Shown here piece after piece: positions 1-64,000 of a stretch of 64,000 nt of DNA. How positions within the stretch are numbered: position 1 is the first letter of the stretch; each line of letters begins with the position of its first letter. A program made the translations under genes and the position numbers. Location: positions 26,890 to 90,889 of IMG/VR virus record IMGVR_UViG_3300008108_000067; one strand, 5' to 3'. Under the pieces are notes generated by a model. That model saw only the letters and a program-made list of their open reading frames with translations. It ran no database searches and was not told where the DNA came from. The stretch comes from a virus.

Positions 1-121
1 GGTCTTTTCTGGAAATATCCACCCATTTTTGCTTCAACCACTTACCCAATTCACCTTTTGGTTTATACTTCTCATCCAAAATATCTTCGGTAAGTTCAAC
101 TAAAATATCTTGTAATTTCAT
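1..121 (-). CDS. Partial gene (runs off the left edge): small phage protein MKLQDILVELTEDILDEKYKPKGELGKWLKQKWVDISRKD..., putative internal head protein
   Basis: Manual translation; ATG at 121 overlaps the TAA of the upstream gene; N-terminus resembles that of the 1932-2090 protein. Confidence 0.75.
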   Translation of the reverse strand, partial: MKLQDILVELTEDILDEKYKPKGELGKWLKQKWVDISRKD

Positions 122-483
122 TACTTTAAGAACTTCAACTTATAAATTGTGGAATTCACCAATCCAGAAATTTCATCTACGATATTATTGAGGTCACCAT
201 CTTGTGGCAATCCCTTGCGAACACTATCAATATAGGTTGATAATCCAGTAAAATACTTTACTATTTCATCACCTTCGAAGTATTGCTTTTGTGGAGTATA
301 TCCACGAATAATACCATAACGACCTTGGCAGGTTTCTGCGTACTTATCTACCAAATCTACGATATCATCATAGTATTCATTCAATGCCTTGTGAGCGGCA
401 TATGATGAAGTTTGTAAGTGGAAGATGTGTGCTTGGTCACGACTATTGAATAGTGTGGACAAAAACTTTGCTACGGTTCCCAT
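121..483 (-). CDS. Ferritin/Dps-like four-helix protein (DUF5856-like)
   Basis: QAHIFHLQT-x-SYAAHKALNEYYD...D-x3-E resembles the Dps ferroxidase helices; C-terminal YKLKFL. Confidence 0.75.
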   Translation of the reverse strand: MGTVAKFLSTLFNSRDQAHIFHLQTSSYAAHKALNEYYDDIVDLVDKYAETCQGRYGIIRGYTPQKQYFEGDEIVKYFTGLSTYIDSVRKGLPQDGDLNNIVDEISGLVNSTIYKLKFLK

Positions 484-1130
484 TACATTGCTCCAGCGTC
501 AGAGGCTGGTTGCTCCTTTTGTCCGTATTCGTGATAACTTGTATTTGCTTGGTCCAAGTTATTTTCTGCCACTGCGATATGGTCTTGAATCCATGCTGGA
601 ATGTCCTTTTCGTCCATTCCAAGCTTACCCTTTAATTCGGTTGCGTGACGGATGATGGAGTCAAGAGTTTTAGTTGCCATTGAAACTTCGTGATCTTCAC
701 CTTCAGCACCTTCCTTCTTCATTGCCTTGCCGATTGCGTCACGACGAGCTTGTAAATACTTGTCGGAAGAGTCTTTATCTCCATCGTTATCAATGTCACC
801 ATCTTCTTTACCAACTGGATCCATTGCTTCCAGTTGTGCGATTAATTCATCAAGTTTTGCAGATTGTTCTTCGGAGAGTTCAGTTTCTTCCTTGAGCTTC
901 TTCAAGGTCATAGCTAAACGAGCACGTTGGCCTAGCTTACCACCCTTTTCGGCAGCAGCCTTTAACTTACCGGCTGGGATTGGTTCATCTGCCGATACAC
1001 CAAGTTGTTTCTTTAATGCACCTGGTTTCTTGATTGCTTGTTGAATCCACTTTTCTTCTTCGTTCATCGAACCAACTGGTTTGTTACCAATTGCTTTAAT
1101 ACCAGGTACTAATCCCATTAATTTAATCAT
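483..1130 (-). CDS. Modular putative internal head protein with an EF-hand-like DxDNDGD loop
   Basis: 215-aa ORF; modules KWIQQAIKKPGAL, DPVGKEDGDIDNDGDKD and EDHEVSMA separated by acidic linkers. Confidence 0.6.
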   Translation of the reverse strand: MIKLMGLVPGIKAIGNKPVGSMNEEEKWIQQAIKKPGALKKQLGVSADEPIPAGKLKAAAEKGGKLGQRARLAMTLKKLKEETELSEEQSAKLDELIAQLEAMDPVGKEDGDIDNDGDKDSSDKYLQARRDAIGKAMKKEGAEGEDHEVSMATKTLDSIIRHATELKGKLGMDEKDIPAWIQDHIAVAENNLDQANTSYHEYGQKEQPASDAGAM

Positions 1131-1146
1131 CGTGCTTCTCCAAATG

Positions 1147-1629
1147 TTATAGGGAGGTTTGTCCCTTCTTTTTTGCTATTAAATACCGCTTATATAAATC
1201 TCTTTTTGCTTTCATCAACTTATCTGTTAAATCTACCTTTCCATCATTGTTGATGTCTGCGTCCTCTTGACCCATTGGATCACGACGAACGTGTGGATAA
1301 TGTACTTCTTTCTTACCACTTCTCCATCCACCACCCATACTCTTGTACTTTTTTGCTGCCCATAAGTTAGCGTATGCTGATGGATAGACTTTAAACTTAC
1401 GTTTTGCAGCTGCCTTGGCTGCAGCCCACTTTGATGGATTGGTTGGAATTGACTTTTCTAATAATGCGGAAAGTTCTTCCATTTTTTGTAGTCGTGGGTC
1501 TGCAAAGTCACTTTCAGTTTCTTTATATCCACCCCACGGATAACCTTCATCTTGTTTGCAATCACAACCTTCGGTTTGCAAACAACCACAATCCTCAAAG
1601 ATATATGAATAGTAATCCTTGTAATTCAT
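1147..1629 (-). CDS. Modular basic phage protein (KFKVYPSAYAN module plus EF-hand-like module)
   Basis: Start moved to ATG 1629, just after the upstream stop at 1632; motif KWAAAKAAAKRKFKVYPSAYANLWAAKKYKSMGGGWR. Confidence 0.65.
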   Translation of the reverse strand: MNYKDYYSYIFEDCGCLQTEGCDCKQDEGYPWGGYKETESDFADPRLQKMEELSALLEKSIPTNPSKWAAAKAAAKRKFKVYPSAYANLWAAKKYKSMGGGWRSGKKEVHYPHVRRDPMGQEDADINNDGKVDLTDKLMKAKRDLYKRYLIAKKKGQTSL

Positions 1630-1631
1630 TG

Positions 1632-1928
1632 TTATTTTGCCTTCTTTTTCTTTTTGGAATCTATTGCTCTGTTGGTAGCTGTTGCATATAGGTATGACTT
1701 CCAATCGTCACCAAATTTATCTTTGAAATAACGAACCGAACGTTTGTTTTTTAGTAATTTCTTACCAATCTTATCACGACCTTGAACTTGTCCCTTGGTC
1801 ATCTTTCGTGGTGGTTCACGACTTGCAACCGTACGTTCGTCGAGTTCCTCTTCTTCTGGCTTTTGCATTTCTTGAAGAACTGCTGCCAATTCTTCACGGA
1901 TGATTTCTAAAATTTCATCTTTGGTCAT
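1632..1928 (-). CDS. Hypothetical protein (acidic N-terminus, basic C-terminus)
   Basis: 98-aa ORF packed tightly in the operon. Confidence 0.7.
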   Translation of the reverse strand: MTKDEILEIIREELAAVLQEMQKPEEEELDERTVASREPPRKMTKGQVQGRDKIGKKLLKNKRSVRYFKDKFGDDWKSYLYATATNRAIDSKKKKKAK

Positions 1929-1931
1929 ATC

Positions 1932-2090
1932 TTATACCGGTTTAGATTTGGTTACACCACCACGTTTGCGTTTTTTACGTCCTGCGCAATGTGCTTTTTG
2001 ACTGAAACCTTTGGGGTTACTACAATTTATGGACTTTTTATACTTCTTTGTCCATTTTTCAGTTAGTAAAATATCAACTAGTTTAATCAT
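1932..2090 (-). CDS. Small basic protein MIKLVDILLTEKWTKKYKKSINCSNPKGFSQKAHCAGRKKRKRGGVTKSKPV (52 aa)
   Basis: Manual translation, below the ORF-track cutoff; fills the gap exactly; first gene after the TATTTATA motif. Confidence 0.75.
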   Translation of the reverse strand: MIKLVDILLTEKWTKKYKKSINCSNPKGFSQKAHCAGRKKRKRGGVTKSKPV

Positions 2091-2116
2091 AGTTAAATCC
2101 AATAAAAACACTACAT

Positions 2117-2124
2117 TATAAATA
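2117..2124 (-). promoter_or_regulatory. Putative late promoter motif TATTTATA (coding strand)
   Basis: Same 8-mer recurs in intergenic gaps at 9637, 17373, 33801, 39823 and 59159. Confidence 0.55.
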
Positions 2125-2129
2125 GTGTA

Positions 2130-3716
2130 TTATCCTAGTAACCACGATATATTTTCCTTCTTACCACCAATTTCCATTTCATATGGATTGTGTGTAACAT
2201 GCTTATTTGTGTACACCATACCTTCTACACTATACCTTGTCTTGTCCAATGTTAACTTCGTCAGTTCTATACCCTCCTGGCGCAACCTGAGGGCGGTGTC
2301 CCGTACCCATAGACCTATACACAATGCCATCGTCAAGTCATCGTTATAACCAGATAATGCTTCTGGTCTACCGTTCTTCCAAATAAAAGTATCTAATTCG
2401 GCGCACATACGAGATGACCGAATAGTAAAACTATTTTCTAACATATATTCTTTTAATCGTGCGATAACCAACGGACGAGTTCTTTGCGAGGTGGTGAACC
2501 CAGGTACCATATTTCGTTCTTCACGATAATACTTTCCGGTCATTTGATGCTCGACATCCACATATTGTAAATCTTTGGACATATAAAAGAGATTTTTATA
2601 TCCTCGGTCTATAACTTGTTGTATTGCGTTCCATCCTATACTACTATTTTCTGGGATGAGTAGTGCATCATTGTATTCTGTTGCGATGGACACCAACATA
2701 TTACCAAACTGTTTGGTTTCTACCTTTCCTTTATATTCTGCCACTTGGGTTGACGTTTCTACATCAATCACATGAAATGCGGAATAGTCCTCACCATCTC
2801 CACGAGATACGTCAGCCGAAACAATATAGGATTTCCCGGATTGTGGGTACTCCCATATCCATAAGTTTCCATCAAACCCACCCTTACTAATAGGTTCTTT
2901 CACAAACGTGGATTTGTAGAATTCAATAATTTCTGGTGGGACAACTGTATTACCTGAGAATATAAACGAGGCATCATGTTCTTGTGCTGCCTGCATTTCA
3001 CCAAGAATTTCTGTTTGACGGTCACGCCATGCCTGGTCACGTTCTGGATGTACTTGCCAATCCAACAAGATTGGATTAAATTCGTTTGCTTGACTTTCTG
3101 CTTGTTGCCACATCTTGTGGAAGAAGTTACCCACACCGTTTGGAGTGGAAATAAGAATAGCTTTTCCACCCGTGGATAACGTACTTGATGCTGCCGTCCA
3201 GATAATGTCGGCGTTATCAATAAATGCACACTCGTCAAGAATCAATAGAGACAATGCTTCGGAACGTCCAGCGTCTTTACTACTTGCCACAGCTTTAATC
3301 TGTGACCCGTTGGTAAATTGTAATGACAGTTTATTATCTGTTAATATTTCACCACGTAACCACACAGGAAGGTTTTGATGCATAAAACGAACTTTGGTTA
3401 CTAAGTTTTTTGCAGTTTCTTGCTTGGTTGCGATAACAAGAATATTCTTGTCTTTGTGAAACAACATCAACCACAACGCATACCCCGCAACTAATGTAGA
3501 GAAACCTAACTGACGCCCTTTAAGTACAATGTTATATCGGTTTTCTTCAAACTCTCCCATCGCCTTTGCTTGGTATGGATATAAGTCAAACAACACCCGA
3601 CCACGAATCGGGTGTTGAATATACGAATATTTAGATAAAAAGTACTCAGGCTGGAGTGCGCACTTTTTATATTCTTCTTTAATACGTTCACGTAACTGTT
3701 GTGCTGTTGTATTCAT
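2130..3716 (-). CDS. terL: Terminase large subunit (T4 gp17-like)
   Basis: Walker A KGRQLGFST, Walker B LLILDECAF, coupling motif ISTPNG, RNase H nuclease SADVSRGDGEDYS and DDLTMA. Confidence 0.95.
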   Translation of the reverse strand: MNTTAQQLRERIKEEYKKCALQPEYFLSKYSYIQHPIRGRVLFDLYPYQAKAMGEFEENRYNIVLKGRQLGFSTLVAGYALWLMLFHKDKNILVIATKQETAKNLVTKVRFMHQNLPVWLRGEILTDNKLSLQFTNGSQIKAVASSKDAGRSEALSLLILDECAFIDNADIIWTAASSTLSTGGKAILISTPNGVGNFFHKMWQQAESQANEFNPILLDWQVHPERDQAWRDRQTEILGEMQAAQEHDASFIFSGNTVVPPEIIEFYKSTFVKEPISKGGFDGNLWIWEYPQSGKSYIVSADVSRGDGEDYSAFHVIDVETSTQVAEYKGKVETKQFGNMLVSIATEYNDALLIPENSSIGWNAIQQVIDRGYKNLFYMSKDLQYVDVEHQMTGKYYREERNMVPGFTTSQRTRPLVIARLKEYMLENSFTIRSSRMCAELDTFIWKNGRPEALSGYNDDLTMALCIGLWVRDTALRLRQEGIELTKLTLDKTRYSVEGMVYTNKHVTHNPYEMEIGGKKENISWLLG

Positions 3717-3724
3717 AATACCTC

Positions 3725-4360
3725 TTATTTGACTACAAGGACTCCCGATACTACACCGACTCCGATACCAACCAAAAATGACATTTTACGACTTGGTAAC
3801 TTGATACCAAACATACGGTTGGGATTTTTTGGTGCTTGTGGGATATTAATAACTACTTTTTGTAAACTATCCCGTGATGTTGTAAGTAATAAAATAGCGT
3901 TATCTTTGTTTTTTAATGCTCGTTCCAACTCAGATACTTGCGATGCTTGGGTTTCAATTGTAATTTCTTGTTGTGCAATAATAGAATCTTTCACTGGTAG
4001 TATTGCTCGTGCCAATTCCAGTGTGTCTGTTATTGTTTTCGACATTGTTGCCGCTACAGTTTTTAAATTAGTAGTGGATGTTCGAAGTTCAACAACTTGT
4101 GACCCCAGAACTTTTGCACGTGACTCCGCCGCACGAGCTTCATTTTCTTCTATTGTAATTTGTGTTTTTAAACTATCTGCAAAATGTATAGCAGAATCAG
4201 CTTGTGCTTGAAACTTTTTATATTCCGCTATATACTTGTCCATTTCATCTTGCTTAGCAGATGTTGTAACACAATACGATAATGATGCAATTACCGATAT
4301 TATTACGATAGACTTAGTTGTTTTCAGTATATGCGGGATCACCAAATTTACCCGTTTCAT
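3725..4360 (-). CDS. Membrane-anchored coiled-coil protein (N- and C-terminal hydrophobic segments; possibly spanin-like)
   Basis: Hydrophobic IVIISVIASLSY, heptad-rich middle, C-terminal FLVGIGVGVVSGVLVV. Confidence 0.55.
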   Translation of the reverse strand: MKRVNLVIPHILKTTKSIVIISVIASLSYCVTTSAKQDEMDKYIAEYKKFQAQADSAIHFADSLKTQITIEENEARAAESRAKVLGSQVVELRTSTTNLKTVAATMSKTITDTLELARAILPVKDSIIAQQEITIETQASQVSELERALKNKDNAILLLTTSRDSLQKVVINIPQAPKNPNRMFGIKLPSRKMSFLVGIGVGVVSGVLVVK

Positions 4361-4931
4361 CGAATTCTCCGGCTTCGACCTTTATTAAATGGTCTTTGAG
4401 TTTTTGTATTTCTTCTTCTAAATCTCTTCGAACAGTAGTTAAATCAACATTCCATTTTTCAATCATCAAAATCTTTTCTTGGTCTGCATGAATAAATTCT
4501 GGTTGTGATAGATTTTCGTGGTAATTTTGAAGTTCTTGTATTCTATCTTTTACCCAGGCAATATGATTTTGTTTACCTTTTTCTACAATTGTTTCTACCC
4601 ATTTACCCTGACGTTTTAATTCCATCTCTTCTCTTTCTATACAATTATAACAAACACCACGTTTTTTATAAGCTTTTAGATGAACACCATTCAAGGGAGT
4701 GTCGCACTTTGGACACCACCACGGCGTTTTAAAACCATCCAGTTTAGTGACCGATTGGATTAATCCATTTTTCCTAGTCCACTTTGTACCATTTACATCC
4801 ACCCACACTTCACCTTCTTTTCGTTCAACTTGTTTCGGTGTCCAACCAAACGTAAGTTTTTGTTCCTGCTTGTTCATTACTTCACCAATTTTTCTTCTTA
4901 CGTTCTTCATTGCATCTTCATTTGTTGCCAT
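4314..4931 (-). CDS. Hypothetical zinc-finger protein
   Basis: CPKC...CYNC; GAGG SD upstream. Confidence 0.7.
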   Translation of the reverse strand: MATNEDAMKNVRRKIGEVMNKQEQKLTFGWTPKQVERKEGEVWVDVNGTKWTRKNGLIQSVTKLDGFKTPWWCPKCDTPLNGVHLKAYKKRGVCYNCIEREEMELKRQGKWVETIVEKGKQNHIAWVKDRIQELQNYHENLSQPEFIHADQEKILMIEKWNVDLTTVRRDLEEEIQKLKDHLIKVEAGEFDETGKFGDPAYTENN

Positions 4932-4940
4932 AGTAACCTC

Positions 4941-7793
4941 TCAGTTTGATATTGCTTTTTTAACTATACTCATTGCTGCGGTATATACTGGTTCTTTTTT
5001 ATCGTATTTTAACGCGGTTCCTACAAATATATCTCTATCCGTTTTTGGATTTCTAACTTTCTGTTTTAATACCTTTGCCAAAGTTTGACGTTTTGCCGGT
5101 GGTACGTTTGATACCATATCTTTGGGTGATTTTGTCGGTGTAACTTTTGGCTTTTGTTTCATTTTTGGAGCAGTTACATCTTTACCATGTGTCTGCGTCA
5201 ACTTCAAAGCTTCCTCTGAATCTGTTGTTACTTTAACAATTTTATCAAAGATTTTTTTGTCAAATTTACCGTATACTTTGGTAAATATTTCTTGCTTTGC
5301 TCTATCTGTTATGTTTGGATTTCCCATAACAGACCGAAGTTGTGTACCACTAATATTTTTACCATCAATTTGTAGTTGCATCTCAGGAGCAACTATAAAG
5401 TATCCTTGATCTGCGTATCCTTTGAGGTCTTTTTCTGGTACTTCTTCGTATGGTTTGAAATATTTTCCTCCCAACCGGTCAGCATCTTTTTGACTGACTG
5501 CTGTAACGTACACCGCGTCTGGTGGTAATTTACTTAATACTTCCGATGGTGCGTATGGATTTTTAACTTGTATTACGTTATCGTCTGGTATTCCAAACAT
5601 ACGAGTCATAATTTCTTTTTTGTCTTTGAACCCGAACGGTGATTTGGTTGCATCGGTTTTATCGCTCGATGCGATATATACATTATCTTTACCAAATTTC
5701 TTTACCATTGCTTGATAGATACTATAATGTCCAGCATGAAATGGTTGAAATCTTCCGGTAAATATAGCAGCAATTTTACGTTCCCCAACAGGTGTGGGTT
5801 CTGTCTTTTGCGCTTCCGGTTCTTTCTTTGGTTCTTCTACTGGTGCTTCTTCGGCTTTACCCTTCGCAAACTTCAAAGTTCCTAAAATTTGATTTACTGG
5901 TGCGAATGTACCTGTAAATTTATATGGTTTGCCGTTATATATAAACACCAATCCTTCTGATGGTACGACATTATCAATACCAATATCGTCCAATCGTTCA
6001 ATTTGTGTTTGTAGTTTTGCAAGTTTATTTATATCGTCTGTATCTTGTAGAGACTTAATAGTATCTAATAATTCTTTCTTCAACGATGCAGTTAATTCTG
6101 GATTGTTTGCCGATAACGTATTGGTAACACGACGAAGTGTATCAGCTCCTACTTTCAGAAAAATACTTTCTAATGGGCGTGTAACAGCTCGTTCCGAATT
6201 CGTTAATTCAGTTGCTTCAAATTGCCTAAACCATTTTTTGGTTTCTGGATCTTCAAAGTCCTTAACTCCAATAGCTTTCTTGTCTCCCGTTGCCCATCGT
6301 TTAACCAATCCATTAAATTGTTCTTCCGATAATTCCAATCCTTGTGTTTCTACTTGTCTGGTAAGTTCTCTTTCCCACCATGCTATTTTATAATCTTCCA
6401 AGGTATTTTTATCGTCAAGATCAAATTCTTGTTGTAGTCGTGTCAATGCTGCACCATACTCTTGCATTTTTTCTTTATTACGAGCAGTATCTGCGTCGCT
6501 AAATGCAATACTACGTGGTCCAGATATACCAAACGTTTTTTGTTGCTGTGCGTTTACTTTTGTAATTTGATCAGAAAGTTTTTTACTATCCTCTATATCA
6601 CGACCAATTTCGTTTCCTTCTTCGTCGTATTTAACAGTTCCATGAAATACCAAAACACTCTTGTCGTATGGTATAACGTTCTTTGTGTCTGGAAATATTA
6701 TCTCAACGTTCATAAATTTTGAACCGTCAGCAAACATCTGATCACGTTCTTCTTGTGGTAAAGCTTGAATAGCTTTAGTGATATCATCCGCAGCACCACC
6801 AAAAGCTTTTTCAACGTTACCTCGTCCGGCAAACATCTGTCGTAAATCTGCCGCAGGTAGTGCGTTTTTTGCTTTATTTTTTACTTGGCCTTTATTACGA
6901 GCAAAAACAACTTGACCATCTCTAACAGAAAACATGATATTTTGTCCATCAAGTTTTTCTGTGACAGGTGCTTCCGCATCTAACCCACCTACCAATCCAC
7001 GTTTAATCATTTCTTTTACATCAGAAAACTTTAATGTATCATCTTCATACGGATGTGCTAAATGTCCTGCCGCACCACCCTCAGATATTAATTGCCATGG
7101 ACCATTAGGAACATTACCTTCATATAGTTCAGAAAGATAAACATATTCTAAGCCTTCATTCTTTTTATCTCGTCCGTGGTCTTTACGAGCAAGTTTCCAG
7201 TTACCATTTTTTGCACCATTGGGATGATGTACATCATGGTTTTTCATTTTTGATTTGCCGTACTTCTTAACTGCCTTTTTGCGGTCACGGTTACGGGCAA
7301 CACGGTCATCCTGAGTCTTTTTAAGGTAGTTACGAACTTTTTCGGGATGACGGCGATTGTATCTCCGCATTCGTTCCGTGCTTGATAGTGCTTCATTATT
7401 GATGAATTCATCATCATGCTCCGGTCCAATAGAGTAAGGGTATGCAAATGCATTATCTTTATTTTGTGGTTTAATTTCATCCACTCCACCTTCACCTGCA
7501 CCTGTCTCTCCACCAGTATCACCGCTGTCTGTTGGTGGTGTTGTTGGTTCTTCTGCTGGTTGTTCACCAGTTTTTATTACACGAGGATATAATGGATAGA
7601 AAAATCCATAATTTTTTATTTTTTCTTTTGCTTTTTTACGCTTCTTCTTCATCTCATCCATTGAATCTGTGTGATTAATGGTTAGTTCACCAACAAGTTC
7701 TGGTGCCAACTTCGCAACCAAAAAATTATGTTGGTCAACATATTCATTTTCATTCAATATATTTTCAAATAAATTATTTATTGGATTACTCAT
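4941..7793 (-). CDS. Multidomain protein: HNH-like insert, ligase-like KxDG domain and HIGH-type (cytidylyltransferase-like) nucleotidyltransferase
   Basis: DVHHPNG; EKLDGQN...NVEII...VFHG...SEGLVF...YKF; FTGRFQPFHAGH...ISGTQLR. Confidence 0.7.
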   Translation of the reverse strand: MSNPINNLFENILNENEYVDQHNFLVAKLAPELVGELTINHTDSMDEMKKKRKKAKEKIKNYGFFYPLYPRVIKTGEQPAEEPTTPPTDSGDTGGETGAGEGGVDEIKPQNKDNAFAYPYSIGPEHDDEFINNEALSSTERMRRYNRRHPEKVRNYLKKTQDDRVARNRDRKKAVKKYGKSKMKNHDVHHPNGAKNGNWKLARKDHGRDKKNEGLEYVYLSELYEGNVPNGPWQLISEGGAAGHLAHPYEDDTLKFSDVKEMIKRGLVGGLDAEAPVTEKLDGQNIMFSVRDGQVVFARNKGQVKNKAKNALPAADLRQMFAGRGNVEKAFGGAADDITKAIQALPQEERDQMFADGSKFMNVEIIFPDTKNVIPYDKSVLVFHGTVKYDEEGNEIGRDIEDSKKLSDQITKVNAQQQKTFGISGPRSIAFSDADTARNKEKMQEYGAALTRLQQEFDLDDKNTLEDYKIAWWERELTRQVETQGLELSEEQFNGLVKRWATGDKKAIGVKDFEDPETKKWFRQFEATELTNSERAVTRPLESIFLKVGADTLRRVTNTLSANNPELTASLKKELLDTIKSLQDTDDINKLAKLQTQIERLDDIGIDNVVPSEGLVFIYNGKPYKFTGTFAPVNQILGTLKFAKGKAEEAPVEEPKKEPEAQKTEPTPVGERKIAAIFTGRFQPFHAGHYSIYQAMVKKFGKDNVYIASSDKTDATKSPFGFKDKKEIMTRMFGIPDDNVIQVKNPYAPSEVLSKLPPDAVYVTAVSQKDADRLGGKYFKPYEEVPEKDLKGYADQGYFIVAPEMQLQIDGKNISGTQLRSVMGNPNITDRAKQEIFTKVYGKFDKKIFDKIVKVTTDSEEALKLTQTHGKDVTAPKMKQKPKVTPTKSPKDMVSNVPPAKRQTLAKVLKQKVRNPKTDRDIFVGTALKYDKKEPVYTAAMSIVKKAISN

Positions 7794-9610
7794 AGTTGTG
7801 AACCTGAGAAGAAGGTAGGTGTTGAAATTATATCCAGATTTAGTGCATTGTTGTTCAAATCAAACAACTCTGTTTTGAATACCAAACTAGATGTAATCTG
7901 TGAATTGTTTGGGATTGTAATTGTAACTTCGTCTGGACTAAATGCATATTCTTCTGCAACTTTCAAAGAAACATTTGCAAATTGCCAAAATCCGTTCGAT
8001 ACTACAAATCGTAACCCAGCACTACCACTCTGTGTAATTCTAAAATTAAATGTCTTTTGTGGAAAATATGCTACCTTTTCCGTGGTTGAGATAGAACCTA
8101 TCTTTTGTCCAAGTTTATCTCTACCAATTACCGCCGATCCTGTTAAATAAATATCTACATTGTAGTTACTTGCTGTAAAAGCGGCGGATTGTGAAGTGGT
8201 ATATACGAAACTGTCTAGTTTCAAGGTATATTCGGATGTTGGGAACAATCCAAATTCTTGTCGTGTACCGATGAAATAACTACTTGCCGTAGTCAACGCA
8301 TAGACAGCATCCAGCATATGACTGTCATCACGGGGTAAAGTAAATTGGTACGACGAAGATACCGCGTCATCGTAATAGGACGGATCAGGGATTGCTGATC
8401 CTGTCATCCGATATCCATACCAACTAGAAGATATTATTTGATTAGTACTGAATACCCCAATCGGTTGTTCTCTGTTTGCCAGTCCTGTTGAACTTGTTAT
8501 TAGTAATTCACCAACAACCGTTGGCGTATCAGCAATAAATTCAAAGTCGGTTACTATTGCAGCTTCTCTGTTTGATGCCTTAATTCTAAATATTTGTCCG
8601 CTAACTGTATCTAGATTAATTAATCGTAACTTTGCAAATGAACGTATATTTGTTGGTAATATTCTAACACTTTCACTTACATAGTAATAGTTTATAGATC
8701 CTGTTATAGATGATGCCGTACGGACATATGTAGTATTTGATGCGGTGTATAAACTTTCACCCAATTCGTACTGCCCATTATATAATGTAGGTATACTTAG
8801 AATATTTCCATCAGTTGAACTTGTAATGTTTATATCAGTAAATGATTTAGATGCATTTAAATGACTGAGTGGTAAGTTCAACGATGCCGTGTGATTTTCC
8901 AACACTGTGTACGATTCCGTAGTTGCCGGTATTGTACCCAAATATTTTCTTTTCTGTAATGTAACACTTCCTGTGATTTTTGGAGTTAGATGAAATGATC
9001 TAAATTGAAACGTGTTACAATCATTTACAACTATGTATCCCCGTTGCTTGTTGAGTACACTCTTAGGTTTTAATACTATATTAGAAACTGCTTGATTAAT
9101 TATTGACTGACTCAACAACGAACCCGTTAATAACAATTCGTTTGTTATTATCTGCGGTTGTACTTTTAATCGAATTGGCGTTATGTTTTGGTTTTTTGGT
9201 TCTATGATAATTTTCTTCTGCCAACTTACATTTGAACGACCTTTCCAATCACTTGGTATTGGATTTCCGTTTGCCAATTGTCTAGCGGTTCCCACAATAG
9301 TAAGAATTGCTGCACCACGAGCTGAGTTTTCATAAACTTCGACAACTATAACTCTAGCTCCACCTTCTGCAAAGTTTTTGATAGCTTCCACATACATACT
9401 TTTTCCATTGACATCAAGTAGTTCAATAAAAATGTTTGTATTTGGTTCTAACAATCCCGTTCCTGTTATAAGGAATGCGTTACGTCCACCAGTAAAATAA
9501 CTATTTAATTGTTTTATATTAAAATATACAGATTCCTGTGCGGTATCCTTCACCAACACAGGAATCTTGTCTAAATTTTGTTTAAATAATTCTTTTCTAG
9601 TTCTTGGCAT
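7790..9610 (-). CDS. Putative virion structural protein (S/T-rich, beta-rich)
   Basis: 606 aa with TGS/SGS/TAS motifs like the tail-module proteins; preceded by TATTTATA. Confidence 0.55.
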   Translation of the reverse strand: MPRTRKELFKQNLDKIPVLVKDTAQESVYFNIKQLNSYFTGGRNAFLITGTGLLEPNTNIFIELLDVNGKSMYVEAIKNFAEGGARVIVVEVYENSARGAAILTIVGTARQLANGNPIPSDWKGRSNVSWQKKIIIEPKNQNITPIRLKVQPQIITNELLLTGSLLSQSIINQAVSNIVLKPKSVLNKQRGYIVVNDCNTFQFRSFHLTPKITGSVTLQKRKYLGTIPATTESYTVLENHTASLNLPLSHLNASKSFTDINITSSTDGNILSIPTLYNGQYELGESLYTASNTTYVRTASSITGSINYYYVSESVRILPTNIRSFAKLRLINLDTVSGQIFRIKASNREAAIVTDFEFIADTPTVVGELLITSSTGLANREQPIGVFSTNQIISSSWYGYRMTGSAIPDPSYYDDAVSSSYQFTLPRDDSHMLDAVYALTTASSYFIGTRQEFGLFPTSEYTLKLDSFVYTTSQSAAFTASNYNVDIYLTGSAVIGRDKLGQKIGSISTTEKVAYFPQKTFNFRITQSGSAGLRFVVSNGFWQFANVSLKVAEEYAFSPDEVTITIPNNSQITSSLVFKTELFDLNNNALNLDIISTPTFFSGSQL

Positions 9611-9636
9611 AGTCTCTCAACGTGAATACTACTCAA

Positions 9637-9644
9637 TATAAATA
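9637..9644 (-). promoter_or_regulatory. Putative late promoter motif TATTTATA
   Basis: Recurrent intergenic 8-mer about 27 nt upstream of the ATG at 9610. Confidence 0.55.
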
Positions 9645-9648
9645 GTTA

Positions 9649-12600
9649 TCACGATTGGATATAGGAGAATCCGTCCTCTCTTTTTATCTCAATTAAATTG
9701 TCCACCATATCTCTAGCCGCATCCAAATGACTGATGACAATAAGGAAATCGAATTGAGTTTTGAGAATACCGAACATCGTATGCATTGAACTTAAATTTT
9801 CCGCATCAAGAGTACCCAATCCTTCATCAATAATCATAAAGTTAGACTTTGGTAAGTTTGAAGCGTTCATCAATGCCACACGGATAGCCAAACTACTGAT
9901 GAACCGTTCCATACCCGACGAGTTTTCCAACGGCCAGATACGGTCATAATCGTAGTTTAATTTACCCACGATGTTTTTTCCATCCACTTCGAGAGAAATA
10001 GTAAAGTCCACTATTTGTGACAGAATATTGTTAATTTCTGCCTCAATATTTGGTATAGCTTTACTCATCAAGTCGTACGGAATACCATCACGACCAACAG
10101 CTTCCATATAATACTTATATGCTTCGTAAGTATTCTCCAACTCTTCGGCTTCCTTAATCTGGTTCATAATATCGGTCTTGGTGGCTTCCAGTACCTTGAC
10201 CTCACCGTGAAGTTCACGGATAACCTTTTCCATATGGTCAGCCTTCTTCTTTGCCGATGCAATATCGTGTTCGACAAAAGAGATTTGCTTATCAATATCT
10301 ACATTATGTTCGATATTTTCTTTGTTCAACCGATGAAGTTCAATATCATTTTCTATTTGTTCCCGCTTACGGTCACACTTTTCGATGTTGGTAATCAACT
10401 TCTGGATTTCCAGTTCAACTCCACTTGCATTCTTTTGAAGCTGTTGGACTTCGGTTTGTAACTTTTCATAACTTACACAAAGATTGACCTTCTCGACCAA
10501 CGGTTCCATCTGCTCCTTAATTGTGGTAAGGGCATCTTCTTGGTCAAATCGGAGTCTATCCAACTGTACCAGTTCTGCGTTTACTTGGTCCTTATCAGCG
10601 ATAACTGACTTATTGTTTTCTACACACACCAAACAGTCTGAATTGTACTTGTACCCAGATAACTTCTGCTGGAACTTCTCCTTCTCAGTAATCTTGGAAA
10701 CGGTAAGTTTCAATGCAGATGACCCCTTGTTAAATAATCCAGTTAATCTCTCGTATTCACTTACCGCCTGCTTTAGTTCTGGAATATTTGCCTCTACCAC
10801 CCGATGTGTCTTTTCAGTGATGTTCTGGTTGAGCAGTTTTAGTCGTTCCTCTGCTTCCGTTTTTTGTTGTTCGTAGGTTGCAGACAATTCTATGGTCTTG
10901 TCTTTGTTTGATAAGAGTGTATCAATGTCTAGTTCAATATTTGGAACAGGACGTTTCTTATCTTGGAATTCCTTTAATTTTTCATAAAAAGTTTCTTGTT
11001 CTTGTTTGAGCCTTGTAAATATACCTTCAATCCGTTCATGCTCCTCACGAGTCGTATCCAACTTGGTCTGAGTATCCGATAAAGTTTGGGTAAAATCTAT
11101 CTTCTTAAACTTACGAAGTGCCCCAGAAATTTCCTTCATCTCATCATTTGCTGTGTCACATAACTTATCAAAGATACTTAATCCCATAAACTGAATGAGA
11201 AGGTCTTTACGTTCAGAATGTGACTTATCAATAAACAATGCGTTACTAGTTTGACCACTTAATGCAGTCAAGACGAAATCTTCATAACTACCAACATAAT
11301 TACGAATGTTGGCATTAGTATCACGACGGTCCTCACCATTGAGTGAAGTATGTGTTCCGTCCTCGTTTTCCTTCCAGAACAAGACATCTACCTTGACATC
11401 ACCATTCTTCTTACGAGTTCCAGTTCTACGGATGTAGAATATTTCATCGTTGATTTCAAACTTTAATTGACAGGTGAATTCGTTTTTACGGTTGTTCATG
11501 ATGTGGTCACCACGGAACGCACGTGGTGTCTTGTCGTAAAGACAGAAGATGAGTGCATCCATTGAAGAACTCTTTCCCGTTGCGTTCTGAGCAAACACTC
11601 CGTATATTCCCTTCATCTTCCCAAAGTTAATCACATTGTCCTCACCATAGGAGAACATATTAGAAAACTTTAATTGAATAGGACGCCAATGTACATTTCT
11701 AGAATGATCATCGTGACTAATTTGTGCATTGAGATTTTTATTAACATCCAAAATTTTTGTCATCAATGGACGGTCAATTGTATTATCATACTGACGTTCC
11801 AACCAATCTTGAATGAGTTGGTTCTGTATGTTTAGATTGTTTACATCAACAATATCTGATCCACTCTTAATTTTGTCACGATTGGTATTATCGGTTCTGG
11901 ACTTGTTAATGCTTAGTTCAATAATATTATATTGTTTGCGTAGTGTTGCTACTACCTTCTTAACACCAGAATTATCAAGAGTTCCCGTAAAAAGTCGCAT
12001 GCGAACATTTTTTGGAACATCCGTAGGGAATGGTAATTTTCCATTCTTAACTTCCAACGTATAATATCCATAATTATTTTGTAATGACTTGAATTCATGT
12101 GTGCATGCACTGACATCCCACATACACCAACCGTGATTATCTACCGTTTCTCCGTGGTTCTGCTGAATGAGTGAGGATGCGTACACTATAATTGGTTTCT
12201 TTGCGTGTACATCTCGTTCTTGTAGTATCTGGTATTTGTGGATGTCACCCAACAGTACCATATCAAATCCGTTGAACAATGATGTTTCAACGTGACGGTT
12301 AGTAATTACGTACCGTGCATCGGTTTGTGCACCGTGTACTGGTCCGTGGTATAATGCAATCTTACGGCGACCCTCACAATCCTTTACGGAAGGCCACTGT
12401 TCTCTATCATCCAAAATGGAAAATACAGCAAAATCAGTATCACCAACTTGATAGATACCAGAATGTTTTAGATAGTGTAATTGTTCGTGGTTAATACTTT
12501 TGATTAGTGGTGTCAAACTATCCAATCGGTTCATATTGGACAGATTCAAATCGTGATTACCAGCAATCACTAAGGTGGGAGCTATGTTAGCTAGGTTCTT

Positions 12601-12828
12601 TAAAAACTCCGTTGCCATCATCACCATTTCAGGACTCATGTCCGTCTTTGCGTGCAGAATATCACCAGCAACAACAATAACCGAGTCAGTCAAATCTTCT
12701 TGACGTAACTGGTTATATAGTGTTTCAAAACATTCCCGATATTCATCGTGTCGTTTAAATAGTCGTATATGAATATCCGCAAGGTGTACAATTTTATTAA
12801 GCTTGTTAATACCAGCGATATGTGTCAT
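9649..12828 (-). CDS. Fused Mre11/SbcD nuclease and Rad50/SbcC ATPase (gp47-gp46-like recombination nuclease)
   Basis: Phosphoesterase motifs DIH, GD, GNHD, HG and GDIH; Walker A NATGKSS; CxxC hook CLVC; signature SSGMERF; Walker B IIDEG; D-loop GTLD; H-loop ISH. Confidence 0.93.
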   Translation of the reverse strand: MTHIAGINKLNKIVHLADIHIRLFKRHDEYRECFETLYNQLRQEDLTDSVIVVAGDILHAKTDMSPEMVMMATEFLKNLANIAPTLVIAGNHDLNLSNMNRLDSLTPLIKSINHEQLHYLKHSGIYQVGDTDFAVFSILDDREQWPSVKDCEGRRKIALYHGPVHGAQTDARYVITNRHVETSLFNGFDMVLLGDIHKYQILQERDVHAKKPIIVYASSLIQQNHGETVDNHGWCMWDVSACTHEFKSLQNNYGYYTLEVKNGKLPFPTDVPKNVRMRLFTGTLDNSGVKKVVATLRKQYNIIELSINKSRTDNTNRDKIKSGSDIVDVNNLNIQNQLIQDWLERQYDNTIDRPLMTKILDVNKNLNAQISHDDHSRNVHWRPIQLKFSNMFSYGEDNVINFGKMKGIYGVFAQNATGKSSSMDALIFCLYDKTPRAFRGDHIMNNRKNEFTCQLKFEINDEIFYIRRTGTRKKNGDVKVDVLFWKENEDGTHTSLNGEDRRDTNANIRNYVGSYEDFVLTALSGQTSNALFIDKSHSERKDLLIQFMGLSIFDKLCDTANDEMKEISGALRKFKKIDFTQTLSDTQTKLDTTREEHERIEGIFTRLKQEQETFYEKLKEFQDKKRPVPNIELDIDTLLSNKDKTIELSATYEQQKTEAEERLKLLNQNITEKTHRVVEANIPELKQAVSEYERLTGLFNKGSSALKLTVSKITEKEKFQQKLSGYKYNSDCLVCVENNKSVIADKDQVNAELVQLDRLRFDQEDALTTIKEQMEPLVEKVNLCVSYEKLQTEVQQLQKNASGVELEIQKLITNIEKCDRKREQIENDIELHRLNKENIEHNVDIDKQISFVEHDIASAKKKADHMEKVIRELHGEVKVLEATKTDIMNQIKEAEELENTYEAYKYYMEAVGRDGIPYDLMSKAIPNIEAEINNILSQIVDFTISLEVDGKNIVGKLNYDYDRIWPLENSSGMERFISSLAIRVALMNASNLPKSNFMIIDEGLGTLDAENLSSMHTMFGILKTQFDFLIVISHLDAARDMVDNLIEIKREDGFSYIQS

Positions 12829-13739
12829 GTGTTTTGTAACCTATTTTGTATAAAGTCCTTAAATGTCGTTGCCTTTGAGTTATTTATAAACTCCCAGGTC
12901 TTTTGAAATCCAAGGTCGGCGGCGTCCCCACCACTCACCGATACTTGTGATACATTAATACCATATGATGTTAACTTTCGTTCCAGATTCAATGCTTCTG
13001 TCTTTGCATCATCGTCAAGAAGAATATACACGTTCTTGACTTTATTTTCAAGTAGTTTTACTTCTAATTTTTTCGGTAAAAACTTCCCCAACATTGGAAT
13101 TGCATTCCGTCGAACTGAGATAGCGTCAAACACTCCTTCCACTAATACAATCGGTTCGTTCCAATTAATCTGTTCTTCAAATACCACCACATTCTTTGAT
13201 ACTGGTGGGTTCTTGTACTTCATATTTGTATCGTGATATGCACGTGCGATGAAGTAATTTAGCTTTCCATCTACACCATACGAAGGGACAATAATACGAC
13301 CACCATACTGACCTGTCTCACAATATCCCATTCGATAACGGATAATATCGTATCCAGAAATGCTACGCTTCTTTAAGTAATTGATTGCGTGTTTGTATTC
13401 AAATGTATTGGTGGGTTTCCAAAGTGGTTTAAATTCGTGTGGAAGGTGAAGCTCAACAATTTCGTCCGTTGATGTATCTGTATAACTCTTAACATCTTCT
13501 TCACTCAAACACTTTTTAAGCTCTTTTATTTGTGCGGGTGACACATCCAGTTTTCTAAACAAACCAAGTAGGTGCCCACCTTTTGCACCACACACCCAAC
13601 ACTTCCATTTATTCTTTACAACATTAACTGCGAACTTCTTGTTACGATGATGGCAAAACGGGCAGGAGAAGTAGTGTTCTCCTTTGCCCATATGGTCATA
13701 ATTGCCGAGTATTTGTGATAAGAGAGAGATTAGATTCAT
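12825..13739 (-). CDS. DNA primase (zinc finger plus TOPRIM)
   Basis: CPFCHH...WKCWVC zinc-binding domain; VEGVFDA and LDDD TOPRIM motifs. Confidence 0.9.
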   Translation of the reverse strand: MNLISLLSQILGNYDHMGKGEHYFSCPFCHHRNKKFAVNVVKNKWKCWVCGAKGGHLLGLFRKLDVSPAQIKELKKCLSEEDVKSYTDTSTDEIVELHLPHEFKPLWKPTNTFEYKHAINYLKKRSISGYDIIRYRMGYCETGQYGGRIIVPSYGVDGKLNYFIARAYHDTNMKYKNPPVSKNVVVFEEQINWNEPIVLVEGVFDAISVRRNAIPMLGKFLPKKLEVKLLENKVKNVYILLDDDAKTEALNLERKLTSYGINVSQVSVSGGDAADLGFQKTWEFINNSKATTFKDFIQNRLQNT

Positions 13740-13787
13740 ATGTTAGAAATCTAACCTCTCTCCTTCAAAAAAACAAGTGTTAATTTA

Positions 13788-14138
13788 TTAATTTATATTT
13801 TTTGGTTTGGTCAATTCAAAAAAATGTTCTGCTTCTATAACAGCGTATGTTTTTGTATTATTTCTTTTAAAGAACACTACTGGGTGGGTATTTTCCTTAT
13901 TATTTTTCTCTGCTTGTTGTAGTGCTGACCAAATATTAACTTTTTCTTGGTTCTTACACTCAGGAGAATACGGAAACACTTTCCGAGCAGCGGGGCTGAG
14001 TTTTATATCAGCCCCCGAATCACCCATCAATGTAGATACTACATCGTCTGGTTCTAGCTGTGGAAAGTGTTCGAGTATAAGATCACGGATTGCGTTCTGC
14101 AATCGTTTTCCTTTGTTTTTTGCGCTGCGAGCCTTCAT
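13788..14138 (-). CDS. Holliday-junction-resolvase-like PD-(D/E)xK nuclease
   Basis: SAKNKGKRLQ...GADI...ECKNQE pattern. Confidence 0.7.
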   Translation of the reverse strand: MKARSAKNKGKRLQNAIRDLILEHFPQLEPDDVVSTLMGDSGADIKLSPAARKVFPYSPECKNQEKVNIWSALQQAEKNNKENTHPVVFFKRNNTKTYAVIEAEHFFELTKPKNIN

Positions 14139-14157
14139 ATAACCTCTTTATAATTTA

Positions 14158-14634
14158 TTATGCTGGTGTGTATCCTAGTACTACTCCAGCCGATGTTGAA
14201 TTTTTAGTTAAGTACTTTTCATTATTATCTGTTGCCAAATAACGATGTACTAACTTCGAATTATAATTTTTACGAGATGAATCTATTGCGAAACGATAAT
14301 ATGTGTCAAACGCTGAGTTTACATTTGTTCCAGGTGCACCTGTTGTTGTACCTGTAAAATCGGAATCTTGTGTGTTTACCGACTTTTGAAATCCAGCGAC
14401 ACTCAAACTTGGTTTGTCAACATTAAATCCGTTTTGGTATGTATTTGGAATAAAATCAACGGCGTTTGTTTGTCTAATTTCTTTTGTAACATCCGATTGC
14501 TTACGAACACTGAAATTTTTTGGATTTGCAGTGTTTGGTGAATGTCCAGCAATTGTATTTAATCTGCTATACACTTCTGAATTTTGTAGTAATTCAACTA
14601 ACTTTGACATGGGAATCTCCACATTAGGTATCAA
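14158..14634 (-). CDS. Hypothetical protein at the end of the tail operon
   Basis: 158-aa ORF overlapping the upstream stop. Confidence 0.6.
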   Translation of the reverse strand: MIPNVEIPMSKLVELLQNSEVYSRLNTIAGHSPNTANPKNFSVRKQSDVTKEIRQTNAVDFIPNTYQNGFNVDKPSLSVAGFQKSVNTQDSDFTGTTTGAPGTNVNSAFDTYYRFAIDSSRKNYNSKLVHRYLATDNNEKYLTKNSTSAGVVLGYTPA

Positions 14635-15559
14635 ACTTTACAATGAAAGTTTGGTCTACATTTTTTGCTCGTGGTACTGGATTTGCCAACTTAGCAATTG
14701 CAAGTAGCTCGTAATTGTTGTTATATAACCCAATTGTCGTAACATACGGAGTCAATGTACCAGAATCAAACAATCCAGTTATTGATTCACCAGATGTTGC
14801 TTTTGTAGACGATGATACATTCGGAACAAAATTATTATATGTAACCGTGGTTGACCCCGAAACGTAAGAACCTGTTACTGTTTTATAATATCCGACTGTG
14901 TGATTAAACACCGATGCGTTAAATTCTGATGGTCCCATTTTACATACGACTGTATGTTCAGTTATTTCAAACGAGGATGAGAACTTAACATCTACCGATT
15001 TAAATCTTTCCAGTCTTAATCCACTAGTTGTTATGGATTGAGTTGGTGCAGAAAGATTATTTTGTACCACTACAATTCCATGCTTATAAAATATATTACC
15101 AACTACATTCGTAGTATTATTAACATATAATCTACCATAACCGTCATCTAGTATTGGTGATGATCCAGAAACTCTTATACTAAACGTACCTGCTCCAATT
15201 CCCTCACCAACTGCATCGTTTACGATATTAAACACATACAGCGATGCAGTTGGTGTGTACTTATTTACTGCGATAGATTCTGTGCCATATTCAACAATAG
15301 ACTGCGATGAATAAAATGCATGATTTATCAAACTAAACAACGGGTACGAGTACACACCACTTGCAGAATTATATGTTCCTAAATCTGTATCACTAGTATT
15401 TTGGTATTTCCAATCACTAGGTGGTTGTTCCGCAAAGTCAATAGTTACCAAATCTGTGTTTACTGGTGATCCGGAAACTATTGTATAACTTTGCGATATG
15501 TACGCGGTATAATTGTTTCTAGTATAACCATCAGTACTGAGAGGTTTGAGAGCTCTCAT
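14624..15559 (-). CDS. Tail/baseplate structural protein (paralog of the next gene)
   Basis: C-terminal PYVTTIGLYNNNYELLAIAKLANP...FIVKFD, shared with 15578-16696. Confidence 0.65.
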   Translation of the reverse strand: MRALKPLSTDGYTRNNYTAYISQSYTIVSGSPVNTDLVTIDFAEQPPSDWKYQNTSDTDLGTYNSASGVYSYPLFSLINHAFYSSQSIVEYGTESIAVNKYTPTASLYVFNIVNDAVGEGIGAGTFSIRVSGSSPILDDGYGRLYVNNTTNVVGNIFYKHGIVVVQNNLSAPTQSITTSGLRLERFKSVDVKFSSSFEITEHTVVCKMGPSEFNASVFNHTVGYYKTVTGSYVSGSTTVTYNNFVPNVSSSTKATSGESITGLFDSGTLTPYVTTIGLYNNNYELLAIAKLANPVPRAKNVDQTFIVKFDT

Positions 15560-15577
15560 AAAACCTCCCGTAGTTCA

Positions 15578-16696
15578 TTAGAAATCAAGTCTGACGCGGA
15601 TAAGTGCTTCCTTGTCGAAACTCTTTTCTAGTGGGCGACTTAACTTTGCAACTGCTACCAACTCATTACTATTATTATATAATCCAATTGTTGTTGCGTA
15701 TACTCGTGGGTCTTGTACGAAGTCCTCATTCAAGATTTGACCATTTGTATTATTATAGAACGTTGGATTATTGGAATAGTTGAAATCTTTGTTACGTAAA
15801 CGTACGAAGAAGTGTGTTGATGCAATTGTTTCTGCCGAACGTGCTTGGAAGTCACCACCCAACTTAATTGAACGAACTAAACCGTCGTGGTTACGTTGTT
15901 CACGGATAGTTGCGCCAACCAATGATGCTGTATATGGTGCAAATGGTACTGATGTATTCGTTGTATCGTATGAATAATCTTGTTGTGTACCACAACCAAA
16001 TCCTGCTGATGCTGAACTAAATCCAACTGTTGGGATAATTGCATCTGGATTTAATACGATGATACCCAAGTCTGGGTATACAAGACCAAATCCTTTACCT
16101 GCTGCAGATTGACTGGTCAATACTGTACTTCCACTTGTACCTGTCAATGAACCTGAGCAAACATTGAACACACGACCAGATTTACTTGTCTTTGATTTTG
16201 CACTTAGTGTTTGACCACTATCATCAATAAATGTAAATTTACCAAGTGAACCAGAAAGTGTTAACAACCAGTTACCTGGGTCTAGTTGCTCACGTAGTCG
16301 TGCACGTTGAATGTTAACCACGTAAATATGGTCTGCATTTGTAGTACCAAATGTAAACAAATCGTCAGATGGATCTAACAATATGTTTTTATATTGTAAA
16401 TATGTTGTTTTTGTAGCAACAACCGATAAATCGTCTTGTGCTAATGTTGGTGAACCACCACCAGAAATGTGTCCGTATGCTACGGCAAATTGAACTTCTG
16501 CGGTAGTATCGGTTGCTGGATTCTTATCGTATGCGTCAAAATAATACTCACCACTTGCAGAAATCTGCGTAGTTGACGTAAAGAGCGTCGTTAAACTACC
16601 TGTATCACCGGACCACAGACCAGTTGTAACCGTGGTTTGACTACCACGAACGATATCTTCATCTACGTTAAATGGAACGAAAGTTCTAATTGCCAT
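15578..16696 (-). CDS. Tail/baseplate structural protein
   Basis: C-terminal VYATTIGLYNNSNELVAVAKLSRP...RVRLDF; strong GGGG SD. Confidence 0.7.
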   Translation of the reverse strand: MAIRTFVPFNVDEDIVRGSQTTVTTGLWSGDTGSLTTLFTSTTQISASGEYYFDAYDKNPATDTTAEVQFAVAYGHISGGGSPTLAQDDLSVVATKTTYLQYKNILLDPSDDLFTFGTTNADHIYVVNIQRARLREQLDPGNWLLTLSGSLGKFTFIDDSGQTLSAKSKTSKSGRVFNVCSGSLTGTSGSTVLTSQSAAGKGFGLVYPDLGIIVLNPDAIIPTVGFSSASAGFGCGTQQDYSYDTTNTSVPFAPYTASLVGATIREQRNHDGLVRSIKLGGDFQARSAETIASTHFFVRLRNKDFNYSNNPTFYNNTNGQILNEDFVQDPRVYATTIGLYNNSNELVAVAKLSRPLEKSFDKEALIRVRLDF

Positions 16697-16710
16697 ATAT
16701 TAAACCCCTA

Positions 16711-17340
16711 TTATACTGTTGGCTTCGCAGATACGGTAACCGTAACCGTCTTTGTTGCGCCCGTAAGATTGTTGATGATTGTCAACTGCGTTGTACGATC
16801 AACAGTCAATTCTTTTGCAGATAAATTGAAACTAAATCCTTGTACAACCACAGCATTTGCTGATGTTGGTTGGTTAATTGAGAAGAATGGAACTGTTGTG
16901 CCAGCTGCCAATGGTTGGTTTGTAGTTAATGTTGCTACGTTACCATCATATAGGATTGCTGTGTATCCAGCAGTTGCCAATTCTGCGGTAGTTGTTGGAC
17001 TGACCACAACCGAGTCATTGAAGTTAAGCGAGTATGCAGCAACACCCAACGAAATTGTTGGAATTTCTTTTGTTCCTTGGTCGAGAGATACTAGTTTATA
17101 TCTCATAGCTTGTGTTTCATCAGTTGATGCTTCAAGTACCGGCATGCTTTCAATTAAAGCGCCGTAGTACGATGAACCAAGTGGATGTGAAGTGGTATAA
17201 AGAGTGTAGTCTACCTCGTCATCAGCTACAGCAAATTGCGTAATTTCTGCCGCAGCTTGCTGTCCCTTGGACAAGATTTCTCTACCTTTCTTTGTTAACA
17301 CCGCATCAACTGTAATCGTTGACTTGTTTAGATATCCCAT
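16711..17340 (-). CDS. Tail/baseplate structural protein
   Basis: N-terminal DAVLTKKGREIL...ITQFAVADDEVDY (LTxxGR motif of tail-fibre/baseplate proteins). Confidence 0.7.
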   Translation of the reverse strand: MGYLNKSTITVDAVLTKKGREILSKGQQAAAEITQFAVADDEVDYTLYTTSHPLGSSYYGALIESMPVLEASTDETQAMRYKLVSLDQGTKEIPTISLGVAAYSLNFNDSVVVSPTTTAELATAGYTAILYDGNVATLTTNQPLAAGTTVPFFSINQPTSANAVVVQGFSFNLSAKELTVDRTTQLTIINNLTGATKTVTVTVSAKPTV

Positions 17341-17372
17341 AGTAAGTACCTCTCCCGACTTAAATTGTCTAA

Positions 17373-17380
17373 TATAAATA
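17373..17380 (-). promoter_or_regulatory. Putative late promoter motif TATTTATA
   Basis: Intergenic, upstream of the SD GAGG and ATG 17340. Confidence 0.55.
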
Positions 17381-17395
17381 TGTTATACATTGGTT

Positions 17396-20300
17396 TTAGT
17401 TCACATTTAGGTTAATTCCACCCAAACTTTCTTCTTCTTGTAGAATGTTTGGAGATACCGTTAACGTGGTACCTGCGGTAAATGTAACTTCTACTGGTGA
17501 ACGTCCATCTGTTGTTGTGTCTTGCGTTTGTAAACATCCCAAATAATTTCTACGTTTGGTAGCCAATGCATTATCACGATAGAATTTATAATGTCTTGGC
17601 AAGTATCCAATGGGTAATTGGATAGGTGCTTCGATAGCGAAATAATTAAATGTAACAATAAATCCGTTTGTATACGTATTACCCGCTAATTCTTCAATCG
17701 TATAATATATAACTGGACTTGAACTACTTCCTTCGTCATTATTGATAAGGGTTACCGGAGGATATAATCCTACGTTTCTACTTACGGACCCATTTTCAAC
17801 TTTCATATCCAGTAATACACCGTGATTGTCCAATGGTTCTATTCCAAAGGCTCGATTTACGTCAGCATCACGAGAAGTCGAAGTATCATATAATCTTACA
17901 CGTATTGCTGGAAGTGGTACATCCGCTACACCAACGTTTACAGAAAATAGTGTTGCTAGTGCCTGTAATCTGACCAATCCAGTAGTTCTACTATTTGCTG
18001 CGACAGATCCTAGTGTCAATTTGGTACTGTATCGTTTTGGTTCTACGATAGGACGATTAATTGATACTCTGGTAGTTGGTAATTCAAATACCGATTCGTT
18101 ACCACTAGCTTTATTAACGTCGAAAATAATACGATACGGAGTCTGGACCGCCTTCCCTCTATAAAACACAGGTACCCATCGGTTTTGATCAAGCGATGGA
18201 TAATTGTATGATACGGACGGTGCATCTTGGGCTATATATCTAAATAGTTTACCATTTGCCGTTTTTGCCGAACCGTTGGTTGCCCCGTACTGTACTACAA
18301 CATCATTTTTATTATATGTTGTTCCAAATGACCACGTTGCGGCAGCTCCCGACAAGAAATTTAATTGGTTTAATCCAATAATTTCTTTATAAACAGTTTC
18401 AAAATTATAAATACCATTATTTTTGATATAATAATTTGCTACGCTATAGTCAGTTAAATCTGTTCTTGGTGGAATTACATTAATAATGTTTGCTTGGTTA
18501 ATGTTTTCACTAACACCAATCAAGTCACCAATATCAATTATATTACCAGCTTTGTATCCGATAGCCATTTCTTCAGCTTCTCGTAACGACAATCCGGCGT
18601 ATTTACGCAAGTACTGTATGTAACTTATCTTTTCTACATCCGAATCAAATAATGCAAAGTCGGACGATACGGATTCAGAAACAATCGTACTACGCGTGGT
18701 TCCTTCATAATAATTGAAATCACCACGAACAGTTCCACCAGGAGCTTCAATGGATACCCCATTTAATAATCCTGTGAGAATTTCCCCCATAGGCATTGAT
18801 TGCGTTATATGGAGAGTATTTGCATTGTATGTCGAATACAATCCAGAACCAGTAACTTGCGTCGGGCTGAATCGTGCGTTAAAGGTTAGATTTGCATCAC
18901 CCGTTGGAACTGTATACGAATTTATATTAAATCTGGTGTTGTAATCCGTATAGAAGGCCACCTGGTTAGTGATTCCACTAGCCGATGGTATCTTTGCCTC
19001 TGTTGACAGTGTGATGTCAAAATCACGTGCGTATGTACGTTCAGTGTTAGCAAATCTACTATTTCTTCTAGTGTTCGCACCACTTAATTTTACAGGTTTT
19101 TCAGCTGTTAGTTTTTTGCGTTCGAGAATATTTGGTTCAATTACTATACCAGTAGCTAAAATAGTTTTTGCTGGTACCAATTGACTTGCTTGTTCAAATA
19201 ATGTCGGTGCTAACTCATCAAAGAAACGTACGAATTGTGGTATATTAACTGTGGCGTTATAATATTGTTTATAATAGTTTTGTAGTGCCTCTATGTCTGC
19301 GTACTTTGATTTGTAACGAGTACCATACCCAACACGACTATTAACGTCAACATTACCCAATGCACGAATTAATAAATTATTAACCGCATCGGTTGGTGAT
19401 ACGAAGAATCCTAAATAACTCTTCGATTGCTGTTGTTTTCTACGTGTTTCGTTATCAACAATACTCTTCTTTCTATGGAGTATTAGTTCACCACCAGGTG
19501 AAACCTCAGTAAATACTGGTGGTGGTGCGATGATAATTTTGTTACTTCCGTATGAGTATGCTCCCGTGTTAGTAGTGTATTGACGAATTTTTCTACTTAC
19601 ACGAGTCATGCTGTATGGATATACAGATTTATTTTCAAATCCTACTGCTATAATATTTGTGATATTTGGTAGTAGTGATAATGTAGGATCGGACACACCA
19701 TCTTTATTTCTGTATGGTGATTCATTTGGAATACTTCCTGACGATAGATTTTTTGGTGTGTGGAAGGACATACGAACCCACAAACTTTCTACCGGTGATG
19801 TGTAGTCATTACCTACAAAACTACCAGGGTCTAGTACCTGTGCCTTAAACACAGAGTCACTTATCTGTTCACCCCACACACGAACTTCGTCAATGTATCC
19901 ACCAAAATTATTTAGACTTAGTGAACCAGAACCACCCAAGTAAAAGTTTTTTGTTAATGGCCATGCATCTCGTAAGTAAGAACCCGTGGTGCTCATACTG
20001 GACGAGAATAGTATTTGTTCACCGTCTGATTGTGCAACTTGTAGATTTACACTTGATGTACTGTATCTAAGCATTACATCAAAATAATCTTCTGTATCAA
20101 ACATATCTGCGTAACTACTACTTAATAAAACTTCTCCAATATTATCAGTTACTTCGATACGCCCATATGGTGATGATGCGGATGGATGTGTTGCAAGTTT
20201 AACGATCCACGATCCTGATGGTGATGCTGTGTCACCGACACCCAACGTGGTAGTTTGTTTAATAGAATTATTAAATCTAAATTGTAATGTACCTACTGGT

Positions 20301-22333
20301 CGGTTTGAGGCAGACATTGGTAATACAAGATACGATCCTGTATTAAAATTCAATGCGTTTGTAACTTCATCAAATATTTCGAAACTACCAGTTGTAGTTG
20401 TGTCGGTTTCTCTAATACCGACAACTTGTTCATTCAATCCAAAAATACTAAGTAGTGCTTTTAATGCGTTGGCAGTACCACGGGTTTTGTTGAGGTACGG
20501 TCCATTGTGAAGAAAACGTTTCCAGAGTTCTGTTGTTGATTCACGTTTTTTCGTTATATCCGTATCTGTTGTAAAGTTGTATAGTGACGCTGCAGCGTTT
20601 GGATTAGTTAATGACAATCCAAATGATTTTGCAACATCCCATACCAAATCTTGTGACAAACCAGTAGTTGCGGTAACTTGTCTATCGTAAATTCTTGGTA
20701 AATGGTCAATGTATAGTTTTACATTATCAAAGAAATGACCAATTAAATTTGTGAACTTTATAAATTCTTGTGAATTTACATCATCGTGGAGATATAATGG
20801 TATTCCTCTGGACATTAGGTTTGCATTATTTTCATCATATCTTTGTGCAATTGCAGACTGTTCTTCGTACCAAGCAGTCGCTTGTGCACTGGTTGGAAGA
20901 TATATGGTTCCGTCAGTATCTTTCTTTGGCCACGTTCCATCTGCATGGTATTCTGTACCATTTAATTGCCAGTACACACTTGCACTGTATGCACTTCCAG
21001 ATTGATAGAAAAGATAACGTTCGTACCCATCAAATCCACGAATAATATTTTCAATTTCCAACGCTGCTGTTTTTGAACCTTCTACAAGATACAACGATGC
21101 AGATGGTATCTCATCTGGTGAGTAAATGGTAAGTATTGAACCAGTAGATACAGTTATTGATCCTGAATCGGTGACTAGTACAGGACTTGCGTATGTGGTA
21201 TTGGTATTGATAACCACATCCGTATCAATAATCGTTGCTTCACTACCAAAAATTGAACTTGATGCAAGTCCAGCAATAAATCTTGATGAATTTTCTAATT
21301 CACGTATTTTTGTTAATTTTTGTCTAAATGTTTGTAGTCTTAATTGGGCAGAACTATACGTTATAAAATTTGCATAATTCGTATAATCTACATTCAACTC
21401 TGCTGATCTATAATCATCCGTATACCATTTACGTAATATATCATCTTCAAACGTGTATCCACCGTAATTATCTGCCGACCCTGTTAGGTTAATTCCTAGG
21501 GTAGCTAATGTTTGATTTGATACCGTGTGATTATAGATGTTTAGTAATTCAGTATCCGTTATAAAACTTCTTGGTTGCGTATTCTTTGGACGTAACCACA
21601 ACGATGTATCTGGTTGTGGGAGTAATTCAAATTTAATTGTATCTGCTATTGGATTTGCAACTTCACGACTGATGAATACATTATTACCGACATCTAATTC
21701 AAAGTCGAGCGGAGATAATAATTTAACCAATAACTTACTAGGATCGTTTGGATCTAACTTCCAGTTAGTTAACAACCGTTGAGTATCTTCACCAAAATTT
21801 AATAATGTCTTTAAAAATCTATCTCTATCAAAATATTGATTTACTCTGTTAGAAACTTCATCCGTAATTACTTTTACCAACGCAGCACGTAAAGGTACTT
21901 CAACGGGGTCATATCCAGAAATATTAATATTTAACGGAATAGTTTTTTCAGAAACAATCGCATCTTCTGCAAATATTGTAACTACAACTGGTAGGGTTTT
22001 TGTTGATCCTACTAATGGTGGTAATGTTCCCAATACTGTAACAGGTGGTTGTGCTGCAACGTATTGGGCAGTTGAACTAAAATTTGATGGTGACGGTGCA
22101 GGATTTGGCATACCTCGTAGTAAAACACCACCTGGTGTTGCCTGTTCACCACCAGTTAATTCACCACTTCGATATTGTTGTATTAAATCTGTTTGATCTG
22201 CTCGTATAAATACAACACCACCAACAGCCGTAGGCACAGCTACGGCGTCTGGATAATCTCGTCCTATAAAAGAATTTGCTTCTTTTAATGATTGTATTTC
22301 CGAATTACTTAGTGGTATGTATTCGTTTGCCAT
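17396..22333 (-). CDS. Large baseplate-wedge/tail protein (1645 aa) with a LamG-like domain
   Basis: YLNKTRGTANALKALLSIFG (KGT-type wedge motif); FYLGGS...FGGYIDEVRVW LamG-like; IEPNILERKK. Confidence 0.7.
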   Translation of the reverse strand: MANEYIPLSNSEIQSLKEANSFIGRDYPDAVAVPTAVGGVVFIRADQTDLIQQYRSGELTGGEQATPGGVLLRGMPNPAPSPSNFSSTAQYVAAQPPVTVLGTLPPLVGSTKTLPVVVTIFAEDAIVSEKTIPLNINISGYDPVEVPLRAALVKVITDEVSNRVNQYFDRDRFLKTLLNFGEDTQRLLTNWKLDPNDPSKLLVKLLSPLDFELDVGNNVFISREVANPIADTIKFELLPQPDTSLWLRPKNTQPRSFITDTELLNIYNHTVSNQTLATLGINLTGSADNYGGYTFEDDILRKWYTDDYRSAELNVDYTNYANFITYSSAQLRLQTFRQKLTKIRELENSSRFIAGLASSSIFGSEATIIDTDVVINTNTTYASPVLVTDSGSITVSTGSILTIYSPDEIPSASLYLVEGSKTAALEIENIIRGFDGYERYLFYQSGSAYSASVYWQLNGTEYHADGTWPKKDTDGTIYLPTSAQATAWYEEQSAIAQRYDENNANLMSRGIPLYLHDDVNSQEFIKFTNLIGHFFDNVKLYIDHLPRIYDRQVTATTGLSQDLVWDVAKSFGLSLTNPNAAASLYNFTTDTDITKKRESTTELWKRFLHNGPYLNKTRGTANALKALLSIFGLNEQVVGIRETDTTTTGSFEIFDEVTNALNFNTGSYLVLPMSASNRPVGTLQFRFNNSIKQTTTLGVGDTASPSGSWIVKLATHPSASSPYGRIEVTDNIGEVLLSSSYADMFDTEDYFDVMLRYSTSSVNLQVAQSDGEQILFSSSMSTTGSYLRDAWPLTKNFYLGGSGSLSLNNFGGYIDEVRVWGEQISDSVFKAQVLDPGSFVGNDYTSPVESLWVRMSFHTPKNLSSGSIPNESPYRNKDGVSDPTLSLLPNITNIIAVGFENKSVYPYSMTRVSRKIRQYTTNTGAYSYGSNKIIIAPPPVFTEVSPGGELILHRKKSIVDNETRRKQQQSKSYLGFFVSPTDAVNNLLIRALGNVDVNSRVGYGTRYKSKYADIEALQNYYKQYYNATVNIPQFVRFFDELAPTLFEQASQLVPAKTILATGIVIEPNILERKKLTAEKPVKLSGANTRRNSRFANTERTYARDFDITLSTEAKIPSASGITNQVAFYTDYNTRFNINSYTVPTGDANLTFNARFSPTQVTGSGLYSTYNANTLHITQSMPMGEILTGLLNGVSIEAPGGTVRGDFNYYEGTTRSTIVSESVSSDFALFDSDVEKISYIQYLRKYAGLSLREAEEMAIGYKAGNIIDIGDLIGVSENINQANIINVIPPRTDLTDYSVANYYIKNNGIYNFETVYKEIIGLNQLNFLSGAAATWSFGTTYNKNDVVVQYGATNGSAKTANGKLFRYIAQDAPSVSYNYPSLDQNRWVPVFYRGKAVQTPYRIIFDVNKASGNESVFELPTTRVSINRPIVEPKRYSTKLTLGSVAANSRTTGLVRLQALATLFSVNVGVADVPLPAIRVRLYDTSTSRDADVNRAFGIEPLDNHGVLLDMKVENGSVSRNVGLYPPVTLINNDEGSSSSPVIYYTIEELAGNTYTNGFIVTFNYFAIEAPIQLPIGYLPRHYKFYRDNALATKRRNYLGCLQTQDTTTDGRSPVEVTFTAGTTLTVSPNILQEEESLGGINLNVN

Positions 22334-22339
22334 ATAATC

Positions 22340-23869
22340 TTAGAATTGGTTGGATGTATTTCTGTCATCACCGAAGTTTCTATTTCCATCATCATCAATG
22401 GTAATTGGACCACCACCGCCACCACGGCCTACATTACGATTGTTGAAATCATCAACGGTAGTTCTAGGCCCATCGGTACGTGGACCTGTGCGTGGTCTGA
22501 TACATACGCCCAAGTTTCCACCGACACCATCACCGTCATCACATACTAATCCTGGACAGCAGCTTCCTGAATCACATGCTTCACCTTCTTCCAAGCATCG
22601 CGTTTCATATCTACACGTTCCATTATCTCTTACAGCGTAAGGATTGTAGTTTATAGCAGATTTGTCCATACAACCAGTTACATAAATACACGAACCATCA
22701 TTTTGTGTTGCATCGGGATTATAATTGGTTGCTTGTTGATCTGTACATCCTACACGTGCAGGAGTTCCTGTGTATTCATCTGAACACGATTCACGACATC
22801 CGCCAACAAAAGTATCTTGAATTAATCGACAGACATTTGTGTATGATGGATCCTGATTGACCGGTAATCCTGTTTGTGTAATTTTACCAATTTCCAAACA
22901 CGGTTCTATTTTTTTATCATATGTACAACACGAATTATTTACACATGGTTCTATATTATCACCTTGTACGTAATTATTTGCTAGCGGATCTGTACATCCT
23001 GTAAATTTACATGTGTTATTATCTTTTTCCGCTCGTCTATCGTAATTAAACGCAAATGGATTTGTACATCCAAAAATGTATTGAATACACGTACCATTAT
23101 CTAGTACAGCACTAGGATCATAATTTTTTGCATTTCTGTCCGTACATCCTTGTATTACTGGTGGTAATGGATCAGTTCCTCTGTATTGACAGCAACCTTC
23201 ACATGAAGTATTTGCATCTGCATTGTAATTTTCTGCATTAATGTCTCTACAACCAATTACTCGTGCAATACAACTTCCATCATCTTGTGTCGCATTTTGA
23301 TTATAGTTAATAGCATTTACATTAGTACATCCGAGCACTCCTGGTAGTGGTGGTGCTACGAATTGACAGCTACCATCTTCCATATTTGCACGTGGATTAT
23401 AATTTAATGCATTAATATTTGTACAACCAAATATTTTTGGTATACATGTACCATCATTACTTGTAGCTTGCGGATTATAGTTCATTGCACTTGCATCGGT
23501 ACATCCGAATACTACCGGCGGAGCAGGTGGAGGAGGAGGCGGTGGTGGTGGGGGTGGTACCGGAATAACAACTGGAACTGCGTTAACGACGAAATTTAAT
23601 GAATTTGTCAATACACCAACAGGATATGTTTCCAATGGCGCAGTTTGAAACGTCACAGTTAGTACTGTACTTTGATTTGGTGCCAACTCAATTCTACTTG
23701 GTGAAACCGAAGCACCTTCTAAATTAGTGGATATATCTGCGGTTAAACTATAATTGGTCGCAATATTTGTAGCCGTAACATTAATCCCCGAAATAGAACG
23801 AGATCTTAACTTGTACGGTACAACTAATTGTGTCTGTGACAGTTGTAGGAAATCTGCTGCGTTTGCCAT
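22340..23869 (-). CDS. Cys-rich repeat protein (nine GC-x5-NY...C repeats, poly-Pro linker)
   Basis: Repeats such as GCTDASAMNYNPQATSNDGTC are visible in the translation. Confidence 0.8.
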   Translation of the reverse strand: MANAADFLQLSQTQLVVPYKLRSRSISGINVTATNIATNYSLTADISTNLEGASVSPSRIELAPNQSTVLTVTFQTAPLETYPVGVLTNSLNFVVNAVPVVIPVPPPPPPPPPPPAPPVVFGCTDASAMNYNPQATSNDGTCIPKIFGCTNINALNYNPRANMEDGSCQFVAPPLPGVLGCTNVNAINYNQNATQDDGSCIARVIGCRDINAENYNADANTSCEGCCQYRGTDPLPPVIQGCTDRNAKNYDPSAVLDNGTCIQYIFGCTNPFAFNYDRRAEKDNNTCKFTGCTDPLANNYVQGDNIEPCVNNSCCTYDKKIEPCLEIGKITQTGLPVNQDPSYTNVCRLIQDTFVGGCRESCSDEYTGTPARVGCTDQQATNYNPDATQNDGSCIYVTGCMDKSAINYNPYAVRDNGTCRYETRCLEEGEACDSGSCCPGLVCDDGDGVGGNLGVCIRPRTGPRTDGPRTTVDDFNNRNVGRGGGGGPITIDDDGNRNFGDDRNTSNQF

Positions 23870-23877
23870 ATGTTACC

Positions 23878-24756
23878 TCAAATATATCTAATTTGATTTT
23901 GAGTAAATAGATTAATATTGTTGTTTGTTAGAGCATTATCAATTGCTTTTTCGATAATTGCAACAATTTCGTTTTCTTGTAATCTATCAAATTGTTTTGA
24001 ACTTCTTGTAACTTCCAATAAATTTATGAACTCATCATAAATAGCTGCTGATATGAATTCTATGGTAAGATTTAGGTTATCTGGGAGTTCTGCTTCCAAA
24101 TTTGTTAACTGCGCCACTATGTCGGGATTTAAATCTTCCAAAAATTCATTTATTTTTGCTACGTATTCATTAATCTGTGCTTGTTCGTCTGGTGTCTGTG
24201 TGATTATATCGTTTTGACCGACGCCGATTGTACCACCCACCAACCCTGCAGCAAGAACTCGTGGTACACTTGGTTCCACAAATTCAAATAATTCACCTTG
24301 CTCAACCTCTGTAAATGCCGTGTTGAATCCTAAACGTAACTCCGTGCGTGATGGAGATACTTCTTCGATAGTCATTTTTCTATCGGTGTATGTACCAATT
24401 TCATCCGAAAATAAGTTGATAATAGTGGTGTATGTGCCAGGAGGAATTATTAATCCCAATTCCTTCTGTACTCGTGTCATGTTAATAATTATTTTTTCAT
24501 CTTTACTATTGTCAGGTAATAACACCGTTTTTGCACTGATTATTCCCGAACTTACTGGTATGAGTACCGACCCCACCAAATTATTCACCGAATCGTAAAA
24601 ATGCATCTCAATATTATCATCTATATCGAATCCAAATTCTGCCGGTAATCTACCTTCAATTATATCAATATCCGATTCGGATTCTGCAATACGAGAAATT
24701 GGAAATGACTGTGGTTTGTTTGGTATTACTTGTACGTAGTTTGTTTGATTTGGCAT
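23878..24756 (-). CDS. Putative virion structural protein
   Basis: IEEVSPSRTELRL motif; within the tail operon. Confidence 0.6.
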   Translation of the reverse strand: MPNQTNYVQVIPNKPQSFPISRIAESESDIDIIEGRLPAEFGFDIDDNIEMHFYDSVNNLVGSVLIPVSSGIISAKTVLLPDNSKDEKIIINMTRVQKELGLIIPPGTYTTIINLFSDEIGTYTDRKMTIEEVSPSRTELRLGFNTAFTEVEQGELFEFVEPSVPRVLAAGLVGGTIGVGQNDIITQTPDEQAQINEYVAKINEFLEDLNPDIVAQLTNLEAELPDNLNLTIEFISAAIYDEFINLLEVTRSSKQFDRLQENEIVAIIEKAIDNALTNNNINLFTQNQIRYI

Positions 24757-24759
24757 AGA

Positions 24760-25980
24760 TTAACAATCCTTCGCTAAAATATCTTCTAATTTTTTCTTTG
24801 TTTCTCTCAAACTAATTAAAATTTCATTTTTAGTCATACCAACAGTTGTTCTGCCTAGTAGTGATTCGGTTATACGACCAGGAGCTAAAGGTAAAGCCAA
24901 CACAGAACCTAGTAATTGTCCTGCAACACCTGCTTTAGATGCCACTCGTGTAATAGCGCCTGCTGCTCTAGCAAATATACCAACTTTTTGTTTTTTCTTA
25001 CCGTATCCAGGAATTGGCCCGTTTGATGCTTCTTGCTTAGCAATTTCTTCATCAATTGTTTTAAGTTTTTCTTCAATATCGGTACGTTTAACAGTACGTT
25101 GTGATTTTTTACCAATGCCCAAGAATCCTTTCTTTCCGTTAGCAACAATAATTTCTTTACATTGTCCATCTTCATTATACTTAGATTCTGCCTGGACTGT
25201 TTCTTCTACCGCTTGTATACCACTATTCAATAATGTAATTGCTTGATTAATAGTGTTGATACCACTGGCTTTTCCGGCAACTAGTGGTAATCGTTGAATT
25301 AAATCTTCTTCCAATACTTCTGGTGTAGGATCAATAATATCTTCGGCACCATCGGTTTGTCCATAATCATCAGTTAATCCAACAATGTCAAGTGCACTGA
25401 GTTCATCAAATTCTTCGGGTGACAATATTGCTTCTGGTTCTGGGTCTTGTGCATTAAGTGCTGATGCAAATCCTTCGTCAAGTGCCGTATCAATTGCTTC
25501 GTTAGCTTCATTAATTGCATCTTCATCACCAGCATCAAGTGCAGCATTTAAATCGTCAAGTGACAATGCTGCCTGTAATGCAGCATCACGTTGTTGTCGT
25601 AATGAATCAAGAGTTGTATCGTCTGGTAATGCCAAATCATCTGTAATTTCTTGAAAGAAATTATCTATTGGAACTACTTGATACATGTCACGCACAACAG
25701 AATTTGGATAATATTGTGGTGTGGTGATATCTGTTGCACCGATTGGTAGTTTCACCACTGGAACGTTATTGGCCGTACGTTCCACCATACTTTCACTTGG
25801 TAATCCCAAAACGTCTGATCTACTAGTAGCAATATATCTTGGTGTAAAAAATTGTGTTTCGGCAGTAAATGATACTACTTCACCATCACTTAGTGGAATA
25901 CGTAGTGTTAAATCAGATGACCCTGTGACGAAATCCGGAGCTTCTACAACAGTCTTATCTATTACCGTTAATATTGGCAT
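24760..25980 (-). CDS. Hypothetical protein (acidic middle, amphipathic/basic C-terminus)
   Basis: 406-aa ORF within the tail operon. Confidence 0.6.
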   Translation of the reverse strand: MPILTVIDKTVVEAPDFVTGSSDLTLRIPLSDGEVVSFTAETQFFTPRYIATSRSDVLGLPSESMVERTANNVPVVKLPIGATDITTPQYYPNSVVRDMYQVVPIDNFFQEITDDLALPDDTTLDSLRQQRDAALQAALSLDDLNAALDAGDEDAINEANEAIDTALDEGFASALNAQDPEPEAILSPEEFDELSALDIVGLTDDYGQTDGAEDIIDPTPEVLEEDLIQRLPLVAGKASGINTINQAITLLNSGIQAVEETVQAESKYNEDGQCKEIIVANGKKGFLGIGKKSQRTVKRTDIEEKLKTIDEEIAKQEASNGPIPGYGKKKQKVGIFARAAGAITRVASKAGVAGQLLGSVLALPLAPGRITESLLGRTTVGMTKNEILISLRETKKKLEDILAKDC

Positions 25981-25981
25981 A

Positions 25982-26707
25982 TTATTTTACTTCCGTAACT
26001 GAAAGTTGTTTATCTACCACCGCACTTTGTAACTTCGCTAATTTATCCATATACCCTGCTCTTCGTAATAACTTAAATGCAAGATTCTCTGTGGAAAATT
26101 CTCCACCCAATTGTAATCCAGATTGTCTAAACTTACCCAACTTGTCACGAAACTTTTCAATTTTTTTATCCAATCCGTCAAGTTGGTCAGCTTGAAATTG
26201 TTTTACTAATTGATTAAACATTCCTACAAAATATTTTACCTTAGTCATTACATCTTGTTCATCATATGCGGGTGTTTCTTTCTTTGGTTCTTTAATCCAT
26301 TTGTCCTTCATTACACTATACAATCCAGTTGCAACGTGTGGTGAACTTTCATCTTCCGCATACACTTCCACATCGTATCCCTTAATTGTAATGTCGTGTT
26401 TGTCATTCCACTTTGATTTTGCCAACAAGAAAAACTGTGCTAATAGCTCCTTATCTTTTCCAAAATCAAACAATAAGTGAAGGTCAACATCGGAGTAATC
26501 TGAGTAGTTATAGTTTGCCAAACTTCCAGTAAATACGATGTCCTTGATTTTTGGTTTGTTTTCTAACTCAATACCATCATAGAACTCTTTTGCAATTCTC
26601 AAAAGAGCTTTACGAATAGATGGAGTAAGTTTGTTTTCAGGTGTCCAAAACTCTCTATTAAGGTCTGGTTGCACCTTGAACGTTTTAATCAAGTCATCAA
26701 ACGTCAT
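25982..26707 (-). CDS. Pol-beta superfamily nucleotidyltransferase
   Basis: hGS motif FTGSLANYN, DxD motif SDVDLHL, third acidic residue in DVEVY. Confidence 0.8.
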   Translation of the reverse strand: MTFDDLIKTFKVQPDLNREFWTPENKLTPSIRKALLRIAKEFYDGIELENKPKIKDIVFTGSLANYNYSDYSDVDLHLLFDFGKDKELLAQFFLLAKSKWNDKHDITIKGYDVEVYAEDESSPHVATGLYSVMKDKWIKEPKKETPAYDEQDVMTKVKYFVGMFNQLVKQFQADQLDGLDKKIEKFRDKLGKFRQSGLQLGGEFSTENLAFKLLRRAGYMDKLAKLQSAVVDKQLSVTEVK

Positions 26708-26708
26708 T

Positions 26709-27740
26709 TTACTTTACCAAGAATGTGAATATTTCGGGAATGATGTTCGTGTCATCAGTACCATTTTCAAGATGTAAATTTACTGTATAATATCTGTTCT
26801 TATATAATGGTGTGGTATCTAACACGAAATATGAACCCGTTGCATCACAACTTAATTTAGCATATTGGTCTGCTGGGTAAATTGTGGTTCCTGCTTGTTT
26901 ATCCACGACACTAAAATATGATGAAGTCGGTAAATAATATACATTTTTATATCGTAACGTTGCATCAAAATTCTTTTGTGGATACTTATCACGAACCACA
27001 AGTCTTACCTTTTCTTTTGATCCACGAACGTAATTTTCCTTTACATTTTTTGGAACTACAGCAATGTCATACGTATTTGGAACACGTTTTAAAGATCCTG
27101 TGGTAAACGTGGAATCATCCCACGCAATTTCCAAAACAGGTGCATGTACCGTGTGTGTTTGTTTGGAGAAGAATTTAATGTTTCCTTCGTTATTATAATC
27201 CGCCTCTGATGCGCTTGGAAACTTTAATACAAGTCCAGTCCAAGATAATGATTGTGAGATAATTGGTTGAATTATTGATGATACATCAATACGTAAGTCT
27301 TGTAACGGATATTCATTAAGAATTACACTAGACGATGGTGTTGTATAATAATCACCACCAGCGTTACTCCAAGATAGCGAGGTTGTTGCTTGTCTCCACG
27401 TTGCACCATCCCCAGCGTTTACAGTTTGTTGATTAAAATATCCACTACCTTCTGCCCACGACCCAGATACCTTTTGGATAATAATTTCTTGTGAATATGG
27501 AAGTTTATTTGCGTTTGCAATTTTTAAATTTAAATAGTACGATGCTGTTGGTGATATTGATGCACTATTTGGTAAATTAAAATTTAATAACGCACGTGCT
27601 GCACTACTAGAATATGCAATTTCTATATCTTCCGGCGCTGCTACTTTACCAACTTCTAAAATTTCATCCAACCCAGCATTATTGGTTGGAAAACGTTGAT
27701 ACAAAGTTGTATCTGCGGATGCGGTTAAAAATATTCTCAT
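26709..27740 (-). CDS. Virion structural protein (DNRLRE-like beta-sandwich)
   Basis: ADTTLY...NAGLDEILEV...RALLNF...W-x-EGSG...GATW...FFSKQT...PVLEIAWDDS. Confidence 0.6.
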   Translation of the reverse strand: MRIFLTASADTTLYQRFPTNNAGLDEILEVGKVAAPEDIEIAYSSSAARALLNFNLPNSASISPTASYYLNLKIANANKLPYSQEIIIQKVSGSWAEGSGYFNQQTVNAGDGATWRQATTSLSWSNAGGDYYTTPSSSVILNEYPLQDLRIDVSSIIQPIISQSLSWTGLVLKFPSASEADYNNEGNIKFFSKQTHTVHAPVLEIAWDDSTFTTGSLKRVPNTYDIAVVPKNVKENYVRGSKEKVRLVVRDKYPQKNFDATLRYKNVYYLPTSSYFSVVDKQAGTTIYPADQYAKLSCDATGSYFVLDTTPLYKNRYYTVNLHLENGTDDTNIIPEIFTFLVK

Positions 27741-29680
27741 TGTCTTGCACTTCCTACGATGTCATCTTCTGGATATCTAATTTCGAATATACACGGATCC
27801 AATGATGGATACACAACCCCGTTTTCAGTAGCTTCGGTGATGTCGTATCTATATGGTTTATAATCTCGTCCATCCTTAAAGAAATACTTATTACTAATTT
27901 CTAACTTATTGACACTTTGTACACCGTCTTGTGCTTGAATTAACAACTGTAAGTCTCCCAAACGGATTGGTTGGTTGATGTTCCATTTATCAATATCAAA
28001 GTAGTCTTTTATAGCACCCAAGCATACAGTTAGAACATCATTCATATTATAATTTTTAAATACAGTGATATCAAAAGTGACACCTATATTAACAACGAAC
28101 GCGTCAAGAATATTAACTTGATCTGTCAACATTCTATATTGAGACAAGTACTGTTGTAAATTTTCCTTGACCAGTTCGTTCAAATTTGTAATCTTTTTAT
28201 TTTCGTTGTATCCCAATACATACAAATTAATTGAATTCTGTTTTGGATTATCCTCAACAAATTGTCTTACAGTTTGGTCAACTTGTTCTGGTGTTGTTAA
28301 CGCCTGAATTTTTGATTGAAGTGTATCGGATATAGCAAATACTTTGGCGACAGCGCCATATTTTGCTGGCATTGCCAATGACCGTGCTTCATAGTCTCGA
28401 CGAGTAACAACACGATTTTGTGCTGAGTACGATGCCAATGCTCGTTGACGAATTTCTTCAACCGTTTCACCATCTAATCCGCCGCGGGCTGGCATTTCAT
28501 TATACACCGTTACTGTACTTATGATATCATTAAACAATGCTAATTCAGTTGAATTTAGTTCCGTTGTTCTATTGATAACATTTAACTGTCCAATCTGTGT
28601 AATTGTTCCAGAAGCAACGTTGGTTTCTACACCACCACCAGTAACATATTCTACTGTCAATGTGGTATTTGCTGGTGCTATACCAAAATTATCTGTGTTT
28701 AATAAATCTGTATTACTCAACGATACACTTGCTAAGTTCGTTCCATAATCAGAATTTGCTACCTGTTGAGAATCTAGATAGACTATATCTTCCGACACAT
28801 TACCTCGTCCAGAACCAAATACTAATTGTGTATATTTTTCGGGAGTTAATCGTGTTGTAAATCTACGTGGAACAGATCTAAATTTTATGGAATATGAAGG
28901 ACTAACTGATTCACTTACACTTGCTTGGTACGCTACTTCTCTGTCATCAATTATTGTATCTTGTGCCAAGAAGTCTACTTCATACCAAGGATACCCATCC
29001 GAATCAGTTACGTTCGTAACGGTAGTTACGTTTGTATCATTAATTGTTACAGTTGAAAATTTTGCTGGATCACCAAAGGTGACAGTTTGCTGACGTACAT
29101 CACCCGCAATTACGTTTACCTTTTTTGTTACAAGATATGTGACGGGTAATAGTGTTACCGAATCTAATTGTCTTGGTACTATTGATCTGTCCGTTGGGTC
29201 ATTAAAATCCACCAAGTCCGTAGTTCTAAATGTAACTATATTCGGACCTTGTGTAGATATTGTAGAGTTTCTATCAATTTTCAAGAAATATGTTGCGTCT
29301 GGAATATATCCGTCAGTTGCACCCAATGCTGGAACTATCTGAGAAATTAAAACTTCTGCTGTTGCTGGAACAATTGTTTTTGGCTTGTACCCCAACGATT
29401 GTGCGATGGCAATTATATTTTTTTCTTCTTCTGCGTATGCTAATAAATTTTCTTTGAAAGAATTATCTACATAGAAGGATAATACGTCACCAACATATGC
29501 AGCCAATTCCAACATAATCATACCTGGATTGGCTTCGTTGAAATCTGTCCAAGTTGTTGGATAGTAATTTTTAATAAATGTAATAAGATCACCTTTGAAG
29601 TCAACGAACGACTTGTTAAGGTATCGTACTTCTTTTGGTGCTACACTTAGTTTTTTTAATACATCATTGGTTGTAGCCAT
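27737..29680 (-). CDS. Baseplate wedge subunit (T4 gp6 / baseplate J-like)
   Basis: DFNEANPGMIMLELAAYVGDVLSFY; GGLDGETVEEIRQRA...QNRVVTRRDYE. Confidence 0.9.
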   Translation of the reverse strand: MATTNDVLKKLSVAPKEVRYLNKSFVDFKGDLITFIKNYYPTTWTDFNEANPGMIMLELAAYVGDVLSFYVDNSFKENLLAYAEEEKNIIAIAQSLGYKPKTIVPATAEVLISQIVPALGATDGYIPDATYFLKIDRNSTISTQGPNIVTFRTTDLVDFNDPTDRSIVPRQLDSVTLLPVTYLVTKKVNVIAGDVRQQTVTFGDPAKFSTVTINDTNVTTVTNVTDSDGYPWYEVDFLAQDTIIDDREVAYQASVSESVSPSYSIKFRSVPRRFTTRLTPEKYTQLVFGSGRGNVSEDIVYLDSQQVANSDYGTNLASVSLSNTDLLNTDNFGIAPANTTLTVEYVTGGGVETNVASGTITQIGQLNVINRTTELNSTELALFNDIISTVTVYNEMPARGGLDGETVEEIRQRALASYSAQNRVVTRRDYEARSLAMPAKYGAVAKVFAISDTLQSKIQALTTPEQVDQTVRQFVEDNPKQNSINLYVLGYNENKKITNLNELVKENLQQYLSQYRMLTDQVNILDAFVVNIGVTFDITVFKNYNMNDVLTVCLGAIKDYFDIDKWNINQPIRLGDLQLLIQAQDGVQSVNKLEISNKYFFKDGRDYKPYRYDITEATENGVVYPSLDPCIFEIRYPEDDIVGSARQ

Positions 29681-29692
29681 TGTATATCTCTA

Positions 29693-30136
29693 TTAAAAAT
29701 TTCTTGTTGTTAATCTTCCAGAAGCTATCAATCCACCAGTTGGTGATGATCCTAATAAAACTTGGACCTCTTCTGATATCAACGGATTGTTTGCAAAACT
29801 ATAACGAACATATAAATTTATATCATTGTCGTTAACAAATGTATCTAAATTTAAGACTCGAATTTCTTGTAAGACAAGGTATGGCATAAAAGCATCTACT
29901 GCTTCTATGACATACTGTTGTGCTTTATCTTGTATCTCACCATCCTTTTGTTCAAACAATAGTCGCCACAAGTCACATCCAAAATTTGGATTTGCAACTC
30001 GTTCTCCTTTTCTAGTCAAAATTAAATTAATAAATTTTGATTTTTCGTTTGCCAACGGGTCAGGCGTAGTTTGGAAATACCCACGCCCACCACGTTGTAA
30101 AGGGAGAGTAGAACCAAGATAAACAGTTTTTGACAT
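29693..30136 (-). CDS. Baseplate wedge gp25-like protein
   Basis: NLILTRKGERVANPNFGCDLWRLLFE. Confidence 0.9.
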   Translation of the reverse strand: MSKTVYLGSTLPLQRGGRGYFQTTPDPLANEKSKFINLILTRKGERVANPNFGCDLWRLLFEQKDGEIQDKAQQYVIEAVDAFMPYLVLQEIRVLNLDTFVNDNDINLYVRYSFANNPLISEEVQVLLGSSPTGGLIASGRLTTRNF

Positions 30137-30137
30137 C

Positions 30138-30485
30138 TTACTTACTCAATCCCAACTTTTTCATTACGGCGCTGTAATCTTTCGTGATAGCTTCTACAGC
30201 CGGTTTGAACGCTGGATCATTTAAATTAACACCTTGTGGGATATTTTCTGGAAGTACCACATTATTTGTGGTTGCCATAATGGTATCTCCGTGGCGTTCC
30301 AATCCCATCATCGCAGCCAACTTTGAACGGTCAAGTTTTGGCTTACTGGACGCCGATGCAGTTTCGTTAACTTGTTGTATACCTTTAATTTGGGCTACAG
30401 CTTCTCCCAAAAGGTTGGGAAGAATTCTATTAACTTCTTCTTCGACAACGGTTCTGATGTATGCTTTTAGTAATGTTTTGTCCAT
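30138..30485 (-). CDS. Hypothetical virion-associated protein
   Basis: 115-aa ORF; C-terminal TKDYSAVMK. Confidence 0.65.
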   Translation of the reverse strand: MDKTLLKAYIRTVVEEEVNRILPNLLGEAVAQIKGIQQVNETASASSKPKLDRSKLAAMMGLERHGDTIMATTNNVVLPENIPQGVNLNDPAFKPAVEAITKDYSAVMKKLGLSK

Positions 30486-30566
30486 TTTCTTCTCCTTAAA
30501 AAAATAACCATTTTTATCACTCTATTTAAATATCAAAAGATATTGAATTTAAACGATTTAAGTGAG

Positions 30567-31880
30567 TTATTGTCCAACACTTAATTGATTTGTTAATTCG
30601 GATGCCAATTGTAATCCTAACTGTCTACTATTAAGTGTTGATGCTAAGTTTTGTGCTGAACTGATAGCGGAATCGACAGACCGTACAGTAGTAAGTCCTT
30701 GATTTATTGTACCCAATGACCGTTGCTGTACATTTGTTAAAGTTTGTCTTGCTTGTGAAACTCTATTCTGAGCTCTAGTTCTTGTGTTTTGATACTGCGT
30801 AATTGCGTTTTGTTGTTCACGTAATACCTGTGAACTAATATTTCGAGTTTGTTGTATAAGATCATTTCTTGCTCTATTAACTGCTTCGGAACGTATAGCT
30901 TGTCTAGTTTGTAAGTTTGCTCTTGCCTCACGTAACGAATTTCTTGCTTGTGTCAATCCTCGTTGAATTTTGTCTTTCTTAGGATCAACAATTTCAAATC
31001 CAGCTTGTTCTACAGCTTTTTTGTATGCTTTTTGATAAAATTCCCCATCCTTTTTCTTTAATGTTTCCAAGGCTTTCTTATATTTTGCAAAGAAATTTGC
31101 TTTGGTAAAATTAAATGTTGGTAATTTAGGAAACTTTGGAAACCGAATGATACGTGGGATTTCTCTTAATTTTAAGATTCTACCAAGAACATCAAGTCCT
31201 TTTTTCAATGTTTCCTTTGCTTTTGGTATGTCTTGAAATAATGCTTTTAAAATTGCCTTCTTGACAGCCTGAGCAGTTTTAATCACAAGTTCTAGTGCAG
31301 CTTTTGCTCGTGTATAAGCCTGTTCTAAGCTATCAAGTTTATCAATCAGTATCGTTAGAGCAGCTGATGCTGCAGCGTCTGGTAAATTTATTAGTGCATT
31401 AAATAACGAGGTAAACTTATTAATCTGATCTTCTAATTTTCTTGTTAGTTTTGTTAGTCTATTAGTTAATTCAGTTAACGCACGTAAATCGTCTAGTTGT
31501 TCGACCAATCGTTTTATTTTTGGGTCTATTCCACGTAATATTCTATCCCGAGGATTCTCTGGAACTATTACCCCGTTAATTTTTCTACGTTGTATTGCGT
31601 TTGTCGGTAGTACTTGTGGTTTATAATTTTTCAATCTATCCAATGATTGTTCACTAGAACTTATTAATTCTTGTGTTATCTTGGATTGTATTATTGGAAA
31701 ATTTTGTCCATACTTTTGTACAATACCACCAGGAATTATTTCCGGTCTAAAAGTCGCCAACGCAATAAGTGTTTCCAAGGGAACTTCCCGTGGAATGTTA
31801 CTGATTGTAGATATATTCGAGGTACTATTAGTTGCTCGTTGTAAATAAGCACCAAAATATTGTTCGGATAATGTAGTCAT
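30567..31880 (-). CDS. Helical/coiled-coil hypothetical protein
   Basis: 437-aa ORF between the hub and gp25 genes. Confidence 0.6.
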   Translation of the reverse strand: MTTLSEQYFGAYLQRATNSTSNISTISNIPREVPLETLIALATFRPEIIPGGIVQKYGQNFPIIQSKITQELISSSEQSLDRLKNYKPQVLPTNAIQRRKINGVIVPENPRDRILRGIDPKIKRLVEQLDDLRALTELTNRLTKLTRKLEDQINKFTSLFNALINLPDAAASAALTILIDKLDSLEQAYTRAKAALELVIKTAQAVKKAILKALFQDIPKAKETLKKGLDVLGRILKLREIPRIIRFPKFPKLPTFNFTKANFFAKYKKALETLKKKDGEFYQKAYKKAVEQAGFEIVDPKKDKIQRGLTQARNSLREARANLQTRQAIRSEAVNRARNDLIQQTRNISSQVLREQQNAITQYQNTRTRAQNRVSQARQTLTNVQQRSLGTINQGLTTVRSVDSAISSAQNLASTLNSRQLGLQLASELTNQLSVGQ

Positions 31881-31883
31881 AAA

Positions 31884-33383
31884 TTATAATTTCGAAGTAG
31901 TTTCATCGTCAAAGAACTTTCTAAGATTTCGTATAGAAGAATTGGTTGCAACTTCTCTACCGAAATCAATTGTAGAAACTCCCGAAGAACCTAGTCCAGT
32001 AACATTTTTTAAGCTTTCATTTGCTGGTAAATCTCCAGCCAATGTTCTCTCATTAGTTTTCATTACGAAATTATCGTTAGATGCCCATAGTGGTTGAAAT
32101 GGGTCTGGGAATACTTGGTACTTTGCGTATACCACCAACATTCTTGCGATTAACGCAGGATTCACGATACCAGAGGGTCCGAGAGTTAGTGGAGAGGTAG
32201 ACATGATTGTTCGTAGTAATTCAAACAAAAATAATTTTAATGGTTTTGCCATTGCAATAGGAGATGCATTTGAACTTCTACCACCCAAGAATATTTCGTT
32301 ACCGTGGAACGTAACATTTCTATCGGCACTAATAAGAACATCTCGTTTAGTATTCACTATGGTATCTTCTTTTGAATCTAAACTAATAGTTTTTTCTGCG
32401 AACAGATTAATTAAATTTGGTGTTCGTATAGTAACGTTTCCGGCAGAATCTAATGTAAATCCATCATCTAACGTGTTAAGATGTATGCCTTTTTTCGAAA
32501 ACATATATATGGATGTTTGTTTTGCATTAAATATTAACTTATCGGAATTTATTAATATGGATGCACCATCAAATATAGGTTTCTCAAACGTTGAACGAAG
32601 ATGGATATTTGTACCATACGTTGCAGGTACCAATGGTAATATCTGTTTTGATACCATATATATCGAACTGGCGTCTGCGTTAAGTGATTCGTTCGTCAAT
32701 CCAGCAGGTCCGTCAGCAGTTCTTATTACAGATGATTGTCCAGCACGTAAGATAATATTTGGAAATTGTTCACCATCGGACGCTTGACTTAACTGACTAC
32801 TTCCTAGTCGAATGGATTGTCCATATCGTCCTTGATAAATAATGTCTCCTTCAAATGCTTTGACAGGATTTACATTTAATTCTCTAAAATTATCACCTGC
32901 GTTGGTTTTAATTTTGGATGCTTGTGTTGTGACTCCACGAAGTGCTTGTCGTTGTCTATCAATCGCATTTTCCGTTCGTGCCGCTTCTAATATAGTTCCA
33001 ACAACAGGATGTGCGTTTTCTGATATTTTTCGTTTGGTGTTAAGTGGTCCTATATACCAATAAGTACCTAACATTTTAAACACCAATACATATTCTCCAA
33101 CTAGTGGATATGATGTTTGATATGGTATAAGCGGGTCCGCCCAAACCAAGTTTTTACTTCTGGTGTCTTGGTCTGTATTTACAAACCGTACTTTGGCACG
33201 ACCAACGTTTGCCGTTGTACTTGCTCTATTTTGATCGTATTTATTACTTGCTTCATTAACAATGATTTCTTCAACTTGCGCAGCTTCATAGATAAAAGAG
33301 TCCGTAGCTACTGTATTGGTGGGGGCACCTGGTAGTAGTGTTCTAACTCCGTTGTTACTGACGGGGACTCTAAATCCTGGCAT
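31884..33383 (-). CDS. Baseplate hub/spike (gp5-like) protein
   Basis: OB-like YPLVGEYVLV; FEGDIIYQGRYGQSIRLGS; beta-helix-like repeats INSDKLIFNAK. Confidence 0.7.
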   Translation of the reverse strand: MPGFRVPVSNNGVRTLLPGAPTNTVATDSFIYEAAQVEEIIVNEASNKYDQNRASTTANVGRAKVRFVNTDQDTRSKNLVWADPLIPYQTSYPLVGEYVLVFKMLGTYWYIGPLNTKRKISENAHPVVGTILEAARTENAIDRQRQALRGVTTQASKIKTNAGDNFRELNVNPVKAFEGDIIYQGRYGQSIRLGSSQLSQASDGEQFPNIILRAGQSSVIRTADGPAGLTNESLNADASSIYMVSKQILPLVPATYGTNIHLRSTFEKPIFDGASILINSDKLIFNAKQTSIYMFSKKGIHLNTLDDGFTLDSAGNVTIRTPNLINLFAEKTISLDSKEDTIVNTKRDVLISADRNVTFHGNEIFLGGRSSNASPIAMAKPLKLFLFELLRTIMSTSPLTLGPSGIVNPALIARMLVVYAKYQVFPDPFQPLWASNDNFVMKTNERTLAGDLPANESLKNVTGLGSSGVSTIDFGREVATNSSIRNLRKFFDDETTSKL

Positions 33384-33778
33384 TATTTAATTCTCTTTGA
33401 GATTGCAAATATATCTTCTTCGATATCTTTACCTTCATCTTCCAGTTTTTCAACTTCCATCTTTAAGTCACCTAATAATGCCTGTTTTTCTGCTTCCGAA
33501 AGTAACCCATCAATGGATTCTCCCTTGGCTGCAACACCAATAATACGTTGGGCAATTTGTGCAACACGTATTAAGTGTTCATCATTTTTGACATTTACTT
33601 CAATAAAGTCTTTTATAACAGGACCAATAACTGCTGCATCTTCTGGGGTTCTGATCAGCATAACCAACTTAGAGACAAACGTATTAATTTGTTGTCTCTT
33701 AGAGTCGGTATTCTTATAGATTTCTGAAAAGAGGTCGGAAAGTGATTTTCCCTCAAATATTTCCTTGTCTAAACTCAT
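33383..33778 (-). CDS. Hypothetical helical protein
   Basis: Start placed at ATG 33778 after the GGAGG SD; first gene after TATTTATA at 33801. Confidence 0.65.
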   Translation of the reverse strand: MSLDKEIFEGKSLSDLFSEIYKNTDSKRQQINTFVSKLVMLIRTPEDAAVIGPVIKDFIEVNVKNDEHLIRVAQIAQRIIGVAAKGESIDGLLSEAEKQALLGDLKMEVEKLEDEGKDIEEDIFAISKRIK

Positions 33779-33800
33779 AATAACCTCCAAGTTACTACAA

Positions 33801-33808
33801 TATAAATA
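33801..33808 (-). promoter_or_regulatory. Putative late promoter motif TATTTATA
   Basis: Intergenic, heads the baseplate operon. Confidence 0.55.
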
Positions 33809-33816
33809 GTTAGAGG

Positions 33817-34554
33817 CTATTTTTTATACGTAAAATATGCAGATGGGTCGGAAATATGTCCTGTTCGTCTAAATTCTTGCATTTGGACTAAAACGTGTCC
33901 TCGCATCTTGTTGATTACCTTAGTAATATGCGAAGTTTTGTGGTTAGTCATTTCCCTAATCATTAGGTAGAGAGCTTTTTTATTGAAATTATCAATGTTA
34001 TCCACTCGGCGGAGTAGTTCAACAACAGCGGTGGCGATATCTAAATCTCTCTTTTTCTTGAAAATCTTCGTGGTGTTAAAATCCCAATACTGAACAAGTA
34101 GTTGGATGAAATCACGCATATCACTCTTTACTTCGTGTTCTTCTGGCTCCGCAACTAGAATTTCTTCTAACGAAAATGTTTCATCGGTCTTGTCCGCCAA
34201 GTATACAGACCGCTTCTCTTCCTTATATGCGTTGTTATTATGTAATATAAGATAATTTTTTGCGATTACACTAAAATATGAAAACGCTTTACCTTTACCA
34301 GATGTAAATTTGTGTAAGTTTATAACCAAAAAGGAAACAACTTCCGACTTTACATCTTCAAAGCTACCTTCCATATAAGGAAACTTGAATCTATTAATTA
34401 CATTTTCGGCCAATTTATCGAATGGTGCCCAAATGTACTCCCGATAGATGTATTCTCGTTCATCTTGGTCAGTACTTTGGTTATACTTTATAATTGCATC
34501 TTCGGTTTCTTGTGTAAAATAGACCTTGCCCAACTTAGTTTTCTTTCGACCCAT
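33817..34554 (-). CDS. Phage sigma-factor-like protein (T4 gp55-like late sigma)
   Basis: YF...; DVKSEVVSFLVINLHKF-x4-GKAFSYFSVIAKNYLI resembles sigma region 2. Confidence 0.7.
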   Translation of the reverse strand: MGRKKTKLGKVYFTQETEDAIIKYNQSTDQDEREYIYREYIWAPFDKLAENVINRFKFPYMEGSFEDVKSEVVSFLVINLHKFTSGKGKAFSYFSVIAKNYLILHNNNAYKEEKRSVYLADKTDETFSLEEILVAEPEEHEVKSDMRDFIQLLVQYWDFNTTKIFKKKRDLDIATAVVELLRRVDNIDNFNKKALYLMIREMTNHKTSHITKVINKMRGHVLVQMQEFRRTGHISDPSAYFTYKK

Positions 34555-34813
34555 CGTTTGAATCACTCCCATAAATTAGCGGACGTAAATCATTTATGAT
34601 GTCCGTAATTTGAGAAAAGACTTCACCAACCTCATCATCTTTCTCAAACATTTGTCGTTCATCAATTATCCGCATTGTGTGTAATGTTATGCTCAGACGG
34701 GAATAAAAATTGTTGACGGCATCTTCCATTATTTCAACTTTACGTAACGTATTCCATGTTGCGTAACAAAGTAGAATATTAAACAATAGACTAATAACAA
34801 CAATTACTATCAT
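34535..34813 (-). CDS. Single-pass membrane protein
   Basis: N-terminal TM segment; FEKDDEVG. Confidence 0.65.
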   Translation of the reverse strand: MIVIVVISLLFNILLCYATWNTLRKVEIMEDAVNNFYSRLSITLHTMRIIDERQMFEKDDEVGEVFSQITDIINDLRPLIYGSDSNDGSKEN

Positions 34814-35334
34814 ATCTTTACCAAGTTGTAGATTGAAAAGGTTTGCATGTACTCACGAATACTTGTTCCGTTCGCGTCAGTTCTACCTTTAAAATCTGAA
34901 TTATTGAAAAAGTTGATAACATTCTGTGGTCCTGCCAAATGTGCTGCTGCCAAGATGCCAGAACGTGTAACTTTTATTCCCTTTACTACCTTACCGCTAT
35001 ATTTTATAATAATATTATGTAATTCTTTATTGTTTAGTCGCATATTTGCAACCATTACAGAGTCTTGAAGTTCTGAGTTCTGTAAGAATTGCTTCTGTGT
35101 AACTCTAAATCCTAGCATTCTAACCGTACGAGGATCAAACTGATACTTTCCCATCATTCCGAATCTGTTCACCACATGCAAAGTATTATCACTTTCCCGT
35201 TCTGCCATATGGTTAAGAAACTTTTCAAGTTCCGTTGGTTCCGACCGAACAATACGATTCGGTACATAAACCTCATTTATTTTCAACATCAAAAGAACCA
35301 TTAATGTCGAAAAGACAGTTATTACCTGTTTCAT
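34810..35334 (-). CDS. Lysozyme-like/lytic transglycosylase with an N-terminal signal anchor
   Basis: Catalytic ES motif, GKYQF, AAAHLAG; start at ATG 35334 after the AGGAG SD. Confidence 0.7.
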   Translation of the reverse strand: MKQVITVFSTLMVLLMLKINEVYVPNRIVRSEPTELEKFLNHMAERESDNTLHVVNRFGMMGKYQFDPRTVRMLGFRVTQKQFLQNSELQDSVMVANMRLNNKELHNIIIKYSGKVVKGIKVTRSGILAAAHLAGPQNVINFFNNSDFKGRTDANGTSIREYMQTFSIYNLVKI

Positions 35335-35347
35335 AATTTCTCCTGTG

Positions 35348-36422
35348 TTAGAGAAGGTGCGGTCTTGCCTCACTAATTCCAGCGTTAGTGACTACAACAT
35401 ACGAGGGACAAAATTCATCAATACTCATTGCTCCTGCGTATGATAAGGCCGACCGTAATCCATCAGTTAATCCATCCACGATAAACTTTGCTTTACCCTT
35501 GAATGGAACAATGGTGGATTCACCCTCAACATTACGAGTTTTTTGACCGTGTATACTCTTTGTTTCCAAAGAAGCTGCTCCACGATATCTTTTATATAAA
35601 CCATTTTGTTTTTCAATAATAGCCCCAGGCGCTTCCTTTGTTCCTGCCAAAAGCGACCCAAGAATTACCGAACTTGCTCCAACCGCCAACGCTTTAGCAA
35701 TATCACCACTATTACGAATACCACCACATGCAATAATAGGAACAGTTACTGCGTTTGACGTTTCCAACAATGACGTAACATTTGGTACACCAAAACCAGT
35801 TTTAATACGAGTAGTACACAATGAACCACCACCGATACCTACTCGAATTGCATCTGCTCCCCAGAATTCTAATTCTTCTGCTGCTTCTGCGGTTGCTACA
35901 TTTCCTGCAATAACGTCAATATGAGGAAAGTTATCTTTAATTTTGATGATAGCTTCACGGACAAACGAATGATGACCGTGGGCTACATCAATCAATATAA
36001 CATTTGCACCAGCATTAATCAAGGCTTCTGTTCGTTGGAAATAATCTCCATTGGCTCCAACCGCTGCCATAATCTCCATTGGCTCCAACCGCTGCCATAA
36101 CAGGAGTTGTTTTTCCTTCCCAAGTTCTATATATAGGCCCGTCCCATATAGCCATTTTTACATTTTGTACTTGTTCTGCTTGTTCTTCAATTGACATAAA
36201 ACGATGAATACATCCTACACCACCCAATTCTGCCATTGCAATAGCCATTTCAGACTCACATACCGTGTCCATAGGTGATGCAATGAGAGGAACTCTAATA
36301 CTATAATTAGTTGTTAATCTAGTAGTAAGGTCAATTTGTGACCGTGATTCAATATCCGAATACTGTGGTATCAGCTGGATATCATCATAGGTTAGTGCTT
36401 GTTTACCGTGTAATGGTATCAT
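35348..36422 (-). pseudogene. IMP dehydrogenase/GMP reductase family (no CBS domain), split by a 28-bp tandem duplication
   Basis: LTYDDIQLIP, SPMDTV and GGVGCIHRF in the 5' ORF; IDVAHGH, GIGGGSLCTT and YRGAAS in the 3' ORF; removing one repeat gives a single 348-aa ORF. Confidence 0.85.
36041..36096. repeat. Perfect 28-bp tandem duplication
   Basis: ataatctccattggctccaaccgctgcc twice, followed by ataa microhomology. Confidence 0.97.
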
Positions 36423-37029
36423 AATATGCGTTTTGCTCCCGTTGTCTCTTGATGTCCTTGATGTGATAAAGTGACCACTCTTCTTCTGCTGGAAGTGGTG
36501 CGTGTGTTTGATATCCTACGATTCGTTCATGCACCTTACCTTCCCATCTAATACGTTCTGTATTTTTATACAGTCTAGTTTGGTAGTCAGGAAACATTAC
36601 CCATCCCTTGTCGTTCAGTGTCCATCCCCAACTACGAATATCATCTTCCGTTAATCCGTTTACCACATTTACTCGTGGAATTAAGAACATATCTACATTG
36701 GTATTATTATACACTATATCATGCAAATATGTCAAAAGATTATTATTAAATTTTTCATCAGCATCAACTTGGAAAATGTAATCACCTTCACACAAAGAAT
36801 TAAGATAATTTTTATGTGCAGCAAAATCATTATTTAATGCATGTGAAAATAGACGAATTTTGTCCTGTTGTTCATATCCATATAAAATTTGGGATGTAAA
36901 TGCATCAGTAGAATGATCGTCCACAACAATAATTTCGTCACCGGTTTTTTCGCAGTGAGGAACCAACTGGTCAAGTAGTTGTTGAATATAATGACCTTCG
37001 TTGTGGGTTGTAATTGCAAAACTAATCAT
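36403..37029 (-). CDS. Glycosyltransferase family 2
   Basis: ISFAITTHNE, VVDDHSTD, DADE, PDYQTRLY, VHERI. Confidence 0.9.
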   Translation of the reverse strand: MISFAITTHNEGHYIQQLLDQLVPHCEKTGDEIIVVDDHSTDAFTSQILYGYEQQDKIRLFSHALNNDFAAHKNYLNSLCEGDYIFQVDADEKFNNNLLTYLHDIVYNNTNVDMFLIPRVNVVNGLTEDDIRSWGWTLNDKGWVMFPDYQTRLYKNTERIRWEGKVHERIVGYQTHAPLPAEEEWSLYHIKDIKRQREQNAYYDTITR

Positions 37030-37919
37030 AGTAACTCCCAATATTTAAATAAAGCTTTTTCTTTGGCTTTTGCTTCTAGATCAATGTCAATATCTAAACC
37101 GTAGTCATCAATACGTTGAAACACATAGTCAGCGTGTGCACGAGGATTGCCACGAACATTTTCATTAATATTTTTACTTTCACTATAATGGAATAGTGGT
37201 TTGGTGTCCCAAGTAGATGCAGCGAGATGTGCAGCGTCTATTGAAGATATTCCATCTTGATGAAATGTATGATGAAAGTAATCAAATGTCAAGGGAACAC
37301 CGACACGAGAAGTAATCTCACGATGTAACTGCTTGATGGAGAATGCGTTTTGCTTGTCATCATTCTCAACCACCAAACGCTTTTTACAGTTGTCGGAGAG
37401 TCGGTCAAATGCACGAAGCCAACGGTCAATAGTATCGTCGGCGTAATTCATACCAACGTGAATATTAAGACAATTATAATGTGATGCTTCCAACCCCATC
37501 AAATCAAAGACTTCGGAGTGATGTTCTAGGTCGTGAATAGCGTTGTCTACAACTGTTGGTTTAGCAGAACCCAACTTCACAAAATGGTCTGGGTGTGCTG
37601 TGATTCGCTGCCCACTGTTATAAGCCATAGCACCGGCGGCAAGTAGGTATTGACTAATTTTGTCGTAGTGTGGTAGGTCAGTCAGTTTATATTTGGAGTT
37701 CCACGGAAACAAATCCGATGACAACCGAAATACCTTGACGTTATTCTCTACGTTCCATTTAATAATTTTTACTAGATCTTGTGCGTTTTGTAGTGCGAGT
37801 TCTGATGCGTACTTAACACCACGTTCCAAGAAGGTGCGTTGAATCATACCACGATTGGTGGTAATTTTTTGTTTTTGTAGTGTGGTATTGATACAACAGT
37901 AACCGACTTGATGTGGCAT
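37026..37919 (-). CDS. uvsE: UV-damage endonuclease
   Basis: GYCCIN, FRLSSDLFPW, HPDHF, ENDD, FDYFHH, HYSES, AHADY, EAKAKE. Confidence 0.93.
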   Translation of the reverse strand: MPHQVGYCCINTTLQKQKITTNRGMIQRTFLERGVKYASELALQNAQDLVKIIKWNVENNVKVFRLSSDLFPWNSKYKLTDLPHYDKISQYLLAAGAMAYNSGQRITAHPDHFVKLGSAKPTVVDNAIHDLEHHSEVFDLMGLEASHYNCLNIHVGMNYADDTIDRWLRAFDRLSDNCKKRLVVENDDKQNAFSIKQLHREITSRVGVPLTFDYFHHTFHQDGISSIDAAHLAASTWDTKPLFHYSESKNINENVRGNPRAHADYVFQRIDDYGLDIDIDLEAKAKEKALFKYWELL

Positions 37920-37972
37920 ATAAGTAACCTTAACCTAGTTAATGTATTACATATGTAACATAACATATATCT

Positions 37973-38001
37973 AATATACTACACAACACCGGTATTGTCA
38001 A
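37973..38001 (-). promoter_or_regulatory. Sigma70-type promoter TTGACA-N17-TATATT
   Basis: Consensus -35 and exact 17-nt spacer upstream of uvsE. Confidence 0.8.
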
Positions 38002-38004
38002 GTC

Positions 38005-39066
38005 TTATTTTATAACACCATTTCTTTTTGCCCACCACTTTTCCATAACTTCTTCTGTTTCAGCTTTTGTCATATACTGTGGAAATGGGTCATTTTCATC
38101 CCAATCACCATTATTAAATGGTATTATTTCACGCTCTTCTTCCACGGGTTCCTCGTCACGTTTTATCATCGTTTCCTCTTGCACAATTGACTCAGGAACG
38201 ACTTTCTCTTCGCTGGTGAACACTGTTGTTGGGTTGCTTACTTCTGTGGGTGGGTTCTCATTAAAAATAGTTAATTGTTTAGGTTCCTCTATTACTTCAC
38301 CACGCTTTTCCAAGAAATTATAAGCTAATACTAGACAAATAGAGAGTGGATCAAATACCAATACAATTATTAATATAAACCATTTAACTACTGTATCTAG
38401 TGGTACTCCGATTGCTTTGGAGATATATACGAACGTACCAATATCAGAATTAGTATTGATTTCAACTTCCTTTGTTAAACTACGTGCTTTCAAACTATCT
38501 CGTTGAAGAGAGGTTTGATTAATTTCTTTTTGTAGTGCTGTTGCGGTTCTATTCAATTCTGTTAATGAATTCTGTGCTGCTCGAATTGCTGTATTGGAAC
38601 CCGTGGTACTTTTACCGATGAGGTTGTCTATACGATTTTCTTGCTGACCACGAAGTGCAATAATTTGATCTAATCGTGCAGTCTTTCGTTTAATTTCTTC
38701 ATCCAATGTTTGTGCTTGTGAATTATAAATTTGGATATCAGCATTCATCTTTAATGGTTCTGCCGCAACTTTAGCGTACGCAGAGGATAGATAACCGTAA
38801 ATACCCGCTGATGTGATACCAATTAAAACTACACTAGCAACTAACATATAACTCTTTAATACTTTTGGTACTTCCGTCCAATATCTGTATAGAAAGGAGA
38901 TACCAACCAATTTACCCAATTCCAAAGCACTGGCCATTACCATAGCAGACACCGCTGCTCCTGCGAACAAGGTACCAATACCTGTCACAGAGAACAATGC
39001 AGCACATCCTGCGATTGCTAATGCAGTAAATGAAACTAGTGTTTTGAAATTAAAAATTTTATTCAT
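38005..39066 (-). CDS. Multi-pass membrane protein with a periplasmic coiled coil
   Basis: Three N-terminal TM segments (LELGKLV, SAGIYGYLS), coiled coil, TM segment ending VFDPL. Confidence 0.75.
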   Translation of the reverse strand: MNKIFNFKTLVSFTALAIAGCAALFSVTGIGTLFAGAAVSAMVMASALELGKLVGISFLYRYWTEVPKVLKSYMLVASVVLIGITSAGIYGYLSSAYAKVAAEPLKMNADIQIYNSQAQTLDEEIKRKTARLDQIIALRGQQENRIDNLIGKSTTGSNTAIRAAQNSLTELNRTATALQKEINQTSLQRDSLKARSLTKEVEINTNSDIGTFVYISKAIGVPLDTVVKWFILIIVLVFDPLSICLVLAYNFLEKRGEVIEEPKQLTIFNENPPTEVSNPTTVFTSEEKVVPESIVQEETMIKRDEEPVEEEREIIPFNNGDWDENDPFPQYMTKAETEEVMEKWWAKRNGVIK

Positions 39067-39079
39067 AGTTTACTCCAAG

Positions 39080-39114
39080 AAAAAACGGGTCGGACTTTTA
39101 GTGACCGACCCGTT
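39080..39114 (-). terminator. Intrinsic terminator
   Basis: AACGGGTCGG-loop-CCGACCCGTT followed by a T run. Confidence 0.8.
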
Positions 39115-39186
39115 ATATTTTCATTTTATCTCCCAAAGGCTAGAGGTTTTTGAGCCTATACATAACCGATAAGGATCACCCCCTGG

Positions 39187-39237
39187 TTAATCGGTTATAT
39201 GTGAATGACAAGTACAAATTAAGCAACTGCACATCAT
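39187..39237 (-). CDS. Possible 16-aa Cys/His-rich peptide MMCSCLICTCHSHITD
   Basis: Strong SD AGGAGGT just upstream of the ATG. Confidence 0.4.
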   Translation of the reverse strand: MMCSCLICTCHSHITD

Positions 39238-39265
39238 TCTGACCTCCTGTTTTTTGTAACGGTGA

Positions 39266-39745
39266 TTATTTAATCGTAACCTTTTTTGTTTCTGGCTCCT
39301 TTGTCAACTTTTGGATTGTAATTATAAGTAAACCATTATTGAACTTCGCATCTACATCTGAGACATCCAATTGGTCACCAACTTTAAACGACCGGCTGAA
39401 AGCGCTTCGCTTCAACTCGCGGAGGAGATAAACTGCTTTATCAGTTTGTTCAGTGGATTGCGATGCCTTACCAGATATAGTGAGAACTCCATCCTGCACT
39501 GAGATATCAATTTCATCTTTTTTATATCCTGCTAATTCTGCTTCAATTAACACAGAATCATCATTTGAAATAACATTGACCTTTGGATATGATGCCTTTC
39601 CAAACGGTTCAACACCTAAATGTTCAAATAATTCGGGAAAACTATTTCGTGTCATATCATCAAACATCTTATCAAACGTGCTGATAAAATTGTCACGACT
39701 ATTTAACACATTGGTACTAAACGGACGAAAAACTAAACGAGTCAT
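39266..39745 (-). CDS. Small heat-shock protein (Hsp20/alpha-crystallin)
   Basis: YPKVNV, ELAGYKKDEIDI, GVLTISG, FSRSF, AKFNNGLLII. Confidence 0.95.
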   Translation of the reverse strand: MTRLVFRPFSTNVLNSRDNFISTFDKMFDDMTRNSFPELFEHLGVEPFGKASYPKVNVISNDDSVLIEAELAGYKKDEIDISVQDGVLTISGKASQSTEQTDKAVYLLRELKRSAFSRSFKVGDQLDVSDVDAKFNNGLLIITIQKLTKEPETKKVTIK

Positions 39746-39822
39746 AAAATGACCTCCTATGTTATGTGATCCCGATAGGGCATCACGGTAAAAAGGACTC
39801 CACCACAGCGGTGCGAGTCCTA

Positions 39823-39830
39823 TATAAATA
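39823..39830 (-). promoter_or_regulatory. Putative late promoter motif TATTTATA before the structured hsp20 leader
   Basis: Recurrent 8-mer followed by two hairpins. Confidence 0.5.
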
Positions 39831-39863
39831 TAAAGTTTATGTAGTTTTAAATTAGTTTATAAG

Positions 39864-39936
39864 AGCCACGAATCGGGTTTGAACCGATGCGCTCCCGCTT
39901 ACAAGGCGGGTGCTCTACCAGCTGAGCTATCGTGGC
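39864..39936 (-). tRNA. tRNA-Thr(TGT)
   Basis: Cloverleaf; anticodon arm CCCGC-CTTGTAA-GCGGG. Confidence 0.93.
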
Positions 39937-39941
39937 GTTTA

Positions 39942-40026
39942 CGGACAGGGAGGGATTCGAACTCTCGGAACCTTTCGGTTCGACGGTTTTCAAGACCGTT
40001 GCAATAGACCACTCTGCCACCTGTCC
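39942..40026 (-). tRNA. tRNA-Ser(TGA)
   Basis: ACGGT-CTTGAAA-ACCGT; long variable arm; G73. Confidence 0.93.
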
Positions 40027-40034
40027 CGAAATAA

Positions 40035-40119
40035 AATAAGAACGCTCCCTATCAAACAGTTACCTGTTCTTCCTGCCACCACAACAAGTGCGCCACACTA
40101 CGCACGGGATGTTCTTATT
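40035..40119 (-). ncRNA. Candidate structured RNA between tRNA-Gly and tRNA-Ser
   Basis: Terminal stem AATAAGAAC..TCCC/GGGA..GTTCTTATT; GTGCG/CGCAC hairpin; AACAG-GTAA-CTGTT GNRA hairpin. Confidence 0.5.
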
Positions 40120-40123
40120 AAAA

Positions 40124-40196
40124 TGGAGCGGTCTGCCAGAGTTGAACTGCTCTTGTAAGCTGGAAGCTTACCGTGCTGACGTTACACTAAGACCGC
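40124..40196 (-). tRNA. tRNA-Gly(TCC), imperfect T-stem, encoded CCA
   Basis: GTAAG-CTTCCAG-CTTAC; acceptor GCGGTCT/AGACCGC; only 3 clean T-stem pairs. Confidence 0.7.
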
Positions 40197-40202
40197 GTGT
40201 TG

Positions 40203-40391
40203 TTACTTGGCTGCTGGACCTTCCTTTGGGGTGACCACGGTTGTGTCTGCTGCCTTGATTGAATCGGTGTTCAACTTAGTTGAATCAACTACCACTACGG
40301 TACTATCAGTGGTAACTTCACCCTGAACTTCTTCTGTCTTGGCACATGCCGTCAAACCAACTACTGCTACTGTAAGGATAAACTTGTACAT
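40203..40391 (-). CDS. Small lipoprotein
   Basis: Signal peptide with lipobox LTAC; GGAG SD before ATG 40391. Confidence 0.75.
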   Translation of the reverse strand: MYKFILTVAVVGLTACAKTEEVQGEVTTDSTVVVVDSTKLNTDSIKAADTTVVTPKEGPAAK

Positions 40392-40452
40392 TATGTACGC
40401 TCCATAAAATGAATAATGAAACAACCATTTAAAAATACTACGATACTACAAG

Positions 40453-40523
40453 TTGCCCTCCATGGAATCGAACCACGATTCGCTGATCCAAAGTCAGCTG
40501 TATTGCCATTATACGAGAGGGCA
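40453..40523 (-). tRNA. tRNA-Gln(TTG)
   Basis: GCTGA-CTTTGGA-TCAGC; U1-A72. Confidence 0.92.
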
Positions 40524-40524
40524 A

Positions 40525-40609
40525 TGGTGGGAAGGGGATTGATAGATTCCACTCTATCCAGCACCCCACGGACTAGAACCGTTTCCCATGCTGTTGCAAC
40601 ATTCCACCA
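40525..40609 (-). ncRNA. Candidate tRNA-like RNA with rearranged arms, ending in ACCA
   Basis: T-loop-like hairpin ACGG-TTCTAGT-CCGT precedes D-loop-like GATAGA-GTGGAA-TCTATC; 3' end TTCCCACCA. Confidence 0.5.
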
Positions 40610-40700
40610 AGTTGCCAAGCGTGTACACCCGCGTTGTATACACAAAACGGTAGAGTTCATTAATTAACGTCAGACCACTCTACCAAGCTGACGGGATCAA

Positions 40701-40793
40701 TTAGTGATTACGCTTACGATTCTTCCAACGATTTCTTCGTTTTTTCGAACCGACCTTTCTCCGACCTTTACCGCACTTTTTAGGATGTGGCAT
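40701..40793 (-). CDS. 30-aa highly basic peptide MPHPKKCGKGRRKVGSKKRRNRWKNRKRNH
   Basis: Manual translation; GGAG SD upstream. Confidence 0.65.
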   Translation of the reverse strand: MPHPKKCGKGRRKVGSKKRRNRWKNRKRNH

Positions 40794-40808
40794 CTCGTTC
40801 TCCAAAAA

Positions 40809-40882
40809 TGGTCCCTGAGGGACTTGAACCCCCGCACTTCGAATTATGAGTTCGCTGCTCTAACCGACTGAGCTAAGGGACC
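40809..40882 (-). tRNA. tRNA(CAT), probably Ile2 (lysidine type)
   Basis: Loop CTCATAA; body GGTCCCTTAGCTCAG resembles bacterial tRNA-Ile2. Confidence 0.8.
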
Positions 40883-40927
40883 GATAACTTCTATACAAGA
40901 GTTACTATTGAAAATTTACATAACCAG

Positions 40928-41001
40928 TCCGCCCCGCAGGACTTGAACCTGCACATCTTCGGTATATAAGACCGCTGCTGTCACCATTTAGCTAGAGGCG
41001 G
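40928..41001 (-). tRNA. tRNA-Ile(TAT)
   Basis: Anticodon arm GCGGT-CTTATAT-ACCGA; acceptor CCGCCTC/GGGGCGG; A73. Confidence 0.85.
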
Positions 41002-41016
41002 ATAATTCTATTTTAG

Positions 41017-41088
41017 TACCGCGTACGGGAATCGAACCCGTCTTACCAGAGTGAAAGTCTAGCGTCCTAGCCGATAGACGAACGCGGC
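41017..41088 (-). tRNA. tRNA-Glu(TTC)
   Basis: CTAGA-CTTTCAC-TCTGG. Confidence 0.93.
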
Positions 41089-41105
41089 ATCACATCAACA
41101 TTAAA

Positions 41106-41134
41106 AATATACATAGTCTGTTACTGTTTGTCAA
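41106..41134 (-). promoter_or_regulatory. Sigma70-type promoter TTGACA-N17-TATATT
   Basis: Immediately upstream of tRNA-Glu. Confidence 0.8.
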
Positions 41135-41147
41135 GCCTTGAATGATA

Positions 41148-41660
41148 TCAAAATCCCCGATATGCCATAATATTAGTTATTTTTTCACCAACTACACTAA
41201 TACTATCTACTACCTTTACTTTTTTATCATCCAAATATACTGTAATTTCATTTACCGATGTTCTGTTATTTTCACCGGAATTATTTACAACAATTCGAAT
41301 TGATTTAAATTGTTCAAATAATTTTCGGTTTTCTTCCAATACAGCTACTTTACCAGTAAATACATTTTCGTTCCATTCCGACAGTACTACATCATCTGCG
41401 TATAGTGTACTTAATCGTTTTAAATCTTTTGCAGAAAATGCATCGAAGTATTCTTTTACTATGTTTCCAATAGGTTTTTCTCTACTTAGTGGAAACAACA
41501 ACCACGCAACTAAATACACAGTAACAATTGGAAGTGGTGAAAAGAAAGAACAAATAAATACAAATCGGATGAATACAGGATCTATATTTAATTGCTCACC
41601 AATTCCTCCGCAAAATCCAGCAAGTCTTTTATTGGTTGCACTACGATAAAATTTTCTCAT
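41148..41660 (-). CDS. PspC-domain and NTF2/SnoaL-like fusion protein
   Basis: FYRSATNKRLAGFCGGIGEQLNIDPVFIR (PspC); YFDAFSAKDL...LYADDV (SnoaL-like). Confidence 0.8.
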   Translation of the reverse strand: MRKFYRSATNKRLAGFCGGIGEQLNIDPVFIRFVFICSFFSPLPIVTVYLVAWLLFPLSREKPIGNIVKEYFDAFSAKDLKRLSTLYADDVVLSEWNENVFTGKVAVLEENRKLFEQFKSIRIVVNNSGENNRTSVNEITVYLDDKKVKVVDSISVVGEKITNIMAYRGF

Positions 41661-41676
41661 ATATTCTCCTAGTTAG

Positions 41677-41750
41677 TCGGGGCGGAGGGATTTGAACCCC
41701 CGACCTCCTGCTCCCAAAGCAGGCGCGATACCAGGCTACGCTACGCCCCG
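41677..41750 (-). tRNA. tRNA-Pro(TGG)
   Basis: CCTGC-TTTGGGA-GCAGG. Confidence 0.95.
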
Positions 41751-41753
41751 AAG

Positions 41754-41834
41754 TGCTCTCGGTGAGACTCGAACTCACAAGCCTTGCGGCAGCAGTTTTT
41801 GAGACTGCCATGTATACCATTCCATCACAAGAGC
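41754..41834 (-). tRNA. tRNA-Leu(CAA)
   Basis: GCAGT-CTCAAAA-ACTGC; long variable arm. Confidence 0.93.
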
Positions 41835-41871
41835 GTTCATTACTTCCATTCATTCATTAACATTTTAAATG

Positions 41872-42098
41872 TGTAGTACAGCGGGAAAGGTGTTGTCCTG
41901 CAATCGGGTGATGAGTAGTTGCAACTCTTATCTGTGTATCGTCGTTATTCATCCTCAACTCAATGGAGTTGTTATCGGATATTTTTCTGCACGACCACCC
42001 CTATACATCGTCGTTATTCATCCTAACCCCAGGGGGTTTTCATCAGACGCCTTTCCATACGACCACTAACCGGCTAAGAGCCGTCCTGCTGTACTACA
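41872..42098 (-). ncRNA. Candidate 227-nt structured RNA with two tandem homologous domains
   Basis: 15-bp terminal stem; 18-nt direct repeat at 41938 and 42007; covarying internal hairpins. Confidence 0.65.
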
Positions 42099-42169
42099 TG
42101 GCTCGCTTGGGAGTCGAACCCAACTTTCTAGGTTATGATCCTAGCGTGACACCAGTTCACTTGCCAGCT
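42099..42169 (-). tRNA. Atypical or degenerate tRNA(CAT)
   Basis: CTAGG-ATCATAA-CCTAG; canonical T-arm; acceptor has A1-C72 and G5-G68 mismatches. Confidence 0.6.
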
Positions 42170-42217
42170 ACTGAAATTCTACACCTTGCCATATATTCAA
42201 TGATTTCCTTATTTTCA

Positions 42218-42246
42218 AGTATAATCAATGCTTCTTCTAATGTCAA
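42218..42246 (-). promoter_or_regulatory. Sigma70-type promoter TTGACA-N17-TATACT
   Basis: Upstream of the atypical tRNA(CAT) and the 227-nt RNA. Confidence 0.7.
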
Positions 42247-42366
42247 GTATTTAATTACCATAATATTCTCGTGTTGTAAAACATAACGACAGGACTTACG
42301 ACATAAGACATTCCATTCTTTCTGTTCGCCTACTACCAGTGGGTTGGTGGTTATCGTTATGTTTAG

Positions 42367-42438
42367 AGCACGTGGCGGGAATCGAACCCGCGTCTCTAGC
42401 TTGGAAGGCTAGGATAATAGCCATTATATGACACGTGC
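42367..42438 (-). tRNA. tRNA-Gly(TCC)
   Basis: CTAGC-CTTCCAA-GCTAG. Confidence 0.92.
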
Positions 42439-42537
42439 GGCGAGGTCTTTTTCACGCAGTTCCTCATCTTCGGTCTGGCACGATTCCAGACGAGTTGCGC
42501 TTGCTTTTAAGCTGCTTTCAACCCCCACAACTATTTT

Positions 42538-42747
42538 TTATTCAGAAAAATACTTATTCAAAGTTTCTAACTTATCATCGGCATCAACAAGCATCTGTAA
42601 TGCTTCTTCTGCATTCTTATAAAAATCACCAGTAGAATGGTCACCAATCCCAACAGGAACATTCATCAACAAGTCCAGTGAGAGAAGTGCCTTCTGTCGT
42701 TCTGCTTCTGCTTGCGTTCGTAACATTTCAACTACACGTGCTTTCAT
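42538..42747 (-). CDS. Small hypothetical protein (PVGIGDHS motif)
   Basis: GGAGG SD before ATG 42747. Confidence 0.75.
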   Translation of the reverse strand: MKARVVEMLRTQAEAERQKALLSLDLLMNVPVGIGDHSTGDFYKNAEEALQMLVDADDKLETLNKYFSE

Positions 42748-42767
42748 AATAACCTCCATTAGTAAAA

Positions 42768-42841
42768 TGGACGCTGAGGGATTCGAACCCCCGACATTTT
42801 GCGTGTAAAGCAAACACTCTAACCAGCTGAGTTAAGCGTCC
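42768..42841 (-). tRNA. tRNA-Val(TAC)
   Basis: TTTGC-TTTACAC-GCAAA. Confidence 0.93.
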
Positions 42842-42938
42842 GTTGTTGTCTATGAAGCCCTTTCACAAAATGTCGGACAACGCGACTACCGAGCGCAAGT
42901 ATACGCGTATCAAGCTGGGCCGCCCTCGGAATTAAAAA

Positions 42939-43011
42939 TGGATCCAGTCGGGATCGAACCGACGACCTTTCGCTTGCAAAGCGGATGCTCTCCCAGCTGA
43001 GCTATGGACCC
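42939..43011 (-). tRNA. tRNA-Ala(TGC)
   Basis: G3-U70; loop TTTGCAA. Confidence 0.94.
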
Positions 43012-43577
43012 GTGTTGTACGGAATTAAATTTAACAAGTATTCCTGATTTGTCAAGAACCATTCATACGTTAAATTTTCTGGTATTTCTATTAATTGGTT
43101 TTGACCACGTTCTAAAATGGTTAATCCCAACTCTATGTTAAATGTTTTAACAGAAAAATCTGTACGTTGACTTCTGAATTTTGCTACTGCTTTCCACACA
43201 TCTCCTGTCCACAATCCACGTTCACATAATTCTGTGTGGTGTGGCATTGGTGAACGTTGCATCAATTCGGTATGTGGTTTTGTATCGTGAACAAATATGA
43301 TACCATTATCATTTAGATGTCGAATGCTGTTATCTATATCTCTTAGGACTTGATTACATTCGTGGTCACCATCAATGAAAATAATATCATACATTTCGGT
43401 ACAGTTTTCAAAAAACTCATCAGATGTCATAGGGTATAACATATCTTTGTTATATGGATCTACCCCGTGCTTGATTGCACATTCTACATTGTAAAATGTA
43501 CCACCGTTACTAACACCGATTTCTAAGTATCTTGTATAATTTCGTTCAGCAATTACAGAATTAAATAATTCAAACAT
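43002..43577 (-). CDS. Class I SAM-dependent methyltransferase (Methyltransf_24-like)
   Basis: YLEIGV, DIIFIDGDH, GIIFVHD, WTGDVWK; start at 43577 after the GGAG SD. Confidence 0.85.
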   Translation of the reverse strand: MFELFNSVIAERNYTRYLEIGVSNGGTFYNVECAIKHGVDPYNKDMLYPMTSDEFFENCTEMYDIIFIDGDHECNQVLRDIDNSIRHLNDNGIIFVHDTKPHTELMQRSPMPHHTELCERGLWTGDVWKAVAKFRSQRTDFSVKTFNIELGLTILERGQNQLIEIPENLTYEWFLTNQEYLLNLIPYNTGP

Positions 43578-43589
43578 ATTTTCTCCAAG

Positions 43590-43661
43590 AGCGAGAGATG
43601 GGATTCGAACCCACGACAACGTGCTTGGCAAGCACGGACTCTACCACTGAGCTACTCTCGC
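43590..43661 (-). tRNA. tRNA-Gly(GCC)
   Basis: CGTGC-TTGCCAA-GCACG. Confidence 0.93.
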
Positions 43662-43666
43662 ATTTA

Positions 43667-43831
43667 CTACACAGGACCAACTTCATAATGCGTCAATACT
43701 TTTCCTTTTAATGCTGCTTGTGCATCAACATCATTACGAAACATCGTAATAGCTGCCGTTGCTTCAGGTGCCATATATGTAAAATCCATACTACCACCAT
43801 CAAAATATATTTTTACTAAATATTTACTCAT
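43667..43831 (-). CDS. 54-aa hypothetical protein MSKYLVKIYFDGGSMDFTY...
   Basis: Manual translation; fills the gap between two tRNAs. Confidence 0.6.
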   Translation of the reverse strand: MSKYLVKIYFDGGSMDFTYMAPEATAAITMFRNDVDAQAALKGKVLTHYEVGPV

Positions 43832-43839
43832 ATAGTTAG

Positions 43840-43922
43840 TGCTCCTGGTCGGACTCGAACCGACAAGCCTTGTGAGCGAGAGATTTTAAGTCTCTTGTGT
43901 TTACCGATTTCACCACAGGAGC
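43840..43922 (-). tRNA. tRNA-Leu(TAA)
   Basis: AGAGA-CTTAAAA-TCTCT; long variable arm. Confidence 0.93.
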
Positions 43923-43937
43923 AAAATTGGATGAGTT

Positions 43938-44133
43938 GTTGTAGTATCCTCTCATTTTATAGAGAAGAATTTACCTATCATCATTAGTGCCATCCTCACT
44001 AATGTTTATCCATACACGTTGATTTCTACTTACGGACTCTTCCCCTGCACCGTTGTAGTGGTGTCTCGACGTAAGGATCATAGAGAAGTCGTGTGGCGCG
44101 GGTTTAAACCATACCGCGGGTAAATTCTACAAC
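43938..44133 (-). ncRNA. Candidate ~200-nt multibranched structured RNA
   Basis: Nested stems GTTGTAG/CTACAAC, AATTTACC/GGTAAATT, CGCGG/CCGCG, CACG/CGTG, CTTACG/CGTAAG, CATTAGTG/CACTAATG. Confidence 0.55.
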
Positions 44134-44158
44134 CACCTTTACATTTTTTAATCAGCAG

Positions 44159-44232
44159 TGCCCCCACTAGGACTCGAACCTAGAACTTACTGGTTAAAAG
44201 CCAGCTACTCTGACCAATTGAGTTATGGAGGC
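44159..44232 (-). tRNA. tRNA-Lys(TTT)
   Basis: GCTGG-CTTTTAA-CCAGT. Confidence 0.93.
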
Positions 44233-44249
44233 GTTTAACTTACACAAGT

Positions 44250-44278
44250 AATATATATTACCCACGTACAAATGTCAA
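44250..44278 (-). promoter_or_regulatory. Sigma70-type promoter TTGACA-N17-TATATT
   Basis: Immediately upstream of tRNA-Lys. Confidence 0.8.
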
Positions 44279-44305
44279 GCCCCCAATCTAAATAAATAGT
44301 AAATA

Positions 44306-44419
44306 TTATTTTTTTCGTTTTTTTGGAGTCTTTTTTACGGTTGTAGATTTTACTTTTATTCTAGCTTGCCACGATTTCTTTGGTTTTCTCGTGTGTGACT
44401 TTCTTCGTGTCCATGCCAT
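44306..44419 (-). CDS. 37-aa highly basic peptide MAWTRRKSHTRKPKKSWQARIKVKSTTVKKTPKKRKK
   Basis: Manual translation; AGGAG SD upstream. Confidence 0.6.
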   Translation of the reverse strand: MAWTRRKSHTRKPKKSWQARIKVKSTTVKKTPKKRKK

Positions 44420-44439
44420 ATATACATTTCTCCTATTAA

Positions 44440-44526
44440 CGGAAGAGGTGGGATTCGAACCCACGGTAGGAATTACCCTACGGCTGTTTAGTAGACAGCT
44501 GCCTTAAACCACTCGGCCACCCTTCC
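44440..44526 (-). tRNA. tRNA-Ser(ACT), unusual A34 anticodon
   Basis: GCTGT-CTACTAA-ACAGC; Ser-type body with long variable arm and G73. Confidence 0.88.
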
Positions 44527-44531
44527 AACAC

Positions 44532-45557
44532 TCACTGATAATCAGCTCTCCAAACATTGCTTGTTTCTGAGTAACTTTCATTCAATATTTTTAACGAGTA
44601 TTCTACGTAATTATCACCATCAAACCAACCAGAACCCTTATGCTTAACCATATCTACATATCCACGAAGTTGAATTTTTGTGATATTATGGTTACCTGCT
44701 TGTAGAAAATATTGTACAGTTCCACCTTTATCGTGACTAATAGTTAATTGTAACTTATCACTTCCAAATTCTTTCCACAATTGTTCCAAATCTTCATGTT
44801 GTCCTTTATGTGCTTTAAATTCATTTGGATAATGACAAGAAATCCAATTAAATTTATGTAGATTAGCACATTCTCGTGACAATCCCACAAAATCATTTCT
44901 AACCTTTTGTTGTTGCAAATTAAAAACTAGTCGTGGATTGTTTATATAATGTTTATCCGATAATCGTTCGTTTACTGTTAATTTCCGTATCATATAATCG
45001 TATGTTAATGAATTTTCATCATATATGTCCATACGCACAGGTTCATCAAAGATATATTCTTTTTCTTTGTATCTGAAATTATACGGATACGCATCTCCAG
45101 CCAACGAAACAAATACAGAACGATTAACCGTTGTTAATCCTTGAATTGAGTCCAAATGATTTTTAAAATTTGGAAGAAACTCAATGTCGGTGTCGGTATG
45201 AAAAATCCAATCGGCATCAAAGAAATTATATTTTTTGGAATAGTCAAACATCATATTCATGTTTAACCCAATCTTTGCAAACCAATGTTGGCTTTTCATA
45301 AACTCTACTGATTTTTCTGGAAGTTCCATTTCATTAACATTACGAACTTCTACGATATCTTCCAATCCAAAATCTTTAACACGTTGCCACGTTAAACTAT
45401 CTTCTGATTTTTCTGGATTTGCATTGTTAAAAAGTATAACCTTAGTTTCAAAATGTGGAACTACGTTAACTTTTAAAGAAGCCAAATAAAGATTTATGTA
45501 TCGTAAATCTTCTTCTTCATTTGTTTTTCCACAAGTTGATAGTATCAAAATTTTCAT
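44532..45557 (-). CDS. Putative GT-A fold glycosyltransferase-like protein
   Basis: WIFHTDTDIEF DxD motif; start at 45557 after the GGAG SD. Confidence 0.5.
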   Translation of the reverse strand: MKILILSTCGKTNEEEDLRYINLYLASLKVNVVPHFETKVILFNNANPEKSEDSLTWQRVKDFGLEDIVEVRNVNEMELPEKSVEFMKSQHWFAKIGLNMNMMFDYSKKYNFFDADWIFHTDTDIEFLPNFKNHLDSIQGLTTVNRSVFVSLAGDAYPYNFRYKEKEYIFDEPVRMDIYDENSLTYDYMIRKLTVNERLSDKHYINNPRLVFNLQQQKVRNDFVGLSRECANLHKFNWISCHYPNEFKAHKGQHEDLEQLWKEFGSDKLQLTISHDKGGTVQYFLQAGNHNITKIQLRGYVDMVKHKGSGWFDGDNYVEYSLKILNESYSETSNVWRADYQ

Positions 45558-45572
45558 AATTTCTCCAAAATA

Positions 45573-45646
45573 CGGAATGGACGGGACTCGAACCCGCAAC
45601 CCCCGCAGTGACAGTGCGGTGCGCTAACCGATTGCGCCACCACTCC
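45573..45646 (-). tRNA. tRNA-Asp(GTC)
   Basis: CCGCA-CTGTCAC-TGCGG. Confidence 0.94.
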
Positions 45647-45655
45647 CAGCAACAA

Positions 45656-45913
45656 TTATTTAATTTTACTCTGCGTTACTGTTTCGTAAAGTTTTTCAAA
45701 CTCTTGATGCGTTGCTACTTCGTCATCAAAATTCTGCTTGTGATACGTCTTTGCTAACTTACGAAAAACTTTCTTGTTAAGTTGAAGTTCTTCACAGATA
45801 TCATTGATAATGTTTTTCTGTAAGTCTCGTTCTGCGGAAATTCGTGTCATAGATACACTCATATCCTTTAATGCACCTTCCAACTTCAACTTGTCATTCG
45901 GTGTTAAATTCAT
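45656..45913 (-). CDS. Double-stranded DNA-binding protein (T4 DsbA / GapR-like)
   Basis: SMTRISAERDLQKNI...KKVFRKLAKTYHKQNF...FEKLYE. Confidence 0.75.
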   Translation of the reverse strand: MNLTPNDKLKLEGALKDMSVSMTRISAERDLQKNIINDICEELQLNKKVFRKLAKTYHKQNFDDEVATHQEFEKLYETVTQSKIK

Positions 45914-45955
45914 AATAACCTCGTTGTTGTGATGTTGTAAATAAAATGTTTTTCG

Positions 45956-46051
45956 TTATGAATCTTCTTTTTCTAAGAATCTAGCAATGTATACAGTTCC
46001 ACCCACTGCACACATCATAACCACTAAAAATATTAGAATTGCGGATAACAT
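45956..46051 (-). CDS. 31-aa membrane peptide MLSAILIFLVVMMCAVGGTVYIARFLEKEDS
   Basis: AGGAG SD; one TM segment. Confidence 0.55.
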   Translation of the reverse strand: MLSAILIFLVVMMCAVGGTVYIARFLEKEDS

Positions 46052-46069
46052 ATTTTCTCCTATGGTAAG

Positions 46070-46142
46070 CTCCCAGAGAGGGACTCGAACCCCCGACCCG
46101 GTGATTAACAGTCACCTGCTCTACCGACTGAGCTATCTGGGA
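46070..46142 (-). tRNA. tRNA-Asn(GTT)
   Basis: GGTGA-CTGTTAA-TCACC. Confidence 0.94.
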
Positions 46143-46264
46143 ATATTGTGAGATTCGCACTCACTTGGGGTCATTCAGCAACATCTACATATCAGCAGTT
46201 GCCACCGATATGTCTCTGGTATCAGCCTTCACCCCTAGCTTACCAAATTAAAACTTATCTTCCT

Positions 46265-47389
46265 TTATGGTACTATAACTACCTTTGCATTATCCGAAAC
46301 TGTTCCAATTGATGCCGAAACAAATGTGGTTCCTGGCGCGATACCCAACAAAAGACCAATATTCGACACTCGTGCTGTTGCATTGTTAGTGGTGGTCCAC
46401 TCAAACGGACGACCATTCAGTGCTGCGACACTCAAAGGAACACTATCAGCATCAAATGCTGTGGCTGTGTATTGACGGGTAGCACCCACCTTCAGGTCTG
46501 AACTATCAGGTGAAACCACAATGTAATCAATACCCACTTCTGTTACATTCACCACCAATGTACCCACTCTGTTTTCAACAACACAAGTAATAATCGTGGT
46601 ACCGTAGGTAAGGCCTGTGATTACACCCGTTGCAGAAACGGTAGCAATGGATTCATCACTACTATGCCAACCAAATGTGCGTTGTGCAGCGGTCAGTGCT
46701 GTACCTGAACTGTTACGCAAATCTGCGACAACTGTTGCAGGGCGTCCAACATGAGCTGGCTTAGGCAATGTGAGAAGTACACGAGCGACAGGAACCAAAG
46801 ATACCGTGACGTTCAACGTACCTGTTTTTCCACCCGAAGTTGCGGTAATAGTAGTTGTACCTGCCGACAATGCAGTAATCAATCCTGTTGCGGACACTGA
46901 GGCGACGGCTGGCGTGCTTGATGTCCAAGTAGTGGTGAATGATGTCAGTGTATTATTTCCACTGTCCCGTGCAACAGAGGTTGCCTGTAATGTCTGACCA
47001 ACAAAAAACGTAGGCGGTACAGTTGCCGTTACTGTGACAGTAGCTACTGTTGGGTCTGTTACGAAAATCGTAGCAGTTGCGAATTTACCACCCACTGCCG
47101 CTGTAATTGTAGCTTGACCCTTGGATACTCCTGTTACTAACCCATTAACAACTGTTGCGACCGATGTATTATTTGATGACCATGCAACTGTTTGATCTCT
47201 CATAACAGAATCACGTTGATCTTTAACAGTGGGCGTGATGTTAATTGTACGTCCAATTTCAAGTTGTGTAGCAGTAACATTTAATGATACTGTTGTTACC
47301 GCCGGTGTTACTGGAGCCGTAACAACGGCTTCTTCCGTGCACGCGGTAATACTCAATGCCAACAATGTTCCATACAAAATACGCTTCAT
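46265..47389 (-). CDS. Lipoprotein with four bacterial Ig-like (Big_2) domains
   Basis: Lipobox ITAC; four repeats of W-x-S/T...VA-x-V...G-x-V/I/L...G-x-T/A. Confidence 0.88.
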   Translation of the reverse strand: MKRILYGTLLALSITACTEEAVVTAPVTPAVTTVSLNVTATQLEIGRTINITPTVKDQRDSVMRDQTVAWSSNNTSVATVVNGLVTGVSKGQATITAAVGGKFATATIFVTDPTVATVTVTATVPPTFFVGQTLQATSVARDSGNNTLTSFTTTWTSSTPAVASVSATGLITALSAGTTTITATSGGKTGTLNVTVSLVPVARVLLTLPKPAHVGRPATVVADLRNSSGTALTAAQRTFGWHSSDESIATVSATGVITGLTYGTTIITCVVENRVGTLVVNVTEVGIDYIVVSPDSSDLKVGATRQYTATAFDADSVPLSVAALNGRPFEWTTTNNATARVSNIGLLLGIAPGTTFVSASIGTVSDNAKVVIVP

Positions 47390-47457
47390 TTTTTTCTCCT
47401 ACTAAGGTAATCCGACACAACCGAGTGTTGTGCCTTCTAAGCCGGGATATCCCGACA

Positions 47458-47529
47458 CAGGCCCACTAGGACTCGAACCTAGACAAACGCTTTTGGAGAG
47501 CGTTGTGCTGCCAATTACACCATGAACCC
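47458..47529 (-). tRNA. tRNA-Trp(CCA)
   Basis: ACGCT-CTCCAAA-AGCGT. Confidence 0.92.
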
Positions 47530-47533
47530 AGAG

Positions 47534-47607
47534 TACACCAGGCTAGAGTTGAACTAGCGACCTTTCGTGTATCAGACGAATGCTCTAACCAACTGAGCTA
47601 CTGGTGT
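47534..47607 (-). tRNA. tRNA-Ile(GAT)
   Basis: TTCGT-CTGATAC-ACGAA. Confidence 0.92.
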
Positions 47608-47620
47608 GCATCTTACAAAA

Positions 47621-47703
47621 TGGGAGTGGTTGGACTCGAACCAACGTAGATTATTAATCGGCAGATTTACAGTCTGCTGCCATTGCCGCTAGGCGACACT
47701 CCC
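47621..47703 (-). tRNA. tRNA-Tyr(GTA)
   Basis: GCAGA-CTGTAAA-TCTGC; long variable arm. Confidence 0.93.
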
Positions 47704-47709
47704 AAACTA

Positions 47710-48291
47710 CTATTTTTTCAAATCGTTTTTGATGTCTCGTTTGACCTTTTTAAGATAACCAATTCGCGTTTCATTGTCAACGAATGGTACACTCCAAAAC
47801 TGTCGTGTATTTGTCTTAAACCACCCAAATACAAATGAATATACTCCTAATACTAACCGTAATTTTACGGCATTGAAATATAACATATATACAGGAAGTG
47901 CGGGTGCTCCGTGTGTTAAGTATGTACGAACCTTTTTGTGTGACAATAATGGTTTTGGATAACCATATTTTGGAATTAACGGAACAAACTTATATGCGAA
48001 TCCTGGTGTGAATACCACATCAAAGAATTCTTCCATTAGTGGTGTACACCGAAACCACCACACAGGTGATATAATGTAAATTCTATCTGCCCATGTCACC
48101 AACTCTTGATAATGTTTAATAACTTCTTTCTTTTTGATGGAAAGATCATCTTTATAGAGGTCAATGACTTCTATGGTTTGTGTAGATTCATAGCTTGCGT
48201 TATTAGTTAATTCGTCTTTAATGGTTTTAAAAATACCATTATAACAAAAACTTTTCTTATCAGGATGTCCGATGACTATTAAATTGTTCAT
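47710..48291 (-). CDS. Flavodoxin-like NAD(P)H-dependent oxidoreductase
   Basis: IGHPDKKSF, IDLYKD, SPVWWF, VFTPGFAY. Confidence 0.88.
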   Translation of the reverse strand: MNNLIVIGHPDKKSFCYNGIFKTIKDELTNNASYESTQTIEVIDLYKDDLSIKKKEVIKHYQELVTWADRIYIISPVWWFRCTPLMEEFFDVVFTPGFAYKFVPLIPKYGYPKPLLSHKKVRTYLTHGAPALPVYMLYFNAVKLRLVLGVYSFVFGWFKTNTRQFWSVPFVDNETRIGYLKKVKRDIKNDLKK

Positions 48292-48319
48292 TTCACTCCT
48301 TGTAAAAGTTATAAAACAA

Positions 48320-48393
48320 TAGCGGGGGAGGGATTCGAACCCTCGACCTCACGATTATGAGTCGTGCGCTCTCACCAACTGAGCTACCCTGCC
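48320..48393 (-). tRNA. tRNA-Met(CAT), elongator type
   Basis: CACGA-CTCATAA-TCGTG. Confidence 0.9.
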
Positions 48394-48545
48394 ACTTTTC
48401 GAATGTATACTTTAAACCAAATAAATATTTTATCTAAATTGGAAAACGTTCTCCAATTCTTAACTTCGTTAATTGTACGATAACATCCTACACAACGTGT
48501 ACCTTCAAGTTTACATATTTTTTTACACGGAGAATTTATAACCAC
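48384..48545 (-). CDS. DUF1289-like small Cys protein (53 aa, GTG start)
   Basis: SPCKKICKL...CVGCYRTINEVKNW; manual translation. Confidence 0.75.
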   Translation of the reverse strand: MVINSPCKKICKLEGTRCVGCYRTINEVKNWRTFSNLDKIFIWFKVYIRKVAG

Positions 48546-48814
48546 CGAAATATTCCTGTTATGTCAATTAGTATCCATACCGCATTGACAATAACCATTG
48601 GATAATCTTTCTTATTAAAGAAACTGTGTAACATTCCACCGTGTCCAAAAAAGAAAAGTAAATATGGTATCCACATAGGAATGTTAGGAATTCTACCAGC
48701 TAATATAATTCCACCCACAATTAAAATTAATACAGCCCACCATTTACGTTTAACAATAATGTGCTCTTCTGTTTCTGTTAAAGTTACTGGTTTCGCAAAT
48801 AAAATATTTTTCAT
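48536..48814 (-). CDS. Small multi-pass membrane protein
   Basis: Three hydrophobic segments. Confidence 0.7.
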   Translation of the reverse strand: MKNILFAKPVTLTETEEHIIVKRKWWAVLILIVGGIILAGRIPNIPMWIPYLLFFFGHGGMLHSFFNKKDYPMVIVNAVWILIDITGIFRWL

Positions 48815-48966
48815 TTATATTGACCAGTATCTATTGAATTCTGGATATCACCACCTTGTAACACTTCTGGTTCGGTATCCCCTATAAACATAATAACACC
48901 AAAAAATATCATTACAACAATAACCAAAGTAGTTGCGATTACTTTTTTAACTTGTTTAGTATCCAT
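48811..48966 (-). CDS. Small single-pass membrane protein
   Basis: Start moved to ATG 48966 (AGGAG SD); the longer ORF reads through tRNAs. Confidence 0.6.
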   Translation of the reverse strand: MDTKQVKKVIATTLVIVVMIFFGVIMFIGDTEPEVLQGGDIQNSIDTGQYK

Positions 48967-48985
48967 AATATAATCTCCTATAAAA

Positions 48986-49068
48986 AGGTGCGAGCCAGAT
49001 TCGAACTGGCGTGGGATTTCTCCAAAGGTTTTGCAGACCCGTGCCTTCAGCCACTCGGCCATCGCACC
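48986..49068 (-). tRNA. tRNA-Cys(GCA) with a long variable arm
   Basis: Loop CTGCAAA; U73; extra arm TGGAGAAATCCCAC. Confidence 0.85.
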
Positions 49069-49071
49069 GTA

Positions 49072-49145
49072 TGCTCCTGGAGGGACTCGAACCCCCAACC
49101 CACTGAGTAGAAATCAGTTGCGCTATCCAATTACGCCACAGAAGC
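49072..49145 (-). tRNA. tRNA-Arg(TCT)
   Basis: ACTGA-TTTCTAC-TCAGT. Confidence 0.92.
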
Positions 49146-49179
49146 AGTTAATGTATTTGACCAAATTACAAAATATATT

Positions 49180-49539
49180 TTATTTACCTAAACTATGTCG
49201 AATAGGTTTTCCTGTTTCATCAACACACACAAATACCATCTCATCAATATCAACAATAACTTTTTGTGTAGTTAAATCTCGTACTTGCACTTCCAAAGTA
49301 ATAGAAGTTTTTCCAACGGTTTTTAACGCCACTCCGATTTCAACAACATCCCCTTGATATGCAGGTGCAACAAAGTTAATAGCAGACATACTTTTTGTCA
49401 CAACTTTTTTATGTCGGGTTTCAATTGCCGCATAAATTGATGCTTCTTCGTCAACCCAAGCCAAACACCGGCCCCCGAACAATGTGCCGTTTATATTTAA
49501 ATCACCTGGTTGCACCAATTTTCTAGTTAAGAATCTCAT
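49180..49539 (-). CDS. Acyl-CoA thioesterase (hotdog fold)
   Basis: PGDLNINGTLFGGRCLAWVDE, INFVAP, VGKTSI. Confidence 0.9.
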   Translation of the reverse strand: MRFLTRKLVQPGDLNINGTLFGGRCLAWVDEEASIYAAIETRHKKVVTKSMSAINFVAPAYQGDVVEIGVALKTVGKTSITLEVQVRDLTTQKVIVDIDEMVFVCVDETGKPIRHSLGK

Positions 49540-49560
49540 AAAATTTTTGTTTAAATGTTA

Positions 49561-49634
49561 TGCCCCAAGCAGGAGTCGAACCCACAACCCTCTGATCCGA
49601 AGTCAGATGCTCTATCCAATTGAGCTATTGAGGC
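49561..49634 (-). tRNA. tRNA-Arg(TCG)
   Basis: TCTGA-CTTCGGA-TCAGA; A20 in the D-loop. Confidence 0.9.
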
Positions 49635-49637
49635 GTA

Positions 49638-49706
49638 TCAGGTAGGAGGGAGTCTCTCCCCCCGTTCCACAGGCGGGTGCCCCTACCATCTGGGCCGCAT
49701 ACCTGA
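49638..49706 (-). ncRNA. tRNA-His(GTG)-like element lacking a canonical T-loop
   Basis: D-arm GCCC-AGATGGTAG-GGGC; anticodon loop CTGTGGA; T-arm replaced by GGGAG-AGA-CTCCC. Confidence 0.5.
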
Positions 49707-49738
49707 ATTATGTTTTCATATAATACCATTGGGAATAA

Positions 49739-50116
49739 TTATATTTTTCTTACGCTGCCATCTTCGTTTTCGGTACACTTTCGAAACCAAATTACGCCTG
49801 CTTCATTTCTATGTTTTCCGAAACACAATACCGCGGTGATACCAAAATTCCACGGATCATTAGGGTTAACCTTCTTGCCATTCACTCGTAACTGCGTGGG
49901 ATTCTTTTTGAACTGTCCTTTACTCTTGACGAATCCAGCCGATTCAAAGACATCCAGTATGGTTTGTTTTTCTGGTAATTCAATAAATCGTAAACCAACT
50001 GCGAACACACAATCTGCCACACTATTTCTATCCAGCTTCGTACATGTCATCACATCTTCTAATGAGGTGATATCATTAAAATCTTCGGGAGTTAAAAACG
50101 GCTTTTCATCATCCAT
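49739..50116 (-). CDS. Hypothetical protein with an S4-like RNA-binding motif
   Basis: ILDVFESAGFVKSKGQF...LRVNGKKV resembles the TyrRS C-terminal S4 domain. Confidence 0.55.
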   Translation of the reverse strand: MDDEKPFLTPEDFNDITSLEDVMTCTKLDRNSVADCVFAVGLRFIELPEKQTILDVFESAGFVKSKGQFKKNPTQLRVNGKKVNPNDPWNFGITAVLCFGKHRNEAGVIWFRKCTENEDGSVRKI

Positions 50117-50119
50117 GTA

Positions 50120-50527
50120 TTAATCCCATAATCCTTCGTAATATTTTCCAAACAATCGAAGTCCATTAATGATACGTACTTGGTTTACATATTTTTCCGT
50201 CCAAGTGCAATTTTGTTTACTTTCAAAGGCAAAAATCATTTCATCCATGACCCAATCCCATCGCTTAAAATAATTGTCATCCGTATCCCAATCATTTTCA
50301 GTCGGTGGAGCTGCTGATTTGCGAAGGTGTTCGGGAACATCTTCGTCATCAACATGTGGTGCGCCGTGTTTTGTTTCTTTCAATTGCTTAAGCATAGGAA
50401 GAATGATATGCGCTAATGTCACATCCATGCTCCATGTATCCCATGGATCAATTTTCACAGAAATCTTCTGTTCTTTGTTTGAATCTTTTGGATAGCGACC
50501 AATGGAAACTTTCATATTAATATTCAA
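50120..50527 (-). CDS. Phage hypothetical protein
   Basis: DPWDTWSMD...RWDWVMDEMIFAF...GLRLFGKYYEGLWD. Confidence 0.75.
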   Translation of the reverse strand: MNINMKVSIGRYPKDSNKEQKISVKIDPWDTWSMDVTLAHIILPMLKQLKETKHGAPHVDDEDVPEHLRKSAAPPTENDWDTDDNYFKRWDWVMDEMIFAFESKQNCTWTEKYVNQVRIINGLRLFGKYYEGLWD

Positions 50528-50810
50528 CCTTGATATAATGTTCTGTTGTGAGATGCATCTTTTTACGATAGAAATGTTTCATCTTGTAAGCCAACATTAC
50601 AACTACAACTATAAAATTGAAAATATAATTCATCATCAATGGAATATTCCACAACATAATAGCATACGTTGTCATGAATATTTCACCAATAAACCAAAGT
50701 AACAACATAGGCCAACCGATATGACATCGTTTATCCGTAATGGTTCTAAACAACTCCGGAATAGCATTAATCGTGAGAAAAATACTCCCTATATATCCAA
50801 TCGTTTCCAT
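50517..50810 (-). CDS. PQ-loop/SemiSWEET-like membrane protein
   Basis: IGYIGSIFLTINAIPEL; three TM segments; PLMMNY. Confidence 0.7.
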   Translation of the reverse strand: METIGYIGSIFLTINAIPELFRTITDKRCHIGWPMLLLWFIGEIFMTTYAIMLWNIPLMMNYIFNFIVVVVMLAYKMKHFYRKKMHLTTEHYIKVEY

Positions 50811-50832
50811 ATTATTTACCCAAATGTTTTTA

Positions 50833-50916
50833 TGCACTCGGAGGGACTCGAACCCCCAATCCATTTCTGGAACTTGCTCCTAAGGCAAGCGCGTAGACCA
50901 ATTCCGCCACGAGTGC
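50833..50916 (-). tRNA. tRNA-Leu(TAG)
   Basis: CTTGC-CTTAGGA-GCAAG; long variable arm. Confidence 0.93.
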
Positions 50917-50925
50917 AACAACTAC

Positions 50926-51549
50926 TTAAAACTTCGTCTGGTCACGTTCCGCAGAACACGCCATATGGTCAGCCCAATGAATAATATACGGAAGATTTGT
51001 TTTCATTGGATATACCGAATGATTCTTCAAATAAGCCTTGTTACTATCATCATACATACCATCAGACAACTTGATTGCAATAAATTCCTTTTCCGTAACA
51101 GGAATCTCAAACTTTTGTAGAAGGTACAATGCACGGTCAGTAACAGTCATATACTGAATGTTATCATTGTACTTGTACATCTCCCCACGTTTACGATGCC
51201 AATCACTGTCTTGGTCAAGATAATAAGCACCTTGCTCATTACCCAACTTACCCAAGTCGTGATGTAATGCTGCGAAAATCATTTCTTGCTTGGTAAAATC
51301 AATATCACCACCGATTGCTTTGTATACGGTAGCGACCTTCATAGATGCCTCTGCAACGTGAACTACGTGGTCAAGGTATCCGCCAGGAAATGCATTATGA
51401 TAGTGAACCTTTCCCGATGCAGGTGCTGAAATAAGCTGCTCTCCAAACACTTCATACATCTGATTTAGCTTTTCTAGACGAGAATCTTCGGCAAGAAATG
51501 CATTGAACTTCTCTAAGTTTTTCTTAGCTTTCTCTTCGTAGTCAAACAT
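50926..51549 (-). CDS. HD-domain phosphohydrolase
   Basis: APAS...HNAFPGGYLDHV...ALHHDLGK...HWAD. Confidence 0.88.
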   Translation of the reverse strand: MFDYEEKAKKNLEKFNAFLAEDSRLEKLNQMYEVFGEQLISAPASGKVHYHNAFPGGYLDHVVHVAEASMKVATVYKAIGGDIDFTKQEMIFAALHHDLGKLGNEQGAYYLDQDSDWHRKRGEMYKYNDNIQYMTVTDRALYLLQKFEIPVTEKEFIAIKLSDGMYDDSNKAYLKNHSVYPMKTNLPYIIHWADHMACSAERDQTKF

Positions 51550-51559
51550 AACCGTTTCC

Positions 51560-52246
51560 TTAGTAATTAAAGTTTTGGAAATCCTCTGTATACAACTCCC
51601 TTAACAAATATAACAGTGTGGGGTCCGAAAAGTCAACCCCCAAATTATTAGGATATCTTCTATATAAAGTATTATCTAAATTATACCCTAATTTATTTTT
51701 TATGAAATTCGATAAATTTTCTCTATTTTCGTATTTAAAAATAGTTAATTTTTGTTGTGGTCCTTCCAATAAAAAAGTTTGTGATACAATAAACGGTACT
51801 CGTAAACAATTATCTGTATAACTTGTTATAGATTTACCAAATCTATCTTTAATACTATCGGCCACGTTGGTCCAATAATCACTTTCACCATTTTTATATA
51901 CTGCTCTAAAAAAATCTTTACGTTGACTTTTTAATATCAACATATCTTTTATAAAGAGTATTGTATCTAGTGTAGTAGGTAATTTATCAACGTGTACTTT
52001 ACACTTACCACACATACATACACTAAAAATGTGATTTAATCCAGACCGAAATCTATTCACAGGATGACGAACAGTTGTAAATGAATCAAGTATTCCATAC
52101 TGAGATATTAATTCTTCGTATGAACTATGCGTCTGTTCATTTACATCCATATAAGGGAAAAATGTTCTCATCACTGCCGTAGATGCAGTTTTGGGAACAT
52201 TTACCCATAACCATTGTTTATCTTCAATTTTAGATTGAATTAACAT
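51560..52246 (-). CDS. Sulfotransferase family 2-like protein
   Basis: VPKTASTA (5'-PSB loop), VRHPVNRFRS (3'-PB motif), YTEDFQNFNY. Confidence 0.8.
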   Translation of the reverse strand: MLIQSKIEDKQWLWVNVPKTASTAVMRTFFPYMDVNEQTHSSYEELISQYGILDSFTTVRHPVNRFRSGLNHIFSVCMCGKCKVHVDKLPTTLDTILFIKDMLILKSQRKDFFRAVYKNGESDYWTNVADSIKDRFGKSITSYTDNCLRVPFIVSQTFLLEGPQQKLTIFKYENRENLSNFIKNKLGYNLDNTLYRRYPNNLGVDFSDPTLLYLLRELYTEDFQNFNY

Positions 52247-52247
52247 T

Positions 52248-52775
52248 TTATACTATTAAGGTCACCCTATTTGTTCTAGATTGCTGTCTGGTCCATAGTT
52301 CAAAGATTGTAGGAACCGTTGGTACTTTTAGTAATACCATATTTACATCATCCAATAGCTTGTCTGCTTTTTTATTATTACACGTACTACAACTTGTAAC
52401 TACATTTGTCCACTCATCCTTACCACCCTTTGCTACTGGATGTATGTGGTCACGAGTAAGAAACTCATGTGATTTCATCTGATTACGTGTACGTCCGCAA
52501 TACTGACAAGTGTATGCGTCACGGACAAATAGATTTTTTTGTGTAAGTAATGCTGGCGTCCTAAATACCCGACGACCCTTGATATAGTGTTTCAGAGCAA
52601 TCATCAGTGGTATAGGAAACGTTTGCCTTGGTGACCGTACCACCAAATTCGGATGTTCCTCAACTATGATAGCCTTTCCTTCCAAAAACATCAACAATGC
52701 TCGTTTGGAAGATACCACTGTAATGGGTTCGTACGTGGCATTTAGAACAACACACTTTGTTGTTTCCAACGCCAT
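52248..52775 (-). CDS. HNH endonuclease (McrA-like)
   Basis: LNATYEP, RDAYTCQYCG, TRDHIHP, NVVTSCSTCNNKK. Confidence 0.93.
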   Translation of the reverse strand: MALETTKCVVLNATYEPITVVSSKRALLMFLEGKAIIVEEHPNLVVRSPRQTFPIPLMIALKHYIKGRRVFRTPALLTQKNLFVRDAYTCQYCGRTRNQMKSHEFLTRDHIHPVAKGGKDEWTNVVTSCSTCNNKKADKLLDDVNMVLLKVPTVPTIFELWTRQQSRTNRVTLIV

Positions 52776-52779
52776 AAAT

Positions 52780-53115
52780 TTACTCCTGAGGTTTGATATC
52801 GTTTAGTAATTGATTGATACTCTTGTCCGTTAACATTTGTAATATGTCACGTGCCTTTGCTGCTGTTTCGTAATCTTCTTCCTCAATAGAATATTTCATA
52901 GCATCCTTCAAAACAATTTCGTACTCAGATTGTCGTACAACAGCAACGTGAGTATGTTTGTTGTTTATAGGATTTATCTGGAATAGTTCTACCTTATCTA
53001 AATTTTCCCGAATACCTTTTTTAATTTGTTTTATTAAATATTTGTATACTACTAATCTATTTTCATTCAGAAATTTCTGAATTATATAGAAAGGTTTCGG
53101 TGGTAGGTTTAACAT
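52780..53115 (-). CDS. Hypothetical protein with a UVR (UvrB/C) motif
   Basis: IEEEDYETAAKARD. Confidence 0.7.
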   Translation of the reverse strand: MLNLPPKPFYIIQKFLNENRLVVYKYLIKQIKKGIRENLDKVELFQINPINNKHTHVAVVRQSEYEIVLKDAMKYSIEEEDYETAAKARDILQMLTDKSINQLLNDIKPQE

Positions 53116-53483
53116 TACTTATCCTTCTTTTTAATATTCTTTTTCTTAGTTACTTTCTTAATTACTTTCTTCTTTGCCGCAGTTTTTGTAGGAGTGTCGG
53201 TTTCACCCGTTTCTACTCCTTTACAAAATACTCGTCCATCGGTATGAACATATCTGGTTTTGAAATGCCACCCACGAGGAAATTTTTCACCTTCTGGTTT
53301 TTTCTGTGTACTGGGTGGTGGTGCAATCATTCGTTGTACGCAGTATGCGCAGGTCACTCGACCAATATCCGCTGCAACTTCTACTTCTTCATTATTACAT
53401 TCACCACAAGTCAAATACCTACGACCAGTAACCCGAAGTGCTTCCGTCTTTGTCAACCGCTTAATTCTACGCTTCAATGCCAT
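53115..53483 (-). CDS. Zinc-binding basic hypothetical protein
   Basis: CGEC...CAYC; PRGWHF; Lys-rich tail. Confidence 0.7.
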   Translation of the reverse strand: MALKRRIKRLTKTEALRVTGRRYLTCGECNNEEVEVAADIGRVTCAYCVQRMIAPPPSTQKKPEGEKFPRGWHFKTRYVHTDGRVFCKGVETGETDTPTKTAAKKKVIKKVTKKKNIKKKDK

Positions 53484-53484
53484 G

Positions 53485-53748
53485 TTAACCTCGTGCTTTC
53501 CAAAGTCTGTATTGTTTATTCCACCGAGCTTCGAGAAACTTCACTTTGTTTTTTGCCCAACTAGGAGAGTTTAGTTCTTTAACTATGTCGTTTAATTCAA
53601 GTATGCGAATTCTTGCGTTAAACAACTGTGCTAAAGTTTTTGCTTCGACAATCAACGACATCACCTTCATATATTCGGATTCAATATACTCTTTTTTTGA
53701 GTCTGTTCCAAATATACTGTTAAGGTAGTGTTTAATTTCTTCATACAT
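53485..53748 (-). CDS. Hypothetical protein
   Basis: 87-aa ORF with GGAG SD. Confidence 0.65.
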   Translation of the reverse strand: MYEEIKHYLNSIFGTDSKKEYIESEYMKVMSLIVEAKTLAQLFNARIRILELNDIVKELNSPSWAKNKVKFLEARWNKQYRLWKARG

Positions 53749-53785
53749 TGTTTACTCCAACAAAATGTAAACACTAACCGTTAAG

Positions 53786-54124
53786 TGGACCTGAGGGGAA
53801 TCGAACCCCTGTCCGAGATTGCTTCCTACTAAATGTTTATGTGTGTAGTCAGTTATTTGAATTCATTCAGTTCTCATTAACTAACAAACGTAAACTGAAT
53901 ATAGAACCGAAGTATCACCTTGAATACGGTTCCTATCAAGGCTATACCACATAAATGAACAAATTAACCCTATGCGGTAATCTCAGATTAATTCGTCAGG
54001 CTGCAATTAAGCAGCGAGGGCTAAAGTATAGTTGCCAGTTAGATTTTTTGGTCTGTTTTACTCGTCTTACCAAACGAGACACAAAACTTAATCATCCACA
54101 CCCCGTCGAAACCAGGACAGGCCC
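53786..54124 (-). ncRNA. ssrA: tmRNA; tag reading frame GNYTLALAA* at 54036-54007
   Basis: 5' GGGCCTG..GGTTTCGAC, 3' GGTTCGATTCCCCTCAGGTCCA; G3-U70; TAACT before the resume codon; tag ends ALAA. Confidence 0.93.
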
Positions 54125-54150
54125 GTATCTACTATACATAGATATACTGT

Positions 54151-54179
54151 AATATAAAAAGACCAACTTGATTTGTCAA
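54151..54179 (-). promoter_or_regulatory. Sigma70-type promoter TTGACA-N17-TATATT for tmRNA
   Basis: Consensus -35 and 17-nt spacer. Confidence 0.8.
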
Positions 54180-54189
54180 GTCGGTCTTA
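54156..54189 (-). terminator. Intrinsic terminator overlapping the tmRNA promoter
   Basis: AAGACCGACTTGA-CAAA-TCAAGTTGGTCTT followed by more Ts. Confidence 0.75.
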
Positions 54190-54212
54190 ATATATAGTAC
54201 CAAATAATAAAT

Positions 54213-55058
54213 TTATACCACAGCTCTACCTTTATCTTGTTCCCAATCACGTTCTGGTCTTACTTCAATGTTCTTTTCCCATACCGCTTTCAGTAGCGGT
54301 GCAGAATGACCATTTTGTTCACTATATCGAATCAGTGCATTTAAGTCTTTTGGAAAACACGTTCCACCGAATCCAAAACGCCCATCGTGTCCAGGTACTT
54401 GCCAATGACTTGTACCCAATCGTGGATCTAAACTTAATATTTTTTTAATGTGATCATATTTAATGTCAACTTTTTGACATATTTGGTAAATTTCATTAAG
54501 AAATGCGACTTTCGTAGATAACATTGTATTTGCCACATACTTAATCATTTCCGCTTCTTTTGCTTTTGATATCCATACTTGTGACTGCGGAAATCTTTCG
54601 TAATATAATGTTGATACTGGCTTTATGTCTAATCCAGTGTCTCTTTCGGAATATCCTAATGTAATATTAATCTGTGATACGAAGTCGTTGATATAATTTC
54701 GTTCTGTTAAAAATTCTGGATTGAAACATACCGTGATATTTGGAAATTCTTCTGCCAGTTTATCGGTTGTTCCTGGTTCTACCGTAGATTTTAGTACGCA
54801 TATTGGTTTGTGACCAACCTCTACGCTTGCAATATCTCGAAATACGTTACGAACAATATCAATATTACAGGTACCATCGCTATTCATAGGTGTAGGAACA
54901 CAAATAAAAATTATTTGTGCTTTGGTAACTACATCTTGTATAGAACTTTCTGTACAGTTCTTATTGATGTCGTATGTAACTACTTTATTTATGGATTTGA
55001 AACCTTCGTTTACTGCCGTACCTACATAACCAAGTCCTATAACACCTATGGTATTCAT
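54213..55058 (-). CDS. UDP-glucose/GDP-mannose dehydrogenase family (short, no C-terminal domain)
   Basis: GLGYVG, CVPTP, KSTVEPGT, NPEFL, GFGGTCFPKD. Confidence 0.92.
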   Translation of the reverse strand: MNTIGVIGLGYVGTAVNEGFKSINKVVTYDINKNCTESSIQDVVTKAQIIFICVPTPMNSDGTCNIDIVRNVFRDIASVEVGHKPICVLKSTVEPGTTDKLAEEFPNITVCFNPEFLTERNYINDFVSQINITLGYSERDTGLDIKPVSTLYYERFPQSQVWISKAKEAEMIKYVANTMLSTKVAFLNEIYQICQKVDIKYDHIKKILSLDPRLGTSHWQVPGHDGRFGFGGTCFPKDLNALIRYSEQNGHSAPLLKAVWEKNIEVRPERDWEQDKGRAVV

Positions 55059-56191
55059 GTTGCCCTCGTAATTGGACCTATATTAGATCTTTTACTATAC
55101 CAACCATCATTTGTTGATATATCGTGAATTTGTTTAAATGCCGCATCGTACTTGTGTGCCAACTTGTACATATCATAATTTTCAACTGCAAAATTTCTAA
55201 CATATTCTCTGGAAATTTCACCGTTTTCTATACGTTCCAGTCCAGCTAAATAATCTCCCAACGTTCTACACTGAAATCCTGTTTTACCGTGTTCAATTGT
55301 TTCTGTAAAACTTCCATATGACGAACCAAGAACAGGAGTACCACACAATTCTGCTTCTACGGTTACTCCACCAAATGGTTCAACATAACGAGTTGGCATA
55401 AATACAGCCATTGCATTACCTAAAAATTCAGAACGAGATTTACCGTGAATTGGTGGAACATATGTTATATTTGGAGCAACTAAATATGGAGTTGGATCTC
55501 CTTGACCACAAATTTTAAATTCCAAGTCTGGTCGTTTTAGTGCTATTTCTTTTACTATATGCACACCTTTTATATCGGATAATCTGCCAAAATATGCAAC
55601 ATATTTTTCTGGATTTGGATTGAAGTCCCAATCATCCACTTTAAAGTAATTTGCTATTACCCAATTGTAATCATGTCCACTCTTACCTTCTCTACCAATT
55701 TCATAATGGTACCATGCATTACTCTCAAAAATACGGAAACTTTGATATGAATTGGGATAACCAATTCCAGTTTCTACTTTTGGATTAGTAAAATCAGAGA
55801 TTGCCGATTCGTGTGCATATCCGAAAGGTAAGCAAATAATATCGTGTGTGTCAAGGTTTCGTGCAAGTTGAATTTTCAATCGTTCATTAAATATTCTGTA
55901 AAGTTCATTTCCGGTATTTGCCAAATCACCAATAAAATCTGTCGGCATAACGTCCCGATTTCCATACAATTCTTTAAATAATTTTGTACGAATACCGGTC
56001 CATTCGTCAAATGACATTAGATTGACATCATACACCGCACCACTGTGTGCACCCTCAACACCGTAATGTATAACGTCATATCCAACCGATTGCATCATTG
56101 GAGCAAAACGTTTTACCTTACCAGTAAAGGCACAGTGACTAAATTCATATGTTGTTTGGGTATGTGGAATACCTAGTAAATGTAACCGCAT
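55055..56191 (-). CDS. Glycosyltransferase family 4 (GT-B)
   Basis: YFGRLSDIKG; EPFGGVTVEA (EX7E). Confidence 0.9.
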   Translation of the reverse strand: MRLHLLGIPHTQTTYEFSHCAFTGKVKRFAPMMQSVGYDVIHYGVEGAHSGAVYDVNLMSFDEWTGIRTKLFKELYGNRDVMPTDFIGDLANTGNELYRIFNERLKIQLARNLDTHDIICLPFGYAHESAISDFTNPKVETGIGYPNSYQSFRIFESNAWYHYEIGREGKSGHDYNWVIANYFKVDDWDFNPNPEKYVAYFGRLSDIKGVHIVKEIALKRPDLEFKICGQGDPTPYLVAPNITYVPPIHGKSRSEFLGNAMAVFMPTRYVEPFGGVTVEAELCGTPVLGSSYGSFTETIEHGKTGFQCRTLGDYLAGLERIENGEISREYVRNFAVENYDMYKLAHKYDAAFKQIHDISTNDGWYSKRSNIGPITRAT

Positions 56192-56196
56192 AAAAA

Positions 56197-56352
56197 TTAG
56201 AATTTAATTTCTAAACGAGTTAACTGGTCTTTTAATGCTTCCACATATTTTTGTGGGGAATCTGGTAGTTGCGCTTCTAGTATTAACGCTTCAATTTCTT
56301 CTACCGACAATTTTGTAATAAACTGTTCATTTGGATGAATCTTTGATGCCAT
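56197..56352 (-). CDS. 51-aa hypothetical protein MASKIHPNEQFITKLSVEEIEAL...
   Basis: Manual translation; AAGGAG SD. Confidence 0.6.
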   Translation of the reverse strand: MASKIHPNEQFITKLSVEEIEALILEAQLPDSPQKYVEALKDQLTRLEIKF

Positions 56353-56413
56353 AACCTAACTCCTTGTGAATAACCGTACTCATATAAGTACAAACTTCAA
56401 TGTACCAAAAAAC

Positions 56414-56444
56414 AAAAATGGGAGAGTTTTTCACTCTCCCATTT
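56414..56444 (-). terminator. Intrinsic terminator
   Basis: AAATGGGAGAG-loop-CTCTCCCATTT followed by a T-rich tail. Confidence 0.85.
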
Positions 56445-56453
56445 AAGTTCTAC

Positions 56454-56681
56454 TTAGAGCGTTTGCGTATTACGCGAGCGTCCAAGCGGAGATGTAACGA
56501 CCCTTAGCCTGCGGCGGGTAAGATAGGTGTGAACGTCATCCGCCGTTACAACGCCATCCGTGCGACGGCTGGCCAGACTACGGAGGTACGAAGAAATGCG
56601 ACGGGTCGTAGCCTCACGCTCCTGCGTGTTGTAGGTCTTGACCGTGAAACGGGTGTTGCGATTGCGATTTGCCATAAACAT
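56454..56681 (-). CDS. Small basic GC-rich putative early protein, probably frameshifted near the 3' end
   Basis: GAGG SD; own promoter and terminator; an alternative frame gives PQAKGRYISAWTLA*. Confidence 0.6.
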   Translation of the reverse strand: MFMANRNRNTRFTVKTYNTQEREATTRRISSYLRSLASRRTDGVVTADDVHTYLTRRRLRVVTSPLGRSRNTQTL

Positions 56682-56788
56682 AACCTCTTTATAAAAAGTT
56701 TGATGCTATGAGATATCCGATATTTGTACGAGCGTCACCACATTGGCGGGTGGGCTTCGGAACTGTCTCGTTCAGTACCAACACATTT

Positions 56789-56817
56789 AATATATGTCGT
56801 AGTGTTTACTTTGTCAA
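56789..56817 (-). promoter_or_regulatory. Sigma70-type promoter TTGACA-N17-TATATT
   Basis: Consensus -35 and 17-nt spacer. Confidence 0.8.
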
Positions 56818-56853
56818 TACCCCTAAAAAATCTGGACAATTACTAAATTAGAT

Positions 56854-57120
56854 TTATTTATTAGAAGTTAAAATTGGTGTATTGAAATCAAAGCTTTCGT
56901 CCAAAACAAATACTTTCTGATTGATAGCGGCGCTGATATTGTTAAGAATTGCAACGACATCAGTACTTTCGATATCACCATACCACAACTTACCAAACTC
57001 ACGAGTTGCGATTGATACATTGTGTAACGCATGCTTGCTGAACGAAACGTTACCTACCTTTCCACATAGCTTCGAAGCTACGTCAACTGCTGGTTGTACA
57101 TCTTCTGCTTGCCAGAACAT
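56854..57120 (-). CDS. Hypothetical protein
   Basis: 88-aa ORF with GAGG SD. Confidence 0.65.
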   Translation of the reverse strand: MFWQAEDVQPAVDVASKLCGKVGNVSFSKHALHNVSIATREFGKLWYGDIESTDVVAILNNISAAINQKVFVLDESFDFNTPILTSNK

Positions 57121-57127
57121 AATTGCC

Positions 57128-57490
57128 TCATGATTGAGGTTCTTGATTCGTCACCTGTGGTGACACGGATTCCATCATTTCATTATACTGAATAGTATAA
57201 CACGTTGTACATAAACAGGGTGATTGTGGTATATTCTTTCTTCTGATACCATTTAAACCACATTCTTGACACACCTTTGCCGATTCCCTTTCTATCTTGT
57301 ACGAGATACAATCTAACACATACTCTTGGTCTTTGTCAAGTACTGGCGTAAATATAACATTTAGCATAGAATGGCGTATACTAATATTATCTATATTAGC
57401 AAATGATAATTTACTAGCTATAGCGTACGCTTTCTCTATTAACGTATGCCATCCTGGCTTTGTTATTGCTTTAGCTTGATCTATTTTCAT
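57128..57490 (-). CDS. Hypothetical zinc-finger protein
   Basis: PGWHTLI...ERESAKVCQECG...LCTTC. Confidence 0.7.
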   Translation of the reverse strand: MKIDQAKAITKPGWHTLIEKAYAIASKLSFANIDNISIRHSMLNVIFTPVLDKDQEYVLDCISYKIERESAKVCQECGLNGIRRKNIPQSPCLCTTCYTIQYNEMMESVSPQVTNQEPQS

Positions 57491-57651
57491 ATTTTGTTTT
57501 TTCTTTTCTTTTCTTTTTGCTTCTTTTTCTTTTCTTTTATAGGCTTATGTCTTGGGCATGACAAAGCCCCTAAAAACTTAGTATATAGTTTTTAAATTAT
57601 TTTGATTTACCGCACGTGCACGTACGGGTTGTGTTTTATATGTAGTGACTG

Positions 57652-57822
57652 TTAGCCGGTAAACGGCAACTTTTTCATTTCACGAAAAATTTCGTCGGCA
57701 GAAGCTCTAGAAATTTCTGTATCATGTTGTTCCTGTTCAAATTTAATTTTCTTTGACTTCTGAGGAACTTTTCCACTTAATTTCTTTACTAACTGAGCAA
57801 TTTGCTTATCTGACGGTATCAT
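57652..57822 (-). CDS. 56-aa hypothetical protein MIPSDKQIAQLVKKLSGK...
   Basis: Manual translation; GAGGT SD. Confidence 0.6.
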   Translation of the reverse strand: MIPSDKQIAQLVKKLSGKVPQKSKKIKFEQEQHDTEISRASADEIFREMKKLPFTG

Positions 57823-57831
57823 TTGACCTCT

Positions 57832-58272
57832 TTATTTCCAGGGTTCTTTGTTTTCATTATCATCTTCTTCATCATCATCCGAATTATCTTCAAACAACTG
57901 CCGAAGTTCTTCAACATCTTTTTCTGTCATTTTACTATATGTAGGATCATTTTTCATCTTTTCGATAAGTCCTTCGAACGACGGGGATGAATGCCTACCA
58001 TCTTCTGTTTTGAACACTTGAAGCATCGAGCGTGGGTGCATGTTTTGACTGTCAAATTCCTTTGTTGCTGCTCCCAATGCATCTACGAAGTTCTCAGATG
58101 CTTCCATTGTAGCCTGTGTCATCTGTTGTATTTTATTAATTTCTATATACGTGGTTTTTGCTATCGTAAGTATTTCCGTTACAGTAGCTACCATCTTTGA
58201 TACTAATATAACTAATACAATTGTACCAACAAGAAATCCACCTGCTAACAAACCTAATATAAAATTTTCCAC
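57832..58272 (-). CDS. Single-pass membrane protein with an acidic tail
   Basis: N-terminal TM segment; GAGGT SD. Confidence 0.7.
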   Translation of the reverse strand: MENFILGLLAGGFLVGTIVLVILVSKMVATVTEILTIAKTTYIEINKIQQMTQATMEASENFVDALGAATKEFDSQNMHPRSMLQVFKTEDGRHSSPSFEGLIEKMKNDPTYSKMTEKDVEELRQLFEDNSDDDEEDDNENKEPWK

Positions 58273-58286
58273 TCTAACCTCACTTG

Positions 58287-58604
58287 TTATCCTATACCAA
58301 ACCCTGTTTGATTACGAAATACGATTGGCATCTCGCATGGTTCAAACTCGTCTATAACTGAGTTGTATTTATACCACAATTTCATACTATTCGTTTCTAT
58401 ATTAGGTCGAATAATATTAACCATGCTTTTTTCGATTACTGCGTACTGATATGTAGAACCATCTGCTAAATCACGAAGATTATTTTTAACTGCGTAGATA
58501 GCATCTTCAAGTTCCGTACATATCAACGGTGTTCTTCTTATTCCCAATGGAATGAGATTTCTAATATCAATTACCGTAACGGTATATACTGTATTAGAAA
58601 TCAT
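58287..58604 (-). CDS. Hypothetical protein
   Basis: ORF overlapping the upstream stop; start uncertain. Confidence 0.6.
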   Translation of the reverse strand: MISNTVYTVTVIDIRNLIPLGIRRTPLICTELEDAIYAVKNNLRDLADGSTYQYAVIEKSMVNIIRPNIETNSMKLWYKYNSVIDEFEPCEMPIVFRNQTGFGIG

Positions 58605-58923
58605 CGTGCGAAAACTCACCTGAGTCCGATTCGTATTTACGTAGACGAGTTTTTAACACACTAACTTCAAATAATAATTCGTTTGTGGTTTCTACTTGAC
58701 TGTAATACTTTTCACGCCACTCATCTACTTCTTCACGAAGAGATGCGATTTCTTCTTTCACCGCGTCTAATTCTTCACGTAATTCTCTTCGAAGTACTGC
58801 ATGTTCATCAACTACGGTTTTACTCAACCATAGTTTTTCAATGAGTTTTAGGAATACACCACCAATTATGGCAGCCCCACCTGCGGTAGCCGCTTCGGTT
58901 GAAAATATATTCAATTCTGGCAT
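58594..58923 (-). CDS. TM plus coiled-coil protein (holin-associated-like)
   Basis: AGGAAIIGGVFL TM segment; LREEVDEWREKYY coiled coil. Confidence 0.6.
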   Translation of the reverse strand: MPELNIFSTEAATAGGAAIIGGVFLKLIEKLWLSKTVVDEHAVLRRELREELDAVKEEIASLREEVDEWREKYYSQVETTNELLFEVSVLKTRLRKYESDSGEFSHDDF

Positions 58924-59153
58924 TATTTAGTTATGTTAAATTTAACCAGAACCTTTTTCATAAGTAATCGAAACTGTGTCAACCTTGTTAAGCTAAATAA
59001 AACACCGGCGCCTAAAGCATTTAGTACATCGTGCCAGTGAATACGTCCATGCATTAGTATTCCCACTAACACACCAAATACAAATACCATAGTGCATAAC
59101 ATGTTTACTTCTGTGTTGTTTCTCATGACATATGAAATTATTAGTATACACAA
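58923..59153 (-). CDS. Small two-TM membrane protein
   Basis: Two hydrophobic segments; start uncertain. Confidence 0.5.
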   Translation of the reverse strand: MCILIISYVMRNNTEVNMLCTMVFVFGVLVGILMHGRIHWHDVLNALGAGVLFSLTRLTQFRLLMKKVLVKFNITK

Positions 59154-59173
59154 CCAATTATAAATATATCAAT

Positions 59174-59377
59174 TTATTTTATCAATTCCAAATCTTTTGC
59201 TGGTGCTGAAAATCTAACATATTTATCAAATTCCATCGCTACCCAAACACGAGGTTCACTGTCAATCAGCTCATCAATGTGAGGGCTGGATAGTAATATA
59301 ACGTTATACCCAGAAGTTTTTAATCTAGCGGTTGCACCGGTGATTAATCCCGACTGTTCATATGAGAGTGAATTCAT
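59174..59377 (-). CDS. Hypothetical protein
   Basis: 67-aa ORF with GAGG SD. Confidence 0.6.
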   Translation of the reverse strand: MNSLSYEQSGLITGATARLKTSGYNVILLSSPHIDELIDSEPRVWVAMEFDKYVRFSAPAKDLELIK

Positions 59378-59387
59378 AAATTCAACC

Positions 59388-59648
59388 TCACTTCAAACTA
59401 TCTAGTACGTACGAATTGCAGAGTGGTTCAACCTTCATAACAATTAATGTATCACGAGAGGAACGTGCGATACTCAACAACGAAGGGCACGACACCCGTG
59501 TCCATTCGTCTTGTTGTGCCTGCTGATCTTTATCAGAGGTGTACCCAAAATACAGCAGTGAACAAATACATGCAACAGTGAATGCCCAAAATCTTACATT
59601 AGACCAATTAATCTTCCTCGTCGTCGTATTCTCGTTCGTCATCATCAT
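59388..59648 (-). CDS. Single-pass membrane protein
   Basis: TM segment FWAFTVACICSLLYFGY; start moved to ATG 59648. Confidence 0.6.
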   Translation of the reverse strand: MMMTNENTTTRKINWSNVRFWAFTVACICSLLYFGYTSDKDQQAQQDEWTRVSCPSLLSIARSSRDTLIVMKVEPLCNSYVLDSLK

Positions 59649-59823
59649 AACCCTCTTCAAAAAGTTCAGTGTCATCTGCCAAAACTTCGGCGCCAATAAT
59701 ACCATCTTCTGTAATAAAAGATGAGCTGTCCAACGCTTCTTCTACATAAGTTACGGCGTCCAATGCATCCTCACCATAACAGACAATATTTACAGGAACA
59801 ACAAACTTCTGCATCTTCTTCAT
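59608..59823 (-). CDS. Small acidic hypothetical protein
   Basis: 71-aa ORF with GAGGT SD. Confidence 0.65.
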   Translation of the reverse strand: MKKMQKFVVPVNIVCYGEDALDAVTYVEEALDSSSFITEDGIIGAEVLADDTELFEEGYDDDEREYDDEED

Positions 59824-59873
59824 ATTTAATACCTCATTACAATTTTGTCAAGCTACTATTATTTAAATAGTGA

Positions 59874-60920
59874 TTAAATTCCGTTAGGTGTCATTGACCA
59901 TGTAATATCTTCTACATCAGTTTCATTCAATATAATTGAATTAACGTCTTTTTGAAAATCGTTTAAATTATCCAACTCAAATAATGTTTTCTTATAAACA
60001 TATTTAAAAACACCAACCTGTGCCAACACATCTGCTTTGTTAATGATTAAATCTGTAACGCCGTTGATGTTCGTTGCTTGAATTACACCATCCAAATCCA
60101 ACCATCTAATTTTTCTCTTACGTCCCGTGGTTGCGCCAAACTCACCACCAATCTCTTGAATCTTTTGTAAAATAGAATCATTTTCATCTTGAAAGGTAGT
60201 TTTAAATCCTGAATAGGTTTCATACGCTTTCATTATACCAAAAATGTGTCTAAGTTTTTTTGGTGGAATACCATTTAAACAAGCTGCGCCTACGGTGCAA
60301 TGGGACGATGTTACGTATGGGTAATCTCCCCAATCAATATCAATTTGAAATCCTTGTGCACCCTCACACAAAATTCGTAATGGGGTAGAATTTACATGTA
60401 AAAAGTTGTACAATGGGGTAGAATTTACATGTAAAAAGTTGTACAAATCAATAATTTCATATGGTAAATCCGTACTGTTATATTTGACTAATTCGGAAAT
60501 CCGGGTACCAGTACGGGCATACTTATCACGATATGTTGGTCCAATACCTTGTCTAGTAGTTCCAATCTTGGTATCTGTACCATCTTCTTCGATGTGTTTA
60601 TTGGTGGTAACGTGTACACGTTTATCTATATAAACTTTACCGGTAAATCCCAAACTCCGCAACATATCTAGTTCTTCATATAGTTTCTGTATGTTTACGA
60701 CACAACCAGGACCAATGATACTAGGAATTCCATATAAAATTCCAATCGGAACTTGGTGCGTAACAACTTTCTGACCATTGTGATAAACGGTATGTCCTGC
60801 GTTTGCTCCACCATTGTATCGCAAAACAACATCATAATTTTTTGCAAGATGATGTGCAACTTTACCCTTACCCGTGTCACCTGCTTGTAAATCTACAATT
60901 ACGTCTGCGTAACCAATCAT
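59874..60920 (-). CDS. purA: Adenylosuccinate synthetase
   Basis: GDTGKGK, GGANAGHT, GTTRQGIGPTY, EGAQG, YPYVTSS, EFGATTGRKR. Confidence 0.93.
   Translation of the reverse strand: MIGYADVIVDLQAGDTGKGKVAHHLAKNYDVVLRYNGGANAGHTVYHNGQKVVTHQVPIGILYGIPSIIGPGCVVNIQKLYEELDMLRSLGFTGKVYIDKRVHVTTNKHIEEDGTDTKIGTTRQGIGPTYRDKYARTGTRISELVKYNSTDLPYEIIDLYNFLHVNSTPLYNFLHVNSTPLRILCEGAQGFQIDIDWGDYPYVTSSHCTVGAACLNGIPPKKLRHIFGIMKAYETYSGFKTTFQDENDSILQKIQEIGGEFGATTGRKRKIRWLDLDGVIQATNINGVTDLIINKADVLAQVGVFKYVYKKTLFELDNLNDFQKDVNSIILNETDVEDITWSMTPNGI
60379..60444. repeat. Perfect 33-bp in-frame tandem duplication in purA
   Basis: aatggggtagaatttacatgtaaaaagttgtac twice (LYNFLHVNSTP x2). Confidence 0.97.
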
Positions 60921-60934
60921 ATTTATATCCTCAT

Positions 60935-61435
60935 TTAAATACTATCAAATTTTATTTTTTCAATAACAAAAGTATCACCTGGATCTGTTTTACGACCCCA
61001 CGGGAACGCAACTTCTGAATGTGTCAAAATATTTTTTTCTTTTGCGTCTGGGTATCGTTTGTATAAACTTGACAACAGTACACCCAAACTTTTATACTGC
61101 TCTTCACTGTACGGGGTTCCGTTTTTTCCCTGCAAACAAATTCCAATACTAAAACTATTCCACATAGTAAATCCGTTGTGTAAGGAAATCCCAGCATGCT
61201 TTGCTGTATATTTTGGATTCACAAACTCATATATCTTACCATTTTTTGATATGAAATAATGATAAGATAACTTACGTTTACGGAGAACTTTATGAGTGGT
61301 GGCAGCATTAGAGTTAGCCCCATCGTTATGTATAATAACATAATTTTTGGTGCTATCTCTTATATTACCTTTTGGTAGTGGCATTTTTATCAATTGCAAT
61401 TGGAACAGCGTTGCAATCGTTAATAATTTTAGCAT
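60935..61435 (-). CDS. N-acetylmuramoyl-L-alanine amidase (Amidase_2)
   Basis: VIIHND, SYHYFI, AKHAG, NSFSIGI, THSEVA, KTDPG. Confidence 0.9.
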   Translation of the reverse strand: MLKLLTIATLFQLQLIKMPLPKGNIRDSTKNYVIIHNDGANSNAATTHKVLRKRKLSYHYFISKNGKIYEFVNPKYTAKHAGISLHNGFTMWNSFSIGICLQGKNGTPYSEEQYKSLGVLLSSLYKRYPDAKEKNILTHSEVAFPWGRKTDPGDTFVIEKIKFDSI

Positions 61436-61500
61436 ATAACCTCCAATTCATAAAATAATATGGAGATTAACAAAAGTCAACCCCTAGGATGATTACGTAT

Positions 61501-62268
61501 TCAACTACACATTATGGGGAACTTTTCTGCGAGAGCAAGATAATTTCGATATAAATCGGAACTGTGGTCCTGAGTATCTTGCCATAACATACGAAACACA
61601 CCGCGACTCTTAATCACACGCATAATTCGATATCCCAGTGATGCTTTTTCATAGAAGGGCGTGACATATCCTTCGGAGTCAATATGATGCATTGTACCAC
61701 AGTGGTAGAACCACGGAGCAAAGGGAATCTTCGTGACAATATCACCATCATTTACCCACCGATGATGTGGGAAGGGTAGTGTATTGAAGTAATTAATGAA
61801 TGTACGATTTCCCACACGAGGACTACCATAGGTGAATAATCCTGCTGGGGTTGGAAGTGTATCATCCGTGGCAAACCGATAGGCCATAATAGTAGCCATT
61901 GCTGCACCTAAGCTATGTCCTGTAAACCAAACTTTTTTCTGTGTATGTTGTGCTTGTAATATGATGGGCTTCCAAACTTTATCAACATAATGGTTGAAGC
62001 CAATATGCAGTTTACCATGCTTCACGGTGGTTTTAGAAATACTTAAATCAGCTTTTATATCGGAGAATTGTTTTACTTCTGTACCACGGCATGCAATAAT
62101 GAAATTGTTATCATCTTCCAATGTGAAAGCGTCGGCACCTTTATGTCCGTAATACACTACTTTAAAACCTTCAAAGTTCACACGCATAAATGCCAAATCT
62201 TTATATACGCAATTACTAAGGTTTGCAAAAAATGCACTTTGTTCTATTAATGTTTTTTCAGAAATCAT
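61501..62268 (-). CDS. Lipase class 3
   Basis: CRGTE, HIGF, TGHSLGAA, TYGSPRVG, DIVTKIP. Confidence 0.92.
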   Translation of the reverse strand: MISEKTLIEQSAFFANLSNCVYKDLAFMRVNFEGFKVVYYGHKGADAFTLEDDNNFIIACRGTEVKQFSDIKADLSISKTTVKHGKLHIGFNHYVDKVWKPIILQAQHTQKKVWFTGHSLGAAMATIMAYRFATDDTLPTPAGLFTYGSPRVGNRTFINYFNTLPFPHHRWVNDGDIVTKIPFAPWFYHCGTMHHIDSEGYVTPFYEKASLGYRIMRVIKSRGVFRMLWQDTQDHSSDLYRNYLALAEKFPIMCS

Positions 62269-63818
62269 AACGTTACCCGTGAGCCAATCAGTAAGAAGTT
62301 TAAAGGTTTTTGTTGCGGTGTAATCATAACACGATGTGCTGCTGTCACGCCAAAACGGCGTGTTAATTTATAATCCCATCCACTACCTAACATCATGCTA
62401 ACGCTTGTGTTTGTTGTGAGTCCCGTCATGGAATTATATGCCACAGGACTACCCATTAAAAATACTTGGGGAGTTACTGTTACCCGAGGATTTATGATGA
62501 TGGGTGGGTGCATCCAGAATGCCACTGCTGATGTTGCCCAACTTGTATTGTACCCGTGAGTTTCTACAACTAAACTATCAGGCATATATGTTAGTGGAAT
62601 CTGGTACTTATCAAAAAATATACGACGAATTTCTGCACTGTCCGTAACGACATTACGCTGTCCATTCGGCATGAACAATCCAATAGCACCTAAACTGACA
62701 CCGTATACACCATATTTAGGATTGGGTTTTACCCAAGTATATCCGGTCATTTGCATCAATGTACCTTTTAAATAGGCACTGGTGCTACCAAATGAGTGGA
62801 TAGTGGTTAATTTTCCTTTTTTGAAACTCATCTTGGTATAGGATAATGACAAAGCACCTTGGTCTAATGTAGACCACAACATAGTGGTCGCGCCATAACT
62901 CTTGTCCCCTGCCAATGAGGATTGTGAAACACCCACAGTAATGATTTGTGACACACCACCAGCAGGATCTTGTCCTGTTGTTAAGTCGGATGCCACCATA
63001 AGAGGATTTACCCGTGCCTCATTTTTTTTCTTTTCATCTTTTTTATCTTCTTTCTTTTCTTCTTTTTTCTCTTCGGATTTTTCCTCTGATTTACTTTCTG
63101 ATTTGCTTTCTTCGGATTTACTTTCAGATTTACTCTCAGATTTACTTTCCGAACTACTTTCTGACTTTGCTTCTGCTTTGGCTTCCGTCTTGGTTTCACC
63201 GCTTGAACTACTGGAACTACCTGATGATGAACTACTTGACGAAGAACCGCCTGATGAGGATGATGAGCTACTAGGTGCAGGAGCGTCAGGCTTAGGTGCC
63301 GCCGGAGTTGGGGGTGGTGCTGTAGGTGCTGCTGAGGTGGCGGCACTTGATGCGGCGCCGGATGCAGCAGAACTAGCGGAGCTACTTGCCGCTCCTGATG
63401 CCGCACTTGATGCTGCACTAGATGCTGCCGATGACGCTGCGCTAGATGCGGCACTTGAAGCTGCCGATGACGCCGCACTAGATGCCGCAGCACTTGCCGC
63501 TGCTGTAGCGGCTGCCGCGGCGGCTTGTGTTGCTGCCTGTGTGGCGGCTTGTTGTACAACAGGATTGTTTGTAACAGGACATGGAGTACTCATAATTAAT
63601 TGATTAATCCATGTCATTAATTCACCAGCAGCTGCCTGCTGTGCCGTGAATACTTTTGCCTGATTTCGAAATACCACTGTTACGCCAACATTACCTAATG
63701 GGAACGTTGCGGTTTGTGCTACACCCGTACAAGGATCCAACCAAGTTTGTACAACAACTTGGGCATCAACCTTGACGGGTAATAGACATAATAATGCTAT
63801 TAAAAAAAATTTTTTCAT
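62265..63818 (-). CDS. Secreted protein with an Ala/Ser and Glu/Lys low-complexity linker and a beta-rich C-terminal domain
   Basis: Signal peptide; (SSAA)n, poly-Ser, (ESKS)n; alternating-strand C-terminus. Confidence 0.75.
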   Translation of the reverse strand: MKKFFLIALLCLLPVKVDAQVVVQTWLDPCTGVAQTATFPLGNVGVTVVFRNQAKVFTAQQAAAGELMTWINQLIMSTPCPVTNNPVVQQAATQAATQAAAAAATAAASAAASSAASSAASSAASSAASSAASSAASSAASGAASSSASSAASGAASSAATSAAPTAPPPTPAAPKPDAPAPSSSSSSSGGSSSSSSSSGSSSSSSGETKTEAKAEAKSESSSESKSESKSESKSEESKSESKSEEKSEEKKEEKKEDKKDEKKKNEARVNPLMVASDLTTGQDPAGGVSQIITVGVSQSSLAGDKSYGATTMLWSTLDQGALSLSYTKMSFKKGKLTTIHSFGSTSAYLKGTLMQMTGYTWVKPNPKYGVYGVSLGAIGLFMPNGQRNVVTDSAEIRRIFFDKYQIPLTYMPDSLVVETHGYNTSWATSAVAFWMHPPIIINPRVTVTPQVFLMGSPVAYNSMTGLTTNTSVSMMLGSGWDYKLTRRFGVTAAHRVMITPQQKPLNFLLIGSRVTL

Positions 63819-64000
63819 TTTCTAATTTTCATCACACTATCTTTGGAAACAATATGTGATGTAATGGATTGAGTTTTTATAGGAATATTTTCAAACACAT
63901 AGGCGGTGACTTCTTTTGTGGCACGAACTTCCACAATTTTCCAGCAATGTGTGGGAACAGCAACACGTTTAATTTGTTGACGAACACCCACACATCCTGC
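63815..64000 (-). CDS. Partial gene (5' end outside the window): DNA/RNA non-specific endonuclease
   Basis: Manual translation ...VAVPTHCWKIV...AYVFEN, like NucA-family C-termini. Confidence 0.7.
   Translation of the reverse strand, partial: AGCVGVRQQIKRVAVPTHCWKIVEVRATKEVTAYVFENIPIKTQSITSHIVSKDSVMKIRK

Follow-up and report, generated by a model that had tools for sequence, protein, structure and literature searches.

In bacteria and phages the serine codons AGU and AGC (AGY) have tRNA-Ser(GCU) as their standard reader, and the sole widespread bacterial tRNA with adenosine at anticodon position 34 (A34) is tRNA-Arg(ACG), which is paired with TadA and carries inosine (I34). The seryl-tRNA synthetase, SerRS, recognises its tRNAs by the long variable arm, the acceptor stem and G73 and takes no account of the anticodon. 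A 2021 review describes A34 in the Ser-Arg split box as "universally missing" and holds that the tRNA genes missing from bacteria are missing from phages too (PMC8007984); anticodons are not discussed in the phage tRNA survey that it cites. A GtRNAdb survey found that ANN genes of 2-fold boxes are sporadic in bacterial genomes and always lie beside a GNN gene, and it regarded the scarcity of ANN tRNAs as still unexplained, with phages outside its scope (bioRxiv 10.64898/2026.05.15.725136). When 15 ANN anticodons were placed in E. coli in a tRNA whose loop is identical to that of the gene described here, the ACU version (CUACUAA) received no inosine from E. coli TadA and read AGU at 9.4% and AGG at 0.36%, with AGC and AGA below detection (Front Genet 2024, PMC11066159). 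An engineered Ser-tRNA(ACU) gave better E. coli growth with low estimated mistranslation (bioRxiv 10.64898/2026.05.15.725136). Literature text searches found no paper describing a tRNA-Ser(ACU) in phages.

The gene described here lies in a stretch of 64,000 nucleotides of viral DNA (the window), the final 64 kb of a 90,889-bp IMG/VR virus record that is estimated to be 47% complete. The window has a GC content of 38%, and its phage has genes for a large terminase (TerL) and baseplate wedge proteins. The terminase shares 54% identity with its counterpart in Flavobacterium phage immuto and 52% with that in Microcystis phage Mel-JY01; these relatives, together with a phage-encoded tmRNA (53785-54124, minus strand; Rfam 138 bits, ARAGORN) whose tag peptide, GNYTLALAA, starts with G, are weak hints of a host among the Bacteroidota or cyanobacteria. 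No close cultured relative is known, because a megablast of the surroundings of the Ser(ACU) gene against cultured phages gave a tRNA-Lys of phage S-CBWM1 as its sole match. The nearest TerL relatives (immuto, Mel-JY01 and LR756508) are uninformative on A34, since none has a Ser(NCU) gene of the pattern searched for.

The tRNA-Ser(ACU) gene (44440..44526, minus strand) is 87 nt long, does not encode CCA and has the discriminator base G73; ARAGORN, Rfam, the cloverleaf fold and the relatives all identify it. The ARAGORN call of tRNA-Ser(act) in the window spans 44439-44527 on the minus strand, and the Rfam RF00005 match at 44440-44526 scores 56.7 bits against a cut-off of 29. The fold is a textbook class II cloverleaf (MFE -33.5 kcal/mol) with stems of 7 bp (acceptor), 3 bp (D), 5 bp (anticodon, GCUGU/ACAGC), 6 bp (variable) and 5 bp (T). 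It thus has the long variable arm (stem of at least 3 bp), 3-bp D stem and G73 of a class II tRNA-Ser, and the body reads as serine because G73 is common to it and the co-resident tRNA-Ser(UGA) (39942..40026, minus strand; ARAGORN), the phage's sole other serine tRNA, whereas the class II Leu and Tyr tRNAs of the same array have A73. The anticodon (44490..44492, minus strand) is the reverse complement of AGT on the plus strand, and A34, which stands where the canonical AGY reader has G34, is the complement of the plus-strand T at 44492. The initial annotation of a tRNA-Ser with an ACT anticodon and a clean body was therefore correct, as were its coordinates; the strand, which it did not give, is minus. 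The gene is a variant of tRNA-Ser, not a new system. Its 7-nt anticodon loop is C32 U33 A34 C35 U36 A37 A38. tRNA-Arg(ACG) shares with it a gene-encoded A34 and the loop C32 U33 A34 C35 N36 A37 A38, and the arginine loop, CUACGAA, differs only at position 36, where Ser(ACU) has U36 in place of the G36 of TadA substrates.

The gene belongs to an array of 27 tRNA genes at 39863..50917, all on the minus strand (ARAGORN, Rfam and a table of loops). The array supplies U34 tRNAs for family boxes and G34 tRNAs for Asn, Asp, Tyr, Cys and Ile; a G34 tRNA serves every NNY split box other than that of serine, and the loops are ordinary apart from serine position 34. AGA and AGG, the other half of the AGN box, have tRNA-Arg(UCU) as their reader (49071..49146, minus strand; ARAGORN). 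Neither ARAGORN nor Rfam found a Ser(GCU) gene in this array of a genome that is 47% complete.

That A34 is not an assembly or sequencing error follows from its recurrence. A scan of IMG/VR with the anticodon arm, leaving any base at position 34, matched nine contigs and returned A34 in all nine, so the variant, which the initial annotation had proposed to look for in related phages, is not absent from them. One of the relatives, L003, comes from a different sample and has an identical tRNA within 3.7 kb that are 96% identical to the window. The others are more diverged: L179 is syntenic with the window at about 76% identity, L004/G001, L009 and L166 have only scattered flank similarity of 70-87%, and in L001, L005-L008, L149 and L173 the tRNA is the sole detectable similarity. 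Across this family tRNA identity is 76-93%, with no reversion of A34 among 10 sequences. In six distinct family sequences all 150 of 150 pair cells are standard pairs, and 9 of the 25 pairs have double-sided changes, a number matched by none of 500 shuffles. This pattern of compensation indicates that the fold is under selection. As a separate observation, the Ser(ACT) genes of L001, L005, L006, L007 and L008 have U at the discriminator position, where bacterial tRNA-Ser typically has G73.

The gene is intact and conserved, and it recurs well beyond this family. A broad pattern, comprising the serine D arm and CTACTAA, matched 67 IMG/VR contigs, with a Ser(ACU) gene confirmed by ARAGORN in 66. 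Counting the window's gene, the 67 loci contain 37 distinct tRNA sequences with at least 12 different anticodon stems; CCA is encoded by some and not by others. For most of these ACU tRNAs the nearest sequence is another ACU tRNA rather than one of the sampled GCU tRNAs, and the ACU tRNAs fall into two main groups and a few singletons. With any base allowed at position 34, the broad scan gave, among the matches listed, at least 4 Ser(ACT) and at least 86 Ser(GCT) genes by ARAGORN. The ACU gene replaces GCU in phage arrays: ARAGORN found Ser(GCT) in none of the 67 viral loci and Ser(TGA) in five, and an 89%-complete relative of 166.6 kb (G001), whose 31 tRNAs cover all 20 amino acids, has Ser(TGA) and Ser(ACT) as its serine set, without Ser(GCT). 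Among cultured phages, the 350-kb jumbo Salmonella phage Munch has a tRNA-Ser(ACT) (MK268344.1, 266654-266744; L207 61-151) with the loop CTACTAA and an encoded CCA, which its annotation calls only tRNA-Ser. Several jumbo phages related to Munch give the same BLAST identity for this tRNA, the anticodon having been read in Munch itself. The CCA-bearing ACU group typified by L130 had no match in cultured phages.

In bacteria the gene occurs in another setting. Among 185,579 species genomes the broad pattern matched 15 stretches, most of them in Polynucleobacter and other Burkholderiaceae, the remainder including a Patescibacteria MAG and a Succinatimonas MAG. Polynucleobacter sp. 71A-WALBACH has Ser(ACT) at L221 5321-5410, further Polynucleobacter cases are L189-L202, and in free-living Polynucleobacter the gene is found in up to five contigs of one assembly, often in a Thr(cgt)-Gly(ccc)-Ser(act) cluster. 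One Polynucleobacter genome has a normal serine set (CGA, UGA, GCU and GGA) with ACU as a fifth; its normal Ser(GCU) was missed by the D-arm pattern and found by an Rfam scan of the genome. In this genome the ACU gene sits on the edge of an island that contains AIPR, GIY-YIG and P63C genes. Thus, Polynucleobacter has ACU beside GCU, as in the ANN survey, whereas the phages have it in place of GCU, and the phage gene is conserved across a diversified lineage while bacterial ANN genes are sporadic. What the phage gene has in common with those sporadic genes, and with Leu(AAG) and Thr(AGU) of the Lactobacillales, is a link to AT-rich genomes and U-ending codons.

Carriers and phages with the standard tRNA differ in base composition and, modestly, in AGU use. 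The nearest G34 relative is the tRNA-Ser(GCT) of Synechococcus phage S-CBWM1 (MG450654.1, 13906-13994), which matches the window's tRNA at 38 of 40 bases across the D and anticodon arms; the D arm and the anticodon stem GCUGU/ACAGC are identical and A37 and A38 are common to both, but its loop, UUGCUAA, has G34 and U32 where the window's has A34 and C32. The S-CBWM1 genome has 51.6% GC, an AGT fraction of 0.43 and more AGC than AGT, whereas the family of the window has 36-40% GC and AGT fractions of 0.64-0.93. Across the viral loci, GC is 0.45 or less in 56 of 57 analysed viral contigs with ACU (median 0.40), and contigs with GCU range from 0.3 to 0.7 (median 0.53). Between 0.35 and 0.45 GC, the AGT log-odds relative to NGY controls is +0.13 in ACU carriers and -0.12 in GCU contigs (Mann-Whitney p=0.002, indicative only, as the GC-matched contigs are related to one another and the value overstates their independence). 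Ser(ACU) is tied to low GC and AGU-rich coding.

In the window's genome AGT outnumbers AGC by about nine-fold (522:56, or 0.90 T), a dominance that answers the comparison of the two codons proposed in the initial annotation; AGU makes up 29% and AGC 3% of serine codons. The skew is not specific to serine, however, because every NGC codon is avoided. The T fraction is 0.91 for GGT, 0.89 for CGT and 0.84 for TGT, and across AGC, GGC, CGC and TGC it is 0.84-0.91, compared with 0.57-0.74 for other Y-ending pairs, a pattern that suggests a constraint acting on GpC or on codons. The serine skew (0.90) is about that of the NGY boxes (0.89), and general NGC avoidance explains most of it. The cause and the effect in the relation of A34 to AGU skew cannot be separated here.

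We think it probable that Ser(ACU) is a functional, SerRS-charged serine tRNA with an unmodified A34 that reads AGU only and supplements the host tRNA-Ser(GCU). SerRS would charge it with serine, and a change from G34 to A34 should leave charging intact because SerRS does not read the anticodon. A34 would stay unmodified and form a Watson-Crick pair with AGU only, while the host tRNA-Ser(GCU) would go on reading the few AGC codons. Because the host set is complete and the phage tRNA would only add to it, coverage of AGC would be dispensable and a U-specialist affordable. We infer that it is expressed, charged with serine, free of inosine and, in the natural host, limited to AGU. The initial annotation had likewise suggested an unmodified A34 tuned to the AGU codons of an AT-rich phage. 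The AGT:AGC ratio, the low GC of the carriers, their modest AGU excess, the contrast with S-CBWM1 and the E. coli data (PMC11066159) argue for this tuning; the lack of serine specificity in the skew tempers it. The engineered ACU tRNAs have the same anticodon, in one study also the same 7-nt loop (PMC11066159), and are functional, AGU-specific and well tolerated. They are laboratory constructs on an archaeal tyrosine body or E. coli serine bodies, unlike the natural gene of the window, which selection maintains in phage lineages, and the result with E. coli TadA may not hold for the enzyme of the natural host.

It is plausible that the blindness of SerRS to the anticodon helps explain why serine is the split box affected, but it is insufficient alone because Asn(AUU) also occurs in two ACU-bearing contigs. 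Codon matching alone does not explain a change confined to serine either, because the Asn, Asp, Tyr, Phe, Ile and Cys boxes of the window's genome are also U-biased, yet keep G34.

The change from G34 to A34 might instead be tolerated drift, having arisen and persisted at little cost and with no real benefit. The scarcity of AGC need not be caused by the tRNA, since all NGC codons are avoided, the AGU excess of carriers over controls is small, and a synthetase blind to the anticodon would let such a change pass. Nevertheless, A34 is fixed, without reversion among 10 sequences, in tRNAs that have diverged to 76-93% identity and whose flanks are beyond detectable similarity, and it is kept by at least two large separate groups and several singletons. 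We therefore regard drift as unlikely.

Quite unlikely is the escape from a host anticodon nuclease that the initial annotation had offered as an alternative, in which the phage supplies a resistant AGY reader in the face of a tRNA-targeting defence that recognises G34 of tRNA-Ser(GCU). There are established cases of phage tRNAs made resistant to nucleases by changes in the anticodon loop (van den Berg et al. 2023, PMC10264068), serine tRNAs are among those cleaved by the HEPN protein ApeA, and a near-complete phage tRNA set is as expected were host tRNAs depleted. In the known cases of escape, however, the anticodon itself is preserved, whereas A34 means losing AGC as a codon, and all other loop positions of Ser(ACU) are canonical. 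In the literature we found no report of a nuclease that targets tRNA-Ser(GCU), which is described as the untargeted serine tRNA in mycobacteriophages (PMC10264068), and escape does not predict the link with low GC and AGU use. The proposal is thus left without support.

Conversion of A34 to inosine by a TadA-like enzyme of host or phage, giving a tRNA that reads AGU, AGC and, weakly, AGA, is very unlikely. In its favour are the loop, which is one base away from that of tRNA-Arg(ACG), and the finding that an engineered Phe-AAA, a tRNA of a 2-fold box, acquires I34 in E. coli (bioRxiv 10.64898/2026.05.15.725136). But the ACU anticodon in the same loop is free of inosine in E. coli (PMC11066159), and AGC, which an I34 reader would not require a phage to avoid, is avoided. 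Moreover, the AGN box is split, unlike the box of tRNA-Arg(ACG), and inosine would give Arg-to-Ser misreading. Such misreading of AGA had been raised in the initial annotation and applies only if I34 forms; AGA is not avoided, at 28% of Arg codons in the window's genome (with 16 AGG codons), and it is not reduced in carriers, being 0.27 of Arg codons in both the ACU and the GCU groups at 0.35-0.45 GC. No TadA-like gene was found in the window's record (47% complete) or in five relatives, and searches of the window's record for cytidine and adenosine deaminase families were empty, though a host enzyme might supply the activity. An ORF with a deaminase fold in the relatives was considered as a TadA and rejected, as it resembles dCMP or dCTP deaminases. 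Lastly, it is highly improbable that the gene is a tRNA-like element without function, or with one outside translation (a pseudogene or a recombination site, for instance), given a perfect cloverleaf maintained by compensatory changes, a place within an array of ordinary tRNAs and the occupation by Ser(ACT) of the AGY reader's place in the 20-amino-acid set of G001.

The supplementing, AGU-only tRNA that we favour has a bolder extension, unlikely in our judgement, in which these phage lineages maintain in a split box an A34 that truly remains unmodified and serves them alone as a serine decoder restricted to AGU. If so, a 20-amino-acid set of the G001 type without an AGC reader would sustain the translation of AGU-rich phage mRNAs once the host has run short of tRNA-Ser(GCU), with no gain for host mRNAs rich in AGC; phages would then offer a natural setting in which to study why A34 is kept out of split boxes in cells. 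Ser(ACU) is in any case a conserved and diversified gene family in uncultured phages, in a box where the review has A34 as "universally missing" (PMC8007984), and cultured carriers such as Munch allow direct tests of the modification of a natural A34, its reading and its value to the phage.

A34 also occurs in another split box. tRNA-Asn(ATT) genes at L158 13498-13573 and L161 3905-3980 adjoin Ser(ACT), and their body is nearly the same as that of the Asn(GTT) of a related contig. A further type, at L130 130-206, L133 4123-4199 and similar loci, consists of 74-nt tRNAs (plus CCA) that have no long variable arm and start with A1. They are Leu(aag) or Phe(aaa) according to ARAGORN, but the loop register is ambiguous and they may read other codons.

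The window has other features of note. Protein genes within the tRNA array (41148-41660, 43002-43631, 46265-47389 and 47710-48291, all minus strand) include a PspC-SnoaL fusion, a methyltransferase, a Big_2 repeat protein and a flavodoxin-like protein. A 1645-aa ORF (17396-22333, minus strand) had no PHROG match at E<=1e-5. The array also has a tRNA-Ile with the anticodon UAU (40927-41001, minus strand; ARAGORN), found in the relatives G001 and L004 as well; Ile(UAU) is listed as lost in prokaryotes (PMC8007984), and ATA makes up 27% of Ile codons in the window's genome. An 83-nt tRNA with the Cys anticodon GCA (48986-49068, minus strand; Rfam 53 bits) carries a serine-type D arm, GCCGAGUGGCUGAAGGC; its variable region of 13 nt contains a short stem, and its discriminator base is U73. 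This class-II-like tRNA, a putative tRNA-Cys by its anticodon, is unusual, and it is kept with compensatory acceptor changes in L179, L004 and L009.
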